Made by a program: the position numbers and the translations under genes
Notes under the pieces: generated by a model
Database searches by the model: none
What the model was told of the DNA's origin: nothing
The model's input: the letters and a program-made list of their open reading frames with translations, nothing else
Shown: positions 1 to 46,748 of the stretch, one piece after another
Layout of the letters: the number at the start of each line of letters is the position of its first letter
Numbering within the stretch: position 1 is the first letter of the stretch
Origin: a virus
Lineage: Duplodnaviria > Caudoviricetes
DNA length: 46,748 bases
Strand: one strand, 5' to 3'
Virus record (IMG/VR): IMGVR_UViG_3300027653_000018
Coordinates: 1 to 46,748 of that record

Positions 1-244
1 ATATTGTGTCATTTACTCTTACTAATTTAACCTTTGCTTTTTCTTTTTCAACAACAAAAGTATCAAATTCAATTGCAGTGAAAGTGTCGATTAAAACGCT
101 TTCTTTTATTATTTGTATTGTATCTTTTATTATTACAGTATCATTTTTGTGAACGTAAGGATAACGTTCAACAAGATTTGCATGGCGCCTTACAGGGTCG
201 CAACTGCTAAATAAAATAACCGTTATAAGTAGTAATATTCGCAT
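1..244 (-). CDS. Lipoprotein, u-spanin-like, copy 1 (runs off the window start)
   Basis: Read manually: ATG at 244, MRILLLITVILFSSCDPVRRHANLVERYPYVH...; lipobox FSSC; mature part near-identical to 9534..9926. Confidence 0.75.
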   Translation of the reverse strand, partial: MRILLLITVILFSSCDPVRRHANLVERYPYVHKNDTVIIKDTIQIIKESVLIDTFTAIEFDTFVVEKEKAKVKLVRVNDTI

Positions 245-307
245 AATATGTTTATCTTTGAATTATAATTGCGTGTAAGTTCATAATTGTTTTTTTTGCC
301 ACAAGGT

Positions 308-793
308 TTATTCTTTGTGGCTTTTTCTTTTGTCTATAATCTTATCAATTTCGCCTTTATAATATTTCAAATGCATTAAAATCCAATCCACATAAAACTT
401 AACCCCCCGCCCTTTATTCGCCTCTTTCCAGCTCCGATCCCAAGATCGCGCTTCTAGAGTTATAAAAAATGCCGAGACTACTTTTGATACAAAGAACGGT
501 ATATTTATTGTTTTCTCTATAAATTCTTTAAGAATAAATTCGTCTATCATCCCTGCGGTAAATATTATTAACGAATAAAAGACAATTTTAAACCAAATAT
601 TCCAAAACTTCTCCCAGCTCCATTTTTCTTTCATGCGCAAAATTCGCCAGAATCCTATAATCGTATCAATTATTACCGCCATTATCACAATTGCAACCAT
701 CCCGATTATCGACGATGCAACAATTGCAATACTTGCAAATAATGCATATAAAATCGAACCAGCATCTTGTACTTTATTTACATTATTTTTCAT
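308..793 (-). CDS. Putative holin (phage holin 4-like), copy 1
   Basis: About three hydrophobic segments, D-T-I-I-G motif, basic C-terminus; adjacent to lysis genes; paralog of 45807..46277. Confidence 0.7.
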   Translation of the reverse strand: MKNNVNKVQDAGSILYALFASIAIVASSIIGMVAIVIMAVIIDTIIGFWRILRMKEKWSWEKFWNIWFKIVFYSLIIFTAGMIDEFILKEFIEKTINIPFFVSKVVSAFFITLEARSWDRSWKEANKGRGVKFYVDWILMHLKYYKGEIDKIIDKRKSHKE

Positions 794-1247
794 TTTTGCA
801 ACAAAAATCTTTAGTTAATAAAATAGTTTCACATAACCCAGAAGAGTCAAAAAAAGTAACGTCTAGCGACATCGTATGCCCTGCTACCACATCGCCTCCT
901 CGAGTTTTGAAGAACTCAATATTAGCAATTTCGCCAACTTTTATATGTTTTTTGTTGCCCAAATTCGATTTAGTAATATTATACACATCTCTTAGAATTG
1001 CAAGAGTCTTATCCTCTACGTTATCTAAATTGCTATCATTTTCTCTAACTATATCCATTATAGAAATAGTCAAAGAAATTCTAGTAAACCCCTTTTCAAA
1101 ATTTTTTGAACTGCTAAATACATTCAAAAAAGGATATCTTGCTCCGTCGCTCCAGAATTTGTGGAAGTCGCCCCAGCCGAAATCTTGCAAATGTGGTTTA
1201 TTGGCTTCCTGCAAAGCTTTGTAAAACTCTTTTATGTATAAAATCAT
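783..1247 (-). CDS. Putative head/tail completion protein
   Basis: 154 aa ORF translationally coupled within the late operon; function inferred from position only. Confidence 0.4.
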   Translation of the reverse strand: MILYIKEFYKALQEANKPHLQDFGWGDFHKFWSDGARYPFLNVFSSSKNFEKGFTRISLTISIMDIVRENDSNLDNVEDKTLAILRDVYNITKSNLGNKKHIKVGEIANIEFFKTRGGDVVAGHTMSLDVTFFDSSGLCETILLTKDFCCKNEK

Positions 1248-1744
1248 ATTGTAAATATTTTATTTATCAAACTTTTGTTGCTTGTGCTGTTGTAACAATT
1301 ATCGCGATGTTTGTACAAAGGAAAATGTTTTATATTATCTTTAATATAGCTATGCATTTCTTTAGCTAAAACTTTTTCATCCCACATAATTTCATTTCGA
1401 AATTGCCTATTTTCTTCAATCGTATTTTGCCTAAATTCTGTTGCGTTTACCGAGCCTGTTCCAGCATTTCTAATCCTATTCGATGTAGCAATAGTTGCAC
1501 GCCTATCTACAACTTTAGAAAGGTAAGGTATAATATAACCGTTTATTAGCTCTGTTTCATAATTGTTTAATGTTTGCTTGTTTCTTTTTTCTTGCAAATC
1601 ACGAACGAATTTAAGCCCAATTTCATCCGTCAGGTTTATATCTTGCGCATCCTGCAAGCATATTTGTAGCAAACGTTCATCTACATTTTCATTGGCAAGC
1701 CCTCTTTTCTTTATATTATAAAGTGTTGTTAATAGCTCTCTCAT
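1244..1744 (-). CDS. Putative head-tail adaptor / virion protein
   Basis: 166 aa helical protein with an AQD-x-x-L-x-x-x-IG motif that I associate with Bacteroidetes phage connectors; ATGA overlaps with neighbours. Confidence 0.45.
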   Translation of the reverse strand: MRELLTTLYNIKKRGLANENVDERLLQICLQDAQDINLTDEIGLKFVRDLQEKRNKQTLNNYETELINGYIIPYLSKVVDRRATIATSNRIRNAGTGSVNATEFRQNTIEENRQFRNEIMWDEKVLAKEMHSYIKDNIKHFPLYKHRDNCYNSTSNKSLINKIFTI

Positions 1745-2289
1745 TTTAAGTTATTTATAAAGTTATTTAAAAAGCATATGTACCTTTCCTTATCCTTAAA
1801 TATATCGCAATCTTGTTTATTTGTGCCAAAAAACGGTTCAAGGATTAACGCTGGTATTGGCGTAAGATTTAAGAAATAAAAACCTCTTTCGCTTTTGTGT
1901 GACGTAAACTTCACTCCTCTCGCTCCTCTAATCTTCATTTCTGGATATTCTTTTATATACGCATCCGCCAATTCTCTTGCATACCTTTCACCCTTGTTGC
2001 TACCACCATACGCAAAGACCTCAAAGCCATTAGCCTCTTCTGTATTATGCCCATTAAAATGTAGCTCGATAACCAATTTGTACTGCTTATTTTCTCGAAA
2101 AAAATTAGCTAAAGTCTTTTGTCTTTGATAGTAATTTCTAATCGTATGCACATAAACATCTGCATTTAAACCATTAGCAATATCTCTGTTATAATCCCAT
2201 TCAGATTGTTTTAAGAATTCTGAATATGAACCTTTATCGCTATCTTGCGTATGCCCAATTGCAAATAAAACTTCTTTATTCTTCTTCAT
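1741..2289 (-). CDS. N-acetylmuramoyl-L-alanine amidase (Amidase_3) endolysin, copy 1
   Basis: IGH..., SE, ELHFNG, GFEV and PALILEPFF zinc-amidase motifs. Confidence 0.9.
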   Translation of the reverse strand: MKKNKEVLFAIGHTQDSDKGSYSEFLKQSEWDYNRDIANGLNADVYVHTIRNYYQRQKTLANFFRENKQYKLVIELHFNGHNTEEANGFEVFAYGGSNKGERYARELADAYIKEYPEMKIRGARGVKFTSHKSERGFYFLNLTPIPALILEPFFGTNKQDCDIFKDKERYICFLNNFINNLK

Positions 2290-2464
2290 TATCCTGATTA
2301 TTTAACCATTCTATATATTCTTCTGGCTCCTCTTCGTACCATTTCCACCCATTTAACTCCATTTGAGTATTACTATTATCTAACAATATTAATTCGCCAT
2401 CATAAGGCGTTTTAACTTGACTTGCAACAAGCCAATTACCATTTGTTTCTTTTTTGTACCACAT
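2276..2464 (-). CDS. Small protein downstream of the putative tail fibre
   Basis: 62 aa Trp/acidic-rich ORF coupled to the amidase gene. Confidence 0.55.
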   Translation of the reverse strand: MWYKKETNGNWLVASQVKTPYDGELILLDNSNTQMELNGWKWYEEEPEEYIEWLNNQDNEEE

Positions 2465-2473
2465 ATTTTATTA

Positions 2474-4714
2474 TTAAATTAAACTTAATGCCCAATTTTT
2501 ATTTATTAACACTTCATCAATTACATCTTTTTGTGTGAGACTTAACAAATCCCATTCTTGTGTCCTTAATGTTATTGTTGCTTGCGTTTCTCCTGTTAAA
2601 TCTCCTAAATTTAGAAAAAATAACATTACATTTATAGGGTCTGTAGGTCTCCAGACTGACATATTTTGACTTACTTTTAACCCCTGAAATATCACCTTTT
2701 TTAATCCATTTGTCCAAGCAAAACTTGAAAGAATAGTCCCCGTAATATTCAAACTAGACTCCATATTTTTTATTATGAAAGTTTGAATTCCATTACTTCC
2801 ACCCAATTGATATGCAATAAAGAAATTACCCATATGTTCAATCCCCTCTGCACCTTTAAAATCTAAAGTTAATGTATCGAAATCAAAATTAGGCGTGTTA
2901 TAAAAGAAATTGTTCATATCCCCCTCTACTTGACTAAAAGGAAAATTTTCAATCCATTTCGATTTTTCTATAGATTTAACCTTATTAAAAGGTTGGACAA
3001 TAGTTATTGCGCCCTCTCTAATTTTCATCTCATCATCTGCCTTTATTACTAATTCTGTACAAGCATTAAAAATATAATTTAAGTTTCCCGAATTCCAAAT
3101 TACATCACCAAATTGCACAAGCTCTACTAGAGTTTCTTGAATTTGTGCATTATTCCCATTAAACCTAAAATAGTCCCCCTCTCTTTGCCTAATCTCTATA
3201 TAATATTTTCCAATTGGATAATTAGTTATTAATATAGTGTTATCAGACGTATTAAATTCTTCTAAAATTTCCCCTTGCTCATCTTTAACGGCGATGTATT
3301 TCATATCATAACCTGTTGCACTTAACCTTATTTCATTATTTCCATTTAATGTTGTATCATACTTAAGGATTAAAGGTCTATAATCCTTAGCCCAAATTTT
3401 AAATTCTTCACTAGAACCTGATGCAATTCCCCCCTCTATAAATGTTTTATTTCCACTAAAATCTGTTATCTTGAAATTAGAATCTGGTGCTGTAATTTCT
3501 TTACTACCTTCTGCTAATATATTTTCAGAACTTAATATTTCATCTTTTGTATTCTTTAAAGTTACTTGGCTATCCTGAATTGTAGTATCTTTAGAACCCT
3601 CTGCTGGAATGCTTTCATTATACAAAATAGTACCTGAACTATCTTTAATAGTTGATGTGGAATCTGTAATAGTAATATCTTTAGAACCCTCCGCTAATAT
3701 ATTTTCGGATTTCAAAGTGCTTCCTGAACTGTCTTTAATAATAGCTTGACTATCATTAATAATTTGCTCCCTATTATCCTCCGCTGGTACATCTACACTA
3801 TATAATTCTGTATCTTCTGTGTTCTTTATTATTACAGTACTATCTTCAACAATCCACGTAACATCATTTTCATGACCCACATCTTTATCCTCTGTATTTA
3901 CAATTCTAGGCAAATCATCAAACCCTAAACTTACTGTAATTTCTTCAACCCCCTCTGCTGGGATTTCTCCTTCTGCCAATAATTTACCTTGTGGATTATA
4001 AACTCTGTAAATAGAGTTCTGGATTTCAAATTCCCTATCCTGCGTAGCTGGAATACTTTCAAAATATAGCGTTTCTCCTGTAGTATTCTTAATCGTCACC
4101 TCTGTATCTCCTACATAAATCTTACCATTACTTTGATTTCCAACCGGTTCGCATTCTGAATTCAAAACAATAATATTACTATCTAAATTATTACAACTTG
4201 CTAAGTATTTAATTTTATAATTTAACTCAAACGCACTAAACGGCTCAATCGTCATTGCGTTTTCTGCTTCGCTAAATGTATAAGGACTAAATACATTCTC
4301 ATCAGTTGCATTCTCAAATTCTATGCTTAAAATATAACTGTTTTTATTTGAAATTAAAGCTCTATTTAATTCTTGTACAATTATATCTATATCCCCATTA
4401 TATGTTTTTCCTGCTACATCAAAAGTATCTTTATTGAGCCAAACTATTACTTTAAAATCCTCCTCTAAAACTGAATAATAGCTATCTGAAATATCTCTTA
4501 CATTTCCAACCCGCTCAAAGAAAACTAAATCTTTCTTGTTTGCATTAGGTACTAAAGGTGTGCCGTCATACAAAGGAAATTCAATTATCTTTGTTAATTT
4601 AGTACCAAAAGAATTGATAGTTACTTCATTTTTCTTTTGCTTCTTTGCTCTTCCATAAACATTCAGGAAAGCTGTATTTTGCTGAACCTGCTTTTTTAAT
4701 AATTCATAAATCAT
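2474..4714 (-). CDS. Putative tail fibre / receptor-binding protein with ~31-aa tandem repeats and a BspA/DUF285-like C-terminal region
   Basis: Repeats such as IKDSSGTILYNESIPAEGSKDTTIQDS; QFGDVIWNS..YIFNAC resembles DUF285-type repeats. Confidence 0.55.
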   Translation of the reverse strand: MIYELLKKQVQQNTAFLNVYGRAKKQKKNEVTINSFGTKLTKIIEFPLYDGTPLVPNANKKDLVFFERVGNVRDISDSYYSVLEEDFKVIVWLNKDTFDVAGKTYNGDIDIIVQELNRALISNKNSYILSIEFENATDENVFSPYTFSEAENAMTIEPFSAFELNYKIKYLASCNNLDSNIIVLNSECEPVGNQSNGKIYVGDTEVTIKNTTGETLYFESIPATQDREFEIQNSIYRVYNPQGKLLAEGEIPAEGVEEITVSLGFDDLPRIVNTEDKDVGHENDVTWIVEDSTVIIKNTEDTELYSVDVPAEDNREQIINDSQAIIKDSSGSTLKSENILAEGSKDITITDSTSTIKDSSGTILYNESIPAEGSKDTTIQDSQVTLKNTKDEILSSENILAEGSKEITAPDSNFKITDFSGNKTFIEGGIASGSSEEFKIWAKDYRPLILKYDTTLNGNNEIRLSATGYDMKYIAVKDEQGEILEEFNTSDNTILITNYPIGKYYIEIRQREGDYFRFNGNNAQIQETLVELVQFGDVIWNSGNLNYIFNACTELVIKADDEMKIREGAITIVQPFNKVKSIEKSKWIENFPFSQVEGDMNNFFYNTPNFDFDTLTLDFKGAEGIEHMGNFFIAYQLGGSNGIQTFIIKNMESSLNITGTILSSFAWTNGLKKVIFQGLKVSQNMSVWRPTDPINVMLFFLNLGDLTGETQATITLRTQEWDLLSLTQKDVIDEVLINKNWALSLI
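3460..4100 (-). repeat. Intragenic ~93-bp (31-aa) degenerate tandem repeats
   Basis: About six units of (I/L)K(N/D)xxGxxLxxExIxAEGxxxIxIxDS in the 746-aa protein; boundaries approximate. Confidence 0.8.
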
Positions 4715-5148
4715 TTTAAAATATCTTTTATTTGCTTTGAAATATAATCTATAACTTCATTTCTATATATCTCCATTTCTTTTTCGCTCAATGCTAAGAA
4801 ATCTCCGTATCTTACTCTATTATCCGTATATTTTTTAAAATCCTCTTGCCTTGTAAATCCCATGTAAATTTTCATTCCATTTTCTTGCACCTCAACCTCT
4901 ACAATCTGCAAACCTCTAAACATATCACCCGTAAGTGTTAAATCCACAAACGCTGTTTGTCTTCCTTTCTCTTGTCTATATTTCTTATATCTTTCTGAAT
5001 AATCCGCTCCAATTCTATTTTGTAGCTGTACATCAGAAATAACTAAACTCATCACTGCGACAATACTCCTCTCCATTGAGAATAATAATAAGTCATCTAT
5101 ATTATCCCTTAATAATTCTAACTTCTGTATTGCTTCACTTAAAACCAC
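4711..5148 (-). CDS. Phage virion morphogenesis (neck) protein
   Basis: YSxxYKKYR...VDLTLTGDM motif typical of this family. Confidence 0.6.
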   Translation of the reverse strand: MVLSEAIQKLELLRDNIDDLLLFSMERSIVAVMSLVISDVQLQNRIGADYSERYKKYRQEKGRQTAFVDLTLTGDMFRGLQIVEVEVQENGMKIYMGFTRQEDFKKYTDNRVRYGDFLALSEKEMEIYRNEVIDYISKQIKDILK

Positions 5149-6047
5149 GATTTAGTTATTTTTCTTTTCTTAGTACTGCATCCAAAACAAAATGAATTAT
5201 CCAATCCTAACATAGGTATCAGCCATTCCCTTATGTCTCTCATATACTCTGCTTTCAACGCATGCACATCCTCCTCCCTGACTTGCGTATTCATTACCGT
5301 GTATCTATTAAAATTATTACTTCTCATTAAATATTTCAATCCCTCCCTTACTGCTATCTTCTGCACTATAATACCTATAACCTCTTTTACATCTACATTC
5401 TCTAATGCATTACAAATTATATTCTCATAACTACAATTTATCTCCGCATTAAATGTTATTCCAAACAAGCTCCTACTCTTTGCTACTCCATTCAGATACC
5501 CTGTTACTGTTATCCCATTGTTCTTTCTTGCATTACAACTTGAACAACCATTTGTTGAATCCTTAATAGTTACATCCTCTTTGACTACTCCTTTTATATC
5601 TATAAAATTAGCCTTATTATTATCTACTTTCTCAATATCCTCAAATTCTATCTTATCACTTGCAACTATATCTTTAATATTCAAATACGCTCCTGCTCCT
5701 CTGCTCTTTGATTTTACTCGGATAACAATTTCATCTCCTTCTTTTAATTTTATATCTTTATTAGTCTCTTTCCCAATATGTTGAACAATTGGATTTCTAT
5801 TAAAATCCCTATCTTTATTCAAACTAATTGATAATTCTCTTTTAAGTTTTCTATTTGCATTTTTAATAAAACCATATAGAGTTTCTGCCAAATCCTGACA
5901 CCCGATGACATCCTCCCACTGCTTCATATCATAGCTATACGCACTCTCATCGAAATAGTACCCACTTTCACTTTCTCTATATTTATCGATATTCGGACAA
6001 TTACAATAACTTCTCGTAATCCCTATTATATTCTTTAAACATTCCAT
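5139..6047 (-). CDS. Cys-rich putative structural protein following the capsid gene
   Basis: Likely start MECLKNIIG at 6047; the upstream ORF extension overlaps a terminator. Confidence 0.55.
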   Translation of the reverse strand: MECLKNIIGITRSYCNCPNIDKYRESESGYYFDESAYSYDMKQWEDVIGCQDLAETLYGFIKNANRKLKRELSISLNKDRDFNRNPIVQHIGKETNKDIKLKEGDEIVIRVKSKSRGAGAYLNIKDIVASDKIEFEDIEKVDNNKANFIDIKGVVKEDVTIKDSTNGCSSCNARKNNGITVTGYLNGVAKSRSLFGITFNAEINCSYENIICNALENVDVKEVIGIIVQKIAVREGLKYLMRSNNFNRYTVMNTQVREEDVHALKAEYMRDIREWLIPMLGLDNSFCFGCSTKKRKITKSWF

Positions 6048-6075
6048 GATTTTAATATTTATATAAAGGTAAATA

Positions 6076-6111
6076 AAAAAAGCGTATAGAGGTAATCCAT
6101 ACGCATTTTTT
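6076..6111 (-). terminator. Intrinsic terminator after the major capsid gene
   Basis: gcgtat...atacgc hairpin flanked by A and T runs. Confidence 0.65.
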
Positions 6112-6129
6112 AAAGGAAATAAAGAAATA

Positions 6130-7191
6130 TTATTCTGGTCCTTCTTGTTGTTCCCCAAATTTGACAATTCCTGTAACCACATCTGTACCTACTTTGTCGG
6201 TAAAATAACATTCAGAAGGATTAAGGAACATTTCTGCATGTAAATAAACTATATATTCATATATATGCTTATTTGCTTTTGCATCTTTACAAATTCTAGA
6301 TACATAAACATCCGCAACTAATCCATCCACTCCTGTTGGTATTGAAAACATTTCTACACCATTATTTCCTCTACCATACCATGGAGTAATAACTGAAGGA
6401 TTGTAATTAAAGCTTCCAACTGCATAAGCATTCGGACTAATTAAATATCCATGTTCTCCTGCTCCTAATTCAGTCGTAATTGTAGGGTCAAATGCTATAT
6501 CCATTAATTGATTTGCAACCCATGGAAATTGCCTATCCGCTCTACTTAATTCAGCCACTAAAGCAGGTAACATCCATGTGCCGTCATTCAATAAAAATGG
6601 ATTATCAATGTTTGCTAAAGTTGCTTGCTGTTGCAATAGTGCCATTCCCATTGCTTGACCTTCAACTGTATTGTAATCTGGAATTTCTATTAAGGAATCT
6701 CCTGTGCTTGTAACTCCTACACCTGCATCTATAGTTTCTACGACATGCTGGTTTGCTTTTTTCAAAAGAGCTGAAATTGCACGATTTAATTCTCTTTGTA
6801 CATAATCCATTGCACTCATTTTTGAACGTGCAAATAAATCTTCATCTACATAGAATTTGTCATGCCAACAATTTTCAATTTCTAAATCAACTTTATTTAA
6901 TTCTTCTTGTGTCCCTGCTTCTGGTGCATCACACAAATCAATAGAACAATCTTCTGCTGTCTTACTACATGTATCAAACCATGTTATAGATACTTTTCTT
7001 CCTAATACTCCATTCTCTTTAATTGCTTCAACAAAATTTCTTGAGCTTTTTTGTTTAGCCACTAAAGTTCTTAAAGCTATTGCTTCATTCGTTCTAGACC
7101 TTTCACCAAAAGTCTCTTCTAAAGTTAATGCTAATTCATCCAAAGGTGCTTGAACATTTACTGCACCTGTTGTTTTATTTCCTATTGCCAT
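6130..7191 (-). CDS. Major capsid protein (putative)
   Basis: 353 aa, follows the scaffold gene and precedes a terminator. Confidence 0.7.
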   Translation of the reverse strand: MAIGNKTTGAVNVQAPLDELALTLEETFGERSRTNEAIALRTLVAKQKSSRNFVEAIKENGVLGRKVSITWFDTCSKTAEDCSIDLCDAPEAGTQEELNKVDLEIENCWHDKFYVDEDLFARSKMSAMDYVQRELNRAISALLKKANQHVVETIDAGVGVTSTGDSLIEIPDYNTVEGQAMGMALLQQQATLANIDNPFLLNDGTWMLPALVAELSRADRQFPWVANQLMDIAFDPTITTELGAGEHGYLISPNAYAVGSFNYNPSVITPWYGRGNNGVEMFSIPTGVDGLVADVYVSRICKDAKANKHIYEYIVYLHAEMFLNPSECYFTDKVGTDVVTGIVKFGEQQEGPE

Positions 7192-7242
7192 TATATTTTA
7201 TTTATATTTCTAATAAATATAAATCGGACTTGTATCCTCAAA

Positions 7243-8085
7243 TTAATCTTCGGAAAATGTTTCCTCAATCATTGTTCGGTATTTATTTAAATCTTTTCTG
7301 AACTCTATAGGCAATTTTCTATCTCTAATTGCTTCGGATAATTCAGATTGATTTGTAGGTAATGATATCCCGTACTTGCTTAAATTAGATATAACTTTAT
7401 TACCTTCTCCCGAACTGTATCCACTTTGTTGATGTGGACTTTCTTTACCTTCTTTCTTTGTTAAATACTTTTCTATTTCAGATTTAGCAATATTTGAAAA
7501 TTTAATTGGATTTTTAATGTCATCCTCCAATAATGAACCGCCCTTAATTGCGTTTCCTTCTTCATCTATATCATATCTTTCTAATATAGAATTCTTAACT
7601 AAATCTACTAATTCTTTATTTTCTGTACCATACTCCGAAAGTATTGGTAAAAGTATTTTCTCTTTCTCCGACCTTGTTTTGAAAGATGTTAATTCTTTTA
7701 ATGCTTCATTCTTCTTATTTTCAATATCTTGAATCTGTGCTTGTAAGTCTTTTATAGCACTCTTATATATTGCACTGTTCTTGATATCTACTTCTGTTAT
7801 TTCCTTGCTTCCAAATTTACTTTTAAAATTATCCGAATCCAAATAGCTTAATAAATTAGTATATTCTACATCTTCAAATCCCATTTCGGATAACTTGTTT
7901 CCAATCTTCTTGAACGTAGAACGCTCTCCTGCTTGGTAGCTTTCTTGTTTAGTTCTTTCAGCTCCAATATTCTCACTATCTTCTCTAAGCTTATTTATCG
8001 CTTTTTTGAAAGCTAAAATACCTTCTTCTTTATTATCCAACGAATTTGCTTCTAAGTTTAACAAACTCTCAATCTGTCTTAACAT
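7243..8085 (-). CDS. Capsid scaffolding protein (putative)
   Basis: Charged coiled-coil protein immediately upstream of the capsid gene. Confidence 0.6.
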   Translation of the reverse strand: MLRQIESLLNLEANSLDNKEEGILAFKKAINKLREDSENIGAERTKQESYQAGERSTFKKIGNKLSEMGFEDVEYTNLLSYLDSDNFKSKFGSKEITEVDIKNSAIYKSAIKDLQAQIQDIENKKNEALKELTSFKTRSEKEKILLPILSEYGTENKELVDLVKNSILERYDIDEEGNAIKGGSLLEDDIKNPIKFSNIAKSEIEKYLTKKEGKESPHQQSGYSSGEGNKVISNLSKYGISLPTNQSELSEAIRDRKLPIEFRKDLNKYRTMIEETFSED

Positions 8086-8089
8086 ATAT

Positions 8090-8251
8090 CTATTTTTTAG
8101 TTATCTCTTCTTCTTTTTTAGTTTCTTCTTTAACTTGTTTTAATGGTTTAGGTTTCTCTTTTACCTCTTCCCAACCGAATTTACTATATGTTTTTTCAAA
8201 CTTATCTTTTGTAGTCTCTTTGATTATACTACCTTTCTTTATTTCAATCAT
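8090..8251 (-). CDS. Small Lys/Glu-rich protein (53 aa; not in the ORF track)
   Basis: Read manually: MIEIRKGSIIKETTKDKFEKTYSKFGWEEVKEKPKPLKQ...TKK*. Confidence 0.6.
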   Translation of the reverse strand: MIEIKKGSIIKETTKDKFEKTYSKFGWEEVKEKPKPLKQVKEETKKEEEITKK

Positions 8252-8270
8252 AACTATCCTTTTTTAGTAA

Positions 8271-8300
8271 TTCAGGGAGGAGCCCACCTCCCTGAAAAAA
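8271..8300. terminator. GC-rich hairpin
   Basis: ttcagggagg-agccca-cctccctgaa perfect 10-bp stem. Confidence 0.5.
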
Positions 8301-8332
8301 ATTAAATCAATATAAACACTTATGTCAACATG

Positions 8333-8363
8333 TAAAGGTAAATATATTTTTTATTTATCCAAA
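8333..8363 (-). promoter_or_regulatory. Bacteroidetes sigma70-type promoter for the scaffold/capsid operon
   Basis: Minus strand TTTG-N19-TACCTTTA. Confidence 0.5.
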
Positions 8364-8420
8364 TACTTTCTGGAAAATTATTTTTATTTCAAAACTACTT
8401 TTTATGCAATTCCCGACAAA

Positions 8421-8551
8421 AAACCTACATTTTTAAAGTTTTTATTTTAGTTTGTTGATTATCAATAGGTTAAAATAAAAATAAAAAACTTTTTCAGAAA
8501 ATAGTACCCCCTATCAAAAATGATTTTCTTTTTCTAAAAGGTAATATAGGA
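8421..8551. repeat. ~130-bp non-coding repeat, copy 1
   Basis: Colinear with 32984..33113 (…aaaataaaaaactttt…ccccctat.aaaaatgatttt…aaaaggtaatatagg). Confidence 0.8.
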
Positions 8552-8648
8552 ACTTTTATAATATTCTTATCCTTATATGTAATTCGCTATAAGTCAATAA
8601 AATACCTTATTGCAATAAAAAAAGGCGTTTTCGCTAAAAAACACCTCT

Positions 8649-9533
8649 TTATTCTTTTTTCATTGAATTATACATATTTTCAGTTATATATCTTGGAATA
8701 TGTAAACATCCCCAACCACCCATATCCAACAAAGGGTCGTAATTTAATTTCTTTTCATTCAGATTTTCTGCTTTTATCCCGACGATAGGTGCACATTCTT
8801 GTCCTATCAATTCTCTCCATCCTTGTGCTTCTTCAATGCTAAATGCCTTCCCTACTCTTTCGATGCAGAAACATCTAGACCTCTCTACGATTGTACCTGC
8901 ATAAATAAAATGGAATAATTGATATTTATTTGCTTGCTCATTCGTAATTGCTCTGTCATTTTGTATATAAGTATCTCTAATTGTTGTATCTAAATATGCT
9001 TTAATTCTCGACCTCTTATTCTTATTTGTTTCTAAATAATCATTCAATTTTTCGCTTGTTGCTCCGAAATTCCTGCCATTCGCAATATCCATTTCAAGCA
9101 TTGTTCTAATATCATTTGCAATCGCTGTATTCCTTACAATCCTACCTAAATATCCATTCTTCTTTAATCCTCCTTTATCATTAATCCCTAACCTGCGTTT
9201 TAGTACTGTTTCTCCTATTTCGCCATTATATTTTACTTTTGAAATATCCTTAAAATAAATCTTGTTTTCTTTCAAAGAACTGGATAAACTTTTCACAAAA
9301 TCCTTAATCAAAGGCTCTATTTGCTTCTGGTACTCTTTTATGAAATTCGCCTCAATTACATTTAATTTATTAAGATTTACCATTGTTTGTTTAAAACTAC
9401 CCTCTTCATTTACATCTAATTTCTGCATTTCCTCCTGCATAATCATTATTAACCTCTTCTCAATCTTTTCTATTTTCTTTTCATATTTACCAAAGAATTT
9501 TTGAAATATATTCTTTTTCTTATCTTCGTACAT
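8649..9533 (-). CDS. Head morphogenesis / minor capsid protein (Mu F-like)
   Basis: C-terminal Y-x-G...SRCFC...GGWGCLH motif. Confidence 0.7.
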   Translation of the reverse strand: MYEDKKKNIFQKFFGKYEKKIEKIEKRLIMIMQEEMQKLDVNEEGSFKQTMVNLNKLNVIEANFIKEYQKQIEPLIKDFVKSLSSSLKENKIYFKDISKVKYNGEIGETVLKRRLGINDKGGLKKNGYLGRIVRNTAIANDIRTMLEMDIANGRNFGATSEKLNDYLETNKNKRSRIKAYLDTTIRDTYIQNDRAITNEQANKYQLFHFIYAGTIVERSRCFCIERVGKAFSIEEAQGWRELIGQECAPIVGIKAENLNEKKLNYDPLLDMGGWGCLHIPRYITENMYNSMKKE

Positions 9534-9926
9534 ATGCGATACATTTTTATATTTATATTATTATTTCTATCATCTTGCGACCCTGTTCGTAGGCATGCAA
9601 ATCTTGTTGAACGTTATCCTTACGTTCACAAAAATGATACTGTAATAATCAAAGATACAATACAAATAATAAAAGAAAGCGTTTTAATCGACACTTTCAC
9701 TGCAATTGAATTTGATACTTTTGTTGTTGAAAAAGAAAAAGCAAAGGTTAAATTAGTAAGAGTAAATGACACAATATTTGTTGATGCGGAATGTTTAGAG
9801 GATACATTTTATGTTGAAAAAGAAAAAATAATTATTGAAAAATATTCCGTAAAGCCAAAGAAAAGATATTGGTATTTATTATTAATTGGCGTTACTTTAG
9901 TTATTTTTATCTGGATAAGAAAATAA
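9534..9926 (+). CDS. Lipoprotein, u-spanin-like, copy 2; the only clear plus-strand gene
   Basis: MRYIFIFILLFLSSC lipobox plus C-terminal TM helix (RYWYLLLIGVTLVIFIWIRK). Confidence 0.75.
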   Translation: MRYIFIFILLFLSSCDPVRRHANLVERYPYVHKNDTVIIKDTIQIIKESVLIDTFTAIEFDTFVVEKEKAKVKLVRVNDTIFVDAECLEDTFYVEKEKIIIEKYSVKPKKRYWYLLLIGVTLVIFIWIRK

Positions 9927-9962
9927 CCCTCCACCTTCACAAAGCGGTTTTACATTATGTTA

Positions 9963-10001
9963 TATATCCGCTACTTTATAGCGGGTATAAGTAAGTTAGG
10001 T
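9963..10001. repeat. Palindromic element (TATAyCCGCTA-N5-TAGCGGGTATA-AGTAA-GTT) abutting a cassette start, copy 1 of 3
   Basis: Also at 26541 and 27928. Confidence 0.85.
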
Positions 10002-10007
10002 GCAATG

Positions 10008-10235
10008 CTATTGAGACCGCAACCATTCCGTTAGCTTTTTCTTTCTTTCATAACTTTTGACTGTTCCTATTTGGTAATTAAACGCTCCCATTCGTTGATA
10101 GCATTCGCCAAAAGGGTTGGCAAAAGCAATAAACTTACCGTCTTTTACAACCCACAGATTACCACGAAAAGAATATACACCATCTTTGCGGTCTTTTGCT
10201 TTCTCGTGTAAGATATTTGTTTCTTCAATTGTCAT
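10008..10235 (-). CDS. Cassette-borne hypothetical protein
   Basis: Likely start MTIEETN at 10235; lies within cassette 9995-10388. Confidence 0.65.
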   Translation of the reverse strand: MTIEETNILHEKAKDRKDGVYSFRGNLWVVKDGKFIAFANPFGECYQRMGAFNYQIGTVKSYERKKKLTEWLRSQ

Positions 10236-10260
10236 CTTTTCAAACTTTGTGAGAAGCACT

Positions 10261-10394
10261 GCACCTAACAAGGTATTGCCAAAAGCAGGACATTCTCGGT
10301 TAATTAATAATTTGTAATTCTATTGGGTATTTTTGCAAGGTTGAAATTTTCTACTTTTAAATCCCTGCCTTCGGCAATACCCGAACCGTTGTAG
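10261..10394 (+). repeat. attC-like site
   Basis: gcacctAAC-aaggtattgccaaaagcagg ... cctgccttcggcaatacc-cgaacc-GTTgtag. Confidence 0.85.
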
Positions 10395-10398
10395 GCAA

Positions 10399-10617
10399 TT
10401 AGTTTGTGACTTCTTTCTTGCATTCAAAGCAGAAGTATGTTTTATCGTCATCATATCCGTACCAAGTTAAATTAGGGTTTCCACAGTCACAAACTAACTG
10501 TTCGCTTTGCCCCACAACATTCAATAAAAGCAATATTTGCTTCGTGGCTTCTTGTAGGGTTATCTTATTAATTTCAAAGTCCATCAGGACACATTTAATT
10601 TTATTTTCTGTTGTCAT
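10399..10617 (-). CDS. Cassette-borne small zinc-ribbon protein
   Basis: CxC...CxxC; N-terminal half encoded inside the attC-like loop. Confidence 0.7.
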   Translation of the reverse strand: MTTENKIKCVLMDFEINKITLQEATKQILLLLNVVGQSEQLVCDCGNPNLTWYGYDDDKTYFCFECKKEVTN

Positions 10618-10642
10618 ACTGCTTTTATTTTTTACGCTATGT
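10507..10642 (+). repeat. attC-like site with degenerate GCT core, overlapping an ORF
   Basis: ttgccccacAAC..aataaaagca ... tgcttttatt..GCTatgtg. Confidence 0.65.
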
Positions 10643-10894
10643 GTAATGCTGTCTAATTGCTTCTATTTCACTTTCGTTTAAACTCGTTGTTTTAATTCTT
10701 TTGAGGTGGTTTATTGCCTCTATGTAATGGTTTGCATTTTCATACATCTTTTCTATAATTCTTTTTACACAATCAGCTTCAATGTTATTTCCTTTTTCTA
10801 ATTGTCTTTTTTCGTTTCTTTTTTGAAATTCTATGTCTTTAAGCAAAGAATTATACCTAACTTCTAGCCTTTCTATCAAAATTAAATCTTGCAT
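10637..10894 (-). CDS. Cassette-borne hypothetical coiled-coil protein
   Basis: 85 aa; stop codon overlaps the cassette core site. Confidence 0.7.
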   Translation of the reverse strand: MQDLILIERLEVRYNSLLKDIEFQKRNEKRQLEKGNNIEADCVKRIIEKMYENANHYIEAINHLKRIKTTSLNESEIEAIRQHYT

Positions 10895-10925
10895 TTTTAT
10901 AAGTTTTGTGGCTTAAACCCGCACA

Positions 10926-11021
10926 ACACATAACAACGTGTATAGCAAATAGCCTATTAATATTCAGTTCTTAATTCGGCGGTTCGTGCTTCGGCTACTT
11001 GCCATACACAAACCGTTAGGC
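10926..11021 (+). repeat. attC-like site
   Basis: acacatAAC-aacgtgtatagcaaatagcc ... ggctacttgccatacac-aaacc-GTTaggc. Confidence 0.85.
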
Positions 11022-11477
11022 AATATTCCAAACATCGTCCCAATTTGAACAACCTCCTGAAATATCCACTTTGGGGAATTGGTTAAAAAACCATTCATCA
11101 AAAATTTCAGAATGGATATTGCACTGGCAGGATGGCGAGCATTCACTAATATCATATCCATTGTCTTCGCAGTATTCTTCGAAATCTTCGTGCCTGTCAA
11201 ACATCCCAAATTCTTCTATTAAATAGTCTTCTATCTCTTCCGCTAATTCGTGCATATCAATAACAGAAACCGAACTATCTACTCTAATTAAATATCTTAA
11301 ACCGATTCTACAATGTTCATTAAATCCTATATAAATTAACTTATTTCCATCCCCAAATACTTTATCTACAAGAATTGAATTTGGAAATTTTTCAATAAAC
11401 TTTTCATAATGCATATCGCCTAACATAGTATTGCCGTCATTGTGGCTTAACTGCTTATTTTCAACTGTATTTTTCAT
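11016..11477 (-). CDS. Cassette-borne acidic hypothetical protein
   Basis: 153 aa; TAA stop within GTTA; start inside the attC loop. Confidence 0.7.
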   Translation of the reverse strand: MKNTVENKQLSHNDGNTMLGDMHYEKFIEKFPNSILVDKVFGDGNKLIYIGFNEHCRIGLRYLIRVDSSVSVIDMHELAEEIEDYLIEEFGMFDRHEDFEEYCEDNGYDISECSPSCQCNIHSEIFDEWFFNQFPKVDISGGCSNWDDVWNIA

Positions 11478-11531
11478 ATTTAACTTTAGTTTTTATTTCC
11501 GCAACGAACGGCAATACTCCGACCGTTATCT
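11413..11531 (+). repeat. attC-like site
   Basis: atatcgcctAAC-atagtattgccgt ... acggcaatact-ccgacc-GTTatct. Confidence 0.85.
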
Positions 11532-11604
11532 GCAACCTTAGCGACACCCTACCATTCATAGATACCGCCTCGTTAGACAATTTTTCGTTGCTCATAATTT
11601 TTTG

Positions 11605-12090
11605 CTTATTAAAAACAGGGATTTCCACCCTGTTGTTATGGTAACCAGCTCTTACCATATCTGGAACTGAGTTAGTTCCGTCTTTTCCCTGGTTCTTCTG
11701 AACACCACCTTAACTCGTTGTAGTCCCGAATAAAAATGACTACATGATGGCTCTCTCAATGACCACTCACCAGTTTACACTCCTGGCTTCTTTGTAGCTT
11801 TACATCTCCCTCCCATTGACGAGTTCGATAACCTATAATTATATAGGGTAGCCTTCACAAAATAACGTTTTGCAAGACGGATTTTATTATTCAAGAGTTT
11901 ACTCTCTATATCCTTATAACTACTCTGCTTTAACAGTCTATAACTGCCCTGACTCATTATAAGAATTGAGGGTGCTATCAGGGGGATAGCATTCTCCCCC
12001 CCCTACGTTTTTTTTCGTGTGTTTTTACTTACCCACGAAACCCGGTACGCTAACTATGTGCCCTTTTTAGTTATTTAATTGTGTGTCTTT
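11605..12090 (-). ncRNA. Candidate large structured non-coding RNA or leader
   Basis: About 480 nt without a convincing ORF, elevated GC, at least 8 short hairpins, directly downstream of a promoter. Confidence 0.4.
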
Positions 12091-12098
12091 TTCTATTG

Positions 12099-12130
12099 TA
12101 AAGATACGACTTATTTTTTAAACTACCAAA
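12099..12130 (-). promoter_or_regulatory. Bacteroidetes-type promoter facing the ncRNA candidate and cassette array A
   Basis: TTTGGTAG...AAGTCG-TATCTTTA; near-copy of the promoter at 12626-12657. Confidence 0.7.
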
Positions 12131-12154
12131 TCTTTTTGCAAATTATTTTAAAAA

Positions 12155-12191
12155 GCCTACTCTGTTAAAGGATTTTCGGCATCCTCCATTT
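12155..12191 (-). repeat. Conserved intergenic motif GGAGGATGCCGAAAATCC-N6-AGAGTAGGC, copy 1
   Basis: 22-bp and 9-bp exact blocks shared with 34036..34071. Confidence 0.8.
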
Positions 12192-12213
12192 TTTTTGTTT
12201 AGATACCAGAACA

Positions 12214-12585
12214 TTATAATTCAGATGCTTTTGTAAAATCAACTTTTTCCCCGTCCAGGGAAATTGCAATATTTTCATTTTCGCTTAATGTATCATCATT
12301 CATCCATTTTTGATAAACAGGATTTGAATACTCATTTCTGTTAAATGAATAAAGAATAACATATCCACCTAAATTTAAAGCTGCAATTAACAGCATTTTG
12401 TATAAGCCTTTTCCTCTGTATTCTTCTTCGATAAATGAATACGTAATTTCTTCACCGGAAAATTCAATATAACCAGCTTCATCACCGTCTATAATCATCG
12501 TTACTTTTCTGTAACTTCCTGTTTCAAATCTAAATTCTATGTTTTTCATTTTGTCTGTTACTCTAATTGCATCGCCTACTATCAT
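12214..12585 (-). CDS. GNAT-family acetyltransferase
   Basis: FIEEEYRGKGLYKMLL acetyl-CoA-binding motif; likely start MIVGD at 12585. Confidence 0.7.
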   Translation of the reverse strand: MIVGDAIRVTDKMKNIEFRFETGSYRKVTMIIDGDEAGYIEFSGEEITYSFIEEEYRGKGLYKMLLIAALNLGGYVILYSFNRNEYSNPVYQKWMNDDTLSENENIAISLDGEKVDFTKASEL

Positions 12586-12625
12586 AATTTTTATTTTTTT
12601 AAAGTTCTTAGCAATATTGCTAATA

Positions 12626-12657
12626 CAAAGATACGACTTATTTTTCAATCTACCAAA
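12626..12657 (-). promoter_or_regulatory. Bacteroidetes sigma70 promoter
   Basis: TTTG-N20-TATCTTTG consensus. Confidence 0.75.
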
Positions 12658-12691
12658 TTATTTTACAAAAAAAATTAATTATATACTAAAT

Positions 12692-12728
12692 AAAAAACCA
12701 CACAAGCTGGCACCTGCATGGTTTTTAC
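12692..12728 (-). terminator. Probable terminator after the portal gene
   Basis: aaaaacca...tggttttt inverted repeat. Confidence 0.45.
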
Positions 12729-12778
12729 TTAAAAAATAAAAATTATGGACTAACGTCAATACAAAGGTAAGTAAACTT

Positions 12779-14446
12779 TTAATCAAAAACATTAATTTCA
12801 TTAATAAATTTTCTAGCCTCCTGATGTACTATTTCTTTCTGCCTGCTATAATCTAAATAATAGAAATCCAAATAACTCTCCTCTATATTTACAAATATCT
12901 CATGGAAATGATTATGTAATGCTTTTGAAATTTCATCCGTTCCTGTAGCTATAATTAATCTTATTTCTTCATCTGTCTTTCCAAAGAACGGTTGGAATTT
13001 CATTTTAACTTCCATTTCTGTAAGCTTCTCCATATCTGTAGCATACTTCTGGATTATCCAATTTTTTTGCAATTCCGCAAGCAAGAACTGTGGTGCACCA
13101 CTTTGTCGCATTTGCGTTAATTCTTCTAATATTTCTCCTTCTGTCTGTGGAAAAATTACCGCTGGAAATTCAAAATAAGATTTAGCACTATCATCATGAA
13201 TAATTTCATCCATTATATGCATCCAAAGGTTTGCATACTTCTGCATAAACGGATATAAAGTATCCAATAAATCATCGCCCTCATATTTTATTTCAGTTGC
13301 CGTCTTACTTACTTCATTATTACTTCTTTTTAGAACTTGCGAAAATATTGCATTTCTGAAATTTCTATGTATTTTCTCTTGATAATCCTCTTGAAATTTA
13401 ACTAAATCAACTGGTGGACTAAAATAATGAACAATGTCCTTTGGGTACAACTGCTGTTGCTTATCATCATCCTCTTTGATTATTAATAATTCTTGCGTGC
13501 TATCAACTGCATTAACATCAATCCCCGTTCCTTTACAAACGCTACAAATATCTCCATTAACCGTTTCCCCATTTATGCATCTACCCTCTCCCTCTGCTCC
13601 TGAACAAGATCTTCCAATAATCGCCCTCTGTGGATAAACATGTTTCCGCATTGTTAAATCAAACTCACTACCTAACTGTATTTCTTTCTTCAAATAAGGC
13701 AATCCATAGTGGAAAATAGATAAATACGTTTCATTCTTCGTTGCTGGGTCTTGAATTACACCTGCGAACCTCGCTCCCTTTACTGCTCTATCATTTGTAA
13801 AGAACTTATAATCATACATTTCATATATCGCTTTCCTTATAAGCTCTCCCTCTACTTCTCTTTCACTATCAACTTTCTTTAAACTATGTATTCCGCTATT
13901 ATCATATAAATAATACGTATCTTCATTCTGGACTAAGAACCATTTCAAATATCCATTCTCTTTGTAATAATTTATTACATTCTTACTCTCATACACGAAT
14001 GGAAATGCATGGTCATTATTCCTTTCTATTGTGATAATTGAATTAGGGTCAAACCTTGCATAATAACTCCATTTTTCTTCTAAAAACTCATCCACTCCCT
14101 GCCCTTGCTCCCCTTGATAGAACTTATCCGCCAACTCCCACGCTCTATTAACTACCCTTGTGTCGTCAGCGATAATTTTTCTTACAATTTTATCCGAACG
14201 CAAAGGCTTATTGAAATCCCTATCCACTTCCGCAATTAACGATGGAATAACTGAAATATAAATATCCATTCTTTGCTTGTGCTGTTCTGCGCTTTCATTA
14301 GCTCTATATCTGCGACTGAACCTACCTAAGTCTTTACACAAAAGCAAATCTTGATACTCTTGCGTTAATTTCAAAACATGTTGATAATTGCTATGTTGCT
14401 TCTGTTCAATTAATAAATCAATAGCATCTTCCTTTTTAAAAATCAT
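12779..14446 (-). CDS. Portal protein
   Basis: 555 aa directly after TerL; SKTATEI motif; internal CxxCxGxG. Confidence 0.8.
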   Translation of the reverse strand: MIFKKEDAIDLLIEQKQHSNYQHVLKLTQEYQDLLLCKDLGRFSRRYRANESAEQHKQRMDIYISVIPSLIAEVDRDFNKPLRSDKIVRKIIADDTRVVNRAWELADKFYQGEQGQGVDEFLEEKWSYYARFDPNSIITIERNNDHAFPFVYESKNVINYYKENGYLKWFLVQNEDTYYLYDNSGIHSLKKVDSEREVEGELIRKAIYEMYDYKFFTNDRAVKGARFAGVIQDPATKNETYLSIFHYGLPYLKKEIQLGSEFDLTMRKHVYPQRAIIGRSCSGAEGEGRCINGETVNGDICSVCKGTGIDVNAVDSTQELLIIKEDDDKQQQLYPKDIVHYFSPPVDLVKFQEDYQEKIHRNFRNAIFSQVLKRSNNEVSKTATEIKYEGDDLLDTLYPFMQKYANLWMHIMDEIIHDDSAKSYFEFPAVIFPQTEGEILEELTQMRQSGAPQFLLAELQKNWIIQKYATDMEKLTEMEVKMKFQPFFGKTDEEIRLIIATGTDEISKALHNHFHEIFVNIEESYLDFYYLDYSRQKEIVHQEARKFINEINVFD

Positions 14447-15891
14447 AATTTGTGCTTAAAAATACTTGCAAATAAATAATCTACTGTATCGGATAAATGC
14501 CCATTTAATTCAACATTTTTCTCCTCATTATAAACGCCTTTCTCGACTAACTTCCCACCTGTACCCTCTTTAACTGTGTTATAATCGTTAATCAATTTCT
14601 TGCATTTACTTGAAATAAAGATACGAACCTTTTGTTTTCTATCAACGAAATTACCACTTAAAATACTATTCATCAAGTCTCTTCTCTTTATATTCGCTGG
14701 GTTATACCGAATTGACCTATCTGAACTATTTCCAATATAATTAACTAATAATTCCCTAACCTCTTTAAATCTCGTATAACTCCCTTGACCCTCTACTCTC
14801 CTATTTCCCATTGCATCACCATAATAATAAACCGTACTGAAATCATCCCGCTTGTAATCTGAAATGAATTTATTAATAATATCCTTTGTTGTATTAAGCG
14901 GACTTTCTAAAGCATATTCTTGATAGCAATAAAAATCTAAATACTCACCATTATTGTGAATTTGCCATGCCGTTAAGCTCATGTAAGGTACTACGTTCCA
15001 ATCTATTGAAATATGGTCAGCCAATCCTTCTACCCTTTTTATATCATCTTTAACATGAATAGTATTCGCAAACGCATGGTACCAAAGATTATCATCTGTT
15101 GTTTGCTTCCATGTTCCATTCGCTAATCCCTCAAACTTCTTTATATCTCCATTTGATGCTAACCATAAAACATCCTTATAATTTCTTGGTAAGAACGGAT
15201 TATCAAAATAGTTTACAAAATAATCAAATATATTATAATTATCCCTTACATTAATTTTTAATTCTTCTTCTCCATCATATAAATCTGGGTAAAAAGTGGA
15301 AATAATCCAATGCTTCTTATTTACTGCATATCTATTAAATGTTAGAATAATACATCTTGCACCATCAAATCCATGCCTCAATGTTGGTAATATTTCTGAA
15401 AAAGCTCCATGTGAAATCTGGTCAGCTTCGTCCATCCAAATATGTGTAGGGTCTTCAATCCCTTTCATTTTATCTTCCTTATCCGTTCCAAAAGGCGTAA
15501 AATACCCTCCTGTCTTTACATGCCGAATATCCATCGTTCCATTAGACGCTTCTGAATAATAAAACTCATCCTCAACTCCCATATATTTAATTGCATTCAC
15601 TAAGGCTTTATGCGTTGTCTCTCTATTTGTTGTCCATTCTTTTCTACCATAAAAGCACTTAAAATAATTAGATTCCATGCACTCCTTAACAAGCTTCATC
15701 GCTGTTGTTCTACTCTTTGCACCTCCACGACCTCCACTAACTAAATAAATACCATTTTGCATTCTCGACGCATAAGGCAACAATTTGTCTACCACTGGTA
15801 ATATTTTATGCTTACCAATACCATACTTTAATACCTCTTGCTCTTCTTCATTTAATTTTAAAAAATTACTTGCCTTTGCAAAATTAATCAT
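14443..15891 (-). CDS. terL: Terminase large subunit
   Basis: GGRGGAKS Walker A, IWMDEA Walker B, IDWN and HLSDTVDY nuclease motifs. Confidence 0.93.
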   Translation of the reverse strand: MINFAKASNFLKLNEEEQEVLKYGIGKHKILPVVDKLLPYASRMQNGIYLVSGGRGGAKSRTTAMKLVKECMESNYFKCFYGRKEWTTNRETTHKALVNAIKYMGVEDEFYYSEASNGTMDIRHVKTGGYFTPFGTDKEDKMKGIEDPTHIWMDEADQISHGAFSEILPTLRHGFDGARCIILTFNRYAVNKKHWIISTFYPDLYDGEEELKINVRDNYNIFDYFVNYFDNPFLPRNYKDVLWLASNGDIKKFEGLANGTWKQTTDDNLWYHAFANTIHVKDDIKRVEGLADHISIDWNVVPYMSLTAWQIHNNGEYLDFYCYQEYALESPLNTTKDIINKFISDYKRDDFSTVYYYGDAMGNRRVEGQGSYTRFKEVRELLVNYIGNSSDRSIRYNPANIKRRDLMNSILSGNFVDRKQKVRIFISSKCKKLINDYNTVKEGTGGKLVEKGVYNEEKNVELNGHLSDTVDYLFASIFKHKL

Positions 15892-16357
15892 TTAATTTTT
15901 TTAATATATCTTTCACTACTTTGCTTGCATTAACTTCTAAATCCAAACCACCTTTAACCTCTACTTCTTCTGGTTTATAATATCCTTGCATTCTGGATAT
16001 TTCTTTCATCGCATTAATACGCTCACTTGCTGTTGGTGCAATAATTTCACTACCCACTTTCCACGCTTCACCTTTTCCTAACTTTGTCAAAGTTTCAAGC
16101 ACTTCATTACGTGTCATTATCTCACGTTTTACGGCTTCTTTCCCTAATCTAATACGTTCCTCCATTTCAGCCTTTTTAATCGCCTCCCTTTGCTTCCTAT
16201 GTACCTCTTTAGCTTCATTCCAATAATTAGTAAACGTAGACTCTGGCACACCCCAATTATCAACAAAAAACTTTAAACTCTGTGAATACGTTCTTCCAGA
16301 ATTTATATGCTCTACAATTATATCAATGCTCTTTATTTTATTCGGTCTTTTACTCAT
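15884..16357 (-). CDS. terS: Terminase small subunit
   Basis: Upstream of TerL; EVLETLTK...ERINAMKEISRMQG pattern. Confidence 0.75.
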   Translation of the reverse strand: MSKRPNKIKSIDIIVEHINSGRTYSQSLKFFVDNWGVPESTFTNYWNEAKEVHRKQREAIKKAEMEERIRLGKEAVKREIMTRNEVLETLTKLGKGEAWKVGSEIIAPTASERINAMKEISRMQGYYKPEEVEVKGGLDLEVNASKVVKDILKKLND

Positions 16358-16375
16358 AATGCAAATATAATAAAT

Positions 16376-16588
16376 TTAATCTAATAAACTTCTGTTAAAT
16401 TCTTTCCCAGTCAGCTGCTCATATTTTGTTCTATACTTTGTGAACTCCGCTCCTAATTGCTCCACCTTTCTCATCGCATGCCCATACCTTTGAGTTCCCC
16501 ATCCTAATTTCCTAACATCTGGTATACCTAGCAAATCCTGCTCTTTTTTTATTTTTCTTAATTTCCTTAAAATCTGTTCTTCATTCAT
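16376..16588 (-). CDS. Hypothetical protein
   Basis: 70 aa ORF in operon. Confidence 0.6.
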   Translation of the reverse strand: MNEEQILRKLRKIKKEQDLLGIPDVRKLGWGTQRYGHAMRKVEQLGAEFTKYRTKYEQLTGKEFNRSLLD

Positions 16589-16602
16589 TTTTTGTATATA
16601 TT

Positions 16603-17427
16603 TTAGTTGCTTAATGGAAATGTCAATTTATCATGGCTTTCATAATTCTCAATCTGAAAAGAATTTACATCTAATTTATCTAATATCTCATCAAGGCACA
16701 TGTTTTTATAATCCAAGTCGGGTAAAACTAACTTTGGTAATTTATATTTATTTCTCCTTTCAATTTGTTTAATTATCTGCTTTACTTGGTTTTTATAAAT
16801 ATGCGCATCTGTAATATTTATCTTTAAGAACTTAGGTCTATGCCTTGTCATCTTAGCTACAATTGTTAATAATGCTCCATAACTTGCAATATTAAAAGGT
16901 ACTCCTAATGGTACATCTCCTGAACGCATATTAACATCAATAGACAAATTACCTCTTTCATCTGAATAAAACACAAATGAATAATGGCAGGGTGGTAATA
17001 TCATATCATCGAAATCTTCAAAATTCCATGCTGATACTACATGCCTTCTGCTAGACGGATTTATTCTAATATGCTCTATTACAGAATTTAATTGGTCTTT
17101 CCCTTTCCTCCATTGATATCCATAAATCTTTCCTAAATCTCCATTAATCCTATTGCTTTTATGCCAATCCCCATCCCAAATATGACAACCCATTTCATGC
17201 AGTTTTTTTATATTTGTCTGTCCTCTCATGAACCAAAGTAATTCAGCAAAAATAGATTTGTAAGCCATTCTCTTAGTCGTCAACAAAGGGAAGCCTTCAC
17301 TCATATCATGCATAATTGACTGACCAAATAAACTCATTGTTCCTGTTCCTGTCCTGTCTCTTTTGCTCACTCCATTTTTTAAAATATTCCTAACTAATAT
17401 CTTATAATTATAATCTAATAAATTCAT
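16603..17427 (-). CDS. thyA: Thymidylate synthase
   Basis: DRTGTGT, GFPLLTTK, LPPCH, RSGD, GVPFNIASY, DAHIY. Confidence 0.97.
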   Translation of the reverse strand: MNLLDYNYKILVRNILKNGVSKRDRTGTGTMSLFGQSIMHDMSEGFPLLTTKRMAYKSIFAELLWFMRGQTNIKKLHEMGCHIWDGDWHKSNRINGDLGKIYGYQWRKGKDQLNSVIEHIRINPSSRRHVVSAWNFEDFDDMILPPCHYSFVFYSDERGNLSIDVNMRSGDVPLGVPFNIASYGALLTIVAKMTRHRPKFLKINITDAHIYKNQVKQIIKQIERRNKYKLPKLVLPDLDYKNMCLDEILDKLDVNSFQIENYESHDKLTFPLSN

Positions 17428-17734
17428 TTTGTCTAATTTCTTGGATTTTGTTTCTTAAATATTTAATTCTTGTTTTTAATAAATTTCTATCTAAAGGCAA
17501 TATTAACTTCCCTTTTCCCGCTATTATTTCAAAATCTTCTACAAGGTACTCATAAGTTTCCAATTTAATAAATTTCTTGTATAGCATGAACTCTATTAAA
17601 GGACAAAGACCTGCACCTCTAATTTTCAAACCATTAACTCTGGTATGGAAAGCACAATAATCTTCGTTGTATTTATTTTTAACTATTTCTGCATCTCTTA
17701 ATGCTCTTATAATTAAATTAATATCTCTAATCAT
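17408..17734 (-). CDS. Hypothetical protein
   Basis: 108 aa coupled ORF. Confidence 0.6.
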   Translation of the reverse strand: MIRDINLIIRALRDAEIVKNKYNEDYCAFHTRVNGLKIRGAGLCPLIEFMLYKKFIKLETYEYLVEDFEIIAGKGKLILPLDRNLLKTRIKYLRNKIQEIRQNEFIRL

Positions 17735-18079
17735 TTAAACTGGTTTAATAATTTCACTTAAATAATCTTCTAACTTCTCTAGCATATCCAACTCTGCAAG
17801 CTGATTAATTATCATTAAGCTGTTAGACAAAGATTGTATGCGCTCCTCTGTTAATCCTTTTAAAATATCTTCCCTAGCTTCCGCATCCTTTGCCGAATTT
17901 AGCAAATCTATACGAACTTCTTTAACAATACGCTTTATCCTGTCTTGCTTCTTTCTGTTTATTATACCATTCTTCACGATTTTTTCCTGACTTGCTAAAA
18001 AATCGGCATGATACTCCGCAATGTGCAACGATAATAATAAAGTGTAAATACTATGTTGTAAAAATAATTTATCTTTCAT
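17735..18079 (-). CDS. Hypothetical protein
   Basis: 114 aa coupled ORF. Confidence 0.6.
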   Translation of the reverse strand: MKDKLFLQHSIYTLLLSLHIAEYHADFLASQEKIVKNGIINRKKQDRIKRIVKEVRIDLLNSAKDAEAREDILKGLTEERIQSLSNSLMIINQLAELDMLEKLEDYLSEIIKPV

Positions 18080-18085
18080 ATTTTT

Positions 18086-18592
18086 TTAATATTTAAAATT
18101 TGTCCAATGTATTATTTTGCCTTTAAAATCTTTATTAAAATACCCAAAGAACTCCTCAACTGTTTTAAATCCATCATTTTGAGAAAGCTTGTGCAATATG
18201 CTATAATCATCTTTATTAGATATATATAAAGCTTTATTATCTATAGTAACAACTGGATAATCACTGTTATTGTATTTTATTTCAATCTTTTGAACTCCAG
18301 TACAAATAACCTCTGGAGCAAACTGAAATCTATCTTTAGTCCTATTATTAATTACAAAATGTATCATATTACCCTCTTTCCACCTGTTCGCCTTGTCTTT
18401 TCTTATTGTGTGTATCTTAGGAGGTAATCCTACCCCAAAATCCCATACATCTCCAAACTTATTATCATATAGATAAAGGTACTTTTGATAAGAATAGAAA
18501 GGTAAAATATCGTTATCGACAAGGCTCTTCCATATTTTATTTATAAAATAAGTTTTGTCCCCATTTAATTCTTGTGAGAATGCTAGTGTCAT
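18086..18592 (-). CDS. ASCH-like domain protein
   Basis: KIHTIR...RWKEG..IHF and NDGF....FF.YF motifs. Confidence 0.55.
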   Translation of the reverse strand: MTLAFSQELNGDKTYFINKIWKSLVDNDILPFYSYQKYLYLYDNKFGDVWDFGVGLPPKIHTIRKDKANRWKEGNMIHFVINNRTKDRFQFAPEVICTGVQKIEIKYNNSDYPVVTIDNKALYISNKDDYSILHKLSQNDGFKTVEEFFGYFNKDFKGKIIHWTNFKY

Positions 18593-18605
18593 AATTTTTA
18601 TTTTT

Positions 18606-18900
18606 TCAGTATATGTAAATTAAAAAATCTATAAAATCATCTAATCCCTCCACCTGATGTTCTTCGCCATTTATATATATAATCTTACCCACATCATCAT
18701 ATAACCACCAATATATAAGCTCTCTTATTCCCGGAATTTCATCCTTGTTTATAATATAACTTATAAGCCTTACCACGTCATCCGTACTATCATATTCATA
18801 ATGTAGCTCAACTCCTAATTTTTTTATATCCGCTAATCTTTTTGAATTCTCCTGAATTCTTTCAATAGCTTTTTTGATTATTATTTTCTTCTCTTTCATG
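18606..18900 (-). CDS. Hypothetical protein
   Basis: ORF 18606..18938; the start is probably MKEKK near 18899. Confidence 0.55.
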
Positions 18901-18909
18901 CTTTCGTGT

Positions 18910-19725
18910 TTAAGTGAACAAATTAATACCTTCGGCATCTAATTCTGTTTTAGAAAATCCGAAATTATCAATATCATATTTCCTTTGCTTCATTTTAGTA
19001 ACCCATTTTTTAGCATCAGCATATATTTTTCGGTCAATTTCAAAACCATAAGCTTTTCTATTTAATTCATTCGCCGCTACTAATGTACTTCCAGAACCAG
19101 CACAAGGGTCAATAACAACATCTCCCTCATCTGTAAATATTTCTATAAGTTTTTTTAATAATTTAACAGGCTTTTGTGTCGGGTGTATTTTATCATACAA
19201 ATTTGGGTCATCTCTTTCCCAATCAATGCAATTGAAAATCATTTTCCCATTATTATTGAATTTCGGTAATTTATTGCGATAAAAAATAAGACCATATTCG
19301 CAGTTCCCGACAACCTTCATGTTGGCTTTTAAGACCTGCGCTGAAAAGTTCTTCCTAAAAACTAAATTTATATAATTATTTAAACCATACCTTTTAGCTA
19401 ATTCAATTAGATACATTTGCTGGTCGAATGCACAAAATACAATCATACAAGGTGCTTGCCCTCGTTCTTTAGGTTCTTTTTTAAGAAGCCTGCTACAGAA
19501 ATGCATAAATTCAGCGGGTTTAAAGTTTTCATCAGTATTAAAGAATGATTTACCAGCTAATTCGCTTTCACCGTTTTTATTATCCCCATCCTCATACCAA
19601 GCGGGATTCGAAGCATAGGCATTATTTCCTAAATTATAAGGAATATCGGCAATTAAAAGTTGACATTTCGGTATGTTATACCTTTTATAGTTCTGAAAGT
19701 TATCTCTATATAAATTTATTTCCAT
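18910..19725 (-). CDS. DNA N6-adenine/N4-cytosine methyltransferase (beta class)
   Basis: DIPY catalytic motif, HPTQKP, DPCAGSGST SAM-binding motif. Confidence 0.9.
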   Translation of the reverse strand: MEINLYRDNFQNYKRYNIPKCQLLIADIPYNLGNNAYASNPAWYEDGDNKNGESELAGKSFFNTDENFKPAEFMHFCSRLLKKEPKERGQAPCMIVFCAFDQQMYLIELAKRYGLNNYINLVFRKNFSAQVLKANMKVVGNCEYGLIFYRNKLPKFNNNGKMIFNCIDWERDDPNLYDKIHPTQKPVKLLKKLIEIFTDEGDVVIDPCAGSGSTLVAANELNRKAYGFEIDRKIYADAKKWVTKMKQRKYDIDNFGFSKTELDAEGINLFT

Positions 19726-19745
19726 AATTTTTTATTTTATCTAAA

Positions 19746-20813
19746 TTATACCTTAAAAGGCATTACTAAATGTTTATCTAAATCGTTTGGTTTTATTAAA
19801 ATTGCTCTTTCTGGACTAGAATAATATATATAAATATAATCCTCTTGTATACTATTTAATACATTACTCATATATGTGTTAATAAATCCAAATGTAATAT
19901 CTTTACCTTCTTTCTTATCAATCCTAATTTCCTCTATTCCCTGCAATTTCTTGTCCTCATTGTTACTTTCTAAATATAGCGTATTGTCTTTAATTGTAGC
20001 TTTTATACGCTCCTCCATAAATAATTCAACTTTATTTATTGCTCTTTTAAATTCAGATTTATTAATTCTTATATAATCTTCATTTCTTGGAATAACCGAA
20101 TAATATGGTGGAGTTTTCCCTTCTATTTTAATAATTTCTATTTCTGTATTTTCAGACTTAAAATAAACCTTTCTTTCATCTTGCATAACTTCAACTAAAG
20201 AATTGTCTAAAGAAAAGATATTACTTGTAATCTCTTTAGATAAGACAAATGATTCCTTCTCCACTACTGCTTCTATATCGCAATTTGTAAGGCTTAATTC
20301 ATACCCACTCGTAGTAATATTGTTTAATTTATCTTCCACAATTTCAAAATACACTCCTGTCATTATTGGTCTCAATTCATCTTTCCCAATTGTATTTTTA
20401 ACTTTTATAATATTTTCTTTTAATTTCGCTCCTGATATTGAAAACAACTTCTCTGCTCCATTACTATCAAGTGTTGGAAATTCTCCTATAAAACAAGGAA
20501 TTAAATATTCCCCATTATTTGTTATTAAAGTAAGTTTATCCTCTCCAAAGGATAAATTAACTTCATCATCTTCAATAATATTAATAAGCTTGACTAACCT
20601 TTTAGACTTTACAATACTATTCACCTCTTTATTGCTTTCTGCTTTGCAAACTTTGGTTTTTATAGACGCTGGCGCATCAGAAGCATATAGGTATAAATAA
20701 CTGTTTTCGGTTTTTAAATAGACGTGATTAAATATCTCTACTAAAGAATTATTGCCTGTAAAATTCTTAACTCTTTGTAATGCTCTTTTCAGAACTTCTG
20801 TTTTTATTTTCAT
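19746..20813 (-). CDS. dnaN: DNA polymerase III beta sliding clamp
   Basis: DELRPIMTGVYF, IEGKTPPYYSVIP, LVMPF C-terminus; start MKIKTE at 20813. Confidence 0.88.
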   Translation of the reverse strand: MKIKTEVLKRALQRVKNFTGNNSLVEIFNHVYLKTENSYLYLYASDAPASIKTKVCKAESNKEVNSIVKSKRLVKLINIIEDDEVNLSFGEDKLTLITNNGEYLIPCFIGEFPTLDSNGAEKLFSISGAKLKENIIKVKNTIGKDELRPIMTGVYFEIVEDKLNNITTSGYELSLTNCDIEAVVEKESFVLSKEITSNIFSLDNSLVEVMQDERKVYFKSENTEIEIIKIEGKTPPYYSVIPRNEDYIRINKSEFKRAINKVELFMEERIKATIKDNTLYLESNNEDKKLQGIEEIRIDKKEGKDITFGFINTYMSNVLNSIQEDYIYIYYSSPERAILIKPNDLDKHLVMPFKV

Positions 20814-20866
20814 AATTTTTATTTTTTTTTGTAAAAATAATTTATCTTTTAATTCACTTAAAATAA

Positions 20867-21508
20867 CTACGGTACTGCGCACTTGAATATATGTCTTGGG
20901 TTCCAATAGCTAGGTCTCAATCCATAAGGTATACCTGTTTTACAGGGCACTGAACGCATCAATTTATTGTTATGTCCACGAATACTCCAATCCTCTGGCC
21001 ATTCTTTTACTTCCCATTTCAACACCTGACCCCAGCCATCACCAGTGTTCTTACCTATAGCTGTACTGAATTGCAATAGCTCCATAATCTTATCTGGAAC
21101 CCCTACACAATACCACTCTACATACTCCGCAAAACGGTAATACATTTTGATGTGGTATGCTTTATGTTTACCTCTCTGCACATCTATTTTTTTAACCTTA
21201 TCGATAAGATAGTCAGAATGCCTAAGCCAATCTCCTGACTTTACTTTAAAACTACTGTCCTCTACCATTTTTTCTGGCCATTGGGCAAAACTGCAATGGT
21301 AAAACCAAGTGTCATCTTTACGCCCTCCCTTCTTTATAGGCAACAGTGGCACAGTAGCTTCTCTCACTGTACTTTCACCGGGTTTACTAATAACCTCCTC
21401 ACCTAAATGCCTTCGCACATGATGATAATATAAAATAGCATCTAAGGGTAGGTGCTTGTCCGATATTATTGGCGTTTGTAAATACGCTCTTATTCTTAAT
21501 TGTTTCAT
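20867..21508 (-). CDS. csf3: Type IV CRISPR-associated Csf3 (Cas5-like RAMP)
   Basis: LRIRAYLQTPI..PLDAIL N-terminus; Gly loop IGKNTGDGWGQV; RPSYW tail. Confidence 0.8.
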   Translation of the reverse strand: MKQLRIRAYLQTPIISDKHLPLDAILYYHHVRRHLGEEVISKPGESTVREATVPLLPIKKGGRKDDTWFYHCSFAQWPEKMVEDSSFKVKSGDWLRHSDYLIDKVKKIDVQRGKHKAYHIKMYYRFAEYVEWYCVGVPDKIMELLQFSTAIGKNTGDGWGQVLKWEVKEWPEDWSIRGHNNKLMRSVPCKTGIPYGLRPSYWNPRHIFKCAVP

Positions 21509-21509
21509 T

Positions 21510-22178
21510 TTAGTTAGATATTTCTGGAAATTTTAATAATAGTTTTTGGTATGCGGTAAAATCCCTTGCTTTTAAATCGCTTAAAAATTGTTCTCTAATT
21601 CCAAAATCTTCTCTAGGAATTCGTGAAGCTGTTCTGCTTTTTATCCCATTTATTTTATAACTATTTAGCATAGGTAAACTATTGGCGAATGCATAAGTGG
21701 CTACATCTTTATCAGTCCATTCAGCTAGTGGACTAATTCTTACTAATCCTGCTTTATTCTTATAGAATAACCCATGCGTCTTTAATGTAATTCTTCTTGC
21801 TGTAGACTCCTGCATCCTCAATCCAACAAAAAAAGCATCATATTCTTTACCTACATCATATCTATCTTTTCTTTTGTCAGATAAAGAAATTCGGCACATC
21901 TCAATCTGCTCTAGGTTTATATTACCCCATTGACTTATAACTTCATCATAATTATCTATATGCTCCGTTTCCCCCTCCCACCTAATAAACCTCACTTTTA
22001 TATTTGGTCTAATTTCTCGAACAAGGTGCAACATCACCGCACTGTCTTTTCCAAATGAACAAGCCACATAGGGTTTGTCTACTTTATCTAAAGCCCACCT
22101 AATAAAGCCCCTTGTTTTCTCCACAAGGGCTTTATATGGTTTTAACTGTGCATAAATCATTGCCGTTTTTCTATCCAT
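21510..22178 (-). CDS. cysH: CysH-like PAPS-reductase-family protein of the type IV-B module
   Basis: SFGKDS PP-loop, VGLRMQES..R, PLAEWTDKDV. Confidence 0.85.
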   Translation of the reverse strand: MDRKTAMIYAQLKPYKALVEKTRGFIRWALDKVDKPYVACSFGKDSAVMLHLVREIRPNIKVRFIRWEGETEHIDNYDEVISQWGNINLEQIEMCRISLSDKRKDRYDVGKEYDAFFVGLRMQESTARRITLKTHGLFYKNKAGLVRISPLAEWTDKDVATYAFANSLPMLNSYKINGIKSRTASRIPREDFGIREQFLSDLKARDFTAYQKLLLKFPEISN

Positions 22179-23089
22179 TATTCAAACAAAGATTTTGATA
22201 TTCCTTTTTCAAAATAATCACTTACATCTTTTTTAGCGCCTTTATAAATATCCATATACTTCACAAAATCTTCATTCTGGAAATCAAGCTCGCTATCTAT
22301 CACCTTTGTTTCTTTTATCTCCAACTTTATTGCTCCATGCCCTACACGCCCATTGCCTCCCACCTGACTGTTTTGTTCTACCCATGTGTTTAAGGTTGAA
22401 AGAAAAGCACCTGTTTCTACATCATTTGTATCTTTAAGACAAATACGCCAATAGAACTTTGTACCCGCAACAATAGTTTCAGTGTCGTACTTCATCTGAA
22501 CAGGATTAGCTTTTTTTGCAGTATCATCATCATCTTGCAAAAATTCTTTCTTGACTTCATCTTTTGCATCATCCTTGCGGGTGTACATTTCAAGTTGGCA
22601 ATATTCCCAAATACTTTTGGGCTCTTCTGTATAAACATTGTGATATTGCTCTGGTATTAAGTGTAACGTTTCTTTAGCGATTGGAATTAATTTACCTATT
22701 TCAACCTTACCTGGTATAATAACATTGCCCACGCTACCTCCTAAAACGCTAAGCATAGGCATATCTTTTCTCATCTGCCTAACCTTCTCTATATTTATAC
22801 CGCTAGAACCTTTACTCTCTAAGCTTCCACCTGTAAATAGCAAATTAAAACTATCCGCATCTACCTTTATTTTTGTTCCATCTTGTTTAGATAAAATTTC
22901 GATGGCAGCAATATCTCTTAATTTTCCACGTACACTATTACCTGAAATAACAGGTATTTCAATTGGTTTCCCGTTTTTTTGTATAAATTTCTCTCTGCGT
23001 AATTGAGTTACTGTACCGTTCTTTTCTCCTCCATTGTGCGTTATTGAAGATAAGGCAGTTACTATGCCTTCTAAAATGTATGTTTTCAT
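22178..23089 (-). CDS. csf2: Type IV CRISPR-associated Csf2 (Cas7-like backbone)
   Basis: ALSSITHNG, IPVISGNSVRGKLRD, LFTGGSL, VGGNGRVGHG Gly loop. Confidence 0.88.
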   Translation of the reverse strand: MKTYILEGIVTALSSITHNGGEKNGTVTQLRREKFIQKNGKPIEIPVISGNSVRGKLRDIAAIEILSKQDGTKIKVDADSFNLLFTGGSLESKGSSGINIEKVRQMRKDMPMLSVLGGSVGNVIIPGKVEIGKLIPIAKETLHLIPEQYHNVYTEEPKSIWEYCQLEMYTRKDDAKDEVKKEFLQDDDDTAKKANPVQMKYDTETIVAGTKFYWRICLKDTNDVETGAFLSTLNTWVEQNSQVGGNGRVGHGAIKLEIKETKVIDSELDFQNEDFVKYMDIYKGAKKDVSDYFEKGISKSLFE

Positions 23090-23091
23090 TT

Positions 23092-23460
23092 TTAATCGTT
23101 TTTATTGTTTTCAATTTCTTTAAAATCTTCTTTTCTCTGTTGGTTTCGTAACCTAACAAGCATCATCATATAAGTGCTTTCTGTTCGCAACCAATTCAAA
23201 ATCTCCTCATCTTGATTTGTGTCTACTACTTTCTTAATATCTTTGACATACTGCGCCTGTAAATCTAAAGGAATACGTCTTTGGAATAATGATAAAAAAC
23301 CTTTTAGGCTACCTGTGTATGATGCGGATTTTATAGCATTTTCAAAATGTTCCCAAATATCACGGGGGTATTTCATTTTATAGTCCTCGTGAATACTTCG
23401 CCATAAACCCCATAACAACAGGTCGGCTACTTCTTCTTGTGATAATTGTTTGTTCAACAT
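23092..23460 (-). CDS. cas11: Type IV-B small subunit (Cas11-like)
   Basis: 122 aa helical protein between csf1 and csf2; WEHFENAIKSA. Confidence 0.6.
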   Translation of the reverse strand: MLNKQLSQEEVADLLLWGLWRSIHEDYKMKYPRDIWEHFENAIKSASYTGSLKGFLSLFQRRIPLDLQAQYVKDIKKVVDTNQDEEILNWLRTESTYMMMLVRLRNQQRKEDFKEIENNKND

Positions 23461-23468
23461 AATTGTAT

Positions 23469-24149
23469 TTATTTATTGTTAGAAAATAGCATCCAGCTTG
23501 CAAAATCAAACATTGGTTTGCCCCGATGCTCTTTAATTTTATCTTCGTTTATCCTCCAAATTTCAAAGCCGTTTTTGGCGATAAAATTTGGATTATAGTC
23601 TCCGTTAATGATAGATGTCTGTGTAAATCCTGCATGTAATAAGTTTTGCATGGTACTGTGTAAAAATTGCAAATATTCTATATCTGGATAAATAAACAAT
23701 TCATCTAGTTGCCACATACCAATTTTGTGTTTAAATAAGATGTGTTTTTGTCCAGTATCCGTAAGACATACCAATTCAGCGCCATTACATATCATATCGT
23801 ATATTTCTTTCTTGTTTGCTTTTGTCATACAATACCATTCTCCATTATATATTATATGGGAGTAGGTTCTGAATCTTTGCGGTTTTTCTTTTTTTACTTT
23901 ATTCTGAATTTCTGCGCTGGATTCATCAAAGCAAAATAGCGCTTCATTGCTAATAATATCACCAGGTAGTAGGTATGCATGGTCTGTAAATGTTGGTCTT
24001 ACCCATTTTTTAAAGCTAACACCATAAGCTTCGTTGCCTGTTATTCTGCACATCCCCAATTCCTTACCATAAATTGGTCTTGATGATAAGCTATATATTA
24101 ATTGACAAGGGTGTATAGCATGTAATATATCATTTGTACTTTTGTTCAT
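23469..24149 (-). CDS. csf1: Type IV Csf1 (Cas8-like large subunit)
   Basis: CRITG...PTFTD..L, QKH motif; first gene of the operon. Confidence 0.65.
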   Translation of the reverse strand: MNKSTNDILHAIHPCQLIYSLSSRPIYGKELGMCRITGNEAYGVSFKKWVRPTFTDHAYLLPGDIISNEALFCFDESSAEIQNKVKKEKPQRFRTYSHIIYNGEWYCMTKANKKEIYDMICNGAELVCLTDTGQKHILFKHKIGMWQLDELFIYPDIEYLQFLHSTMQNLLHAGFTQTSIINGDYNPNFIAKNGFEIWRINEDKIKEHRGKPMFDFASWMLFSNNK

Positions 24150-24178
24150 AATTTTTTGTAAAAATAAGTTTTTAAAAT

Positions 24179-24400
24179 CTAATAGCCAAAATTTTCTATC
24201 CTTTCTTTTATTCTAATTATCCATTCTTTATGCAAATCTAAAGTCTCCCTATCATTACCTAACTTATGCATATTTAGGTCAATAAAATCAAAATGATACT
24301 TTAATTGCCTATCTACCTTTGTCATTAATATCTTTCCTGTATTCAATCTCTTTGGAATATCTGCATTGATATACCATTCTTTTAATTCGCTATATAACAT
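24179..24400 (-). CDS. Hypothetical protein
   Basis: 73 aa coupled ORF. Confidence 0.55.
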   Translation of the reverse strand: MLYSELKEWYINADIPKRLNTGKILMTKVDRQLKYHFDFIDLNMHKLGNDRETLDLHKEWIIRIKERIENFGY

Positions 24401-24623
24401 ATTTATCTTTATTTACATAACATTCAAATCCTAATTTAGTTAATCTTTTTAACCAAACTTTTTGAAGCGGTGATAATCTATCCCATTTTTCTTTGGATTC
24501 AACAAATACAACGTGGTTCGGTTTAAGGCAAATAAGGTCGGGAAGTCCTATTGGTGAGATTACTATAAGATTAATAACGAAATAATTTTTAGACTTCCAA
24601 TATTTTATTAATTTACTTTGCAT
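24390..24623 (-). CDS. VRR-NUC family nuclease
   Basis: GLPDL...FVESK...LSPLQ PD-(D/E)xK motif; start uncertain. Confidence 0.8.
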   Translation of the reverse strand: MQSKLIKYWKSKNYFVINLIVISPIGLPDLICLKPNHVVFVESKEKWDRLSPLQKVWLKRLTKLGFECYVNKDKYVI

Positions 24624-25842
24624 ATTTTTTAAACTCTTTTGTATTAAAGTCTTTCTTTTGTGATACCGTATTATAAACATCCTCCATTATACCACCCTCT
24701 TCAAATATGAAATATATTTCCATTGATTCTCTGCCTCTAACTGTTATCCTATCTATACTTTGTGTGAAGTCCTTTCCCGAAAAACCAAAATTTAAAAACA
24801 CTAAATAATCTGCCTTACCTAAATTCACTCCTTCTGTCGTTCTTTGCTGTAATGCAATATTCTTATCTGTATTATTAAATTCTTCTAAATCCTCTGTTAT
24901 TTCATCTCCAAACACTTCTTTTAACATCTCCAATTCTTTTCTAAAATAATACATTATAGCAATTTTACTTCCTTGAAATCTTTCTTTAATTAATCTTGCC
25001 TTGTAGTCTGATAATATAATTGCTTTTGTCTCTCCAAAATCATCTTCAACCATCACTGTTCCGTTATAAATCTGGTGCAACTTTCCTAATAATTTCGCTG
25101 GCGTTTCACCCATTATATAAAATTCTTTCCCTACAACTGTCTTATACTTCTTTAAATCATTAGCTATTCTTTCAATTAATCTCGGCATTGGCGTTCTTAA
25201 TTTTCTAACTTTAATATCTCCAAACATTTCCTCATTCTTTTTAAGAGTAATAATATATTTAGATAAAGCTTTATTAATTAATTCTTCCCTTGCTTCGCTA
25301 TAATCATTTATAGTATGCGTTCCAATCCTCTTCTGTTTCTTATTTACATAAATATCCGCAAATCTATAAAAGTTCTTAAATTCAGAAAACGGTGATTTTA
25401 AACTTACATAAAATTGATGAAAATATTGTGAAAGGCTTTCAATCGCTGGCGTTCCTGACATTAATAAACAAGGTAAATCTTTATATTTACTTCTTAAATA
25501 CTTTGCAGTCTTATTAGGTTTAGGATATGAACCTAAAACATGCGCTTCATCATAAATTATAAAATCTGGATTAAATTCCACTTTATGAACACTTTCATAA
25601 TTTATCACTTCTAAATTATATTTAAATCCTGTTGCTTCAAAATCCTTCTGGATTGAACTTATTGACTTCTTCCTTGTTAGAAATAATACATTCTTAAATC
25701 CTAATTCATTGACTGTAAACAACACCGTAAATGTCTTTCCACTTCTCGGTTCTCCAAATAAATAACAAATTCCATACTCTTTTATTACTTTCTTTACCTC
25801 TTCTTTTGCCTTAATTTGTGAATCATCTAAAATAATATTCAT
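24613..25842 (-). CDS. SF2 (SNF2/DEAH-like) helicase
   Basis: PRSGKT, IYDEAH, MSGTP, EGVNL, QSIDRI. Confidence 0.88.
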   Translation of the reverse strand: MNIILDDSQIKAKEEVKKVIKEYGICYLFGEPRSGKTFTVLFTVNELGFKNVLFLTRKKSISSIQKDFEATGFKYNLEVINYESVHKVEFNPDFIIYDEAHVLGSYPKPNKTAKYLRSKYKDLPCLLMSGTPAIESLSQYFHQFYVSLKSPFSEFKNFYRFADIYVNKKQKRIGTHTINDYSEAREELINKALSKYIITLKKNEEMFGDIKVRKLRTPMPRLIERIANDLKKYKTVVGKEFYIMGETPAKLLGKLHQIYNGTVMVEDDFGETKAIILSDYKARLIKERFQGSKIAIMYYFRKELEMLKEVFGDEITEDLEEFNNTDKNIALQQRTTEGVNLGKADYLVFLNFGFSGKDFTQSIDRITVRGRESMEIYFIFEEGGIMEDVYNTVSQKKDFNTKEFKKYAK

Positions 25843-26179
25843 GCACTAATTTATTTTTTAAAAGTTCTTTATTAAAATATGTATCTCCTTCCGAATTATT
25901 ATCTATATAAGACACATGCCATTCATTTATGTAATCTTTATATTTCTCATATGTTTTAGCTCCACCGATTACCCAATCTACATCTAAAATAAATCCATTT
26001 CTTTTATCTAAAATAACTTCCCTGTCTTCTAAAATTGGTAAGTTTACAAACGTATTAAAACCTGCTAATAATCTTGGTTTTCTTCCATTTACCTTTTCTG
26101 TAGTTAATTTCCTGAATAGCTTTAAATCCTCTGGACAGTTCCATATTAATTTGTTATTTACTGCTACTATTGCTTTCAT
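25823..26179 (-). CDS. folA: Dihydrofolate reductase, compact and divergent
   Basis: IVAVN..LIWNCPEDLKLFRKLT, WVIGGAKTY, GDTYF. Confidence 0.75.
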   Translation of the reverse strand: MKAIVAVNNKLIWNCPEDLKLFRKLTTEKVNGRKPRLLAGFNTFVNLPILEDREVILDKRNGFILDVDWVIGGAKTYEKYKDYINEWHVSYIDNNSEGDTYFNKELLKNKLVHEYYFR

Positions 26180-26197
26180 TTTATTTACATTTCGTTG

Positions 26198-26527
26198 TTA
26201 TATGCCATTTAAATCAATCATTTCTAAACATGAATATTCAGCTAAACCACTTGGCGTATATTCTTGAATATATAAAGTTCTATTGCTTATATGTAGATTT
26301 AAATCATCTATTTTTACATTGTGTTTTAACGCTAATTCCGAAAAAAAACGGCTTATAACACTACCTATACGATTTTCTTTAACCTCACTTATCACTATAT
26401 CTAAAGCTTCTGTCAGTTTTTTAGGCTCGTGAATCATATCCTCTCTTTTTCCAAGCCTCCACTCCTGATGATATTCAAGTATTTCTATTGCTGTTTGTAA
26501 TTCCATTTTTTTATTTATTTTCCCCAT
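26198..26527 (-). CDS. Cassette-borne hypothetical protein (intact copy)
   Basis: Stop within GTTA; crosses the inverse core at ..GSVISRF. Confidence 0.7.
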   Translation of the reverse strand: MGKINKKMELQTAIEILEYHQEWRLGKREDMIHEPKKLTEALDIVISEVKENRIGSVISRFFSELALKHNVKIDDLNLHISNRTLYIQEYTPSGLAEYSCLEMIDLNGI

Positions 26528-26579
26528 TTCATATTTATTGTATACCCGCTATAAAGTAGCGGGTATAAGTAAGTTGTGT
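26350..26579 (+). repeat. attC-like site whose right arm is the palindromic element (copy 2, loop inverted)
   Basis: ggcttatAAC-actacctatac ... gtataagtaa-GTTgtgt. Confidence 0.6.
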
Positions 26580-26595
26580 GCAATACCCCACCGCA

Positions 26596-27261
26596 CTAAA
26601 ACGGCAGTTTATTTTTATTATATTTAAAGTCATATTTCGGCTTCTTTTTTGGCAAATAATCACGCCAATCAAAATGCCTAAAAACAAATATCGCATTGCC
26701 AATTATTACAAGAGGTGTTCTCTTATGTGTAGGACTTCCAGTTCGCCCCAATTCCTTCAAAAATGTTTTCCTGTCAAATAATAAGAACAACCATAACGCA
26801 CACTCTTTGCCAAGTCTATATTTTGGGGCTTTATGGTGTATGTAGCCTTCAATAATTGGCAATGCTTCACCATCAAATAATGGCTCATACTTGTACATTC
26901 TTTCAACAGGACTATGGAAGTACCATTTACCAAGTTTGTATTTATCAAGCCTTGTCCAAAATTCTTCATACACACCAGTTCCTAAACAACTCCAACAAGT
27001 TTCAGGCATTTTCCAATCGCTCTTAAAAACACCTGTACTATCGCAACTCCAACAGTCTTTTTTTATGTGCTGAATATCAGTGCCTACTTTTGTTGCATAC
27101 TTTTTTAATAGGTGTGTTTTTAACTCATAGAACTCTGATTTTGCCAAAAAAGGAATATCCCGATTAGCATTGTGCAGTAGCCAACCCACAAAGTACTGCA
27201 CACAACAACGTATAAAAAACAGTGGGCTGTATCGTGCTGATTTTAAAGTGTTTTGTTTCAT
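26596..27261 (-). CDS. Cassette-borne protein with a DnaJ-like zinc finger
   Basis: CWSCDSTG and CWSCLGTG. Confidence 0.7.
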   Translation of the reverse strand: MKQNTLKSARYSPLFFIRCCVQYFVGWLLHNANRDIPFLAKSEFYELKTHLLKKYATKVGTDIQHIKKDCWSCDSTGVFKSDWKMPETCWSCLGTGVYEEFWTRLDKYKLGKWYFHSPVERMYKYEPLFDGEALPIIEGYIHHKAPKYRLGKECALWLFLLFDRKTFLKELGRTGSPTHKRTPLVIIGNAIFVFRHFDWRDYLPKKKPKYDFKYNKNKLPF

Positions 27262-27333
27262 ATCTTATTTAGTTGTGGTGGACAGGTAAGTGCTTCTATC
27301 TGCCACCGATTTTTTATACTCGGAACGTTGTAG
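27197..27333 (+). repeat. attC-like site
   Basis: tgcacacAAC-aacgtataaaaaacagtgg ... ccaccgattttttatac-tcggaac-GTTgtag. Confidence 0.85.
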
Positions 27334-27337
27334 GCAA

Positions 27338-27586
27338 TTAGTTTGCCTGCTTAGTGCATTTACAAGGCTTCCCACCATACTCATCAATGTACACTTCCAA
27401 TCCTTGGCAATTAGGGCAAACTAACTGTTCGCTTTGCCCTACAACAACAGGTTGGCAAAATAATTTTACTTGCTCCTGCGCATATTCTTCCATTGCTTTC
27501 AACACTGCATCGTGTAACGGAGAGCCTTCATTTATATTAAGCGTTCTCTTTGTAGCTTCTTTCAATATTTCTTCCTTTGTTTTCAT
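27338..27586 (-). CDS. Cassette-borne small zinc-ribbon protein
   Basis: VVGQSEQLVC junction followed by CPNC...CKC. Confidence 0.7.
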   Translation of the reverse strand: MKTKEEILKEATKRTLNINEGSPLHDAVLKAMEEYAQEQVKLFCQPVVVGQSEQLVCPNCQGLEVYIDEYGGKPCKCTKQAN

Positions 27587-27615
27587 AATTTATTATAATT
27601 AAATTGTAATTAAAA

Positions 27616-27702
27616 ATTGCCCGTGAGAATCGAACTCACCTCATCCTGCCGTAAATTGTAGTGCGCATCTACAAAGTGCATTATCCCGCCGATTAGGGCA
27701 AC
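27616..27702 (-). tRNA. Degenerate tRNA-like element
   Basis: Acceptor GTTGCCC/GGGCAAT, T-arm GTGAG-TTCGATT-CTCAC, stem TTGTAG-ATGCGCA-CTACAA; weak D arm, no CCA. Confidence 0.5.
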
Positions 27703-27719
27703 TTTTCATATACTTAACA

Positions 27720-27914
27720 TTAGCCGCAAGCCTGATTACACTTCCGATAAAACTGTTCTAATCCCCAACTTATAATTGCATCTTCACATTCGATAAACCA
27801 AAGACCGTCTTTCCAACTGAAATAAACGTGCATACAAGTTCTATTGTAATAGGCTAATTTATCGCCGACCTTTACATTTGGTCTTTGAAATAAATATCTA
27901 AATAGTTTTTTCAT
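27720..27914 (-). CDS. Cassette-borne hypothetical protein
   Basis: 64 aa; starts just after palindromic element copy 3. Confidence 0.6.
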   Translation of the reverse strand: MKKLFRYLFQRPNVKVGDKLAYYNRTCMHVYFSWKDGLWFIECEDAIISWGLEQFYRKCNQACG

Positions 27915-27927
27915 TTCATATTTATTG

Positions 27928-27966
27928 TATACCCGCTACTTTATAGCGGGTATAAGTAAGTTAGCA
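27928..27966. repeat. Palindromic element, copy 3
   Basis: tatacccgcta-cttta-tagcgggtata-agtaa-GTTagca. Confidence 0.85.
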
Positions 27967-27971
27967 GAAAC

Positions 27972-28268
27972 CTAAAAAACATCGCTAAACCTTTTTTCAT
28001 AACCATACTTTTTAGTGAGTTTGGTAATTAGTTCATTTGTATATTTGTGAATTTCTGATTTAGGATAACAAGTAGGTTGATGAACAACGCCAGTTATAAC
28101 ATCAATTAAATATGTATCGTAAACGTGCCCTTCGCCTAAAAAATATCCTATTTCATAACCAAAATGACTATCCCAAACAACACGGTCGTTGAAGGAAAAG
28201 GCATCTGCTAACAATGTATAACCGTCAGGCTTAGTTTCCGTTTCTTTTGAAAGTTTTTGCTCATTCAT
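27972..28268 (-). CDS. Cassette-borne hypothetical protein
   Basis: N-terminus MNEQKLSKETETKPDGYTLLAD encoded by the attC loop and arm. Confidence 0.7.
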   Translation of the reverse strand: MNEQKLSKETETKPDGYTLLADAFSFNDRVVWDSHFGYEIGYFLGEGHVYDTYLIDVITGVVHQPTCYPKSEIHKYTNELITKLTKKYGYEKRFSDVF

Positions 28269-28336
28269 AATTTCTATATTTTTAATTAAGTTAATCTTTT
28301 ATTCACGCCCGAACGGTTATACTCGGCACGTTAGTT
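28204..28336 (+). repeat. attC-like site
   Basis: tctgctAAC-aatgtataaccgt ... acggttatac-tcggcac-GTTagtt. Confidence 0.85.
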
Positions 28337-28623
28337 GCAATTAGTTTGTTGCCACATTTCGGGCAAATAAGTAACCAAGCGTCATTTACAACAGGTGTTT
28401 TATCAGCACTTTCGTTATGTGTGCCAATCCACCCACATTTACAACATTCCCACTTTGCATTTACATCTACCTGTGCTATACCCAATATTTTTAACTTATG
28501 TTCGTAGTATCTTTCAGCAAAGTCTAACATTGCTGTTTTGTTAAAACCATTTTCGGGTAGTTCTTTTGGTGTCCACCATTCTTCAAAATATTCTTCTACT
28601 GTCATCCTGTTTAAGTTTATCAT
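28303..28623 (-). CDS. Cassette-borne zinc-ribbon protein
   Basis: CCKCGW...CPKCG. Confidence 0.65.
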   Translation of the reverse strand: MINLNRMTVEEYFEEWWTPKELPENGFNKTAMLDFAERYYEHKLKILGIAQVDVNAKWECCKCGWIGTHNESADKTPVVNDAWLLICPKCGNKLIATNVPSITVRA

Positions 28624-28665
28624 TATTAAATCGCCCTACACATACACGCAAAACGTTGTAGGCAA

Positions 28666-28956
28666 TTATTTTTTGACTTCTTTCTTGCATTCAAAGCAGA
28701 AGTATGTTTTATCGTCATCATATCCGTACCAAGTTAAATTAGGTTTTCCACATCCACAAACTAACTGTCCGCTTCGCCCTTCAACAGCAGGTATAGTTAA
28801 TTTTTTCAAATCAGCTACAACAGCGCAAATTGCTTGAGCATAGTGGGAGTTTTTAAGCCTATCTTCTTTGGTGTACATAAGTGGGTCTTCACACACTCTT
28901 CTGTGTAAGGCAATTTTCTCATCCCACTTTTCAATCAATTTCTGTAATTCATTCAT
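28666..28956 (-). CDS. Cassette-borne protein sharing its C-terminal module with 10399..10617
   Basis: ..QLVC.CG.PNLTWYGYDDDKTYFCFECKKEV. Confidence 0.7.
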   Translation of the reverse strand: MNELQKLIEKWDEKIALHRRVCEDPLMYTKEDRLKNSHYAQAICAVVADLKKLTIPAVEGRSGQLVCGCGKPNLTWYGYDDDKTYFCFECKKEVKK

Positions 28957-29005
28957 AATTTATCTATTTAAATCAAAAACTAACCATACCTGCGACACGT
29001 TATAT
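28775..29005 (+). repeat. attC-like site with a long coding loop
   Basis: cgcccttcAAC-agcaggtatagttaattttt ... aaaaactaaccatacctgc-gacac-GTTatat. Confidence 0.8.
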
Positions 29006-29309
29006 GCCATTTAAATCAATCATTTCTAAACATGAATATTCAGCTAAACCACTTGGCGTATATTCTTGAATATATAAAGTTTTATTGCTTATATGTAGAT
29101 TTAAATCATCTATTTTTACATTGTGTTTTAACGCTAATTCCGAAAAAAAAACGGCTTATAACACTACCTATACGATTTTCTTTAACCTCACTTATCACTA
29201 CATCTAAAGCCTCTGTTAATTTTTTAGGCTCGTGAATCATATCCTCTCTTTTTCCAAGCCTCCATTCCTGATGATATTCAAGTATTTCTATTGCTGTTTG
29301 TAATTCCAT
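29000..29309 (-). pseudogene. Frameshifted duplicate of the 26198..26527 cassette gene
   Basis: A9 at 29143-29151 versus A8 at 26341-26348; truncated to 67 aa. Confidence 0.75.
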
Positions 29310-29354
29310 TTTTTAGTTTTTATTAATTATTTCTGATATACGGATATCATTCAA

Positions 29355-29606
29355 TCAATTTGAATCCAAGTTGTTTTTTAAATCATCCGCTATTTCTAAA
29401 GGCACAAATCCTGCATCGGATAACGATTGGCATAAAAGCATTATTTCTAAAGTAACGTCTTTTTCACACTTCTCACATCTAAAGTTTGCCCTACTCTTTC
29501 TATACCAAGCGTTCCCAACTTTAATATTTTTTTCAGAACATAATTGCAATACTTTTTTTTCACACGGTTCTAATTTCTTAATAGTTGCATCATTTATAAA
29601 CCACAT
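29355..29606 (-). CDS. Hypothetical protein (CxxC)
   Basis: 83 aa ORF. Confidence 0.55.
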   Translation of the reverse strand: MWFINDATIKKLEPCEKKVLQLCSEKNIKVGNAWYRKSRANFRCEKCEKDVTLEIMLLCQSLSDAGFVPLEIADDLKNNLDSN

Positions 29607-29637
29607 TTTATTATATTTTTAAATTTTCATTTAAAAA

Positions 29638-29722
29638 TGCGGGGGCTTCTTCCTCTCTGGAACGGTCAGCCTGTCCGTCAAGGTTGCGACCCTTGATATG
29701 ATACCGCTTTAAACGTCCCGCA
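29638..29722 (-). ncRNA. Candidate small structured RNA
   Basis: GC-rich island closed by TGCGGG/CCCGCA with internal hairpins. Confidence 0.4.
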
Positions 29723-29753
29723 CTCTTCATATGCTTTTCCGTTGGTGGCAATA

Positions 29754-30050
29754 TTATTCGTGCCATTCAATTTCAGTTCCGCAATTATCGCAACACTCTT
29801 CAAAAGTTACTCGCTCGTTGACAATGTATGCTTCACAATTAGGGCAATAAGCGTCTGCTGTTTCTGCTACCTTTATTATTTCTTTTACTTCAAAACCTAA
29901 ATGTATTGAGTGATTTAAGAAAGCTAATCCATTTAAAAGTGGCGTTCTAAACTCTATGCTTAAATCTTTATAAACAATATTAACTGCTTCTTTTGGCACC
30001 TTAACAAAATGCACTTGATTAGTTTCTAAAATTAGTTTTATTTCTTTCAT
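29754..30050 (-). CDS. Zinc-ribbon hypothetical protein
   Basis: CPNC...CDNCG.EIEW. Confidence 0.65.
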   Translation of the reverse strand: MKEIKLILETNQVHFVKVPKEAVNIVYKDLSIEFRTPLLNGLAFLNHSIHLGFEVKEIIKVAETADAYCPNCEAYIVNERVTFEECCDNCGTEIEWHE

Positions 30051-30065
30051 AATTTATTTAATTTA

Positions 30066-30160
30066 AAAAATAAGGCAGGTATTAAGTTTATAATGTGGTC
30101 TCCTGCTAGCAAGGAATTTACCGTGTCCACTTTGCCACCTCTTTCGAGTGCCTTATTTTT
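30066..30160 (-). ncRNA. Candidate small structured RNA or terminator
   Basis: 12-bp closing stem aaaaataaggca/tgccttattttt; CTC-GAAA-GAG hairpin. Confidence 0.35.
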
Positions 30161-30244
30161 CTTAATCAAATTCGCCTTTCTCAATAATATTTATCGTAAT
30201 GTATAATATTGATAACACTGCAATCAATAATATTAATATTCCTA

Positions 30245-30505
30245 CTAACATATCTTATAATCTCTTTTAAGAATTTTAATTGCTTTCTCATGACAAATAT
30301 CCATATTTATATGTGGTCTTGTTTCTAATGCATGCTTCCCTTTAATTATTATCTTTCCCAAAGGAGTTACATGAATAGTATAAAGACTACTCTTGAATAT
30401 TCTTTCTTTTTCACACAATTTTGTAATAATCATATAAACTTTATCTATACCGTCAAAAGCTTCTCTAATCTCATTGACTGTCTTCTTTAATACGTTTCTT
30501 TCCAT
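30245..30505 (-). CDS. Hypothetical protein
   Basis: 86 aa ORF downstream of the primase. Confidence 0.55.
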   Translation of the reverse strand: MERNVLKKTVNEIREAFDGIDKVYMIITKLCEKERIFKSSLYTIHVTPLGKIIIKGKHALETRPHINMDICHEKAIKILKRDYKIC

Positions 30506-30508
30506 AAT

Positions 30509-32839
30509 TTAAAACGGAGCCTCCTCCTCTTTTTTAGTTATAATTTTAAAATATTGATGTCCATTAAATAAGAATTCTTCAAATTCAAATCCTTTATATT
30601 TACACCATTTCTTCATCCAAATTGTAAATCTGTTCTGCTTAAACCAATTAGCTTTAAAATCTGGATAAACTTCCTGAAATAACTCATATTCTTTGGTTTT
30701 AGAAAGGTTCTCATCATATTTGTTGAACCTCTCATTCATATAGGTATAAAACTCTTTACTTGTTTCAGCTATAAAGTGCCTTAGTTCTATATTCAATGCA
30801 TTCTCTTGTTTCAATAATCCTTTATCTAAATAAACCTGAATACACTCTACCATATAATTATAAAACCTATTATATTCTTTTTCATCCCAATCAATAAATA
30901 ATTGCCTTTTGAACTCATCTGCTGGTGTAAAATCCTCTGAATAAAACTGTGCTAATTCAATTTCATGTCTTCTTCTTCTATGTGAATTTCCACTGCCTTT
31001 TATCGCATAATTTGTAGTAATTACCACTTTAGGACTATCCTGAACACTTAATGCTATTGCATCTCTATTCTTCTTCTCTAATATTATTCCTTCGGTAATT
31101 AAAGAGAATCTTTTCTCAAAATCGAAATTATCTCCTACATCATCAAATAATAAGATATGCGTATCTTCACTGACTGTTTGATAAGGAAATGATTTATTTT
31201 CATTAAATGTTTTACCGTCAATTCTGGATACCTTTCTTATTTCTCCAATTGCTTGCAAAAATAATCCCTTCCCTGTTCCTCCTTCTGGATTTTCAGAAAT
31301 AACTTCATCATTTAATATTACCGCTCTGTTATTCATTAAATTCTTGTAACCTGACAATAGATATCCAATTGTACTTTTAAAAGCAAGCTCATCCCCTTTG
31401 CTTACATTTTTTATAAATCTGGAAAAATCATTATCTGTCTTGTTAACTCTCTTAAACTCTTTATTAATAATATGCTCTTTCCAAATAAAGTAATCAATAT
31501 CTATATATTCTATTAATCTTATATCTTCTTTAGTAACTTCTAATATTCCATTTCTAAATGCTATATAAGACTTCTCTTTCTCATCTCTTAGAATATCCAA
31601 CTCTATTGTTTCTAACATATTTAAGAAATTGCTTGAAAATAAAGTTGAATAAGATGTGAAGTAACTCCAAACCGCTTCATCATTTAATTTTTCTAAATGG
31701 GTTAAAACATGGTCTTTAATCTTGCTAGCTGATGTATGCTCTACAATATTGGATTGCACTTTTACGAATATTGGTTCTTCCGCTCCTTCTGGATAATATT
31801 TCTTAAATCCACTTCCTTCTAAAAACTTCTTAAAATATAGCAACCTAACTTTAATCTTTCTTTCTCCACTCTTGGTTTGAGTAACTTCCCAAAATTGAGT
31901 TTCCTCCACTTCATTTTTAATTTCTGTATAAACATAATCATCTATTCCGAATTTTTTTAAGACATGCTCTTTCTGCCGCCCTAGATTAGATTTCACCTCT
32001 TCTATTTTCTTCTTATCCTCAAAGTACCTAATATTAAACTGCCTTTGTCTATATGCTCCCTTTACTGTTGTTGTAATTTCTTTCTCAGTAAAGTCTGCTT
32101 CTTTGAAATTTAAAATATAACTCAATGCTGAATACTCGCTTACACCATATTCGCAAAATGCACTTGCTAAATTAAATGCATGTATATTCCTTTCACCTTT
32201 GCTAAAGCTTGTACTCCAATTAAAATTAATAATCCTATTGATAATTTCATTTTCATCTTGGATAGGTATCAAAGGCGGTTTAGTCATTATATTATGACCT
32301 TTGTCTATTAATTTAGGCGAATAAACTATTGCTTCTCTGTTTATATATGCTTTTGGGTCATAACTTTCAAAACAAACCCTGCTAACATCTTTGCCAGATG
32401 GGTCTAAATCTAAATAACTATATTCTTCTGAAAACGCTATCCAATATTGAGTATGCTCTTCTTCTGTGCATTCTGGAATACGAATAACAAACTTAATTCC
32501 ATTTCCCGATGGACTTGTAAAGATTAATGCTACATAAGGTATTTCTTTTAATTCCTCTTTAGTTTTTTGTATATTTTTTACATTATCTAAATCAAAAACT
32601 AAAAATCCTGAATGTTTTTTTAGTCCATCTTTGGCTCTATGTGTGAACTCTCCTGAAAATAAAATGCAAGGTAATTTCTTCTTATTCTTATCTACATCAA
32701 TACCTTTCCTTATTAACTTTATTAATTCAGTAGATTTGCTTCCATTTCTAATACGGTTATAAACCTGCTCTAAAGTTAAATAATAAGGTACATCCGAACT
32801 TTTATATAAATTTCTAAAAATTGTTATTTTCTTGTCCAT
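30509..32839 (-). CDS. Primase-helicase (BT4734/VirE-N-like domain, PriCT, P-loop helicase)
   Basis: KKKLP, FDLDN, SPSGNGIK, DVSRVCFESYDP, GERN, EGGTGKG. Confidence 0.85.
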   Translation of the reverse strand: MDKKITIFRNLYKSSDVPYYLTLEQVYNRIRNGSKSTELIKLIRKGIDVDKNKKKLPCILFSGEFTHRAKDGLKKHSGFLVFDLDNVKNIQKTKEELKEIPYVALIFTSPSGNGIKFVIRIPECTEEEHTQYWIAFSEEYSYLDLDPSGKDVSRVCFESYDPKAYINREAIVYSPKLIDKGHNIMTKPPLIPIQDENEIINRIINFNWSTSFSKGERNIHAFNLASAFCEYGVSEYSALSYILNFKEADFTEKEITTTVKGAYRQRQFNIRYFEDKKKIEEVKSNLGRQKEHVLKKFGIDDYVYTEIKNEVEETQFWEVTQTKSGERKIKVRLLYFKKFLEGSGFKKYYPEGAEEPIFVKVQSNIVEHTSASKIKDHVLTHLEKLNDEAVWSYFTSYSTLFSSNFLNMLETIELDILRDEKEKSYIAFRNGILEVTKEDIRLIEYIDIDYFIWKEHIINKEFKRVNKTDNDFSRFIKNVSKGDELAFKSTIGYLLSGYKNLMNNRAVILNDEVISENPEGGTGKGLFLQAIGEIRKVSRIDGKTFNENKSFPYQTVSEDTHILLFDDVGDNFDFEKRFSLITEGIILEKKNRDAIALSVQDSPKVVITTNYAIKGSGNSHRRRRHEIELAQFYSEDFTPADEFKRQLFIDWDEKEYNRFYNYMVECIQVYLDKGLLKQENALNIELRHFIAETSKEFYTYMNERFNKYDENLSKTKEYELFQEVYPDFKANWFKQNRFTIWMKKWCKYKGFEFEEFLFNGHQYFKIITKKEEEAPF

Positions 32840-32949
32840 AATTTTAAAAATGCATTAAGTCTTCAAAATAGCCTCCACTCTATTTATCCGAACAAAATGC
32901 ATTTAAATATCTTAATGCTACTTTCAAAAGTGGAGGAGCATTGTAAATA

Positions 32950-32981
32950 CAAATTTATAACTATTATTCTTATTCTCCAAA
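32950..32981 (-). promoter_or_regulatory. Bacteroidetes-type promoter upstream of the primase
   Basis: TTTG-N20-TAAATTTG. Confidence 0.6.
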
Positions 32982-32983
32982 GA

Positions 32984-33113
32984 AAACTTACATTTTCAAG
33001 GTTTTTATTTTAATTCATTCATTTTCAACAACTTACAATAAAAATAAAAAACTTTTCTGGAAAAAATAGCCCCCTATTAAAAATGATTTTTCTTTTTAAA
33101 AAGGTAATATAGG
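32984..33113. repeat. ~130-bp non-coding repeat, copy 2
   Basis: Homologous to 8421..8551. Confidence 0.8.
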
Positions 33114-33154
33114 GAGCTACATAATATTTTAATAATAATATATATTTACTTGAT

Positions 33155-33532
33155 TTAGAAAGGTAAATCTGTACCGTCTGAAATAGGTGGTTTTTGCTCT
33201 ATTTTCCTTTCTTGCGCCGAACCTAACAACTTTATATTGAATGCCGTAACGCATAACACTCCATTAGCTTCATTGCTTCCGTTTGAGATATAGCCTCTTG
33301 CGGACGGTTTTCCTGAAATATAAACCTGCGTTCCTTTCTTTAAATACTGTGCAACTGCTACATTCGTTCCCCACTTCGCTACATCCACCCATGTAGTGTT
33401 TTCTACTAATTCACCTTTCTGGTTTTTAAACTTTTCCGTTACCGCAACACTAAAGTTTATAACCTTCGTATTTCCTATTTCTTTCACTTCTGCATCTTTA
33501 CCTAGATGTCCAATTAATTGTAATTCTATCAT
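33155..33532 (-). CDS. ssb: Single-stranded DNA-binding protein
   Basis: LIGHLGKDAE, FSVAV, YLKKGTQVYISG, DLPF tail. Confidence 0.95.
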   Translation of the reverse strand: MIELQLIGHLGKDAEVKEIGNTKVINFSVAVTEKFKNQKGELVENTTWVDVAKWGTNVAVAQYLKKGTQVYISGKPSARGYISNGSNEANGVLCVTAFNIKLLGSAQERKIEQKPPISDGTDLPF

Positions 33533-33543
33533 TTTTATTTTTT

Positions 33544-34014
33544 TTAAATGTTATTTAATAAATTTTCATGTAACTGGATAAAATAATCCGAATTTATTCT
33601 ATCCTGAACGGTTGTTGAATTGTACCCATTCTTAAATCTAATTGCCTTTATTTTATATCTAGATAGTAACTCTTTATGTTTATTGCTTGGATAAAATACT
33701 GCTAAACCTTTGCAATTTAAACCTAAATCACTATCCAAATCAATCCTTTCTCCATTTCCAAACACTATGCTTAATTCAGCATTCTGTACGCACTCCCTTT
33801 CATTATATGTTGCAATTACTATAGCATCATAATCATCTCCTACTTCCTTATTAATTCTTGGTATTACAATAATAGCACTCCTATCTTTCTTTACAATTAA
33901 AGGCTCATCTACTAGATATCTACTATCAAAGTCATCTTCAAATTTTACAATTTTTTGTGCATTAGACATATAGCTAAATGCCACTAAACTTAATAATACT
34001 GTTAATTTTTTCAT
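33544..34014 (-). CDS. Secreted/periplasmic hypothetical protein
   Basis: Signal peptide MKKLTVLLSLVAFSYMSNAQ. Confidence 0.65.
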   Translation of the reverse strand: MKKLTVLLSLVAFSYMSNAQKIVKFEDDFDSRYLVDEPLIVKKDRSAIIVIPRINKEVGDDYDAIVIATYNERECVQNAELSIVFGNGERIDLDSDLGLNCKGLAVFYPSNKHKELLSRYKIKAIRFKNGYNSTTVQDRINSDYFIQLHENLLNNI

Positions 34015-34035
34015 CTTTTTTATTTTTAAAACAAT

Positions 34036-34071
34036 GCCTACTCTTTTCTGGATTTTCGGCATCCTCCATTT
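34036..34071 (-). repeat. Conserved intergenic motif, copy 2
   Basis: Matches 12155..12191. Confidence 0.8.
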
Positions 34072-34705
34072 ATTTATTCTTATTTATTACTAACTCTATA
34101 TACTCTTTGTAATATTCATTACAAATCTTATACTTCTCTTTTATCTCCTCCTCTATATCTAAATCCCTATCAATCCAACTGCTGAACGTATATCTACTGC
34201 TTTCTGGAATATGATTAACTTGATGCAAATCTAAATCATCCCATGCAGTCAAAAGGCTTTCGGGCGTGGATAAAAGAACATCGCAAACTTTTCCTTTCTC
34301 CAAATTAAATGACATCATATATCCTCTAATTTGCCAATCATATCCCGACTTCTTTACTTTTGCATCCATTTCTTCTTGTGTCCATGCAAAGGTCTTAGCA
34401 TGCCATGCTACTTTCCAATCTATTACTACATCGCCTGTAATCGTATCTGGGTGTCCTGTCAACCACCCTAAATCTCCTCTTTTATCGGACTTCACATAAT
34501 TAGTGAACTCATTCCTATTAACTAAATCTATCGCCTCCTGCTCCAATATTATTCCCTTCTGCATTGGTTTCGTAGATACGTGTTCCCTTATCCCGAATAA
34601 ATCATATATAGCACATTCTTCAATGTATGTCTTATTCGTTTGGGTTAACTTTCCTGATGCACTCATTATCCTGTGCAACTGGCTAACTCTAATCTTTAAT
34701 TCCAT
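34070..34705 (-). CDS. YqaJ/lambda-exonuclease-like protein
   Basis: MQKGIILE, GHPD, IDWK, YDWQIRGYM. Confidence 0.8.
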   Translation of the reverse strand: MELKIRVSQLHRIMSASGKLTQTNKTYIEECAIYDLFGIREHVSTKPMQKGIILEQEAIDLVNRNEFTNYVKSDKRGDLGWLTGHPDTITGDVVIDWKVAWHAKTFAWTQEEMDAKVKKSGYDWQIRGYMMSFNLEKGKVCDVLLSTPESLLTAWDDLDLHQVNHIPESSRYTFSSWIDRDLDIEEEIKEKYKICNEYYKEYIELVINKNK

Positions 34706-35222
34706 CTAAAACCTCCTTTTGCTCTTTAGTTAAATCAAACTTTAATATATCTTCTTTCGTTGTTGCATTATTCTTTAATGCTTCAATTGCCTTTGCAAAG
34801 CGCTCATTTGAAAGTTTTTCTCTTGGTGGTTGTTCTGGATTATTGTTCTCCATGCTATCTATATCTCTACTATCATCTATTGCAAACAATCCATTCAAAG
34901 CGTATTTCCTTGCGTATGAACTCGCACTACCTGTAATTTGTGCATCATCCATACCTTTCTTGGTTAAAGACTCGCGTGCATACGCTTGTACTGATACGCT
35001 TGCTCCATCCTTATTCACTATTGTTGCTACCGCCTTTAGGTAATATCTTTCACCTACAAGCTTAATGCTATCTGTTATTGCAATGTAGCATTCTTCTTCT
35101 TTTAATAAAGGTTTTACAGCTTCCAAAATATCCTCACAACTTCTGTAATGATATTGGCCGTAATCGCTATATTGGCTTTTTGGTACCTTTAACTTATTCT
35201 GAATTCTAATTAACTCTTTCAT
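34689..35222 (-). CDS. erf: ERF-family ssDNA annealing recombinase
   Basis: YRSCEDILEAVKP, QITGSASSYARKYALNGLFAID. Confidence 0.92.
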   Translation of the reverse strand: MKELIRIQNKLKVPKSQYSDYGQYHYRSCEDILEAVKPLLKEEECYIAITDSIKLVGERYYLKAVATIVNKDGASVSVQAYARESLTKKGMDDAQITGSASSYARKYALNGLFAIDDSRDIDSMENNNPEQPPREKLSNERFAKAIEALKNNATTKEDILKFDLTKEQKEVLDGIKD

Positions 35223-35418
35223 ATTTTCTATTTAAAAATTCTCTAATTTGTTTTACTTGTTTTTTATTTAATTTTAACTTTCCACTTCTCCAACTAGATA
35301 AAGTCGTGTGGTGGATTCCTGTTTCTTTTTCAATTTCGGTAAGCTTCTCCAGCTTGCAAAATACCCGAACGTCTTCATCTGTTTTGATTTGTTCGAAAAA
35401 TTTTAATCTACTTTTCAT
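35206..35418 (-). CDS. Cro-like HTH protein
   Basis: LTEIEKETGIHHTTLSSWRSG. Confidence 0.7.
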   Translation of the reverse strand: MKSRLKFFEQIKTDEDVRVFCKLEKLTEIEKETGIHHTTLSSWRSGKLKLNKKQVKQIREFLNRKYERVN

Positions 35419-35686
35419 ATACTTGTTTTTTATAGGTTAATAATAATCTTTCTTTTATTTCACTTCTTAATGCAGGTATATCCTTGCTATTGAATTTATT
35501 AAGGTCTATAAACACTCCTGTAAAGTCTAAATAATCCTCAACTAATTCATTGCAGTCTATGTTATACTCTTCTAATAATCCCTTTAGATTATAAAAGAAC
35601 TTTCCCGACCTATTGTCCAATAATGTAACTATCTGGAAAGAATATTTGTCTATAACTACTACTAGTCTTTCTATTATTGTGTCCAT
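35408..35686 (-). CDS. Hypothetical protein
   Basis: 92 aa coupled ORF. Confidence 0.55.
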   Translation of the reverse strand: MDTIIERLVVVIDKYSFQIVTLLDNRSGKFFYNLKGLLEEYNIDCNELVEDYLDFTGVFIDLNKFNSKDIPALRSEIKERLLLTYKKQVYEK

Positions 35687-36150
35687 ATCATGCTATTTTT
35701 GATAAAATCCTCCAAGCTTAATATATATTGATTTGAATATTTCATATACCTATCTTTCTTCTTATTGTATATGTCTGTTATGCTTACTTGCAAGGATTCA
35801 AATCTAAACTCATACTCATCTTCCGCATAACTGTCTCTCGCTTTATATACCAAAGCGGATTCAATTGTAGCTACTAATATTCCTGCTACGTGATACGTAT
35901 CATCTTCATAGAACGTAAAATACGCATCACTAATATCATCCCTTATATATATATCCTCTCCTATAAGCTTACTTATTAAGCCATGCTTATAATCTAAGAT
36001 AATTTCCCTCACTACATCCATATCTTCCTCCGCTCTGAATGTAGCTATAACATAATTATCTTTTATTGGCTCTATCATTAAGCCATAATCCAATCCGCTT
36101 AAAAGCTGGATAATTTCTTTTAATTCTGATTTTTTTACTACAACTTCCAT
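35674..36150 (-). CDS. Hypothetical protein
   Basis: 158 aa ORF. Confidence 0.6.
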   Translation of the reverse strand: MEVVVKKSELKEIIQLLSGLDYGLMIEPIKDNYVIATFRAEEDMDVVREIILDYKHGLISKLIGEDIYIRDDISDAYFTFYEDDTYHVAGILVATIESALVYKARDSYAEDEYEFRFESLQVSITDIYNKKKDRYMKYSNQYILSLEDFIKNSMIWTQ

Positions 36151-36154
36151 AATT

Positions 36155-36442
36155 TTATTTTTTTTCAGTTATTTTTATTTTCTCGGCACTAATACCATTT
36201 CCGTTTTTATCAAGAGCCCCATATACCTTTGGTATATTTGCAGATATTTCTATTCCTGCTAATACATTTCCGTCAAAGTTAATTTCGTATCTCTTAATCG
36301 ATTTTTCACCGATTTCATAGAGCTTGTTAAGTTCTACATACTGCTCCATTAAAGAACATATCAGGTTTTTTTGTATGTTGTCCAAACTCCATAATTCCTG
36401 CATTTTTATTATTTCCCTTTCTAAAAAATCTTTTGCTTTCAT
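36155..36442 (-). CDS. Hypothetical protein
   Basis: 95 aa ORF. Confidence 0.6.
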   Translation of the reverse strand: MKAKDFLEREIIKMQELWSLDNIQKNLICSLMEQYVELNKLYEIGEKSIKRYEINFDGNVLAGIEISANIPKVYGALDKNGNGISAEKIKITEKK

Positions 36443-36464
36443 TATTTATTTTTTAAGGTTTATA

Positions 36465-36511
36465 AAAAAAAGTACAGGAGCAATGGCGAATTACGCCACT
36501 ACTCTTGTACT
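36465..36511 (-). terminator. Probable intrinsic terminator
   Basis: agtacaggag..tggcg/cgcca..ctcttgtact hairpin followed by a T-run on the minus strand. Confidence 0.6.
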
Positions 36512-36916
36512 CTATAAATCTTCTATTGAAACTCCGTATTTACTCCCTACGGGTACTACTACATAGTCGTATCCCATTCCACATCCATTGCTGGAGGCTC
36601 TTCTTTTGAAAAGGATATTTTCCAATTCAAATAAACTCCATCCCCTGTAGGTGTTAAAAGCACCACCCCAATCATCTCTTATAAGAAGGTGTTTGCCTTC
36701 TTCTTCAATTTTAAAGGCATTAGCACCTTTTTTTGTGACGAAGAAAGTGCCTTTTACGAATGTTAAATCCCCCTTATCTAAGTTAAATTCTTGAGGTGAT
36801 ATTTTCTCGTAATTAATTTCGGGCTTATCCGAAATAATTAGCAAGTCTGTTCTATATTTTCCAAAGTCCTTTAATAAGAACTTTCCGTCATTTAACTCTA
36901 TCCAATTTTTTCTCAT
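36512..36916 (-). CDS. Early hypothetical protein
   Basis: 134 aa ORF. Confidence 0.65.
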   Translation of the reverse strand: MRKNWIELNDGKFLLKDFGKYRTDLLIISDKPEINYEKISPQEFNLDKGDLTFVKGTFFVTKKGANAFKIEEEGKHLLIRDDWGGAFNTYRGWSLFELENILFKRRASSNGCGMGYDYVVVPVGSKYGVSIEDL

Positions 36917-36987
36917 GATTTTTATTTTTTTTTGTTAAACAATTCCTTTGCCCTATTGTCAGGGCTGGTACGATTAAGAGTAATTAA

Positions 36988-37593
36988 TTAGACTATATCT
37001 TTTAAAGAATATTCTTCTTTTGCGTACAATTCGTACGATGCAAAAGAACCTTGTCTAAAATCGTCAATGATCCAAAAGTTTTTAGATTCATAGACCTTTC
37101 TTCCGAACACGTCTTTAATCCATTTTTTAGAATCTATTTCAGATTCTAAGGAATCATTTTCGACAACTTCATAATCATTGTGTCCGTCATGCTCGTATTC
37201 CACAACTACTGATTGCCAGTTTGAGCCGTTCCAGAAATTGAAGCCCTTGCAGGTGGAAGCGTGGTAATGTATATCAACACCATCTTCAAGGTCTGCTGAA
37301 GAGTTTAAAGCAGAGAACGTGTTCCCATCGTCGTAATCGCTAATTAGGTCACCGATTACGATTTTTTCATCTTCATCTTCATCTTCAAACTCTTGATATG
37401 CCTTATTTGCAACAGCAAGCGCTTTTTGATTTAATATCTCAATAAAATCGCCTGCGTCTGCTGGCGATACCCCTTGCCCAAAATGATCATAAGTATCACT
37501 TACTCTCATTTCTTCTATCTCTACCGAAATAGCTAAAATAGGGTTAGGATAGTTTTCTGGATCTGTGCTTTTAATAAATGTGTAAGTTTCCAT
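36988..37593 (-). CDS. Highly acidic early protein
   Basis: 201 aa, D/E-rich (EFEDEDEDE); first gene after the tandem promoters. Confidence 0.7.
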   Translation of the reverse strand: METYTFIKSTDPENYPNPILAISVEIEEMRVSDTYDHFGQGVSPADAGDFIEILNQKALAVANKAYQEFEDEDEDEKIVIGDLISDYDDGNTFSALNSSADLEDGVDIHYHASTCKGFNFWNGSNWQSVVVEYEHDGHNDYEVVENDSLESEIDSKKWIKDVFGRKVYESKNFWIIDDFRQGSFASYELYAKEEYSLKDIV

Positions 37594-37635
37594 AATGTTT
37601 TAATTTTTTAATGTTTTATAATTTGTTTGCAATAG

Positions 37636-37758
37636 CAAAGATACTATATATTTTTTAAACTACCAAATTATTTTACAAAGATTTTTAGGTTTTTTCTTGT
37701 TGCTTAATTGCATCTTGTTGTTAATACAAAGATACAACCTTTATTTCAAATAAACAAA
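37636..37758 (-). promoter_or_regulatory. Two tandem consensus Bacteroidetes promoters (probable early region start)
   Basis: TTTG-N20-TATCTTTG at 37636-37667 and 37727-37758. Confidence 0.75.
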
Positions 37759-37788
37759 TCTTTTTACAAATAAATTTAAAATAACTTC

Positions 37789-37827
37789 AAAAAATATAGG
37801 GTAACTGTTAATTACCCTAGTATTTTT
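37789..37827 (-). terminator. Terminator at the end of the tail operon
   Basis: tagggtaa..ttacccta hairpin with A/T flanks. Confidence 0.65.
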
Positions 37828-38362
37828 ATTTAAATACATTTGTAAATATTTCAGGCATAGCAATATTTTTACCCTCCTGATAAAACGTTAAATGCGTGGT
37901 TAAGAAAGAACCTCTTTCACCTTCCGAACTCATGTTTACTTTGATAGGACAAATTCCCAATGAAATTAAGAAATCGTCTGTTCCTACATAAACTCTTGCT
38001 CTTCTTCCGCACTCCCATGACTGTAATATTTCATAGTTATTATCTGTCAATTCTGTTACATCAAAAGGTACATTTCTGGACTTGGATACAACAAATTCAG
38101 GGTCGTTATATAAGTCAGCCGTCGTTTCATCCGCTTCTGGCAAACTTCCCTTTCCTCTAACGATTGCTATATCTTCCAATATGTCGCTCCAACTGGCTGG
38201 GTCATCTATTTCTGTTGTTGGCACTTCAACATCTATAGGTACTACAATAGCCCATGTAAAAGCACCAATTCTTAAACCTTGTCCTGCACAACTCTCATCG
38301 AACTGGACATCTACTTGTAAGCCCTCGCACTCTGTAGGGCAAACTAAATCTGGTATATGCAT
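37826..38362 (-). CDS. Putative major tail (tube) protein
   Basis: 178 aa acidic, beta-rich protein with Cys-rich N-terminus; inferred. Confidence 0.45.
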   Translation of the reverse strand: MHIPDLVCPTECEGLQVDVQFDESCAGQGLRIGAFTWAIVVPIDVEVPTTEIDDPASWSDILEDIAIVRGKGSLPEADETTADLYNDPEFVVSKSRNVPFDVTELTDNNYEILQSWECGRRARVYVGTDDFLISLGICPIKVNMSSEGERGSFLTTHLTFYQEGKNIAMPEIFTNVFK

Positions 38363-38434
38363 TTTCTATAATTTTTAAAAACTTAAAATTATCAACGAAC
38401 TATTGTTCTCAATTAAGCAAGTACTATTACAAAG

Positions 38435-39298
38435 TTAATCAAAACTTTCTAAACTACAACCAGCTATTCTACAATTAGATAACCTTATTGTTATATTACA
38501 TTTTATTTCATTTTTTTTAATTGGCTCTAATTCTAAATCCCAACTCTCATTCTCAAAATTATACCACTCTTGCGAATGCGGTATAAATAAAGATTTCTCA
38601 TGCGCATTACACATATATAAAATTGCACTAACATCATCTATATCAATCTTCATGTCGATTACCGCATTTATTGTAGCATCTACATTAGAACGAATATCTC
38701 CACCTCTTAAACTCTTATCCGTCCTATCTTCTGTAATTTCTGCTGAAATACTAATAAAACTATCTGACGGTAATATTAAGTTTTGCGATATTTTATTTGC
38801 AGAACTACATACCTTTTTATCATGCTCCCAAAATATTATAATATTATCCAATCCTTTGTCTATTTTAAAATAATCTGAATAATATTCTACAGACGGTCCA
38901 AATAAAACTTCGAAATAATAAGTATCACTAATATCTGAATTTAAATACATATTTTGCAATATACTATCTGAATACATATTATTACTCGTGGTTTTATTTG
39001 CTAATATACTTAAATCCGAACCTGATATTAAGTTATTTTCACTTTTATCAAAAACAATATAATCTCCTAATTTTTCAATAAAAGAATTAAAATCATATCT
39101 TGTCTTCCCACCCTCGCAATCTATTTTAACTAATTGAAAATCTAAATTCTCAACTGGCGGTACGCTTCCGTCTAACTTTAATTCAAAATTAGGTATATTA
39201 TAAAATACTTTGTAATTATCAATATTAGCACTATTTCTTGTAAACTTCAATAAACTACCATATGTATTTACCCTGCCTTTAAATATCTTCTCAATCAT
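38435..39298 (-). CDS. Putative tail protein
   Basis: Position downstream of the tape measure gene. Confidence 0.5.
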   Translation of the reverse strand: MIEKIFKGRVNTYGSLLKFTRNSANIDNYKVFYNIPNFELKLDGSVPPVENLDFQLVKIDCEGGKTRYDFNSFIEKLGDYIVFDKSENNLISGSDLSILANKTTSNNMYSDSILQNMYLNSDISDTYYFEVLFGPSVEYYSDYFKIDKGLDNIIIFWEHDKKVCSSANKISQNLILPSDSFISISAEITEDRTDKSLRGGDIRSNVDATINAVIDMKIDIDDVSAILYMCNAHEKSLFIPHSQEWYNFENESWDLELEPIKKNEIKCNITIRLSNCRIAGCSLESFD

Positions 39299-41175
39299 CT
39301 TGTTTCAAATTTAATTGATAAAATTCTACTATTTAAATTATATGAACTTTGCACTGCAAAATACCATTTCCCGTCCTTTTCCATCACCTCCATCTCTTCG
39401 GGTACTAAACTACAATTAACAATCTGTACCTCCTCTAAATCCCTTCTTGATAATGCTTCTAACTGCCCCCATGCACTAAATTCCTTATTTGCATAATCTC
39501 CACTTAACCACCAACTAACCCCATTTCTGGATAAATAATTTCTTGGTGCATTATGACCAATTACTGTTTGATTTGGATTAGCATATTTTTCATTGTACAA
39601 TAAAAATCCTTCATCGCTAAACACTTCATTTCCTATCTCCTCCATCGCTTTTCTAATAACATTTGTTCTAACTGGTAAATCAGCAGGACTAACATCTCTA
39701 AATGTATCATAAATTCCATTCGCATTGTAAGGTGAGTCTTTCCCAAAATCTTGAAATATCACCCCTCTCCAATCTGTCGAAAATAGACTTATAGACTTCT
39801 TAACTCTCCCGCCTGTTGCTAAATGCTCTTTCGTTATATTTCTTAATGTCTCTATTCTTGCATTCTCCTTCATCTCAATTTCAACATATTCTGGCTGGGA
39901 ATCTAAATATTTATATATATTTAAAACTTCCACCTTACTTTCATCTACTTTATATGCATTAAAAACATAAGGAGAATATAATCCCGGTACTTTCTTGTAT
40001 TTATATAAGCTGTGATATTGATTAAATTGCCATCTCGGATTAAATATAGATAATAAATATCCTCCATTTTCGTCTTTCGAAATAAACCATTGGCATCTTA
40101 AAAACGAACAAAGGTTATCTATAATATCCTGCAAGCTTAATCCATAATTCTTTGCTTTCTCAATTGCCCACGGTCTCTTTGCATTAGACTTCTGGACTAA
40201 ATGAAATCTATTTGCAACACCGCTTAAAAAATCATATGCTAAGAACTGCAATCGCCCATTAAATGTACCTGTGTCATATTTTATCCTACCATCTGGAAAA
40301 TAATGCAAAAGAATATGATTTATAGCATCCTCTAATTTTATAGCATCAATTAATGTTGCATCTCCGTCATTACTGCTCATGAAGTTCTTATAAACCTTTA
40401 CAATACTATATCCACTCTGATTGTAAAAATTCTCATGTATCGTAAAACTTGGTTCTACTACTTCTAAAGTATCTTTATCAATTATCCAAATTGTGTAGCT
40501 TTTATGAATAAAAGGCTGTGTAGGCGTTGGTAATACACTCTCTTCATCATACCCTACCCAATTCAAATAGTCAGGGTCTTGATTCTCTAATGCATTTAAT
40601 ACATTTTGTCTTTCTGTTCCTGTTACCAACGTTCCCTCTGTAAATACCCTTACTTTATTCCAATAATTTTCTATATAAGAAATATTGAACACATTCCATT
40701 CTTCAATGTTCCCATCCAATCTTCTAACTACCCTGTACTGTCTTCTTGAAATATCAATATCCGTTCCTAATCCGTCTAATATTACTTCTTCATTCCATGC
40801 TTTTTTAAAATCATCATTCATTTTTTGCAAACCACCTAAACTTCCATCTCCAATAAAACACAAGCATCTTTCTTTATCCCATTTTATTTTTTGAGTATCT
40901 ACATAAAAATCTATCTGCTCACTTCCATCCCTTATCTGAATAATTAAATCTCTTCCATTATTTTGCGTTTCGTCATCATAATTATTCTGAATTAATACAT
41001 CATATGCCCTACCAGATAAGACAAACTCACCACTTATCTTTATTTCATTCCCAATTTGCGGTAAATCAAATCTTGTTTTCTCAATTGCAATATCTCCATG
41101 AATTAAATCTGTTGCATCTATACTTGTGTATAAAGACCCTAGATTATGATAATATCTCAATCTATACTCTATCAT
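39295..41175 (-). CDS. Putative tail tip/hub protein
   Basis: 626 aa directly after the tape measure gene. Confidence 0.55.
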   Translation of the reverse strand: MIEYRLRYYHNLGSLYTSIDATDLIHGDIAIEKTRFDLPQIGNEIKISGEFVLSGRAYDVLIQNNYDDETQNNGRDLIIQIRDGSEQIDFYVDTQKIKWDKERCLCFIGDGSLGGLQKMNDDFKKAWNEEVILDGLGTDIDISRRQYRVVRRLDGNIEEWNVFNISYIENYWNKVRVFTEGTLVTGTERQNVLNALENQDPDYLNWVGYDEESVLPTPTQPFIHKSYTIWIIDKDTLEVVEPSFTIHENFYNQSGYSIVKVYKNFMSSNDGDATLIDAIKLEDAINHILLHYFPDGRIKYDTGTFNGRLQFLAYDFLSGVANRFHLVQKSNAKRPWAIEKAKNYGLSLQDIIDNLCSFLRCQWFISKDENGGYLLSIFNPRWQFNQYHSLYKYKKVPGLYSPYVFNAYKVDESKVEVLNIYKYLDSQPEYVEIEMKENARIETLRNITKEHLATGGRVKKSISLFSTDWRGVIFQDFGKDSPYNANGIYDTFRDVSPADLPVRTNVIRKAMEEIGNEVFSDEGFLLYNEKYANPNQTVIGHNAPRNYLSRNGVSWWLSGDYANKEFSAWGQLEALSRRDLEEVQIVNCSLVPEEMEVMEKDGKWYFAVQSSYNLNSRILSIKFETR

Positions 41176-44100
41176 ATTACTCTTGTAATTTTATTACCTT
41201 TCTTAATGTATTTACTACCATTATGGTAATAAATATTCTTATCCGAAATTGCTATTAATCTATTCAGCCCTTTGCTTACCTCTTTATCTGTTTTAACATT
41301 AATATCATTCTTGACACGCACCTCGCCTTGATTTATCGTTCCATTTATATCACTTAGCATTAATTCCATTCCTTGCAAATCTCCTAAATTTAACATTTCT
41401 AATAATGGTAACGCATGTCCTTTTCTAGATTCCTTTTTGTTTACTGCATATAAAATCTCTCCTCTTTCATACTCTGCCACTTTTCTACCGTCTTTTGTGT
41501 GCAATCCTAACCCTCCTTGCCTGTGCGAATGCCCTACATTCTTTAAATCCAAAGCTCCACCCGCCTCAAAAGTAGGCACATCTTGCTTCATTGCATTAAT
41601 CTTCGCTCTCATTGCTAAATATCCACTTACCAAAGCAACTGCTTGCGCTATACCTAATGCAACACCAACAAAAGGTATACTTGCTGTTGATGCCATCGCC
41701 TGTGCCGAACCTTTCAAAATCGCCGACAAAGCTGTTGCTGAATTCATAATTTGTTCTGCCGATTGCATTGCAAATCTCGCTTTAGCTTCTCTAATCTCCA
41801 ACTCTGTTAATTTTTGCGCTGCCTGCTCTCTTGCTTGCTCCTCTGCTAATAACTGCTCTTTTAATAAATTTAATTTCTCTTCATCTCTTTCAAAACTAGA
41901 TGCCATATCTTCATCGTACATCGTATCTCTTTCATCTAGTAATGCACGCTCCTCATCTATTAATCTTCTTAAATTTTCAATATTCCTTTCCTGTGCACTC
42001 ATTTGAGCTTGCAAAGCTGTTCTTTGCATTTCAAATATATTATCAATCGTCTGCCTTGCCAATCTTTCAATCTGCTGTCCTGCTCGTTTTAACGCTTCTT
42101 CTAACTCCTTATCTACTTCACCCGAAAAACCTAAAACAAACAAAGCTCCAATACTTCCACCTGCTTTCTCAAAGATACCTTGCATTTCTTGCACCTTCCT
42201 GCTCGATACTATTACTATATTTGCAATTTCATTCCCTACCTCTTCAGCTATATTATCGTCATGTAACCCAAAGAACGCTTTAATATCTACACTTCCATCA
42301 CTTTTTAAATAAGCATCTACTTTTTCTTTAGAAATTCCAAACGCTTCTATATACGCATAAGAACTTTCAATTTCTGCCTGCTTAATTTCTTCGCTATCTC
42401 CAAATATTTGTTTTGCTAAAGATAGTTGATTATCTGTTACAGATTTTATTCTCCTTTGAGCATTAATAAAAGAATTTACACTTGCATCTTCTACCTCCTT
42501 TGCTTCTTTCTTACTTAATGCAATTCTCTGATTTATCAACTCTTCTTCTAATCTATTTAATTTATCAAGCTGCTCTCCTTTGACTAAATGCCTGTTTGCA
42601 TCAATCTCCGCTAACTTTGCATCAATTTCTGCATACATATTACTATACTTATCAATAACATCCTGTACTTCATCATCGCCTGCTAATTGCTTATCAATTC
42701 CTTGTACTAAATCTACAATCGAATTATTAAAATTCTCTATTGCATCAAATGTATCTTTCTGGAAATTAGATACTATTGTTTTAGCTACATTTTTAAATCT
42801 CTCTTCCAACTCCTCTGTCATCTTTCCTGCGTCTTTAAAAGATTTAGCTAAAGCATCTAATGTTCCAATTTGATTATCAAATTCTTTATTTAATACCTTT
42901 AGTTCTTTCTCTAATCCTGCGCCTAAAGACTCCATTAATGCTTTCTCTTCAATCTGGATTAAAGTGTTTAATAAATCTTTGAAATTATCTTTTGCAATTT
43001 TCGTATTGTTAGATACCCCCTGTGTATTTGCTGTAAGATTAGCTGTTAATTTATTTGATTCTCCTAGTAACTTATTAACCTCATCCATTACAATACCTCG
43101 TTCGCTATCCATTTTTAGCGTTGCATCAATTAAATCATATTGATATATTAAAGATTCAGTATTCAGACCATTCATTCTCAATTGTTCAATTGCTTCTGAT
43201 GTTTTCTGTTTTTCCACCTCCAACTCTTCCCTGCTCATGCTTAAAATGCTAGTAACTGTACTTTCAAACAATTCTCCATTACTTACATGCTGTTCATAAT
43301 ATTCCATGTACTTCTGTACATAGTCATTAATTCTTTCCTCTGCTTTAGCTCTAAACGCTTGCGCTATATTAACATCTATTATACTCTGTTCAATCCTCTT
43401 ATATGCATCCGCAACATTACCTGCTAATATCTCCTCATCTGTCAAATTCTTTAAAATGTCTGGATACATCTTTCTCAACTCTCCTAATGCTCTGTTCCTG
43501 TCTTCTAAAGATTTATTATTATTTTCTATTGTGTTTCTTAACTTCTGCACCTCCACAATCTCTTTCCCTACCTGTGCATTAACTCTCATTGTAGTCGCTT
43601 CCACTTCTTTATTATTACTATTCCACTCGACTAATTTAGATATCAAATATCCTACTCCTGCTACAAGTGCTCCAACTCCTGTACTTATTAAAGCTAATCT
43701 CAATCTTGTTAATGCCGTTACTGTTGTATTGGTAGCCACTGCGCTCGCTCTCATTATTGCATTCCATGCTGACCTTACAATACTGTCCTGCCTTGTCAAT
43801 GCTGTACTTACGCCTTGCAAGCCATTCATAATAGTCATTAATGCATTGAGCCTCGTCAAAGTTCTTACTACATTATCATTCTCCAATCCAAACAAAGCCA
43901 TTGTACCTGTTACAACACTTGCCACGCTGGAAATTTCCTGCATACCTAAAATAACCTTATTGAGCTGGCTTGATTGACCTTTCAAGCTGTTATCAATTTC
44001 TTTTAATGCTGTTTGATAATCTCTTGCTCTCTTTGTTAATTCTTGATAACGCTCTGGATTTGTTGCATCCTCTCCTGATAGCTTCATTCTCGTCAATTCA

Positions 44101-44795
44101 TTCCTAATATCTCTAATAACCTGCGATACTCTCTTGCTATCCACTTGTGCCTTCTCCATTGCTTTTGCAACCAAATCTATATTCCTACTTCCTCCCTTTC
44201 CTAATGTTTCTACTGCAGCATTCAGAACATCTGCTTCATTTTTTGCTCCTTTTACAGATTGAGAAAATTTTTCAAACTCCTTTGCTCCTAACTTACTTGC
44301 TCCTACCATGCTTCTAGCATAATCCTGAATTCTCTTATCTACTTGCAAAAATTGTTCATCCAATGTTTTCATAGAGCCAGTAACCTTATCAATCTCTTTC
44401 TCAATATCAAACATTGCTTTCCTATCTGCTACGCCTTTACTTTGCTTTTTCGATAATTCATCATACTGTCTTTGTAAAGATTTTAATTTCTCATTCTCCT
44501 TATCTAATTTTGAAATTAACTCATCCCTCATTTTAGACTGCTCTGCGATTGCTTTTGCATGGTTTGTAACCTTTCGCATTTCTCTTTCTGTATCTGCCAA
44601 TCGCTCACCTAAATTCTTTGCACTCTCCGCCATTTCATCTAAAGAACTCTTTGTCTTATCGATACTTTTATCATCGATTAAAGGTTTTGAGATTTCTTCT
44701 TTAGATTTCTCAATTTCCTTCATCTTTTCAATAATGCTATCTATATCTCTCTTAATCTGGCTGTTATCTCCCTCGAAGCTTAGATTTATTTTCAT
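41172..44795 (-). CDS. Tail tape measure protein
   Basis: 1207 aa coiled-coil; ALISTGVGALV and SIPFVGVALG hydrophobic segments. Confidence 0.88.
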   Translation of the reverse strand: MKINLSFEGDNSQIKRDIDSIIEKMKEIEKSKEEISKPLIDDKSIDKTKSSLDEMAESAKNLGERLADTEREMRKVTNHAKAIAEQSKMRDELISKLDKENEKLKSLQRQYDELSKKQSKGVADRKAMFDIEKEIDKVTGSMKTLDEQFLQVDKRIQDYARSMVGASKLGAKEFEKFSQSVKGAKNEADVLNAAVETLGKGGSRNIDLVAKAMEKAQVDSKRVSQVIRDIRNELTRMKLSGEDATNPERYQELTKRARDYQTALKEIDNSLKGQSSQLNKVILGMQEISSVASVVTGTMALFGLENDNVVRTLTRLNALMTIMNGLQGVSTALTRQDSIVRSAWNAIMRASAVATNTTVTALTRLRLALISTGVGALVAGVGYLISKLVEWNSNNKEVEATTMRVNAQVGKEIVEVQKLRNTIENNNKSLEDRNRALGELRKMYPDILKNLTDEEILAGNVADAYKRIEQSIIDVNIAQAFRAKAEERINDYVQKYMEYYEQHVSNGELFESTVTSILSMSREELEVEKQKTSEAIEQLRMNGLNTESLIYQYDLIDATLKMDSERGIVMDEVNKLLGESNKLTANLTANTQGVSNNTKIAKDNFKDLLNTLIQIEEKALMESLGAGLEKELKVLNKEFDNQIGTLDALAKSFKDAGKMTEELEERFKNVAKTIVSNFQKDTFDAIENFNNSIVDLVQGIDKQLAGDDEVQDVIDKYSNMYAEIDAKLAEIDANRHLVKGEQLDKLNRLEEELINQRIALSKKEAKEVEDASVNSFINAQRRIKSVTDNQLSLAKQIFGDSEEIKQAEIESSYAYIEAFGISKEKVDAYLKSDGSVDIKAFFGLHDDNIAEEVGNEIANIVIVSSRKVQEMQGIFEKAGGSIGALFVLGFSGEVDKELEEALKRAGQQIERLARQTIDNIFEMQRTALQAQMSAQERNIENLRRLIDEERALLDERDTMYDEDMASSFERDEEKLNLLKEQLLAEEQAREQAAQKLTELEIREAKARFAMQSAEQIMNSATALSAILKGSAQAMASTASIPFVGVALGIAQAVALVSGYLAMRAKINAMKQDVPTFEAGGALDLKNVGHSHRQGGLGLHTKDGRKVAEYERGEILYAVNKKESRKGHALPLLEMLNLGDLQGMELMLSDINGTINQGEVRVKNDINVKTDKEVSKGLNRLIAISDKNIYYHNGSKYIKKGNKITRVI

Positions 44796-45135
44796 TTTTC
44801 TTATTTTTCTCTAAAAAATTAATATGCTCTGTAAGCAATCTAAAGAAATTACCTGCTTCCATTTCCTTAATTCTATATGCTTTCTCAATATCATTTTTAG
44901 ACAAAGAATAAAGCATCTTACTAAATTCAACATTAGAAAAGTCTTGCCTTAAAGATTTTAATTTCTTCTTCTGCTCTACAACCTCTTTTCCTGCTCCTCC
45001 AAAATTGACGTACCTATACTCGAAATGTCTTTGACTATTTCTTCTAATCTCATTCTCTGTCTTAAAATATCTTCTATATGCTCTTTGTATTCCTGCAATA
45101 TATTCTGAACCAAAGGCATTCCAAAATCCAAAAAA
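44764..45135 (-). CDS. Tail assembly chaperone, -1 frame extension (T part)
   Basis: Overlaps 44976..45533 in the -1 frame just upstream of the tape measure gene. Confidence 0.45.
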   Translation of the reverse strand, partial: FFGFWNAFGSEYIAGIQRAYRRYFKTENEIRRNSQRHFEYRYVNFGGAGKEVVEQKKKLKSLRQDFSNVEFSKMLYSLSKNDIEKAYRIKEMEAGNFFRLLTEHINFLEKNKKNENKSKLRGR

Positions 45136-45533
45136 CTTTGAAAACTTAAGCCCTCCTTCGCCCAATCTTCAATCTTTTTTAATTCTTCTTCTTCCGAAAT
45201 ACCTCTCAAATCCTCTCCTTCTGCGTTTATATATAATGCACATAATCTTAAAATTGGATTCCCTAAATTCTTTTGTTCCTTTAATTCTGTTAATCTGTTG
45301 TGTGCAATAACTGCGACCTCTGCTAAGTTTCCCTTATTTGCATTATTAAATATTCTTGTAAGTACTTTCTTTTCATCCTCTTCCACTCCATACACTCCTC
45401 TTCCAATATCCTGAACTAGATTTGACGCTCTTACATACCTTTCAATAGATAACGATTTCGTTGCTGTATAAATTACGTTGTTAGCTCTGAACGGTCTTCC
45501 AATTTTTATTTCAATATCTTTTAATTTCTCCAT
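44976..45533 (-). CDS. Tail assembly chaperone (G part), putative
   Basis: Position upstream of the tape measure gene; slippery T TTT TTG. Confidence 0.55.
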   Translation of the reverse strand: MEKLKDIEIKIGRPFRANNVIYTATKSLSIERYVRASNLVQDIGRGVYGVEEDEKKVLTRIFNNANKGNLAEVAVIAHNRLTELKEQKNLGNPILRLCALYINAEGEDLRGISEEEELKKIEDWAKEGLSFQSFLDFGMPLVQNILQEYKEHIEDILRQRMRLEEIVKDISSIGTSILEEQEKRL

Positions 45534-45820
45534 AAGTCTAAAAATATTTTAACTGCCAATATTGTTGCAAGCGTTGTAAATATAATTTCTATTATTCCTG
45601 TGTAAAATATAATACTAAGCCATAATGATAATTGCCCTGAAAGGCAATACGGACACGTTAGCAATTTGGTTAATGCATTGTGCGAATTCAATCCATCCTC
45701 TTTCGTTCCAAATAGCTTTAGAATTATATTCTCATAATTTTTTAATAAATCTTTTAAGAATATAAATTCATAAACCACTCCGAATAGAAATGATGCTATA
45801 AATATTTTAAAACTTATCAT
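45521..45820 (-). CDS. Small membrane protein (DUF1360-like)
   Basis: TM helices and LLTCPYCLS motif. Confidence 0.6.
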   Translation of the reverse strand: MISFKIFIASFLFGVVYEFIFLKDLLKNYENIILKLFGTKEDGLNSHNALTKLLTCPYCLSGQLSLWLSIIFYTGIIEIIFTTLATILAVKIFLDLWRN

Positions 45821-46277
45821 AATCGTCTTTTATTTTCTTTGCGTCCTTCATAACACCTTGTGATGTATTAATTAATTCTTTAAAATAATATCTAAATCCC
45901 TTACCTTTATTCATTATCTGTATCGACCTATCGATTGATGTTAATTCCCTCCATATTAAGAAAAATCCTATTGCCTTAGATATTACATGTTCTATATCTG
46001 TAAATTTACTATAAAATTCACTCAATATAAAACTATCTAATAGGAATAACACAAAGAATATAAATAGATATATGAATATCTTTACAAATAATCCATAGAA
46101 TTTATCCCAACTCCATTTTTCTTTACTATATACCATTCTGATAAATGCAATAATTGTATCTGTAATAACTGCAAAGAATATAGTGATTATCATGTAATAG
46201 CTTGGTGCTATAACAATTGTAATACTCCCAATTATTCCAATTATTGCGGTAATTATATTATCTGAATCTCTTATCAT
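45807..46277 (-). CDS. Putative holin, copy 2
   Basis: Paralog of 308..793 (DTII..F.R...KEKWSW.KF...K). Confidence 0.7.
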   Translation of the reverse strand: MIRDSDNIITAIIGIIGSITIVIAPSYYMIITIFFAVITDTIIAFIRMVYSKEKWSWDKFYGLFVKIFIYLFIFFVLFLLDSFILSEFYSKFTDIEHVISKAIGFFLIWRELTSIDRSIQIMNKGKGFRYYFKELINTSQGVMKDAKKIKDDYDKF

Positions 46278-46748
46278 TTATAAAGTTATTTAAAAAGCAT
46301 ATGTACCTTTCCTTATCTTTAAAGATATTGCAATCTTGTTTGTTTGTGCCAAAAAACGGTTCAATGATTAGCGCTGGTATTGGCGTAAGATTTAAGAAAT
46401 AAAAACCTCTTTCACTTTTGTGTGACGTAAACTTCACTCCTCTAGCTCCTCTAATCTTCATTTCTGGATATTCTTTTATATACGCATCCGCCAATTCTCT
46501 TGCATACCTTTCACCCTTGTTGCTACCACCATACGCAAAGACCTCAAAGCCATTAGCCTCTTCTGTATGATGCCCATTAAAATGTAGCTCGATAACCAAT
46601 TTGTACTGCTTATTTTCTCGCAAAAAATTAGCTAAAGTCTTTTGTCTTTGATAGTAATTTCTAATCGTATGCACATAAACATCTGCATTTAAACCATTAG
46701 CAATATCTCTGTTATAATCCCATTCAGATTGTTTTAAGAATTCTGAAT
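46258..46748 (-). CDS. Amidase endolysin, copy 2 (N-terminus beyond the window end)
   Basis: Near-identical direct repeat of about 1754..2225 with scattered substitutions. Confidence 0.88.
   Translation of the reverse strand, partial: SEFLKQSEWDYNRDIANGLNADVYVHTIRNYYQRQKTLANFLRENKQYKLVIELHFNGHHTEEANGFEVFAYGGSNKGERYARELADAYIKEYPEMKIRGARGVKFTSHKSERGFYFLNLTPIPALIIEPFFGTNKQDCNIFKDKERYICFLNNFINDKRFR

Follow-up and report, generated by a model that had tools for sequence, protein, structure and literature searches.

An integron-like cassette array with reversed genes behind an attI-like docking site in a tailed phage

Integrons, phage cassette clusters and mobile hairpins

Integrons are defined by the integrase IntI together with its I2 helix. 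In T4-type phages, PeSL mobile promoter cassettes are known as repeated hairpins between small variable genes and are thought to be shuffled by homology between similar elements; to our knowledge, they possess neither R-box polarity nor a docking site or a linked recombinase. The phage locus described here, array A, resembles the PeSL cassettes in its repeated hairpins between small variable phage genes, but not in the mode of exchange: instead of long similar repeats with no fixed crossover base, its joints between otherwise unlike flanks have only GTT in common.

With classical integrons, array A shares a docking site followed by tandem cassettes, AAC/GTT cores, an inverse core corresponding to the start of its own unit, a crossover between G and TT (written G/TT below) and a bottom strand which is the more stable one (PMC4889954, PMC5027507, PMC7790495; statements on cited papers refer throughout to the sections available). 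The differences are equally clear: the recombinase has no IntI insertion with I2 helix, a lopsided bulge lies beside the core where classical sites have equal spacers and extra-helical bases, and the genes face attI, often start within the hairpin loop and are served by no Pc promoter in the phage. The 'reverse' integrons of Treponema, in which a true IntI gene is inverted with respect to the array (PMC4889954), are a different case: in array A it is the genes within the cassette sites that are turned round, and the partner enzyme is of another kind than IntI. Recombinases other than IntI were found only beside very few classical attC sites (Cury et al., PMC4889954), and IntegronFinder 2.0 gave one complete integron in Bacteroidetes proper (PMC9024848).

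Array A further resembles the CALINs that Qi et al. described in phages in 2023 (PMC9892861), integrase-less clusters in lytic phages, the Polaribacter phage P12002L included. Two P12002L sites were named 'divergent' in that study and attributed to mosaicism, P12002L_attC1 was the only one of six tested sites that IntI1 did not recombine, and HattCI called one same-type site in this phage; the available sections describe no reversed genes, captured docking site or non-IntI enzyme. Our detector gives 10 calls in P12002L, 9 of which are same-type sites with reversed genes, and in our reading P12002L_attC1 is a hairpin of the array A type and attC2 is the array head read in the opposite direction. 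The integrases of the phages Freya, Leef and Ingeline were taken as signs of lysogeny by Bartlau et al. (PMC8776804), in whose available text the word 'integron' has 0 occurrences; the available part of PMC8618304 holds nothing on this system. The XerA-like family NF040815 (PF13495 + PF00589), the best family for the partner enzymes discussed below, is met here beside cassette arrays. No published account of a reversed-cassette, Xer-like system was found in the literature searched, most subscription journals lying outside its scope. Taken as a whole, array A works like an integron and is not a member of the IntI family; it gives an unusually clean example of a docking site of bacterial type in an enzyme-less phage.

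Array A, its units and its hairpins

The window, that is the whole stretch of DNA analysed, is an entire virus record of 46.7 kb, which carries terminase, tape measure, primase, Erf, ThyA and lysis genes and has nearly all of its genes on the minus strand. The record is classed as 'linear' and, by CheckV, as 76% complete; despite this class, the genome probably closes, since its right end repeats positions 1753-2225 (463/473 bases identical). A repeated element of the window contains TAnnTTTG, which we take to be the Bacteroidota -7 promoter motif, and together with the distribution of the hairpins it points to a host among the Bacteroidota. Array A, its borders and a second array (B) consist of the following features (cassettes, array B and the first terminator-like hairpin have no strand of their own):

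9501 to 9926, plus strand: ORF of the left flank, common to the related phages L001 and L016; lipoprotein-like in our reading of its N-terminus, with no family match in Pfam or PHROG
9931 to 9947: terminator-like hairpin between this flank gene and the docking site
9953 to 9997, plus strand: attI-like docking site, a 27-base palindrome (9963-9989), then AGTAA, then the putative crossover G/TT at 9995/9996
9995 to 10387: cassette A1, gene 10008-10235 (minus, 75 aa), inverse core 10261-10269, 121-base hairpin
10388 to 10635: cassette A2, gene 10399-10617 (minus, 72 aa), inverse core 10510-10518
10636 to 11014: cassette A3, gene 10637-10894 (minus, 85 aa), inverse core 10926-10934, 83-base hairpin
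11015 to 11524: cassette A4, gene 11016-11477 (minus, 153 aa), inverse core 11416-11424, 103-base hairpin
11525 to 11574: what is left of a further cassette, namely the 3'-terminal part of the viperin cassette that L001 carries, broken at a second GTT (11572)
11614 to 11634, minus strand: terminator-like hairpin at the right border, found by eye and absent from the terminator scan list
12617 to 12678, minus strand: repeated promoter-like element (TAnnTTTG) directed toward array A, with a weaker copy at 12090-12151
26197 to 29340: array B, with two attI-like copies (G at 26573 and 27960) and all genes on the minus strand
27204/27327, 28210/28330 and 28783/28999: hairpins of array B, beside which there are several half-sites

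All four array A genes lie on the minus strand and face the attI-like site (4/4). Two of their stop codons overlap a core (TAG in A3, TAA in A4), those of A1 and A2 being situated 13 and 11 bases inside. The start core of A3 at 10636 reads GCT in place of GTT, by which the gene stop is kept as TAG; the homolog L146 has GTT at the matching position, which identifies 10636 as the correct partner of A2. The A2 gene begins within the hairpin loop, and its reading frame crosses the inverse core (10510-10518) before entering a Cys-rich core; the gene belongs to a 'VVGRSEQL' cassette family with further copies in the window at 27327 and 28655, and the conserved end motif of this family is present in 17 of the 20 viral loci that had been found by the family start. 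The A4 gene likewise begins in its hairpin loop, and the A3 hairpin is near-identical to one (L162) in the integrase-bearing phage G010. No usable family was obtained for the A1-A4 proteins in Pfam, PHROG, PADLOC or the ESM Atlas, a weak PADLOC match of A3 (E 0.0018) having been set aside. At gathering scores Rfam returned two DUF805b matches only, both outside array A, and no family for the hairpins; a sigma-70 promoter scan of the window was uninformative (17 sites, 12.8 expected). At the right border, the hairpin at 11614-11634 may hold back part of the transcription that would otherwise enter array A.

All eight motifs quoted in a preliminary description of this DNA lie where it had placed them, and its claim that each inverse core pairs with the start of its own unit is borne out: over the six bases after GTT, 42/48 positions match when the eight cassettes of both arrays are taken together (permutation mean 22.4, p=1.5e-4), and 21/24 in array A alone, a value reached by 1 of 24 permutations (p=0.042). 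The inverse core agrees better with its own start than with the next one in 19/25 cases from phages and in 88/109 from bacteria. A search for AAC...GYT pairs whose arms are complementary gave 32 rows, among which the four array A sites and three array B sites stand out, and a tuned detector finds 7 sites on the plus strand (4 in A, 3 in B), none on the minus strand and none in 10 Markov-shuffled windows; these very sites had served to derive both the structure and the detector, and the latter pairs A2 wrongly, with 10676 and not with 10636. The description of the units as starting with GTT and ending in long imperfect hairpins stands for the positions and has to be corrected for the GCT at 10636 and for the hairpins, which are stems of about 11-19 pairs around long AT-rich loops and fold weakly as whole sites. 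It was right that every array A gene lies on the strand opposite to canonical cassettes (bacterial sites are forward in 138/196), that some stops overlap the core and that no tyrosine recombinase is to be seen in this record.

What did not hold is the reading of the pairing as an established attC signature, as the arms are asymmetric, unlike those of attC-aadA7. In all seven sites of arrays A and B the arm before GTT is 2-4 bases longer than the arm after AAC, leaving an asymmetric bulge of about 2 versus 6 bases beside the core, and the equal R/L box spacers and single extra-helical bases of attC are missing in this comparison; judged by their sequence, the hairpins are not classical attC sites. 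Among 80 bacterial loci, an arm offset of +4 was counted in 114 pairs versus 3 in shuffled controls, a number to be read with the loci having been chosen by one arm and much of it stemming from one repeat family. When folded as a whole, the sites are only modestly more stable than shuffled versions (z -1.1 to -3.2 in 7 folds, with one fold alone for which 0/200 shuffles were as good), because the loops are long and AT-rich. Across 19 aligned sites, all 15 stem pairs (15/15) show double, compensatory changes and 92.6% of 340 cells are paired versus 31-36% in slid controls; AAC and GTT are invariant, these columns being the same ones by which the sites were chosen. Such covariation supports folding of the stems, not the recombination reaction itself. 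By arm duplex energies the minus (bottom) strand is the more stable one in 37 of 38 phage, 153 of 164 bacterial and 6 of 7 window sites.

Docking site, exchange at G/TT and gene orientation

The window contains three attI-like copies (9995, 26573, 27960), whose likeness ends at GTT. Positions 9953-9997 have 36 of 45 bases in common with a recombinase-linked site on a bacterial contig (L023) and 4 of 25 further left; taking the phage copies together, the agreement with L023 is 34-39 of the last ~45 bases and 4-7 of the next 25. The docking sites of bacterial contigs are preceded by a promoter-like motif, TATATTTG, and followed by mostly forward genes; this motif is missing from the phage copies in the alignment, and no forward promoter (Pc) has been kept. 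A motif scan of metagenomes gave 30 loci, comprising 3 of the window record, 2 of related phages, 3 chance-looking, 9 linked to a recombinase and 13 without a detected recombinase. In the nine linked loci (9/30), a tyrosine recombinase ends ~100-140 bases upstream of the docking motif; six of them are near-identical and represent one lineage, and two are short matches at contig ends. At 1 mismatch the motif occurred in 2 of 401 sampled Bacteroidota genomes (control 1) and in 1 of 5 genomes of a smaller set, none of these matches lying beside a recombinase in the DNA examined. A head site beside its own enzyme is found also in G010 and Freya. By its sequence, array A is headed by an attI-like site of bacterial type, an observation that is new with respect to the preliminary description, which likewise did not comprise the genes starting in the hairpin loop and the relatives encoding an enzyme. 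The loci of the window's own record (L019, L020, L027), one on the contig of L001 (L015) and chance-looking ones (L010, L022, L024) were set aside before counting.

Exchange among relatives takes place at G/TT. L001 is 95% identical to the window up to 9998, carries another cassette in between and matches again from 11523, the entire block being swapped exactly at G/TT on both sides; it also holds the whole viperin cassette whose stump is found at 11525-11574. In L016 the same flank and docking site are followed by two different reversed units. Eight viral loci contain the A1 gene; in 7 of them it starts at GTT with other neighbours (three of these are one sequence, lacking the short arm), the remaining one (L159) having no sites at all. 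Sequencing runs agree: run X2 contains A1 with 0 differences from 9994 and different letters before it, run X6 contains an A3 homolog that begins at its core and has another left flank, A4 homologs likewise beginning at their core are found in both X3 and X6, and one contig of run X3 joins 9926 to 11611, thus without docking site and array (34 bases on the short side). Joints of run X1 were not used, this run being a possible source of the window and repeats within the window interfering. Among cultured Polaribacter phages, the five fully mapped Freya isolates (1, 5, 6, 8 and 9; 5/5) differ from Freya_10, in the stretches examined and with otherwise identical flanks, only in cassette blocks cut at GTT (Freya_2 was mapped at one end only; isolates 3, 4 and 7 lie outside this comparison); in isolate 6 the head site, next to a same-class integrase, has received a further reversed cassette. 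Gene-content breaks away from the GTT cores in relatives, or complementarity no better than in shuffled sequence, had been named as grounds for giving up the array; exchange was found at G/TT, and array A stands. Not every homology break lies there: loose ends cluster at 10517-10521, the AAC of A2, in all four runs, and A2 and its copy at 28655 have a common core and different hairpins, both of which speak against a single crossover point. Other searches contributed little: array A gave four short matches only in blastn against cultured phages, A2 no real match in tblastn, A4 no loci in a protein search of viral contigs, and the flank genes only the L001 contig again.

Palindromic sites can be read both ways, and the 'forward' direction was therefore tested separately. 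The A1 hairpin is a widespread Bacteroidota repeat of 121 bases, with 94 genome loci nearly all in Bacteroidota, and in 96 bacterial matches the upstream gene is forward in 59, reversed in 6 and unassigned in 31, by which reversal as a mere palindrome artefact is rejected. In 196 bacterial sites genes are forward in 138, reversed in 21 and unassigned in 37; in 40 phage sites they are reversed in 27, forward in 5 and unassigned in 8, and the 5 forward ones look like shadow ORFs. Cassette starts and ends carry distinct signatures, and in phages 39/42 starts and 35/40 ends show the polarity known from bacteria. Recombination of the top strand would yield flipped cassettes (PMC5027507); as the polarity of hairpins and ends is bacterial, the phage units are not flipped bacterial cassettes, and both a flipped insertion of ordinary cassettes and an inversion of the gene between its cores were rejected. 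On these signatures, the phage gene is antisense within a normally oriented cassette frame. In 70 distinct phage sites the gene start lies within the loop in 38 and just outside in 24, with no call in 8; in 28 of the 38 in-loop starts GTT encodes Val, many of these coming from one family. Duplicates (L135, L151, L157, L158) were removed from the counts of own starts, strand stability, cassette copies and in-loop starts; L047, L051 and L108, reversed-gene runs that are probably phage DNA in bins, were excluded from the bacterial set for end polarity and strand stability and grouped with the phages for in-loop starts.

No tyrosine recombinase was detected in the window, neither in its 72 ORFs (Pfam, PHROG) nor in a six-frame search with PF00589. 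As the record is 76% complete, a phage-encoded enzyme is possible and may lie in a part of the genome outside the assembled record. The recombinases behind the bacterial docking site have NF040815 as best family (213 and 227 bits, cut-off 220), a third partner enzyme reaching 177 bits; against the IntI family TIGR02249 the partner enzymes score 158-203 bits (203 and 200 for those at the docking site), with a cut-off of 265. They have 18 residues between the blocks where VchIntIA has 60, and the insertion holding the I2 helix is needed for attC handling (PMC7790495). The catalytic residues R-K-H-R-H-Y are invariant in 6/6 aligned proteins, and in sequence terms the partner enzyme is not IntI; it is Xer-like and the IntI insertion is missing from it. 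PF00589 is present in 6 of 26 viral records, two of these being unrelated integrases, and 5 of 8 viral records that are at least 90% complete have no PF00589 recombinase. The complete phage G010 (265 kb) possesses an intact enzyme of the same class (45% to L018) beside the head of a 19-site array; in L167 all 16 scored genes are reversed. In G002 and G004/G005 the recombinase genes at the array heads have decayed. The same recombinase class is encoded by Freya, Leef and Ingeline, Leef with four reversed-cassette sites before the recombinase gene and Ingeline with no site found by the detector.

Competing explanations and their meaning

We regard array A, with a probability of about 0.7, as an integron-like Bacteroidota cassette array with reversed genes, on which a Xer-like recombinase, likely from the host or a co-infecting phage, likely cuts at G/TT. 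The minus strand, which is the coding strand of the phage, would fold as single-stranded DNA into a stem of 11-19 pairs with AAC pairing with GTT and a lopsided bulge; the recombinase, supplied in trans, would excise a unit from one G/TT to the next as a circle, and such circles would be taken up by the attI-like site. Since attI lies downstream in the direction of phage transcription, a cassette would be expressed and kept only if its gene is reversed, and the hairpin, now ahead of the gene, would often bear the start codon and move with it. The phage would have lost the enzyme or never had it and would have retained three docking copies of bacterial type, with a turnover that appears recent, yet with decay of the array visible in the GCT core, the half-sites and the viperin stump.

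The same marks of decay, namely the GCT core at 10636, the half-sites of array B and the broken cassette at 11525, would also be expected from an array frozen since its cassettes were assembled in a recombinase-bearing ancestor, with homologous block swaps as the only exchange today and sites falling apart; the decayed recombinase genes at the heads in G002 and G004/G005 and the Erf-type annealing protein encoded by the phage (34689-35222) fit this scenario as well. We nevertheless hold it to be unlikely, as relatives with 95% identical flanks have different first cassettes joined at G/TT, A1 stands base for base beside another neighbour, the joints are flanked by three common bases, which are too few for annealing, and the bacterial-type docking site is kept in three copies. 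Considerably lower in probability is the view of the hairpins as RNA structures, for translation control or as terminators, which head phage genes and are shuffled as a by-product of being repeats: in the phage the stabler strand is indeed the coding one, and 38 of 70 phage sites have their start codon within the loop, but bacterial hairpins are stabler on the non-coding strand (153/164), AAC and GTT are invariant in the 19 aligned sites (also the selection columns), the breakpoints fall on G/TT and no Rfam family matches.

Least probable of all, by a little, appears a classical array (CALIN) served by a true host IntI. The preliminary description had pointed to such a host integrase, and on this point it is not supported: the docking-site enzymes score 203 and 200 against a cut-off of 265 and have 18 residues in place of the 60 of VchIntIA, the arms are lopsided, and IntI1 failed on P12002L_attC1, a site of the same type (PMC9892861). 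This holds even though AAC/GTT cores, own-start complementarity and the stabler bottom strand agree with attC rules (PMC5027507) and phage CALINs have been published (PMC9892861). Beyond the integron-like array served by a Xer-like enzyme lies a wider and more tentative proposal, to which we give somewhat less than even odds, of a second, independently evolved integron in Bacteroidota and their phages. In this system, an enzyme without I2 would act on folded single-stranded sites of a new geometry, phage cassettes would be mirror images of the bacterial ones, the host enzyme would be parasitised via captured docking sites, and a second crossover, at the inverse core, would put N-termini encoded by the hairpins onto other protein bodies, mostly in frame.

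Should this be true, hairpin recombination would have arisen twice, and a parallel system would explain much of the rapid gene turnover in Bacteroidetes and their phages; if the inverse-core crossover is true, the system would shuffle parts of proteins besides genes. The start codons in the hairpins of reversed cassettes bear on the open question of cassette origin. Several phage 'integrases' that were taken to indicate lysogeny may instead be cassette shufflers. With Freya, Leef and P12002L, cultured phages are available together with their Polaribacter hosts, so that the entire model is open to direct experiment.

Array B and RNA features of the window

Array B is bordered by a duplication of 340 bases (26197-26537 and 28999-29340), which begins at a G|TT, the crossover point of the cassettes. 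Within its left member, an attI-like docking site occupies the place expected for the long arm of a hairpin, and the docking-site copy at 26541-26567 has a palindrome whose inner part is inverted. A hairpin of 216 bases (28783-28999) holds in its loop 57 codons of the gene that it heads. RNA features are found within array B and outside of it:

27614-27703, minus strand: tRNA-Tyr gene in array B, with a half-hairpin on one side and an attI-like copy on the other
12154-12189, minus strand: DUF805b RNA motif (Rfam RF02914)
34035-34069, minus strand: DUF805b RNA motif (Rfam RF02914), second copy

One DUF805b motif lies directly downstream of a promoter-like repeat facing array A. The region 22178-23089 (minus strand) weakly matches the RAMP superfamily, a CRISPR-associated fold (E 1.5e-4), and is adjoined by a gene with a PAPS-reductase domain.

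Duplicated flank gene and window ends

A lipoprotein-like gene is present in two inverted copies (1-203 and 9575-9777, 97% alike), of which the one adjoining the docking site is the sole long-looking gene of the plus strand. The inverted copy also occurs in the related phage L001 and therefore is not an assembly slip. Two unlike lysis modules (amidase, holin) occupy 1-2225 and 44764-46748; since the right end overlaps 1753-2225, positions 1-1752 may represent the variant arm of another strain.

Cassettes and docking sites in other genomes

An intact viperin-family antiviral gene (L001:2003-2875, minus strand; NF038283, 301 bits against a cut-off of 180; PADLOC pVip, E 5e-89) is carried by L001 as a reversed cassette; its final codons alone remain in the window. 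Runs of reversed cassettes including DNA-methyltransferase-like genes were also observed in three loci of genome bins (L047, L051, L108), which probably are phage DNA. Recombinases of the same class adjoin a cassette site in L160 (G005) and L161 (G004); both lack the N-terminal part, have a TAG in frame and are either decayed or recoded.

The genome of Flavobacterium daejeonense (L171:1490-1520, L080 genome) holds a related docking site, also palindromic; it comes with a promoter-like motif, yet no recombinase adjoins it, and 13 metagenome loci likewise show solitary docking sites of this type. In L159:2998-3234 the gene of the first array A cassette lacks cassette sites altogether and is a normal phage gene, possibly the state before or after cassette formation.

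Follow-up and report, generated by a model that had tools for sequence, protein, structure and literature searches.

The function of CRISPR-Cas systems of type IV-B has been open since their description, and published accounts, in the portions available, name CysH as the key component and call it 'nearly invariant' or 'strictly conserved'. For another type IV-B system, a filament on RNA has been described in the part of the report available (PMC7937560), and 6-nt base flipping, together with the idea that CysH modifies the bound nucleic acid, appears in the accessible text of PMC7937560 and PMC8175902.

The type IV-B system of Mycobacterium sp. JS623 (PDB 7JHY) has the same five families as the operon described here, which lies in a 46,748-nt stretch that makes up an entire Caudoviricetes genome record (hereafter the window), and shares with it a Cys-less PP-loop CysH, location on a mobile element and the lack of an array, Cas6 and adaptation genes. 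The window differs from JS623 in its host, which is probably a member of Bacteroidota, and in the position of cysH, a Gly in Csf2 and a degenerate Csf1 zinc finger. Its relatives differ further in swapping CysH for TGT/DpdA-like, methyltransferase (MT) or radical SAM enzymes. By itself the window's operon is an ordinary type IV-B member; the new point lies in its relatives, in which CysH is interchangeable, contrary to the 'nearly invariant' in print. No published report of CysH replacement was found among openly accessible papers, including in the main text of Makarova 2025 (PMC12669027) and Altae-Tran 2023 (PMC10910872), whose supplements may list neighbours.

The type IV-B operon of the window

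Five minus-strand genes in the order csf1-cas11-csf2-cysH-csf3 form an array-less type IV-B operon of the known kind, confirming the identity proposed in a first-pass annotation. These are csf1 (23469..24149), encoding a Cas8-like large subunit of 226 aa (PADLOC typeIV_Cas8/Csf1, E 2.9e-9); cas11 (23092..23460), encoding a small subunit of 122 aa (PADLOC typeIV_Cas11, Cas11_1_IV, E 3.1e-20); csf2 (22178..23089), encoding the Cas7 backbone of 303 aa (PADLOC typeIV_Cas7/Csf2, Csf2_0_IV, E 6.9e-71); the gene of a CysH-like PP-loop protein of 222 aa (21510..22178; Pfam PAPS_reduct, 1.9e-15), which occupies the payload slot; and csf3 (20867..21508), encoding a Cas5 of 213 aa (PADLOC typeIV_Cas5/Csf3, E 1.1e-46). 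The tight coupling and boundaries annotated in the first pass were recovered, with intergenic gaps of 8, 2 and 1 nt and a 1-nt stop/start overlap of csf2 and cysH. Placement of cysH between csf2 and csf3 had also been read correctly, although it is the usual order in the clade and not an oddity. The weakest PADLOC match of the four Csf/Cas11 genes is csf1, yet its position is conserved in relatives, and both csf2 (TIGR03115, 95 bits) and csf3 (62 bits) score below the curated NCBIfam cut-offs of 130 and 140 bits.

The HMM and structure searches suggested as a check agree with the annotation, PADLOC recognising Csf1, Cas11, Csf2 and Csf3 and Pfam recognising CysH. The closest PDB entry to Csf2 was the Cas7c of 11fs (2.6e-21), followed by the Csf2 of 7jhy (2.5e-18), and Csf3 matched the type IV-A Csf3 of 7xfz (E 7.7e-11); profile searches of the PDB with Csf1 and Cas11 returned nothing relevant. 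The Cas7 and Cas5 glycine loops, already recognised in the letters, are invariant across relatives. Csf2 Gly25, which is invariant in 73 sequences, aligns by sequence with the putative catalytic Asp42 of 7JHY, a position at which 98 of 107 parsed rows have Gly and none has Asp, so that Csf2 appears to lack the putative nuclease residue and would not be a Csm3-like RNase. Within the clade Csf1 has a degenerate zinc finger, with C34 alone invariant in 42 relatives, and distant relatives retain CxxC pairs. No Csf-CysH fusions were found among 150 representatives.

Pfam matches place the operon between VRR-NUC (24390-24680) and dnaN, as annotated, the start of dnaN being at 20813 and not at that of a longer TTG ORF overlapping csf3. 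A helicase gene (24613-25842) with weak SNF2, ResIII and Cas3 matches below cut-off is paired with VRR-NUC, and a helicase-type neighbour is not constant among the operon's relatives. An AT-rich 16-bp direct repeat, by simple count present as a 16-mer just twice in the genome, brackets the operon on the minus strand, with one copy just upstream of csf1 (24152..24167) and the other after the stop codon of csf3 and ahead of dnaN (20825..20840). The operon has a GC content of 0.351 and its flanks 0.288 and 0.280, and the operon appears to be an inserted cassette. In three of the 4 read runs examined, out of 20, there were relatives about 96% identical, cysH included, all of them contigs; loose ends at 20827/20829 in the reads coincide with the AT-rich repeat and were disregarded.

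Standard and looser scans found no repeat-spacer array in the window, the lone two-copy repeat of the looser scan lying inside the gene at 2474-4714, and no model of Cas1, Cas2 or Cas6 matched any of the 62 other ORFs; both absences had been noted from the letters. The same 62 ORFs contained none of the marks of types IV-A, IV-C or IV-D, namely DinG, a Cas10-like HD subunit or RecD with an array, and the large subunit is the 226-aa Csf1. A CRISPR-like mini-array next to csf1 was present in one of 217 loci scanned (L182).

The further suggestion that structured RNAs of this genome serve as guides found no support. Blastn of 51 upstream and 56 downstream flanks, in search of a shared guide RNA, gave only close-kin matches, leaving no flanking non-coding element common beyond close kin; inspected by eye, the flanks contained terminators and attC-like sites. 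Rfam matched two cis-regulatory DUF805b motifs, at distances of 8.7 and 9.9 kb, and the 62-nt repeats we take to be Bacteroidota-type promoters. A sigma-70 promoter scan was at chance level (35 vs 36.7), and no Bacteroidota-type promoter was found directly upstream of csf1.

One spacer of a 180-repeat array in a Bacteroidota MAG encodes the Csf2 glycine-loop peptide exactly, which indicates that a phage of this clade met a CRISPR-armed host. The L099 spacer was rejected as evidence of the host of this particular phage: it mismatches the window at 9 positions and the nearest loci at 8, and the other 178 spacers yielded no convincing match, so that the window phage is not itself the target.

Exchange of CysH for unrelated enzymes

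CysH in type IV-B operons is exchangeable for unrelated nucleotide-modifying enzymes. A pooled set of 157 distinct Csf2 loci, which are related to one another and come from biased scans, so that counts are not prevalences, comprised 114 with IV-B-type CysH, 21 with a minimal TGT/DpdA-fold protein, 9 with a small SAM MT, 2 with a radical SAM enzyme and 11 with none of these, and not one carried two of the four families. IV-B-type CysH was retained in 0 of the 32 non-CysH loci, 21 of which are fully visible (each flank 800 nt or longer); the cut-off for this type was 90 bits, and the genes above it had a median of 198. A PAPS-reductase-family gene does occur near the operon in L018 and L308 (14-16 and 33-46 bits) and is absent from the near-identical L020 and L305-307/L309. 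The TGT-like and CysH profiles are unrelated.

Swaps occurred repeatedly between loci with core proteins 90-97% identical. L006 (CysH) and L018 (MT) have core proteins 96-97% identical, with an exchange spanning the csf2 stop to the csf3 start, and L214 (CysH) and L210 (TGT-like) are 95% identical in Csf2 and 90% in Csf3; the window's own Csf2 is 80% identical to those of two MT loci (L001/L015). Quick and FastTree trees, which carried long-branch warnings, do not unite the MT loci in a single clade (AU p 8.5e-7, 25 rows). Csf2 tracks Csf3 (rho 0.81, p 0.0005) and not CysH (rho 0.09, p 0.29) across 14 close CysH loci, and MT does not track Csf2 in the inner 7 MT loci (rho 0.04).

Viral loci anchored on the TGT-like gene were type IV-B in 25 of 25 cases, 15 of them on contigs new to the analysis, and the gene, which is absent from the window, occupies four different positions within IV-B operons and was found only there; it had no match in cultured phages or plasmids. 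CysH-anchored loci of at least 130 bits have cas genes in 21 of 22 cases, and radical-SAM-anchored loci are type IV-B in 3 of 4. The 3 close loci of the MT-anchored scan were all query seeds, and the putative dedication of the MT draws instead on an indirect contig-length match (11 of 61 clusters, against a null mean of 0.46 and maximum of 5). Distant MT relatives without IV-B genes (44 loci) belong to a cassette of ParB, MT and radical SAM genes, often near terminase, with ParB-like genes in 43 and radical SAM-like genes in 37 of 46 loci.

Additional genes also enter the operon, including HTH and sigma-region-4 genes, IbrA/IbrB, GNAT, Cas6-family genes (L097, L304 and L324), SPOUT methylases and phosphatases. 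In one locus (L325) the TGT-like gene is accompanied by a methylase of another kind (Trm1-like, 269 aa), and two (L022 and L147) combine CysH with another radical SAM family. The idea that the operon belongs to a packaging module was discarded, as its position varies among terminase/portal, tail, helicase, integrase and antirepressor surroundings.

Predicted chemistry of CysH and its replacements

True PAPS/APS reductases carry a C-terminal catalytic Cys in an ECG motif. The window's CysH has an intact SFGKDS loop, Cys at 40 and 95 only and no C-terminal catalytic Cys; PP-loop residues S41, G43, K44 and S46 are invariant in 124 sequences, and ECG occurs in the last 40 aa of 0 of 150 CysH representatives. 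With the catalytic and Fe-S cysteines absent from its sequence, the protein would be neither a true PAPS/APS reductase nor a DndC. In comparisons with its AF2 model (pLDDT 96.5), no clear best match emerged among APS reductase, CysD, FAD synthase and PAPS reductase (Z 14.6-15.8), and tRNA thiolases or TilS score lower than these small-molecule enzymes, at Z 10-11.7. This fold and these motifs suggest that CysH most likely adenylates a base or other acceptor with ATP, as an activating step. A CysH-mediated nucleotide modification, one of the functions put forward in the first-pass annotation, has strong comparative support, as other families of nucleotide-modifying enzymes take the place of CysH in a mutually exclusive manner.

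The model of the TGT-like protein (pLDDT 96.1) is closest to arcTGT (Z 16.9, rmsd 3.0, 207 aligned), followed by TGT (Z 15.2), DpdA (15.1), PdxJ (15.1) and Cap10 (14.9). Five of its 6 top VIA structure matches are in the TGT superfamily (Z 13.7-16.9), and its Atlas TM is 0.70 to the DpdA cluster and 0.75 to the TGT cluster. By sequence the family has no PDB or Pfam TGT match and weak NCBIfam ones, below every family cut-off, and the PDB profile search gave nothing relevant. In 108 sequences D82 and D196 do not vary and D43 is kept in at least 90%; these residues may be equivalent to the catalytic and base-binding residues of TGT. At 221 aa (range about 220-250), against 325-577 aa in the matched targets, the predicted enzyme is short, which is consistent with substrate delivery by another module. 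In several loci its operon neighbours include the preQ transporters QueT and YhhQ or, in L035, the start of a QueC-like ORF. The MT and the radical SAM enzyme are putative, the MT call being made from motifs, weak HMM matches and Atlas features.

Proposed mechanism and relation to known systems

By a modest balance of probability, the Csf complex acts as a scaffold bound to RNA, and an exchangeable enzyme modifies bases in the nucleic acid that it presents. Csf2 and Cas11 would assemble along a short RNA into a Csm-like filament, perhaps capped by Csf3 and Csf1, which would not cut and would hold either that RNA or a nucleic acid paired with it, the bases being flipped out at 6-nt steps and shown to a co-translated, exchangeable writer. 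In the window this writer would be the CysH-like PP-loop protein, acting by ATP-driven adenylation of a base or other acceptor; in relatives it would be a minimal TGT/DpdA swapping guanine for an imported or synthesised 7-deazaguanine, a SAM MT or a B12-type radical SAM enzyme. Maturation of the bound RNA may fall to Cas6, SPOUT methylase and phosphatases where these accompany the writer. DNA is slightly favoured over RNA as the modified target, and the phage would probably gain a mark, protective or silencing, that helps it withstand host defence or rival elements. A fuller version, RNA-directed base modification with a plug-in writer and a putative guide RNA, with gene-for-gene writer swaps and the operon moving as an attC-like cassette in some lineages, is put forward tentatively. 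The scaffold model draws throughout on genomic or predicted evidence, and a specific docking surface is hard to reconcile with exchange between unrelated folds when the subunits next to them are 96-97% identical.

That core proteins are unchanged upon a swap suits a slot that is merely a recombination hot spot, filled by phage DNA-modifiers acting independently of the Csf complex. This agrees with the distant MT relatives in ParB cassettes lacking IV-B genes, the entry of IbrA/IbrB, GNAT and HTH genes, and the modification of virion DNA by phage DpdA, according to the part of PMC5699537 available. It is nevertheless unlikely, as hitch-hiking genes would be added beside CysH, which all 32 non-CysH loci have lost, and as the TGT-like gene was found in IV-B operons only (25 of 25), at four different positions. 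In type IV CBASS, Cap9 is QueC-like and Cap10 is TGT-like, and the enzymes could similarly act on proteins or small molecules, the RNP sensing RNA and the enzyme making or reading a signal, such as a protein mark or adenylated messenger. The top Foldseek match of the TGT-like protein is indeed Cap10 with NDG-modified CdnD, a QueC-like ORF accompanies the TGT-like gene in L035, the enzymes most similar to the window's CysH are CysD, FAD synthase and APS reductases, and the radical SAM matches include protein and peptide methylases. Base exchange is a better fit to the presence of two unrelated importers of free preQ base, QueT and YhhQ, inside TGT-type operons, and the 59 flanking ORFs scanned contain no recurrent gene for an effector, sensor or toxin, making such chemistry improbable.

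Sequestration of host crRNA, as first suggested, or of other small RNA, with an enzyme that merely marks or inactivates it, is doubtful to a greater degree. RNA bound by the solved complex is heterogeneous and 55-60 nt long, the MAG spacer places a phage of the clade in a CRISPR-armed host, and SPOUT methylases and phosphatases suggest RNA handling. Such a sponge, however, leaves the enzyme unexplained and needs no four alternative chemistries; co-expressed crRNA was not enriched in the solved complex (about 0.12% of reads) in the available portion of PMC7937560, and that of PMC7038947 describes a negative association between type IV-B and other CRISPR systems. Guided DNA binding or transcription silencing as in type IV-A, with borrowed or mini-array crRNA and an accessory enzyme, is very improbable: Cas6-family and HTH genes in some operons and the mini-arrays of L182 and, in the accessible text of PMC10848311, of Fuxivirus would suit it, but loci of this kind are a small minority, and the window has no Cas6 or array and DinG/RecD are unlinked.

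The replacement of CysH by nucleotide-modifying enzymes of other families, a putative guanine-exchanging transglycosylase among them, suggests that these complexes place a chemical mark on nucleic acid. The reaction of CysH is difficult to predict, and the TGT/DpdA swap with preQ transporters makes function directly assayable, near-identical operon pairs differing in the enzyme alone being ready-made controls. If the mark is RNA-directed, the system would be a natural programmable base modifier.

Two other virus-borne type IV-B systems with CysH compare with the window. Fuxivirus, from viruses of Bathyarchaeia, has a mini-array, unlike the window (PMC10848311, in the part available), and Skermania phage SPI1 (KR011061) has a Csf2 33% identical to that of the window and cysH after csf3; the portions of the Fuxivirus and SPI1 accounts examined describe no enzyme exchange. 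The TGT-like payload of the window's relatives shares with DpdA, TGT and archaeal TGT the predicted barrel (Z 15.1-16.9) and the QueT, YhhQ or QueC-like neighbours, has a conserved Asp pattern that may correspond to theirs, and differs in its small size of about 220-250 aa, scores below family cut-offs, restriction to type IV-B and absence from the window. QueC-like and TGT-like folds also occur in a defence-type system in Cap9/Cap10 of type IV CBASS (PDB 9NTO, 9NTN), although those structures concern protein modification, and a CD-NTase-type partner was not noted here. Dnd (DndC; accessible text of PMC8175902), phage IbrA/IbrB and ParB-methylase pairs likewise combine a PAPS-reductase-fold or methylase writer with a nucleic-acid module. 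Compared with DndC, the CysH described here lacks the Cys or Fe-S motif, and its partner would be a Cas7 filament rather than ParB/DndD.

The phage and its type IV-B operon

The window, an entire record of 46.7 kb, is from a phage and encodes a terminase. Its host is likely a member of the Bacteroidota, since the primase has relatives in phages of Flavobacterium, Polaribacter and Cellulophaga and the sequence contains promoter motifs of the Bacteroidota type. Five tightly coupled genes had been proposed by the first-pass annotation, and five ORFs, tightly coupled as described, are present on the minus strand (24149-20867), where matches to Csf1, Cas11, Csf2 and Csf3 models and to a PAPS-reductase domain with its PP-loop retained bear out the proposed identities, including that of the CysH homologue. 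The description of the locus as array-less and devoid of cas1, cas2 and cas6 also stood, as scans of the window detected no array, Cas1, Cas2 or Cas6. The operon has a GC content of 0.351 against 0.288 and 0.280 in its flanks, and copies of a 16-bp direct repeat lie at its two ends and nowhere else; from these features we infer that it is an inserted cassette.

The structures nearest to Csf2 are type IV-C Cas7c and the type IV-B Csf2 filament of Mycobacterium sp. JS623 (7JHY). In the alignment an invariant glycine replaces the putative catalytic Asp42 of 7JHY, making Csm3-type cutting unlikely on sequence grounds, and Csf1 has lost most of its zinc-finger cysteines. The confident model of the CysH-like protein (pLDDT 96.5) falls in the APS reductase/CysD/FAD synthase group (Z 14.6-15.8). 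Its family combines the PP-loop with invariant Arg, Glu and Tyr residues, and inspection of the window and related sequences found no catalytic Cys. These features fit an adenylyltransferase, as already suggested for CasCysH (PMC8175902).

Elsewhere in the window, four 62-nt repeats (12090-12151, 12617-12678, 37627-37688 and 37718-37779) include three that, read on the minus strand, fit the promoter pattern of the Bacteroidota type, and there are two DUF805b RNA motifs (12154-12189 and 34035-34069) and a tRNA-Tyr predicted by ARAGORN (27614-27703). A 203-nt inverted repeat (97%; 1-203 and 9575-9777) lies on both sides of the structural region and an endolysin-like gene segment is duplicated (97%; 1753-2052 and 46276-46575) close to both ends, which may be due to inversion or to the assembly. 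At 9900-11700 and 26000-30300, successive small genes are spaced by palindromic repeats of common families (D2, D5-D8 and D10), an arrangement that resembles attC-type cassette arrays, and the segments 26197-26537 and 28999-29340 are duplicates.

Four enzyme families in one operon role

At an E-value cut-off of 0.001, 419 relatives match Csf2, and among loci collected from viral, metagenome and genome contigs the commonest gene order is csf1-cas11-csf2-X-csf3, so that the annotated placement of cysH between csf2 and csf3 is confirmed as the usual position of X. This slot is visible in 84 loci (70 distinct): 57 have CysH there, 11 a class I methyltransferase of 156 aa and 2 other enzymes. The two loci nearest to the window in Csf2 (L001 and L015; 80%) both encode the methyltransferase, and the best match of the window CysH (71%) is found in loci with a more distant Csf2, at only about 66% identity. 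Loci L006 and L018 share 92% DNA identity on either side of a gene-for-gene slot exchange that retains translational coupling. Core genes diverge together, whereas CysH does not (Mantel rho 0.81 versus 0.09; 14 loci); the methyltransferase follows Csf2 across 10 loci (rho 0.88) but not within the inner 7 (rho 0.04), and a tree test rejected a single clade for the methyltransferase loci.

A Csf3-anchored scan (79 loci, from the best 80 of 82 matches) recovered ten loci that lack IV-B-type CysH and encode a homologue of the L035 slot protein, in both positions otherwise used by CysH. Searching with this family, a putative minimal TGT/DpdA-fold transglycosylase (TGT-like) matched by 158 protein clusters, returned 25 loci, all 25 of them IV-B and 15 on new contigs. 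Its predicted model resembles archaeal TGT, bacterial TGT, DpdA and the type IV CBASS protein Cap10. TGT-type operons also contain QueT (the close kin L305-309, and L318), YhhQ (L321 and L322), the start of a QueC-like ORF at a contig end (L035), a glycosyltransferase-like gene (L319, L324 and L326, with a weak Pfam match for L326 only) and Cas6-family genes. QueT and YhhQ are transporters of preQ, and in phages TGT-like proteins put 7-deazaguanines into DNA (PMC5699537). In L032, L170, L327 and L328 a B12-type radical SAM family stands in place of CysH.

Pooling the scans and leaving out L004, L014 and L099, as well as short matches to Csf2 and rows with identical Csf2, gave 157 loci, of which 114 carry CysH, 21 the TGT-like protein, 9 the methyltransferase, 2 radical SAM, 11 none and 0 two of these, counts that are not prevalences because the scans were anchored on these very genes. 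Contigs under 3.5 kb account for 8 of the 11 loci without a slot enzyme, 21 of the 32 loci that lack CysH can be seen in full, and slot state changes at least 19 times on a FastTree phylogeny. Exceptions to exclusivity are L325 (TGT-like with a Trm1-like methylase), L018 and L308 (a nearby low-scoring PAPS-reductase-family gene) and L022 and L147 (CysH with another radical SAM family); additions beside CysH comprise a SPOUT methylase, phosphatases, IbrA/IbrB, GNAT, Cas6 and HTH proteins. One role is filled by four unrelated enzyme families, of which at least two, CysH and the TGT-like family, are restricted to IV-B operons among the loci examined.

Several other features were observed in these contigs. 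A GTTA-led 9-mer 5' of csf1 recurs as its reverse complement past the csf3 stop in 7 of 31 loci (L006, L018, L020, L007, L015, L041 and L052, three of them close kin) versus 15 of 930 cross pairs. Because the pair resembles integron core and inverse-core sites, the entire operon may travel as a single attC-like gene cassette; the pair was not seen in the window, and the literature searched contained nothing on such movement. A DUF559/Vsr-type endonuclease gene lies between cas11 and csf2 in L012 (5208-6020), and the unusually long Csf2 and Csf1 ORFs of L317 (2942-4315) and L323 (1056-3071), without Pfam match, are possibly fusions. L099, from a MAG labelled Proteiniphilum, has a CRISPR array of 180 repeats (49-11758), one spacer of which encodes the exact Csf2 glycine-loop peptide and differs from the nearest loci at 8-9 nt. 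In L182, a CysH-type IV-B phage, a two-repeat type I-E-like mini-array (about 123-217) lies immediately 5' of csf1. A widespread phage cassette (L102-L145) combines genes for a ParB-like protein and a Trm1-like methyltransferase with a radical SAM gene on the opposite strand, and is often close to the terminase; the one methylase searched has no PHROG family.

Candidate substrates and alternative explanations

In the favoured reading, somewhat more likely than not, a nucleic-acid base would be the common substrate of all slot enzymes. The compact TGT barrel would need a delivery module, and the Csf filament would be that module for the slot enzyme. The IV-B filament studied in another system holds heterogeneous RNA of 55-60 nt with every sixth base flipped and does not enrich crRNA (PMC7937560). 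For the present operon no guide RNA was found in flanks compared among relatives or in a mini-array scan of the window. DNA as the target is favoured by the kinship with DpdA and by the occurrence of distant methyltransferase relatives in ParB cassettes, and RNA by the Csm-like backbone, weak Trm1/KsgA matches and the SPOUT extras.

Among other explanations, slot enzymes acting as independent hitch-hikers seem improbable, as such genes should join CysH rather than replace it, and Cap9/Cap10-like protein or signal chemistry, which the Cap10 likeness and the QueC-like ORF bring to mind, is given an equally low weight. A crRNA sponge appears still less probable, considering the RNA content of the filament. 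Guided silencing is very improbable.

Relation to described type IV-B systems

By every testable criterion the window operon is an ordinary IV-B member, and IV-B loci on phages are already known (PMC7038947, PMC10848311). The main text of the 2025 classification mentions neither CysH nor TGT (PMC12669027), and no report of CysH replacement in IV-B was found in the main-text literature searched. The feature is real, and the new point is that in the family to which the operon belongs the modifying enzyme can be exchanged, which turns IV-B function into a testable question: where cysH has been described in print as "nearly invariant" or "strictly conserved" in type IV-B, in the relatives collected here it is exchangeable.

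Follow-up and report, generated by a model that had tools for sequence, protein, structure and literature searches.

The window, that is the whole stretch of 46,748 nts of DNA analysed here, from a phage of Bacteroidota type, carries two arrays of small genes, A and B (Table 1). The existence of array B was confirmed; its right limit (about 29314) is the end of a real duplication, and every array ORF is antisense to its site. About 8 units had been claimed previously, and this number was recovered: the core pairs quoted for bodies B1, B2, B3 and B5 were all found in place, and to them are added two further pairs, a unit without AAC at 28330 and a unit at 27716 that begins with ATT, not GTT. 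The further pairs are 28655/28785 (7/10 complementary by inspection of the sequence, with a score of 7 for its counterpart in array A as well) and 28999/29162 in the duplicate (9/10). The cargo is indeed mostly small and in part Zn-ribbon-like, CxxC-type motifs being present in 4 of the 7 distinct array B ORFs.

Table 1. Positions of the features of array B, and of array A, in the window
Feature	Position	Strand	Remarks
Array A	9963..11580	+	head 1 at 9963-9997; sites 10267-10390, 10932-11017, 11422-11529
Body B1 (GTT...AAC)	26197..26359	+	9/10 cores; then left-arm remnant only; opens duplicated 318-nt segment (repeat D5/D2)
ORF B1, 109 aa	26198..26527	-	runs through AAC core in frame
Head element 2	26541..26575	+	27-nt perfect hairpin, then TATAAGTAA and GTT; attI-like; repeats D7, I7
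Body B2	26573..27206	+	10/10 cores
ORF B2, 221 aa, two CxxC pairs	26596..27261	-	start codon within hairpin 27204-27329
Intact attC-like site	27204..27329	+	AAC-3 nt-arm...arm-7 nt-GTT; model R1 52.1 bits, E 2e-8
Body B3, Zn-ribbon-like C-terminal half	27327..27445	+	8/10 cores; repeats D8, D10; then partnerless left arm
ORF B3, 82 aa	27338..27586	-	
tRNA-like element	27614..27703	-	ARAGORN tRNA-Tyr(GTA)
ORF B4, 64 aa	27720..27914	-	from degenerate core 27716 to head 3
Head element 3	27928..27962	+	attI-like
Body B5	27960..28212	+	9/10 cores
ORF B5, 98 aa	27972..28268	-	first 18 codons within hairpin 28210-28332
Intact attC-like site	28210..28332	+	model R1 58 bits, E 1.4e-9
ORF B6, 106 aa, two CxxC	28303..28623	-	unit from GTT 28330, without AAC
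Body B7, Zn-ribbon half	28655..28785	+	91% to array A 10388-10518, other leader
ORF B7, 96 aa	28666..28956	-	first 57 codons in loop of site 28783-29001
Intact long-loop attC-like site	28783..29001	+	no model R1 score
Second copy of B1	28999..29314	+	begins exactly at GTT

Self-complementary GTT/AAC cores alone are weak evidence, as 38 pairs with at least 9/10 complementary positions are present across the whole window. Between 26191 and 29000, 5 pairs were found against a mean of 1.4 in shuffled sequences (6 of 500 shuffles reached this number), and the single perfect pair was matched by 37 of 500 shuffles. The strong signal, not spelled out in the earlier note, is a hairpin extending from AAC to the next GTT: 2 strict hairpin sites lie in the same interval for 0.024 expected (0/500 shuffles) and 1 in the remaining 41.6 kb. 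A model (R1) built from 32 sites, all from Bacteroidota chromosomes, detected 5 sites in the window, all on the + strand, and nothing below E 0.1 outside the arrays. Three of about 7 sites in array B are intact; about half are broken, with half-sites at 26357, 27443, 27716 and 28630.

The properties of the sites were analyzed in viral and bacterial loci that were first found with one arm-family pattern, so that the counts are not independent. Arm mismatches on the top strand are mostly A.C rather than G.T, both in viral (179 vs 7) and in bacterial sites (156 vs 4), and because of this the bottom strand folds better, in 110/121 viral and 88/97 bacterial sites, irrespective of which strand codes. 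Double changes affect 16 of the 18 arm pairs, partly by construction as the sites had been chosen for pairing. Within a cassette, the AAC end complements the GTT end: at least 8/10 positions match in 67/98 viral and 25/30 bacterial bodies, compared to about 15% of mismatched pairs and 12/98 in an across-site control.

Comparison with other phages supported a shuffling of the units. Gene order is not fixed, as a close relative (95-98% identical) carries other cassettes in both arrays, and the proposed check on cassette matches showed that in other phages these end at GTT cores. Relative L002 follows the window at 95% identity as far as the head GTT at 9998, carries other cassettes from there and rejoins the window at 11523. 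Body B5 recurs in 20 of 25 further loci; in 15 of these the offset of the GTT core is unchanged, and the left neighbour is a different one each time (15 in all). In a collection of 364 units, the left neighbour differs in all 19 pairs sharing a body and the hairpin is kept in 14 (a first round of this test comprised 1 viral and 4 bacterial pairs only). Site 28210..28332 has copies on unrelated bodies (L281, 89%; L282, 96%) and site 28783..29001 lies between other bodies in L001, with 92% identity stopping at GTT. The segment 26572-27340 is 90% identical in an unrelated phage (L019), and the piece 27708-27964 is present as a module in run X4 (runs X2-X4, a small share, served for junction positions only). 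As far as these comparisons go, the unit is the body together with its right-hand hairpin. Some junctions lie off-core: at 28345, 15 nts inside the core, where homologs of ORF B6 part; at 29314, the right end of the duplication; and in relative L003 at 25858, 27482 and 27603/30045, the N-terminal part of ORF B3 (27482-27603) being fused directly to backbone 30045. Across 18 loci and the window, the hairpin of the A1 site is associated with 17 bodies; this was not counted as proof of swapping because the shared part runs 25-35 nts past AAC, and the birth of cassettes with a common site fits too.

In contigs of the likely source run (X1), which drop rare variants, the array is tiled at even depth and no true alternative junction was found. 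A single joint, of 27964 to 28654, with its loose ends at 27928 and 28786, was not taken as a junction variant, since the loose letters belong to array A. The B1 duplicate is collapsed in this run (contig at 124x compared to 66-75x); its second copy has one extra A, which causes a frameshift and leaves an ORF of 67 aa. No match was found by BLASTN of array B against GenBank phages, and a 23-nt B1 probe had no exact occurrence in viral contigs. The earlier description of an "actively shuffled accessory-gene platform" is supported, by comparison, for the shuffled platform; the word "actively" found no support, given a contig without recombinase, the broken sites and the uniformity of X1 contigs.

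No tyrosine recombinase (PF00589) was found on the contig, which is linear and 76% complete according to CheckV. Elsewhere, 70 distinct phage recombinases were found by protein similarity; a mirror-oriented site is present upstream of 52 of them and downstream of 2 on each strand. The head motif TATA-N5-GTT lies within 130 nts of the recombinase in 49/64 loci, compared to 0/64 on the other strand and 54/3040 control windows. Six array-linked recombinases scored 150-218 bits on TIGR02249 (cut-off 265), each as two stretches, and that of L093 lacks about 43 residues compared to IntI4 (2a3v), having 21 where IntI4 has 64. A host IntI had been considered as the enzyme and was dropped after these scores and the lack of the IntI insertion.

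Array B appears to act like an integron yet to fall outside the class. As in integrons, units are bounded by GTT, cut after the G, with the complementary ends described above; sites form imperfect hairpins favoured on the bottom strand; in relatives the attI-like head site lies beside a gene for a tyrosine recombinase that points away from the array; and the first cassettes at the head differ among relatives. In contrast, the integron integrase is defined by an IntI-specific insertion in the catalytic domain (PMC8138268), which the array-linked recombinases (264-276 aa) lack. Sites attC have extrahelical bases on the R''-L'' arm (PMC2727003), whereas in the sites studied here the R''-side arm starts without such a bulge. 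The 32 aligned chromosomal sites have an arm of 18 pairs in register and unbulged. In 3 of the 4 window sites shown, the opposite arm has a single extra base about 9 nts in, and one window site has a further extra base far up the R'' arm. The central spacer is 3 nts, compared to 5-7 nts in integrons. Genes are not read towards the site in phage arrays (70 antisense and 3 sense of 94 viral sites, compared to 85 sense and 12 antisense of 128 bacterial sites), so that the hairpin precedes the gene and is in many cases translated. The array may be a CALIN, a group of two or more neighbouring attC sites with no integrase: a cluster of sites is present and no integrase was found, on a contig 76% complete and with sites that are not canonical attC.

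Integrons are considered rare in Bacteroidota and almost lacking in phages (IntegronFinder 2.0), and Qi et al. (2023) found integrons or parts of them in 21 of 10,705 phage genomes (PMC9892861). Among these, Polaribacter phage P12002L, a Bacteroidota phage, carries integrase-less site clusters; its attC1, assigned by eye and without a model R1 score at E 0.05, shares the AAC-3/6-GTT layout, with an antisense gene on either side, and is the sole site that IntI1 failed to recombine. Model R1 detected four other sites on the P12002L genome, all on the + strand. Qi et al. took the sites as ordinary attC and their odd orientation as mosaicism, and named no separate recombinase (PMC9892861). In Riemerella anatipestifer, a Bacteroidota host, homology-independent uptake was described of a gene with 27 bp and a 140-bp stem-loop (PMC13148043); by its description, this short 5' flank, gene and attC-like stem-loop of about 140 bp resembles a cassette, although it is chromosomal and in sense orientation, and no enzyme is named. 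The site pattern used here matches Riemerella loci. Literature searches yielded no account of the system other than these phage CALINs and the Riemerella observation.

Other explanations were considered. The array may be a relic, with units once mobilised by a recombinase system and now changing only by deletion and ordinary recombination. The lack of a recombinase on the contig, the four broken half-sites, the frameshifted B1 duplicate and the uniform X1 contigs fit this view; it is nevertheless unlikely, as the 95-98% identical relative differs exactly from the head GTT on in array A, the duplicate, whose first 152 nts are 99% identical, opens exactly at the GTT following an intact hairpin, and hosts of the Bacteroidota phylum carry the recombinase. 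Hairpin-plus-flank modules could also be conserved linkers at which ERF swaps genes by short homology, without any site-specific enzyme. The contig carries a gene for an ERF annealing protein (34689-35222), shared sequence extends 20-35 nts beyond AAC in the A1 and B7 families and junctions off-core exist, and the AAC-side exchanges may well be explained in this way. As a general explanation it is quite improbable, since left neighbours at GTT share no sequence (15/15 and 19/19), cores covary within bodies, and recombinase, head and array are linked in 52/70 loci.

That the hairpins act in RNA, in processing or translation control of a long transcript, with mobility as a side effect, is very hard to credit. 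The better-folding strand is the mRNA in phages and 53 of 121 viral sites hold a start codon within the hairpin, but the same strand preference exists in chromosomes, where this strand is rarely the coding one (69 sense, 13 antisense of 97 sites), and as RNA two intact array B sites fold modestly (z about -2, 7/200 shuffles). The hairpins may have a secondary role in RNA.

We consider it likely that array B is an orphan, partly decayed Bacteroidota integron-like array, in a phage "mirror" form, with a tyrosine recombinase likely supplied in trans. At the level of sequence comparison, it is established how the units are built, that their sites form a family, that the genes are antisense, that units recur with GTT ends and that recombinase, head and array are linked in other phages. 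A cassette would extend from one GTT to the next, with its gene on the opposite strand. The minus strand, when single-stranded, would fold so that AAC pairs with GTT, and a recombinase of about 265 residues acting in trans would cross over between G and TT; body and hairpin would be freed as a circle whose two ends pair, which could enter at the head or at another site. With the genes reversed, each hairpin would precede its gene within one long leftward transcript and often provide the start codon and first codons. With lower confidence, gene bodies may now and then acquire another hairpin and leader through exchange at the AAC core or close to it.

A bolder reading, possible though tentative, is that Bacteroidota phages have an integron-like system of their own, with a minimal recombinase and the hairpin as translation start, that crossover at AAC swaps leaders or domains and that arrays grow by capture of head-plus-cassette blocks. 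Crossover would then occur at the AAC core too, because the sites are without the strand-selecting bulge, and the array would be a natural protein-shuffling device exchanging N-terminal leaders or whole domains. A site family present in both Bacteroidota chromosomes and phages, overlooked by standard models and used by an insertion-less recombinase, would account for the variation of small accessory genes in these phages and possibly for the homology-free gene uptake by Bacteroidota hosts, and makes testable the action of a tyrosine recombinase on folded single-stranded sites without the insertion and bulged bases. New from this window are the relative differing from the head GTT on, the heads inside an array and two-way evidence for leader exchange.

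The three attI-like head motifs of the window all stand alone; two of them lie inside array B and suggest that this array was assembled from two or three short arrays. The motif is short (17 window matches on both strands) and its identification rests on position; the 9-nt centre of head element 2 is inverted with respect to the other two copies. Homologous cassettes in both arrays, as reported earlier, were found in a narrower form, namely one body (10388-10518 and 28655-28785), shared body ends and the 35-nt head element.

The suggestion of anti-defence or host-takeover cargo was left unsupported, with no Pfam or PADLOC match for array B proteins. A PHROG search gave a single weak, unnamed match; for the two proteins tried in Atlas nothing reached 0.9, the best (0.80) being a lead only. 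Scans for promoters (20 vs 22.9) and terminators (2 vs 2.1) were at chance level. The 25 homologs found for ORF B2 are unnamed, and most homologs are without its hairpin-derived leader. ORF B1 is probably 102 aa long, from the second Met, like its 102-aa relative P0046. The tRNA-like element, for which as for the rest of array B Rfam gave nothing, is probably not a normal tRNA; it overlaps a right-arm remnant whose ATT end is at 27716.

Array B (26197-29314) is real. The GTT/AAC core pairs quoted in the earlier note were present in the sequence; in 26191-29000 five pairs matched at 9/10 or better (mean of 1.4 in shuffled sequence, five being reached in 6 of 500 shuffles) and one was perfect (37 of 500 shuffles). 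Taken alone, core pairs exceed chance only modestly. Sites between AAC and the next GTT have the anatomy AAC, 3 nt, arm, loop, arm, 5-7 nt, GTT. In 26191-29000 there are two strict hairpin sites, where 0.024 were expected (0 of 500 shuffles), and one more lies in the remaining 41.6 kb of the window. Array B also holds a third hairpin with a long loop and four more single-arm places.

A degenerate site pattern identified 112 viral and at least 125 chromosomal loci; among the 80 chromosomal titles listed, four were Ignavibacteria, one was Cloacimonadota and the others were Bacteroidota. A covariance model built from 32 chromosomal sites had its top five window matches on the plus strand (see table) and no match below E 0.1 outside both arrays. 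The 32-site alignment shows 18 columns of in-register arm pairing and no conserved bulge. In both groups the top-strand arm mismatches are A.C (A.C 179 vs G.T 7 in viral, 156 vs 4 in bacterial sites), so folding favours the bottom strand (110 of 121 viral and 88 of 97 bacterial sites); both site sets are biased towards one arm family. The ORF adjoining 128 chromosomal sites was sense in 85 cases and antisense in 12 (none, 27; edge, 4); at 94 viral sites it was antisense in 70 and sense in 3 (none, 14; edge, 7), and it crossed the AAC in 44 of the 70 antisense cases. ORFs B2, B5 and B7 start within their own hairpins. Of 23 aligned B2 homologs, most lack the leader and begin about 20 residues further on; in a few the leader is a different one.

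A motif filter for tyrosine recombinases was positive at 4 of 116 viral loci, two of which encode one identical protein, and at 7 of the 125 chromosomal loci retrieved. Six recombinases tested against TIGR02249 all fell under the cut-off, each matching in two stretches. The IntI insertion, essential for integron function according to PMC8138268, is absent from the recombinase of viral locus L093, since 21 residues stand in place of 64 in IntI4. When viral contigs were searched by recombinase protein alone, the best 80 of 183 matches gave 70 distinct proteins. A mirror-oriented site (gene antisense) lay upstream in 52 of the 70, with two or more sites in 40; 16 loci had less than 2 kb of upstream sequence; downstream, sites occurred in 2 of 70 on each strand, and the site model matched 1 of 15 control loci selected by helicase. 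The attI-like head TATA-N5-GTT was present within 130 nt of the recombinase start at 49 of 64 loci (opposite strand, 0 of 64; control windows, 54 of 3040). In chromosomes, reading by eye, it follows the recombinase at 5 of the 7 loci, and one copy is TATAAGTAAGTT. The window contains this 12-mer three times, preceded each time by a 27-nt hairpin; one copy heads array A and two lie within array B. Comparable mini-hairpin heads were seen at L022, L024 and chromosomal L206. Among the 67 ORFs annotated on the contig, which is 76% complete (CheckV), none encodes a tyrosine recombinase. Array B works like an integron, yet is not a member, and is an orphan, half-decayed example of its system.

Matches in other phages end at the GTT cores, a check that the earlier note proposed. 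Window 26572-27340 is 90% identical to an unrelated phage (L019) over GTT, body, hairpin and next GTT; another locus (L001) matches 28763-29001 at 92%, stops at GTT and has different flanking bodies. The B5 body was found in 20 of 25 other loci (L257, the window itself, was dropped), 15 of them with a GTT core at the same offset, and the left neighbours differed in all 15. After identical bodies were merged, 364 units from viruses and metagenomes yielded 19 body-sharing pairs; the left side differed in every pair and the hairpin was kept in 14. The two cores of one body match each other at 8/10 or more in 67 of 98 viral bodies and in 25 of 30 bacterial ones (mismatched pairs, 15-16%). Gene order is not fixed in a close relative (L002/L003): with a backbone 95-98% identical, it carries other cassettes in both arrays. 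In array A it matches the window as far as the head GTT at 9998, then differs and rejoins at 11523; in array B it departs at 25858, and the one part retained is 27482-27603, fused to 30045. Among the matches listed, contig pieces from runs X3 and X4 begin at 26573 and stop at 29001-29003, and one X4 contig carries three array B modules separated by other DNA.

Off-core junctions (28345, 29314 and the L003 joins) count against purely site-specific exchange. In contigs of X1, the likely source run, array B has a depth of 66-75x and the collapsed copy of its duplication 124x, so the duplication is real; these contigs, which cannot reveal rare forms, contained no true alternative junction over array B. 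The view of array B as a shuffled platform is supported by units recurring with different neighbours, but not by alternative junctions at GTT sites in X1 contigs.

Leaders may also be exchanged at times. B5 bodies carry at least eight arm types after AAC besides that of the window, most giving an open leader, and copies of the window B5 hairpin adjoin unrelated bodies at loci L281 (89%) and L282 (96% over 76 nt). Arrays A and B share the Zn-ribbon body but not its leader. The hairpin changed in 5 of the 19 body-sharing pairs, window B5 being involved in 4. According to Bouvier 2009 (PMC2727003), removing the attC bulged bases moves top-strand recombination to the R'' box, which would provide one possible mechanism. 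Another could be homology extending 20-35 nt beyond AAC together with the phage ERF, and a third would be the birth of cassettes that share a common site.

Seventeen phage CALINs have been reported, including that of Polaribacter phage P12002L, whose attC1 was not recombined by IntI1 (Qi 2023, PMC9892861). Judged by eye, this attC1 resembles the window sites, with the same anatomy and a position between antisense genes. The published attC2 ends CCGTT|GTT, as does window 26194, and may be a head site instead of an attC. PMC13148043 describes homology-independent uptake in Riemerella of a gene flanked by 27 bp and 140 bp. Bacteroidota integrons are listed as present by IntegronFinder 2.0 and PMC8618304, neither of which names such a variant in the accessible text. 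Searches of the literature outside subscription papers gave no account of the mirror arrangement or of its recombinase, and the system is apparently undescribed in print.

No function was found for the array B proteins in Pfam, PHROGs or PADLOC, in the Atlas (two proteins compared) or from homologs of B2, and the anti-defence role proposed for them is a guess. The window is an entire record, a phage contig that is linear and 46.7 kb long. Its genes, almost all of them minus-strand, include terminase, thymidylate synthase, DHFR, helicase, BT4734-type primase, SSB and ERF. A Bacteroidota host is suggested by the primase domain and likewise by the hosts in which the site family occurs. No CRISPR array accompanying the cas operon was seen among the window repeats, and Rfam gave no match for the two RNA-like folds.

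Features of the window and of compared loci
Feature	Position	Strand	Remarks
Covariance-model matches	10260, 11415, 28203, 27197, 10925	+	E 1.4e-9 at 28203, 2e-8 at 27197
Third array B hairpin	28783-29001		long loop
Head hairpin	26541-26567		9-nt centre flipped vs 9963-9989 and 27928-27954
tRNA-like element	27614-27703	-	inside array B; T arm and acceptor stem well formed, D and anticodon arms irregular; occurs as a module in run X4 too
Type IV-B-like cas operon	20867-24149	-	Csf1/Cas8, Cas11, Csf2/Cas7, CysH-like PAPS reductase, Csf3/Cas5
Segment lacking in L003	18900-24148		cas operon, methylase, DNA polymerase III beta clamp
Intergenic multi-branch RNA-like folds	29627-29730, 30064-30162	-	long closing stems; z -2.7 and -2.8
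DUF805b RNA motifs	12154-12189, 34035-34069	-	over Rfam gathering score
Amidase stretches	1753-2174, 46276-46697		near both contig ends; 97% identical, holins differ
203-nt inverted repeat	1-203, 9575-9777		
62-nt intergenic repeat	12090, 12617, 37627, 37718		four copies
176-nt repeat	8409-8584, 32972-33147		two copies
Mirror-oriented array in L007	8167-10044		adjoins helicase, itself a distant relative (43%)
attC2 of P12002L (L283)	~29177-29240, 37200-37265		before different cassette starts

The amidase duplicates and the inverted repeat possibly reflect strain mixing or assembly at the contig ends, and the 62-nt and 176-nt repeats are perhaps phage promoters or regulatory sites.
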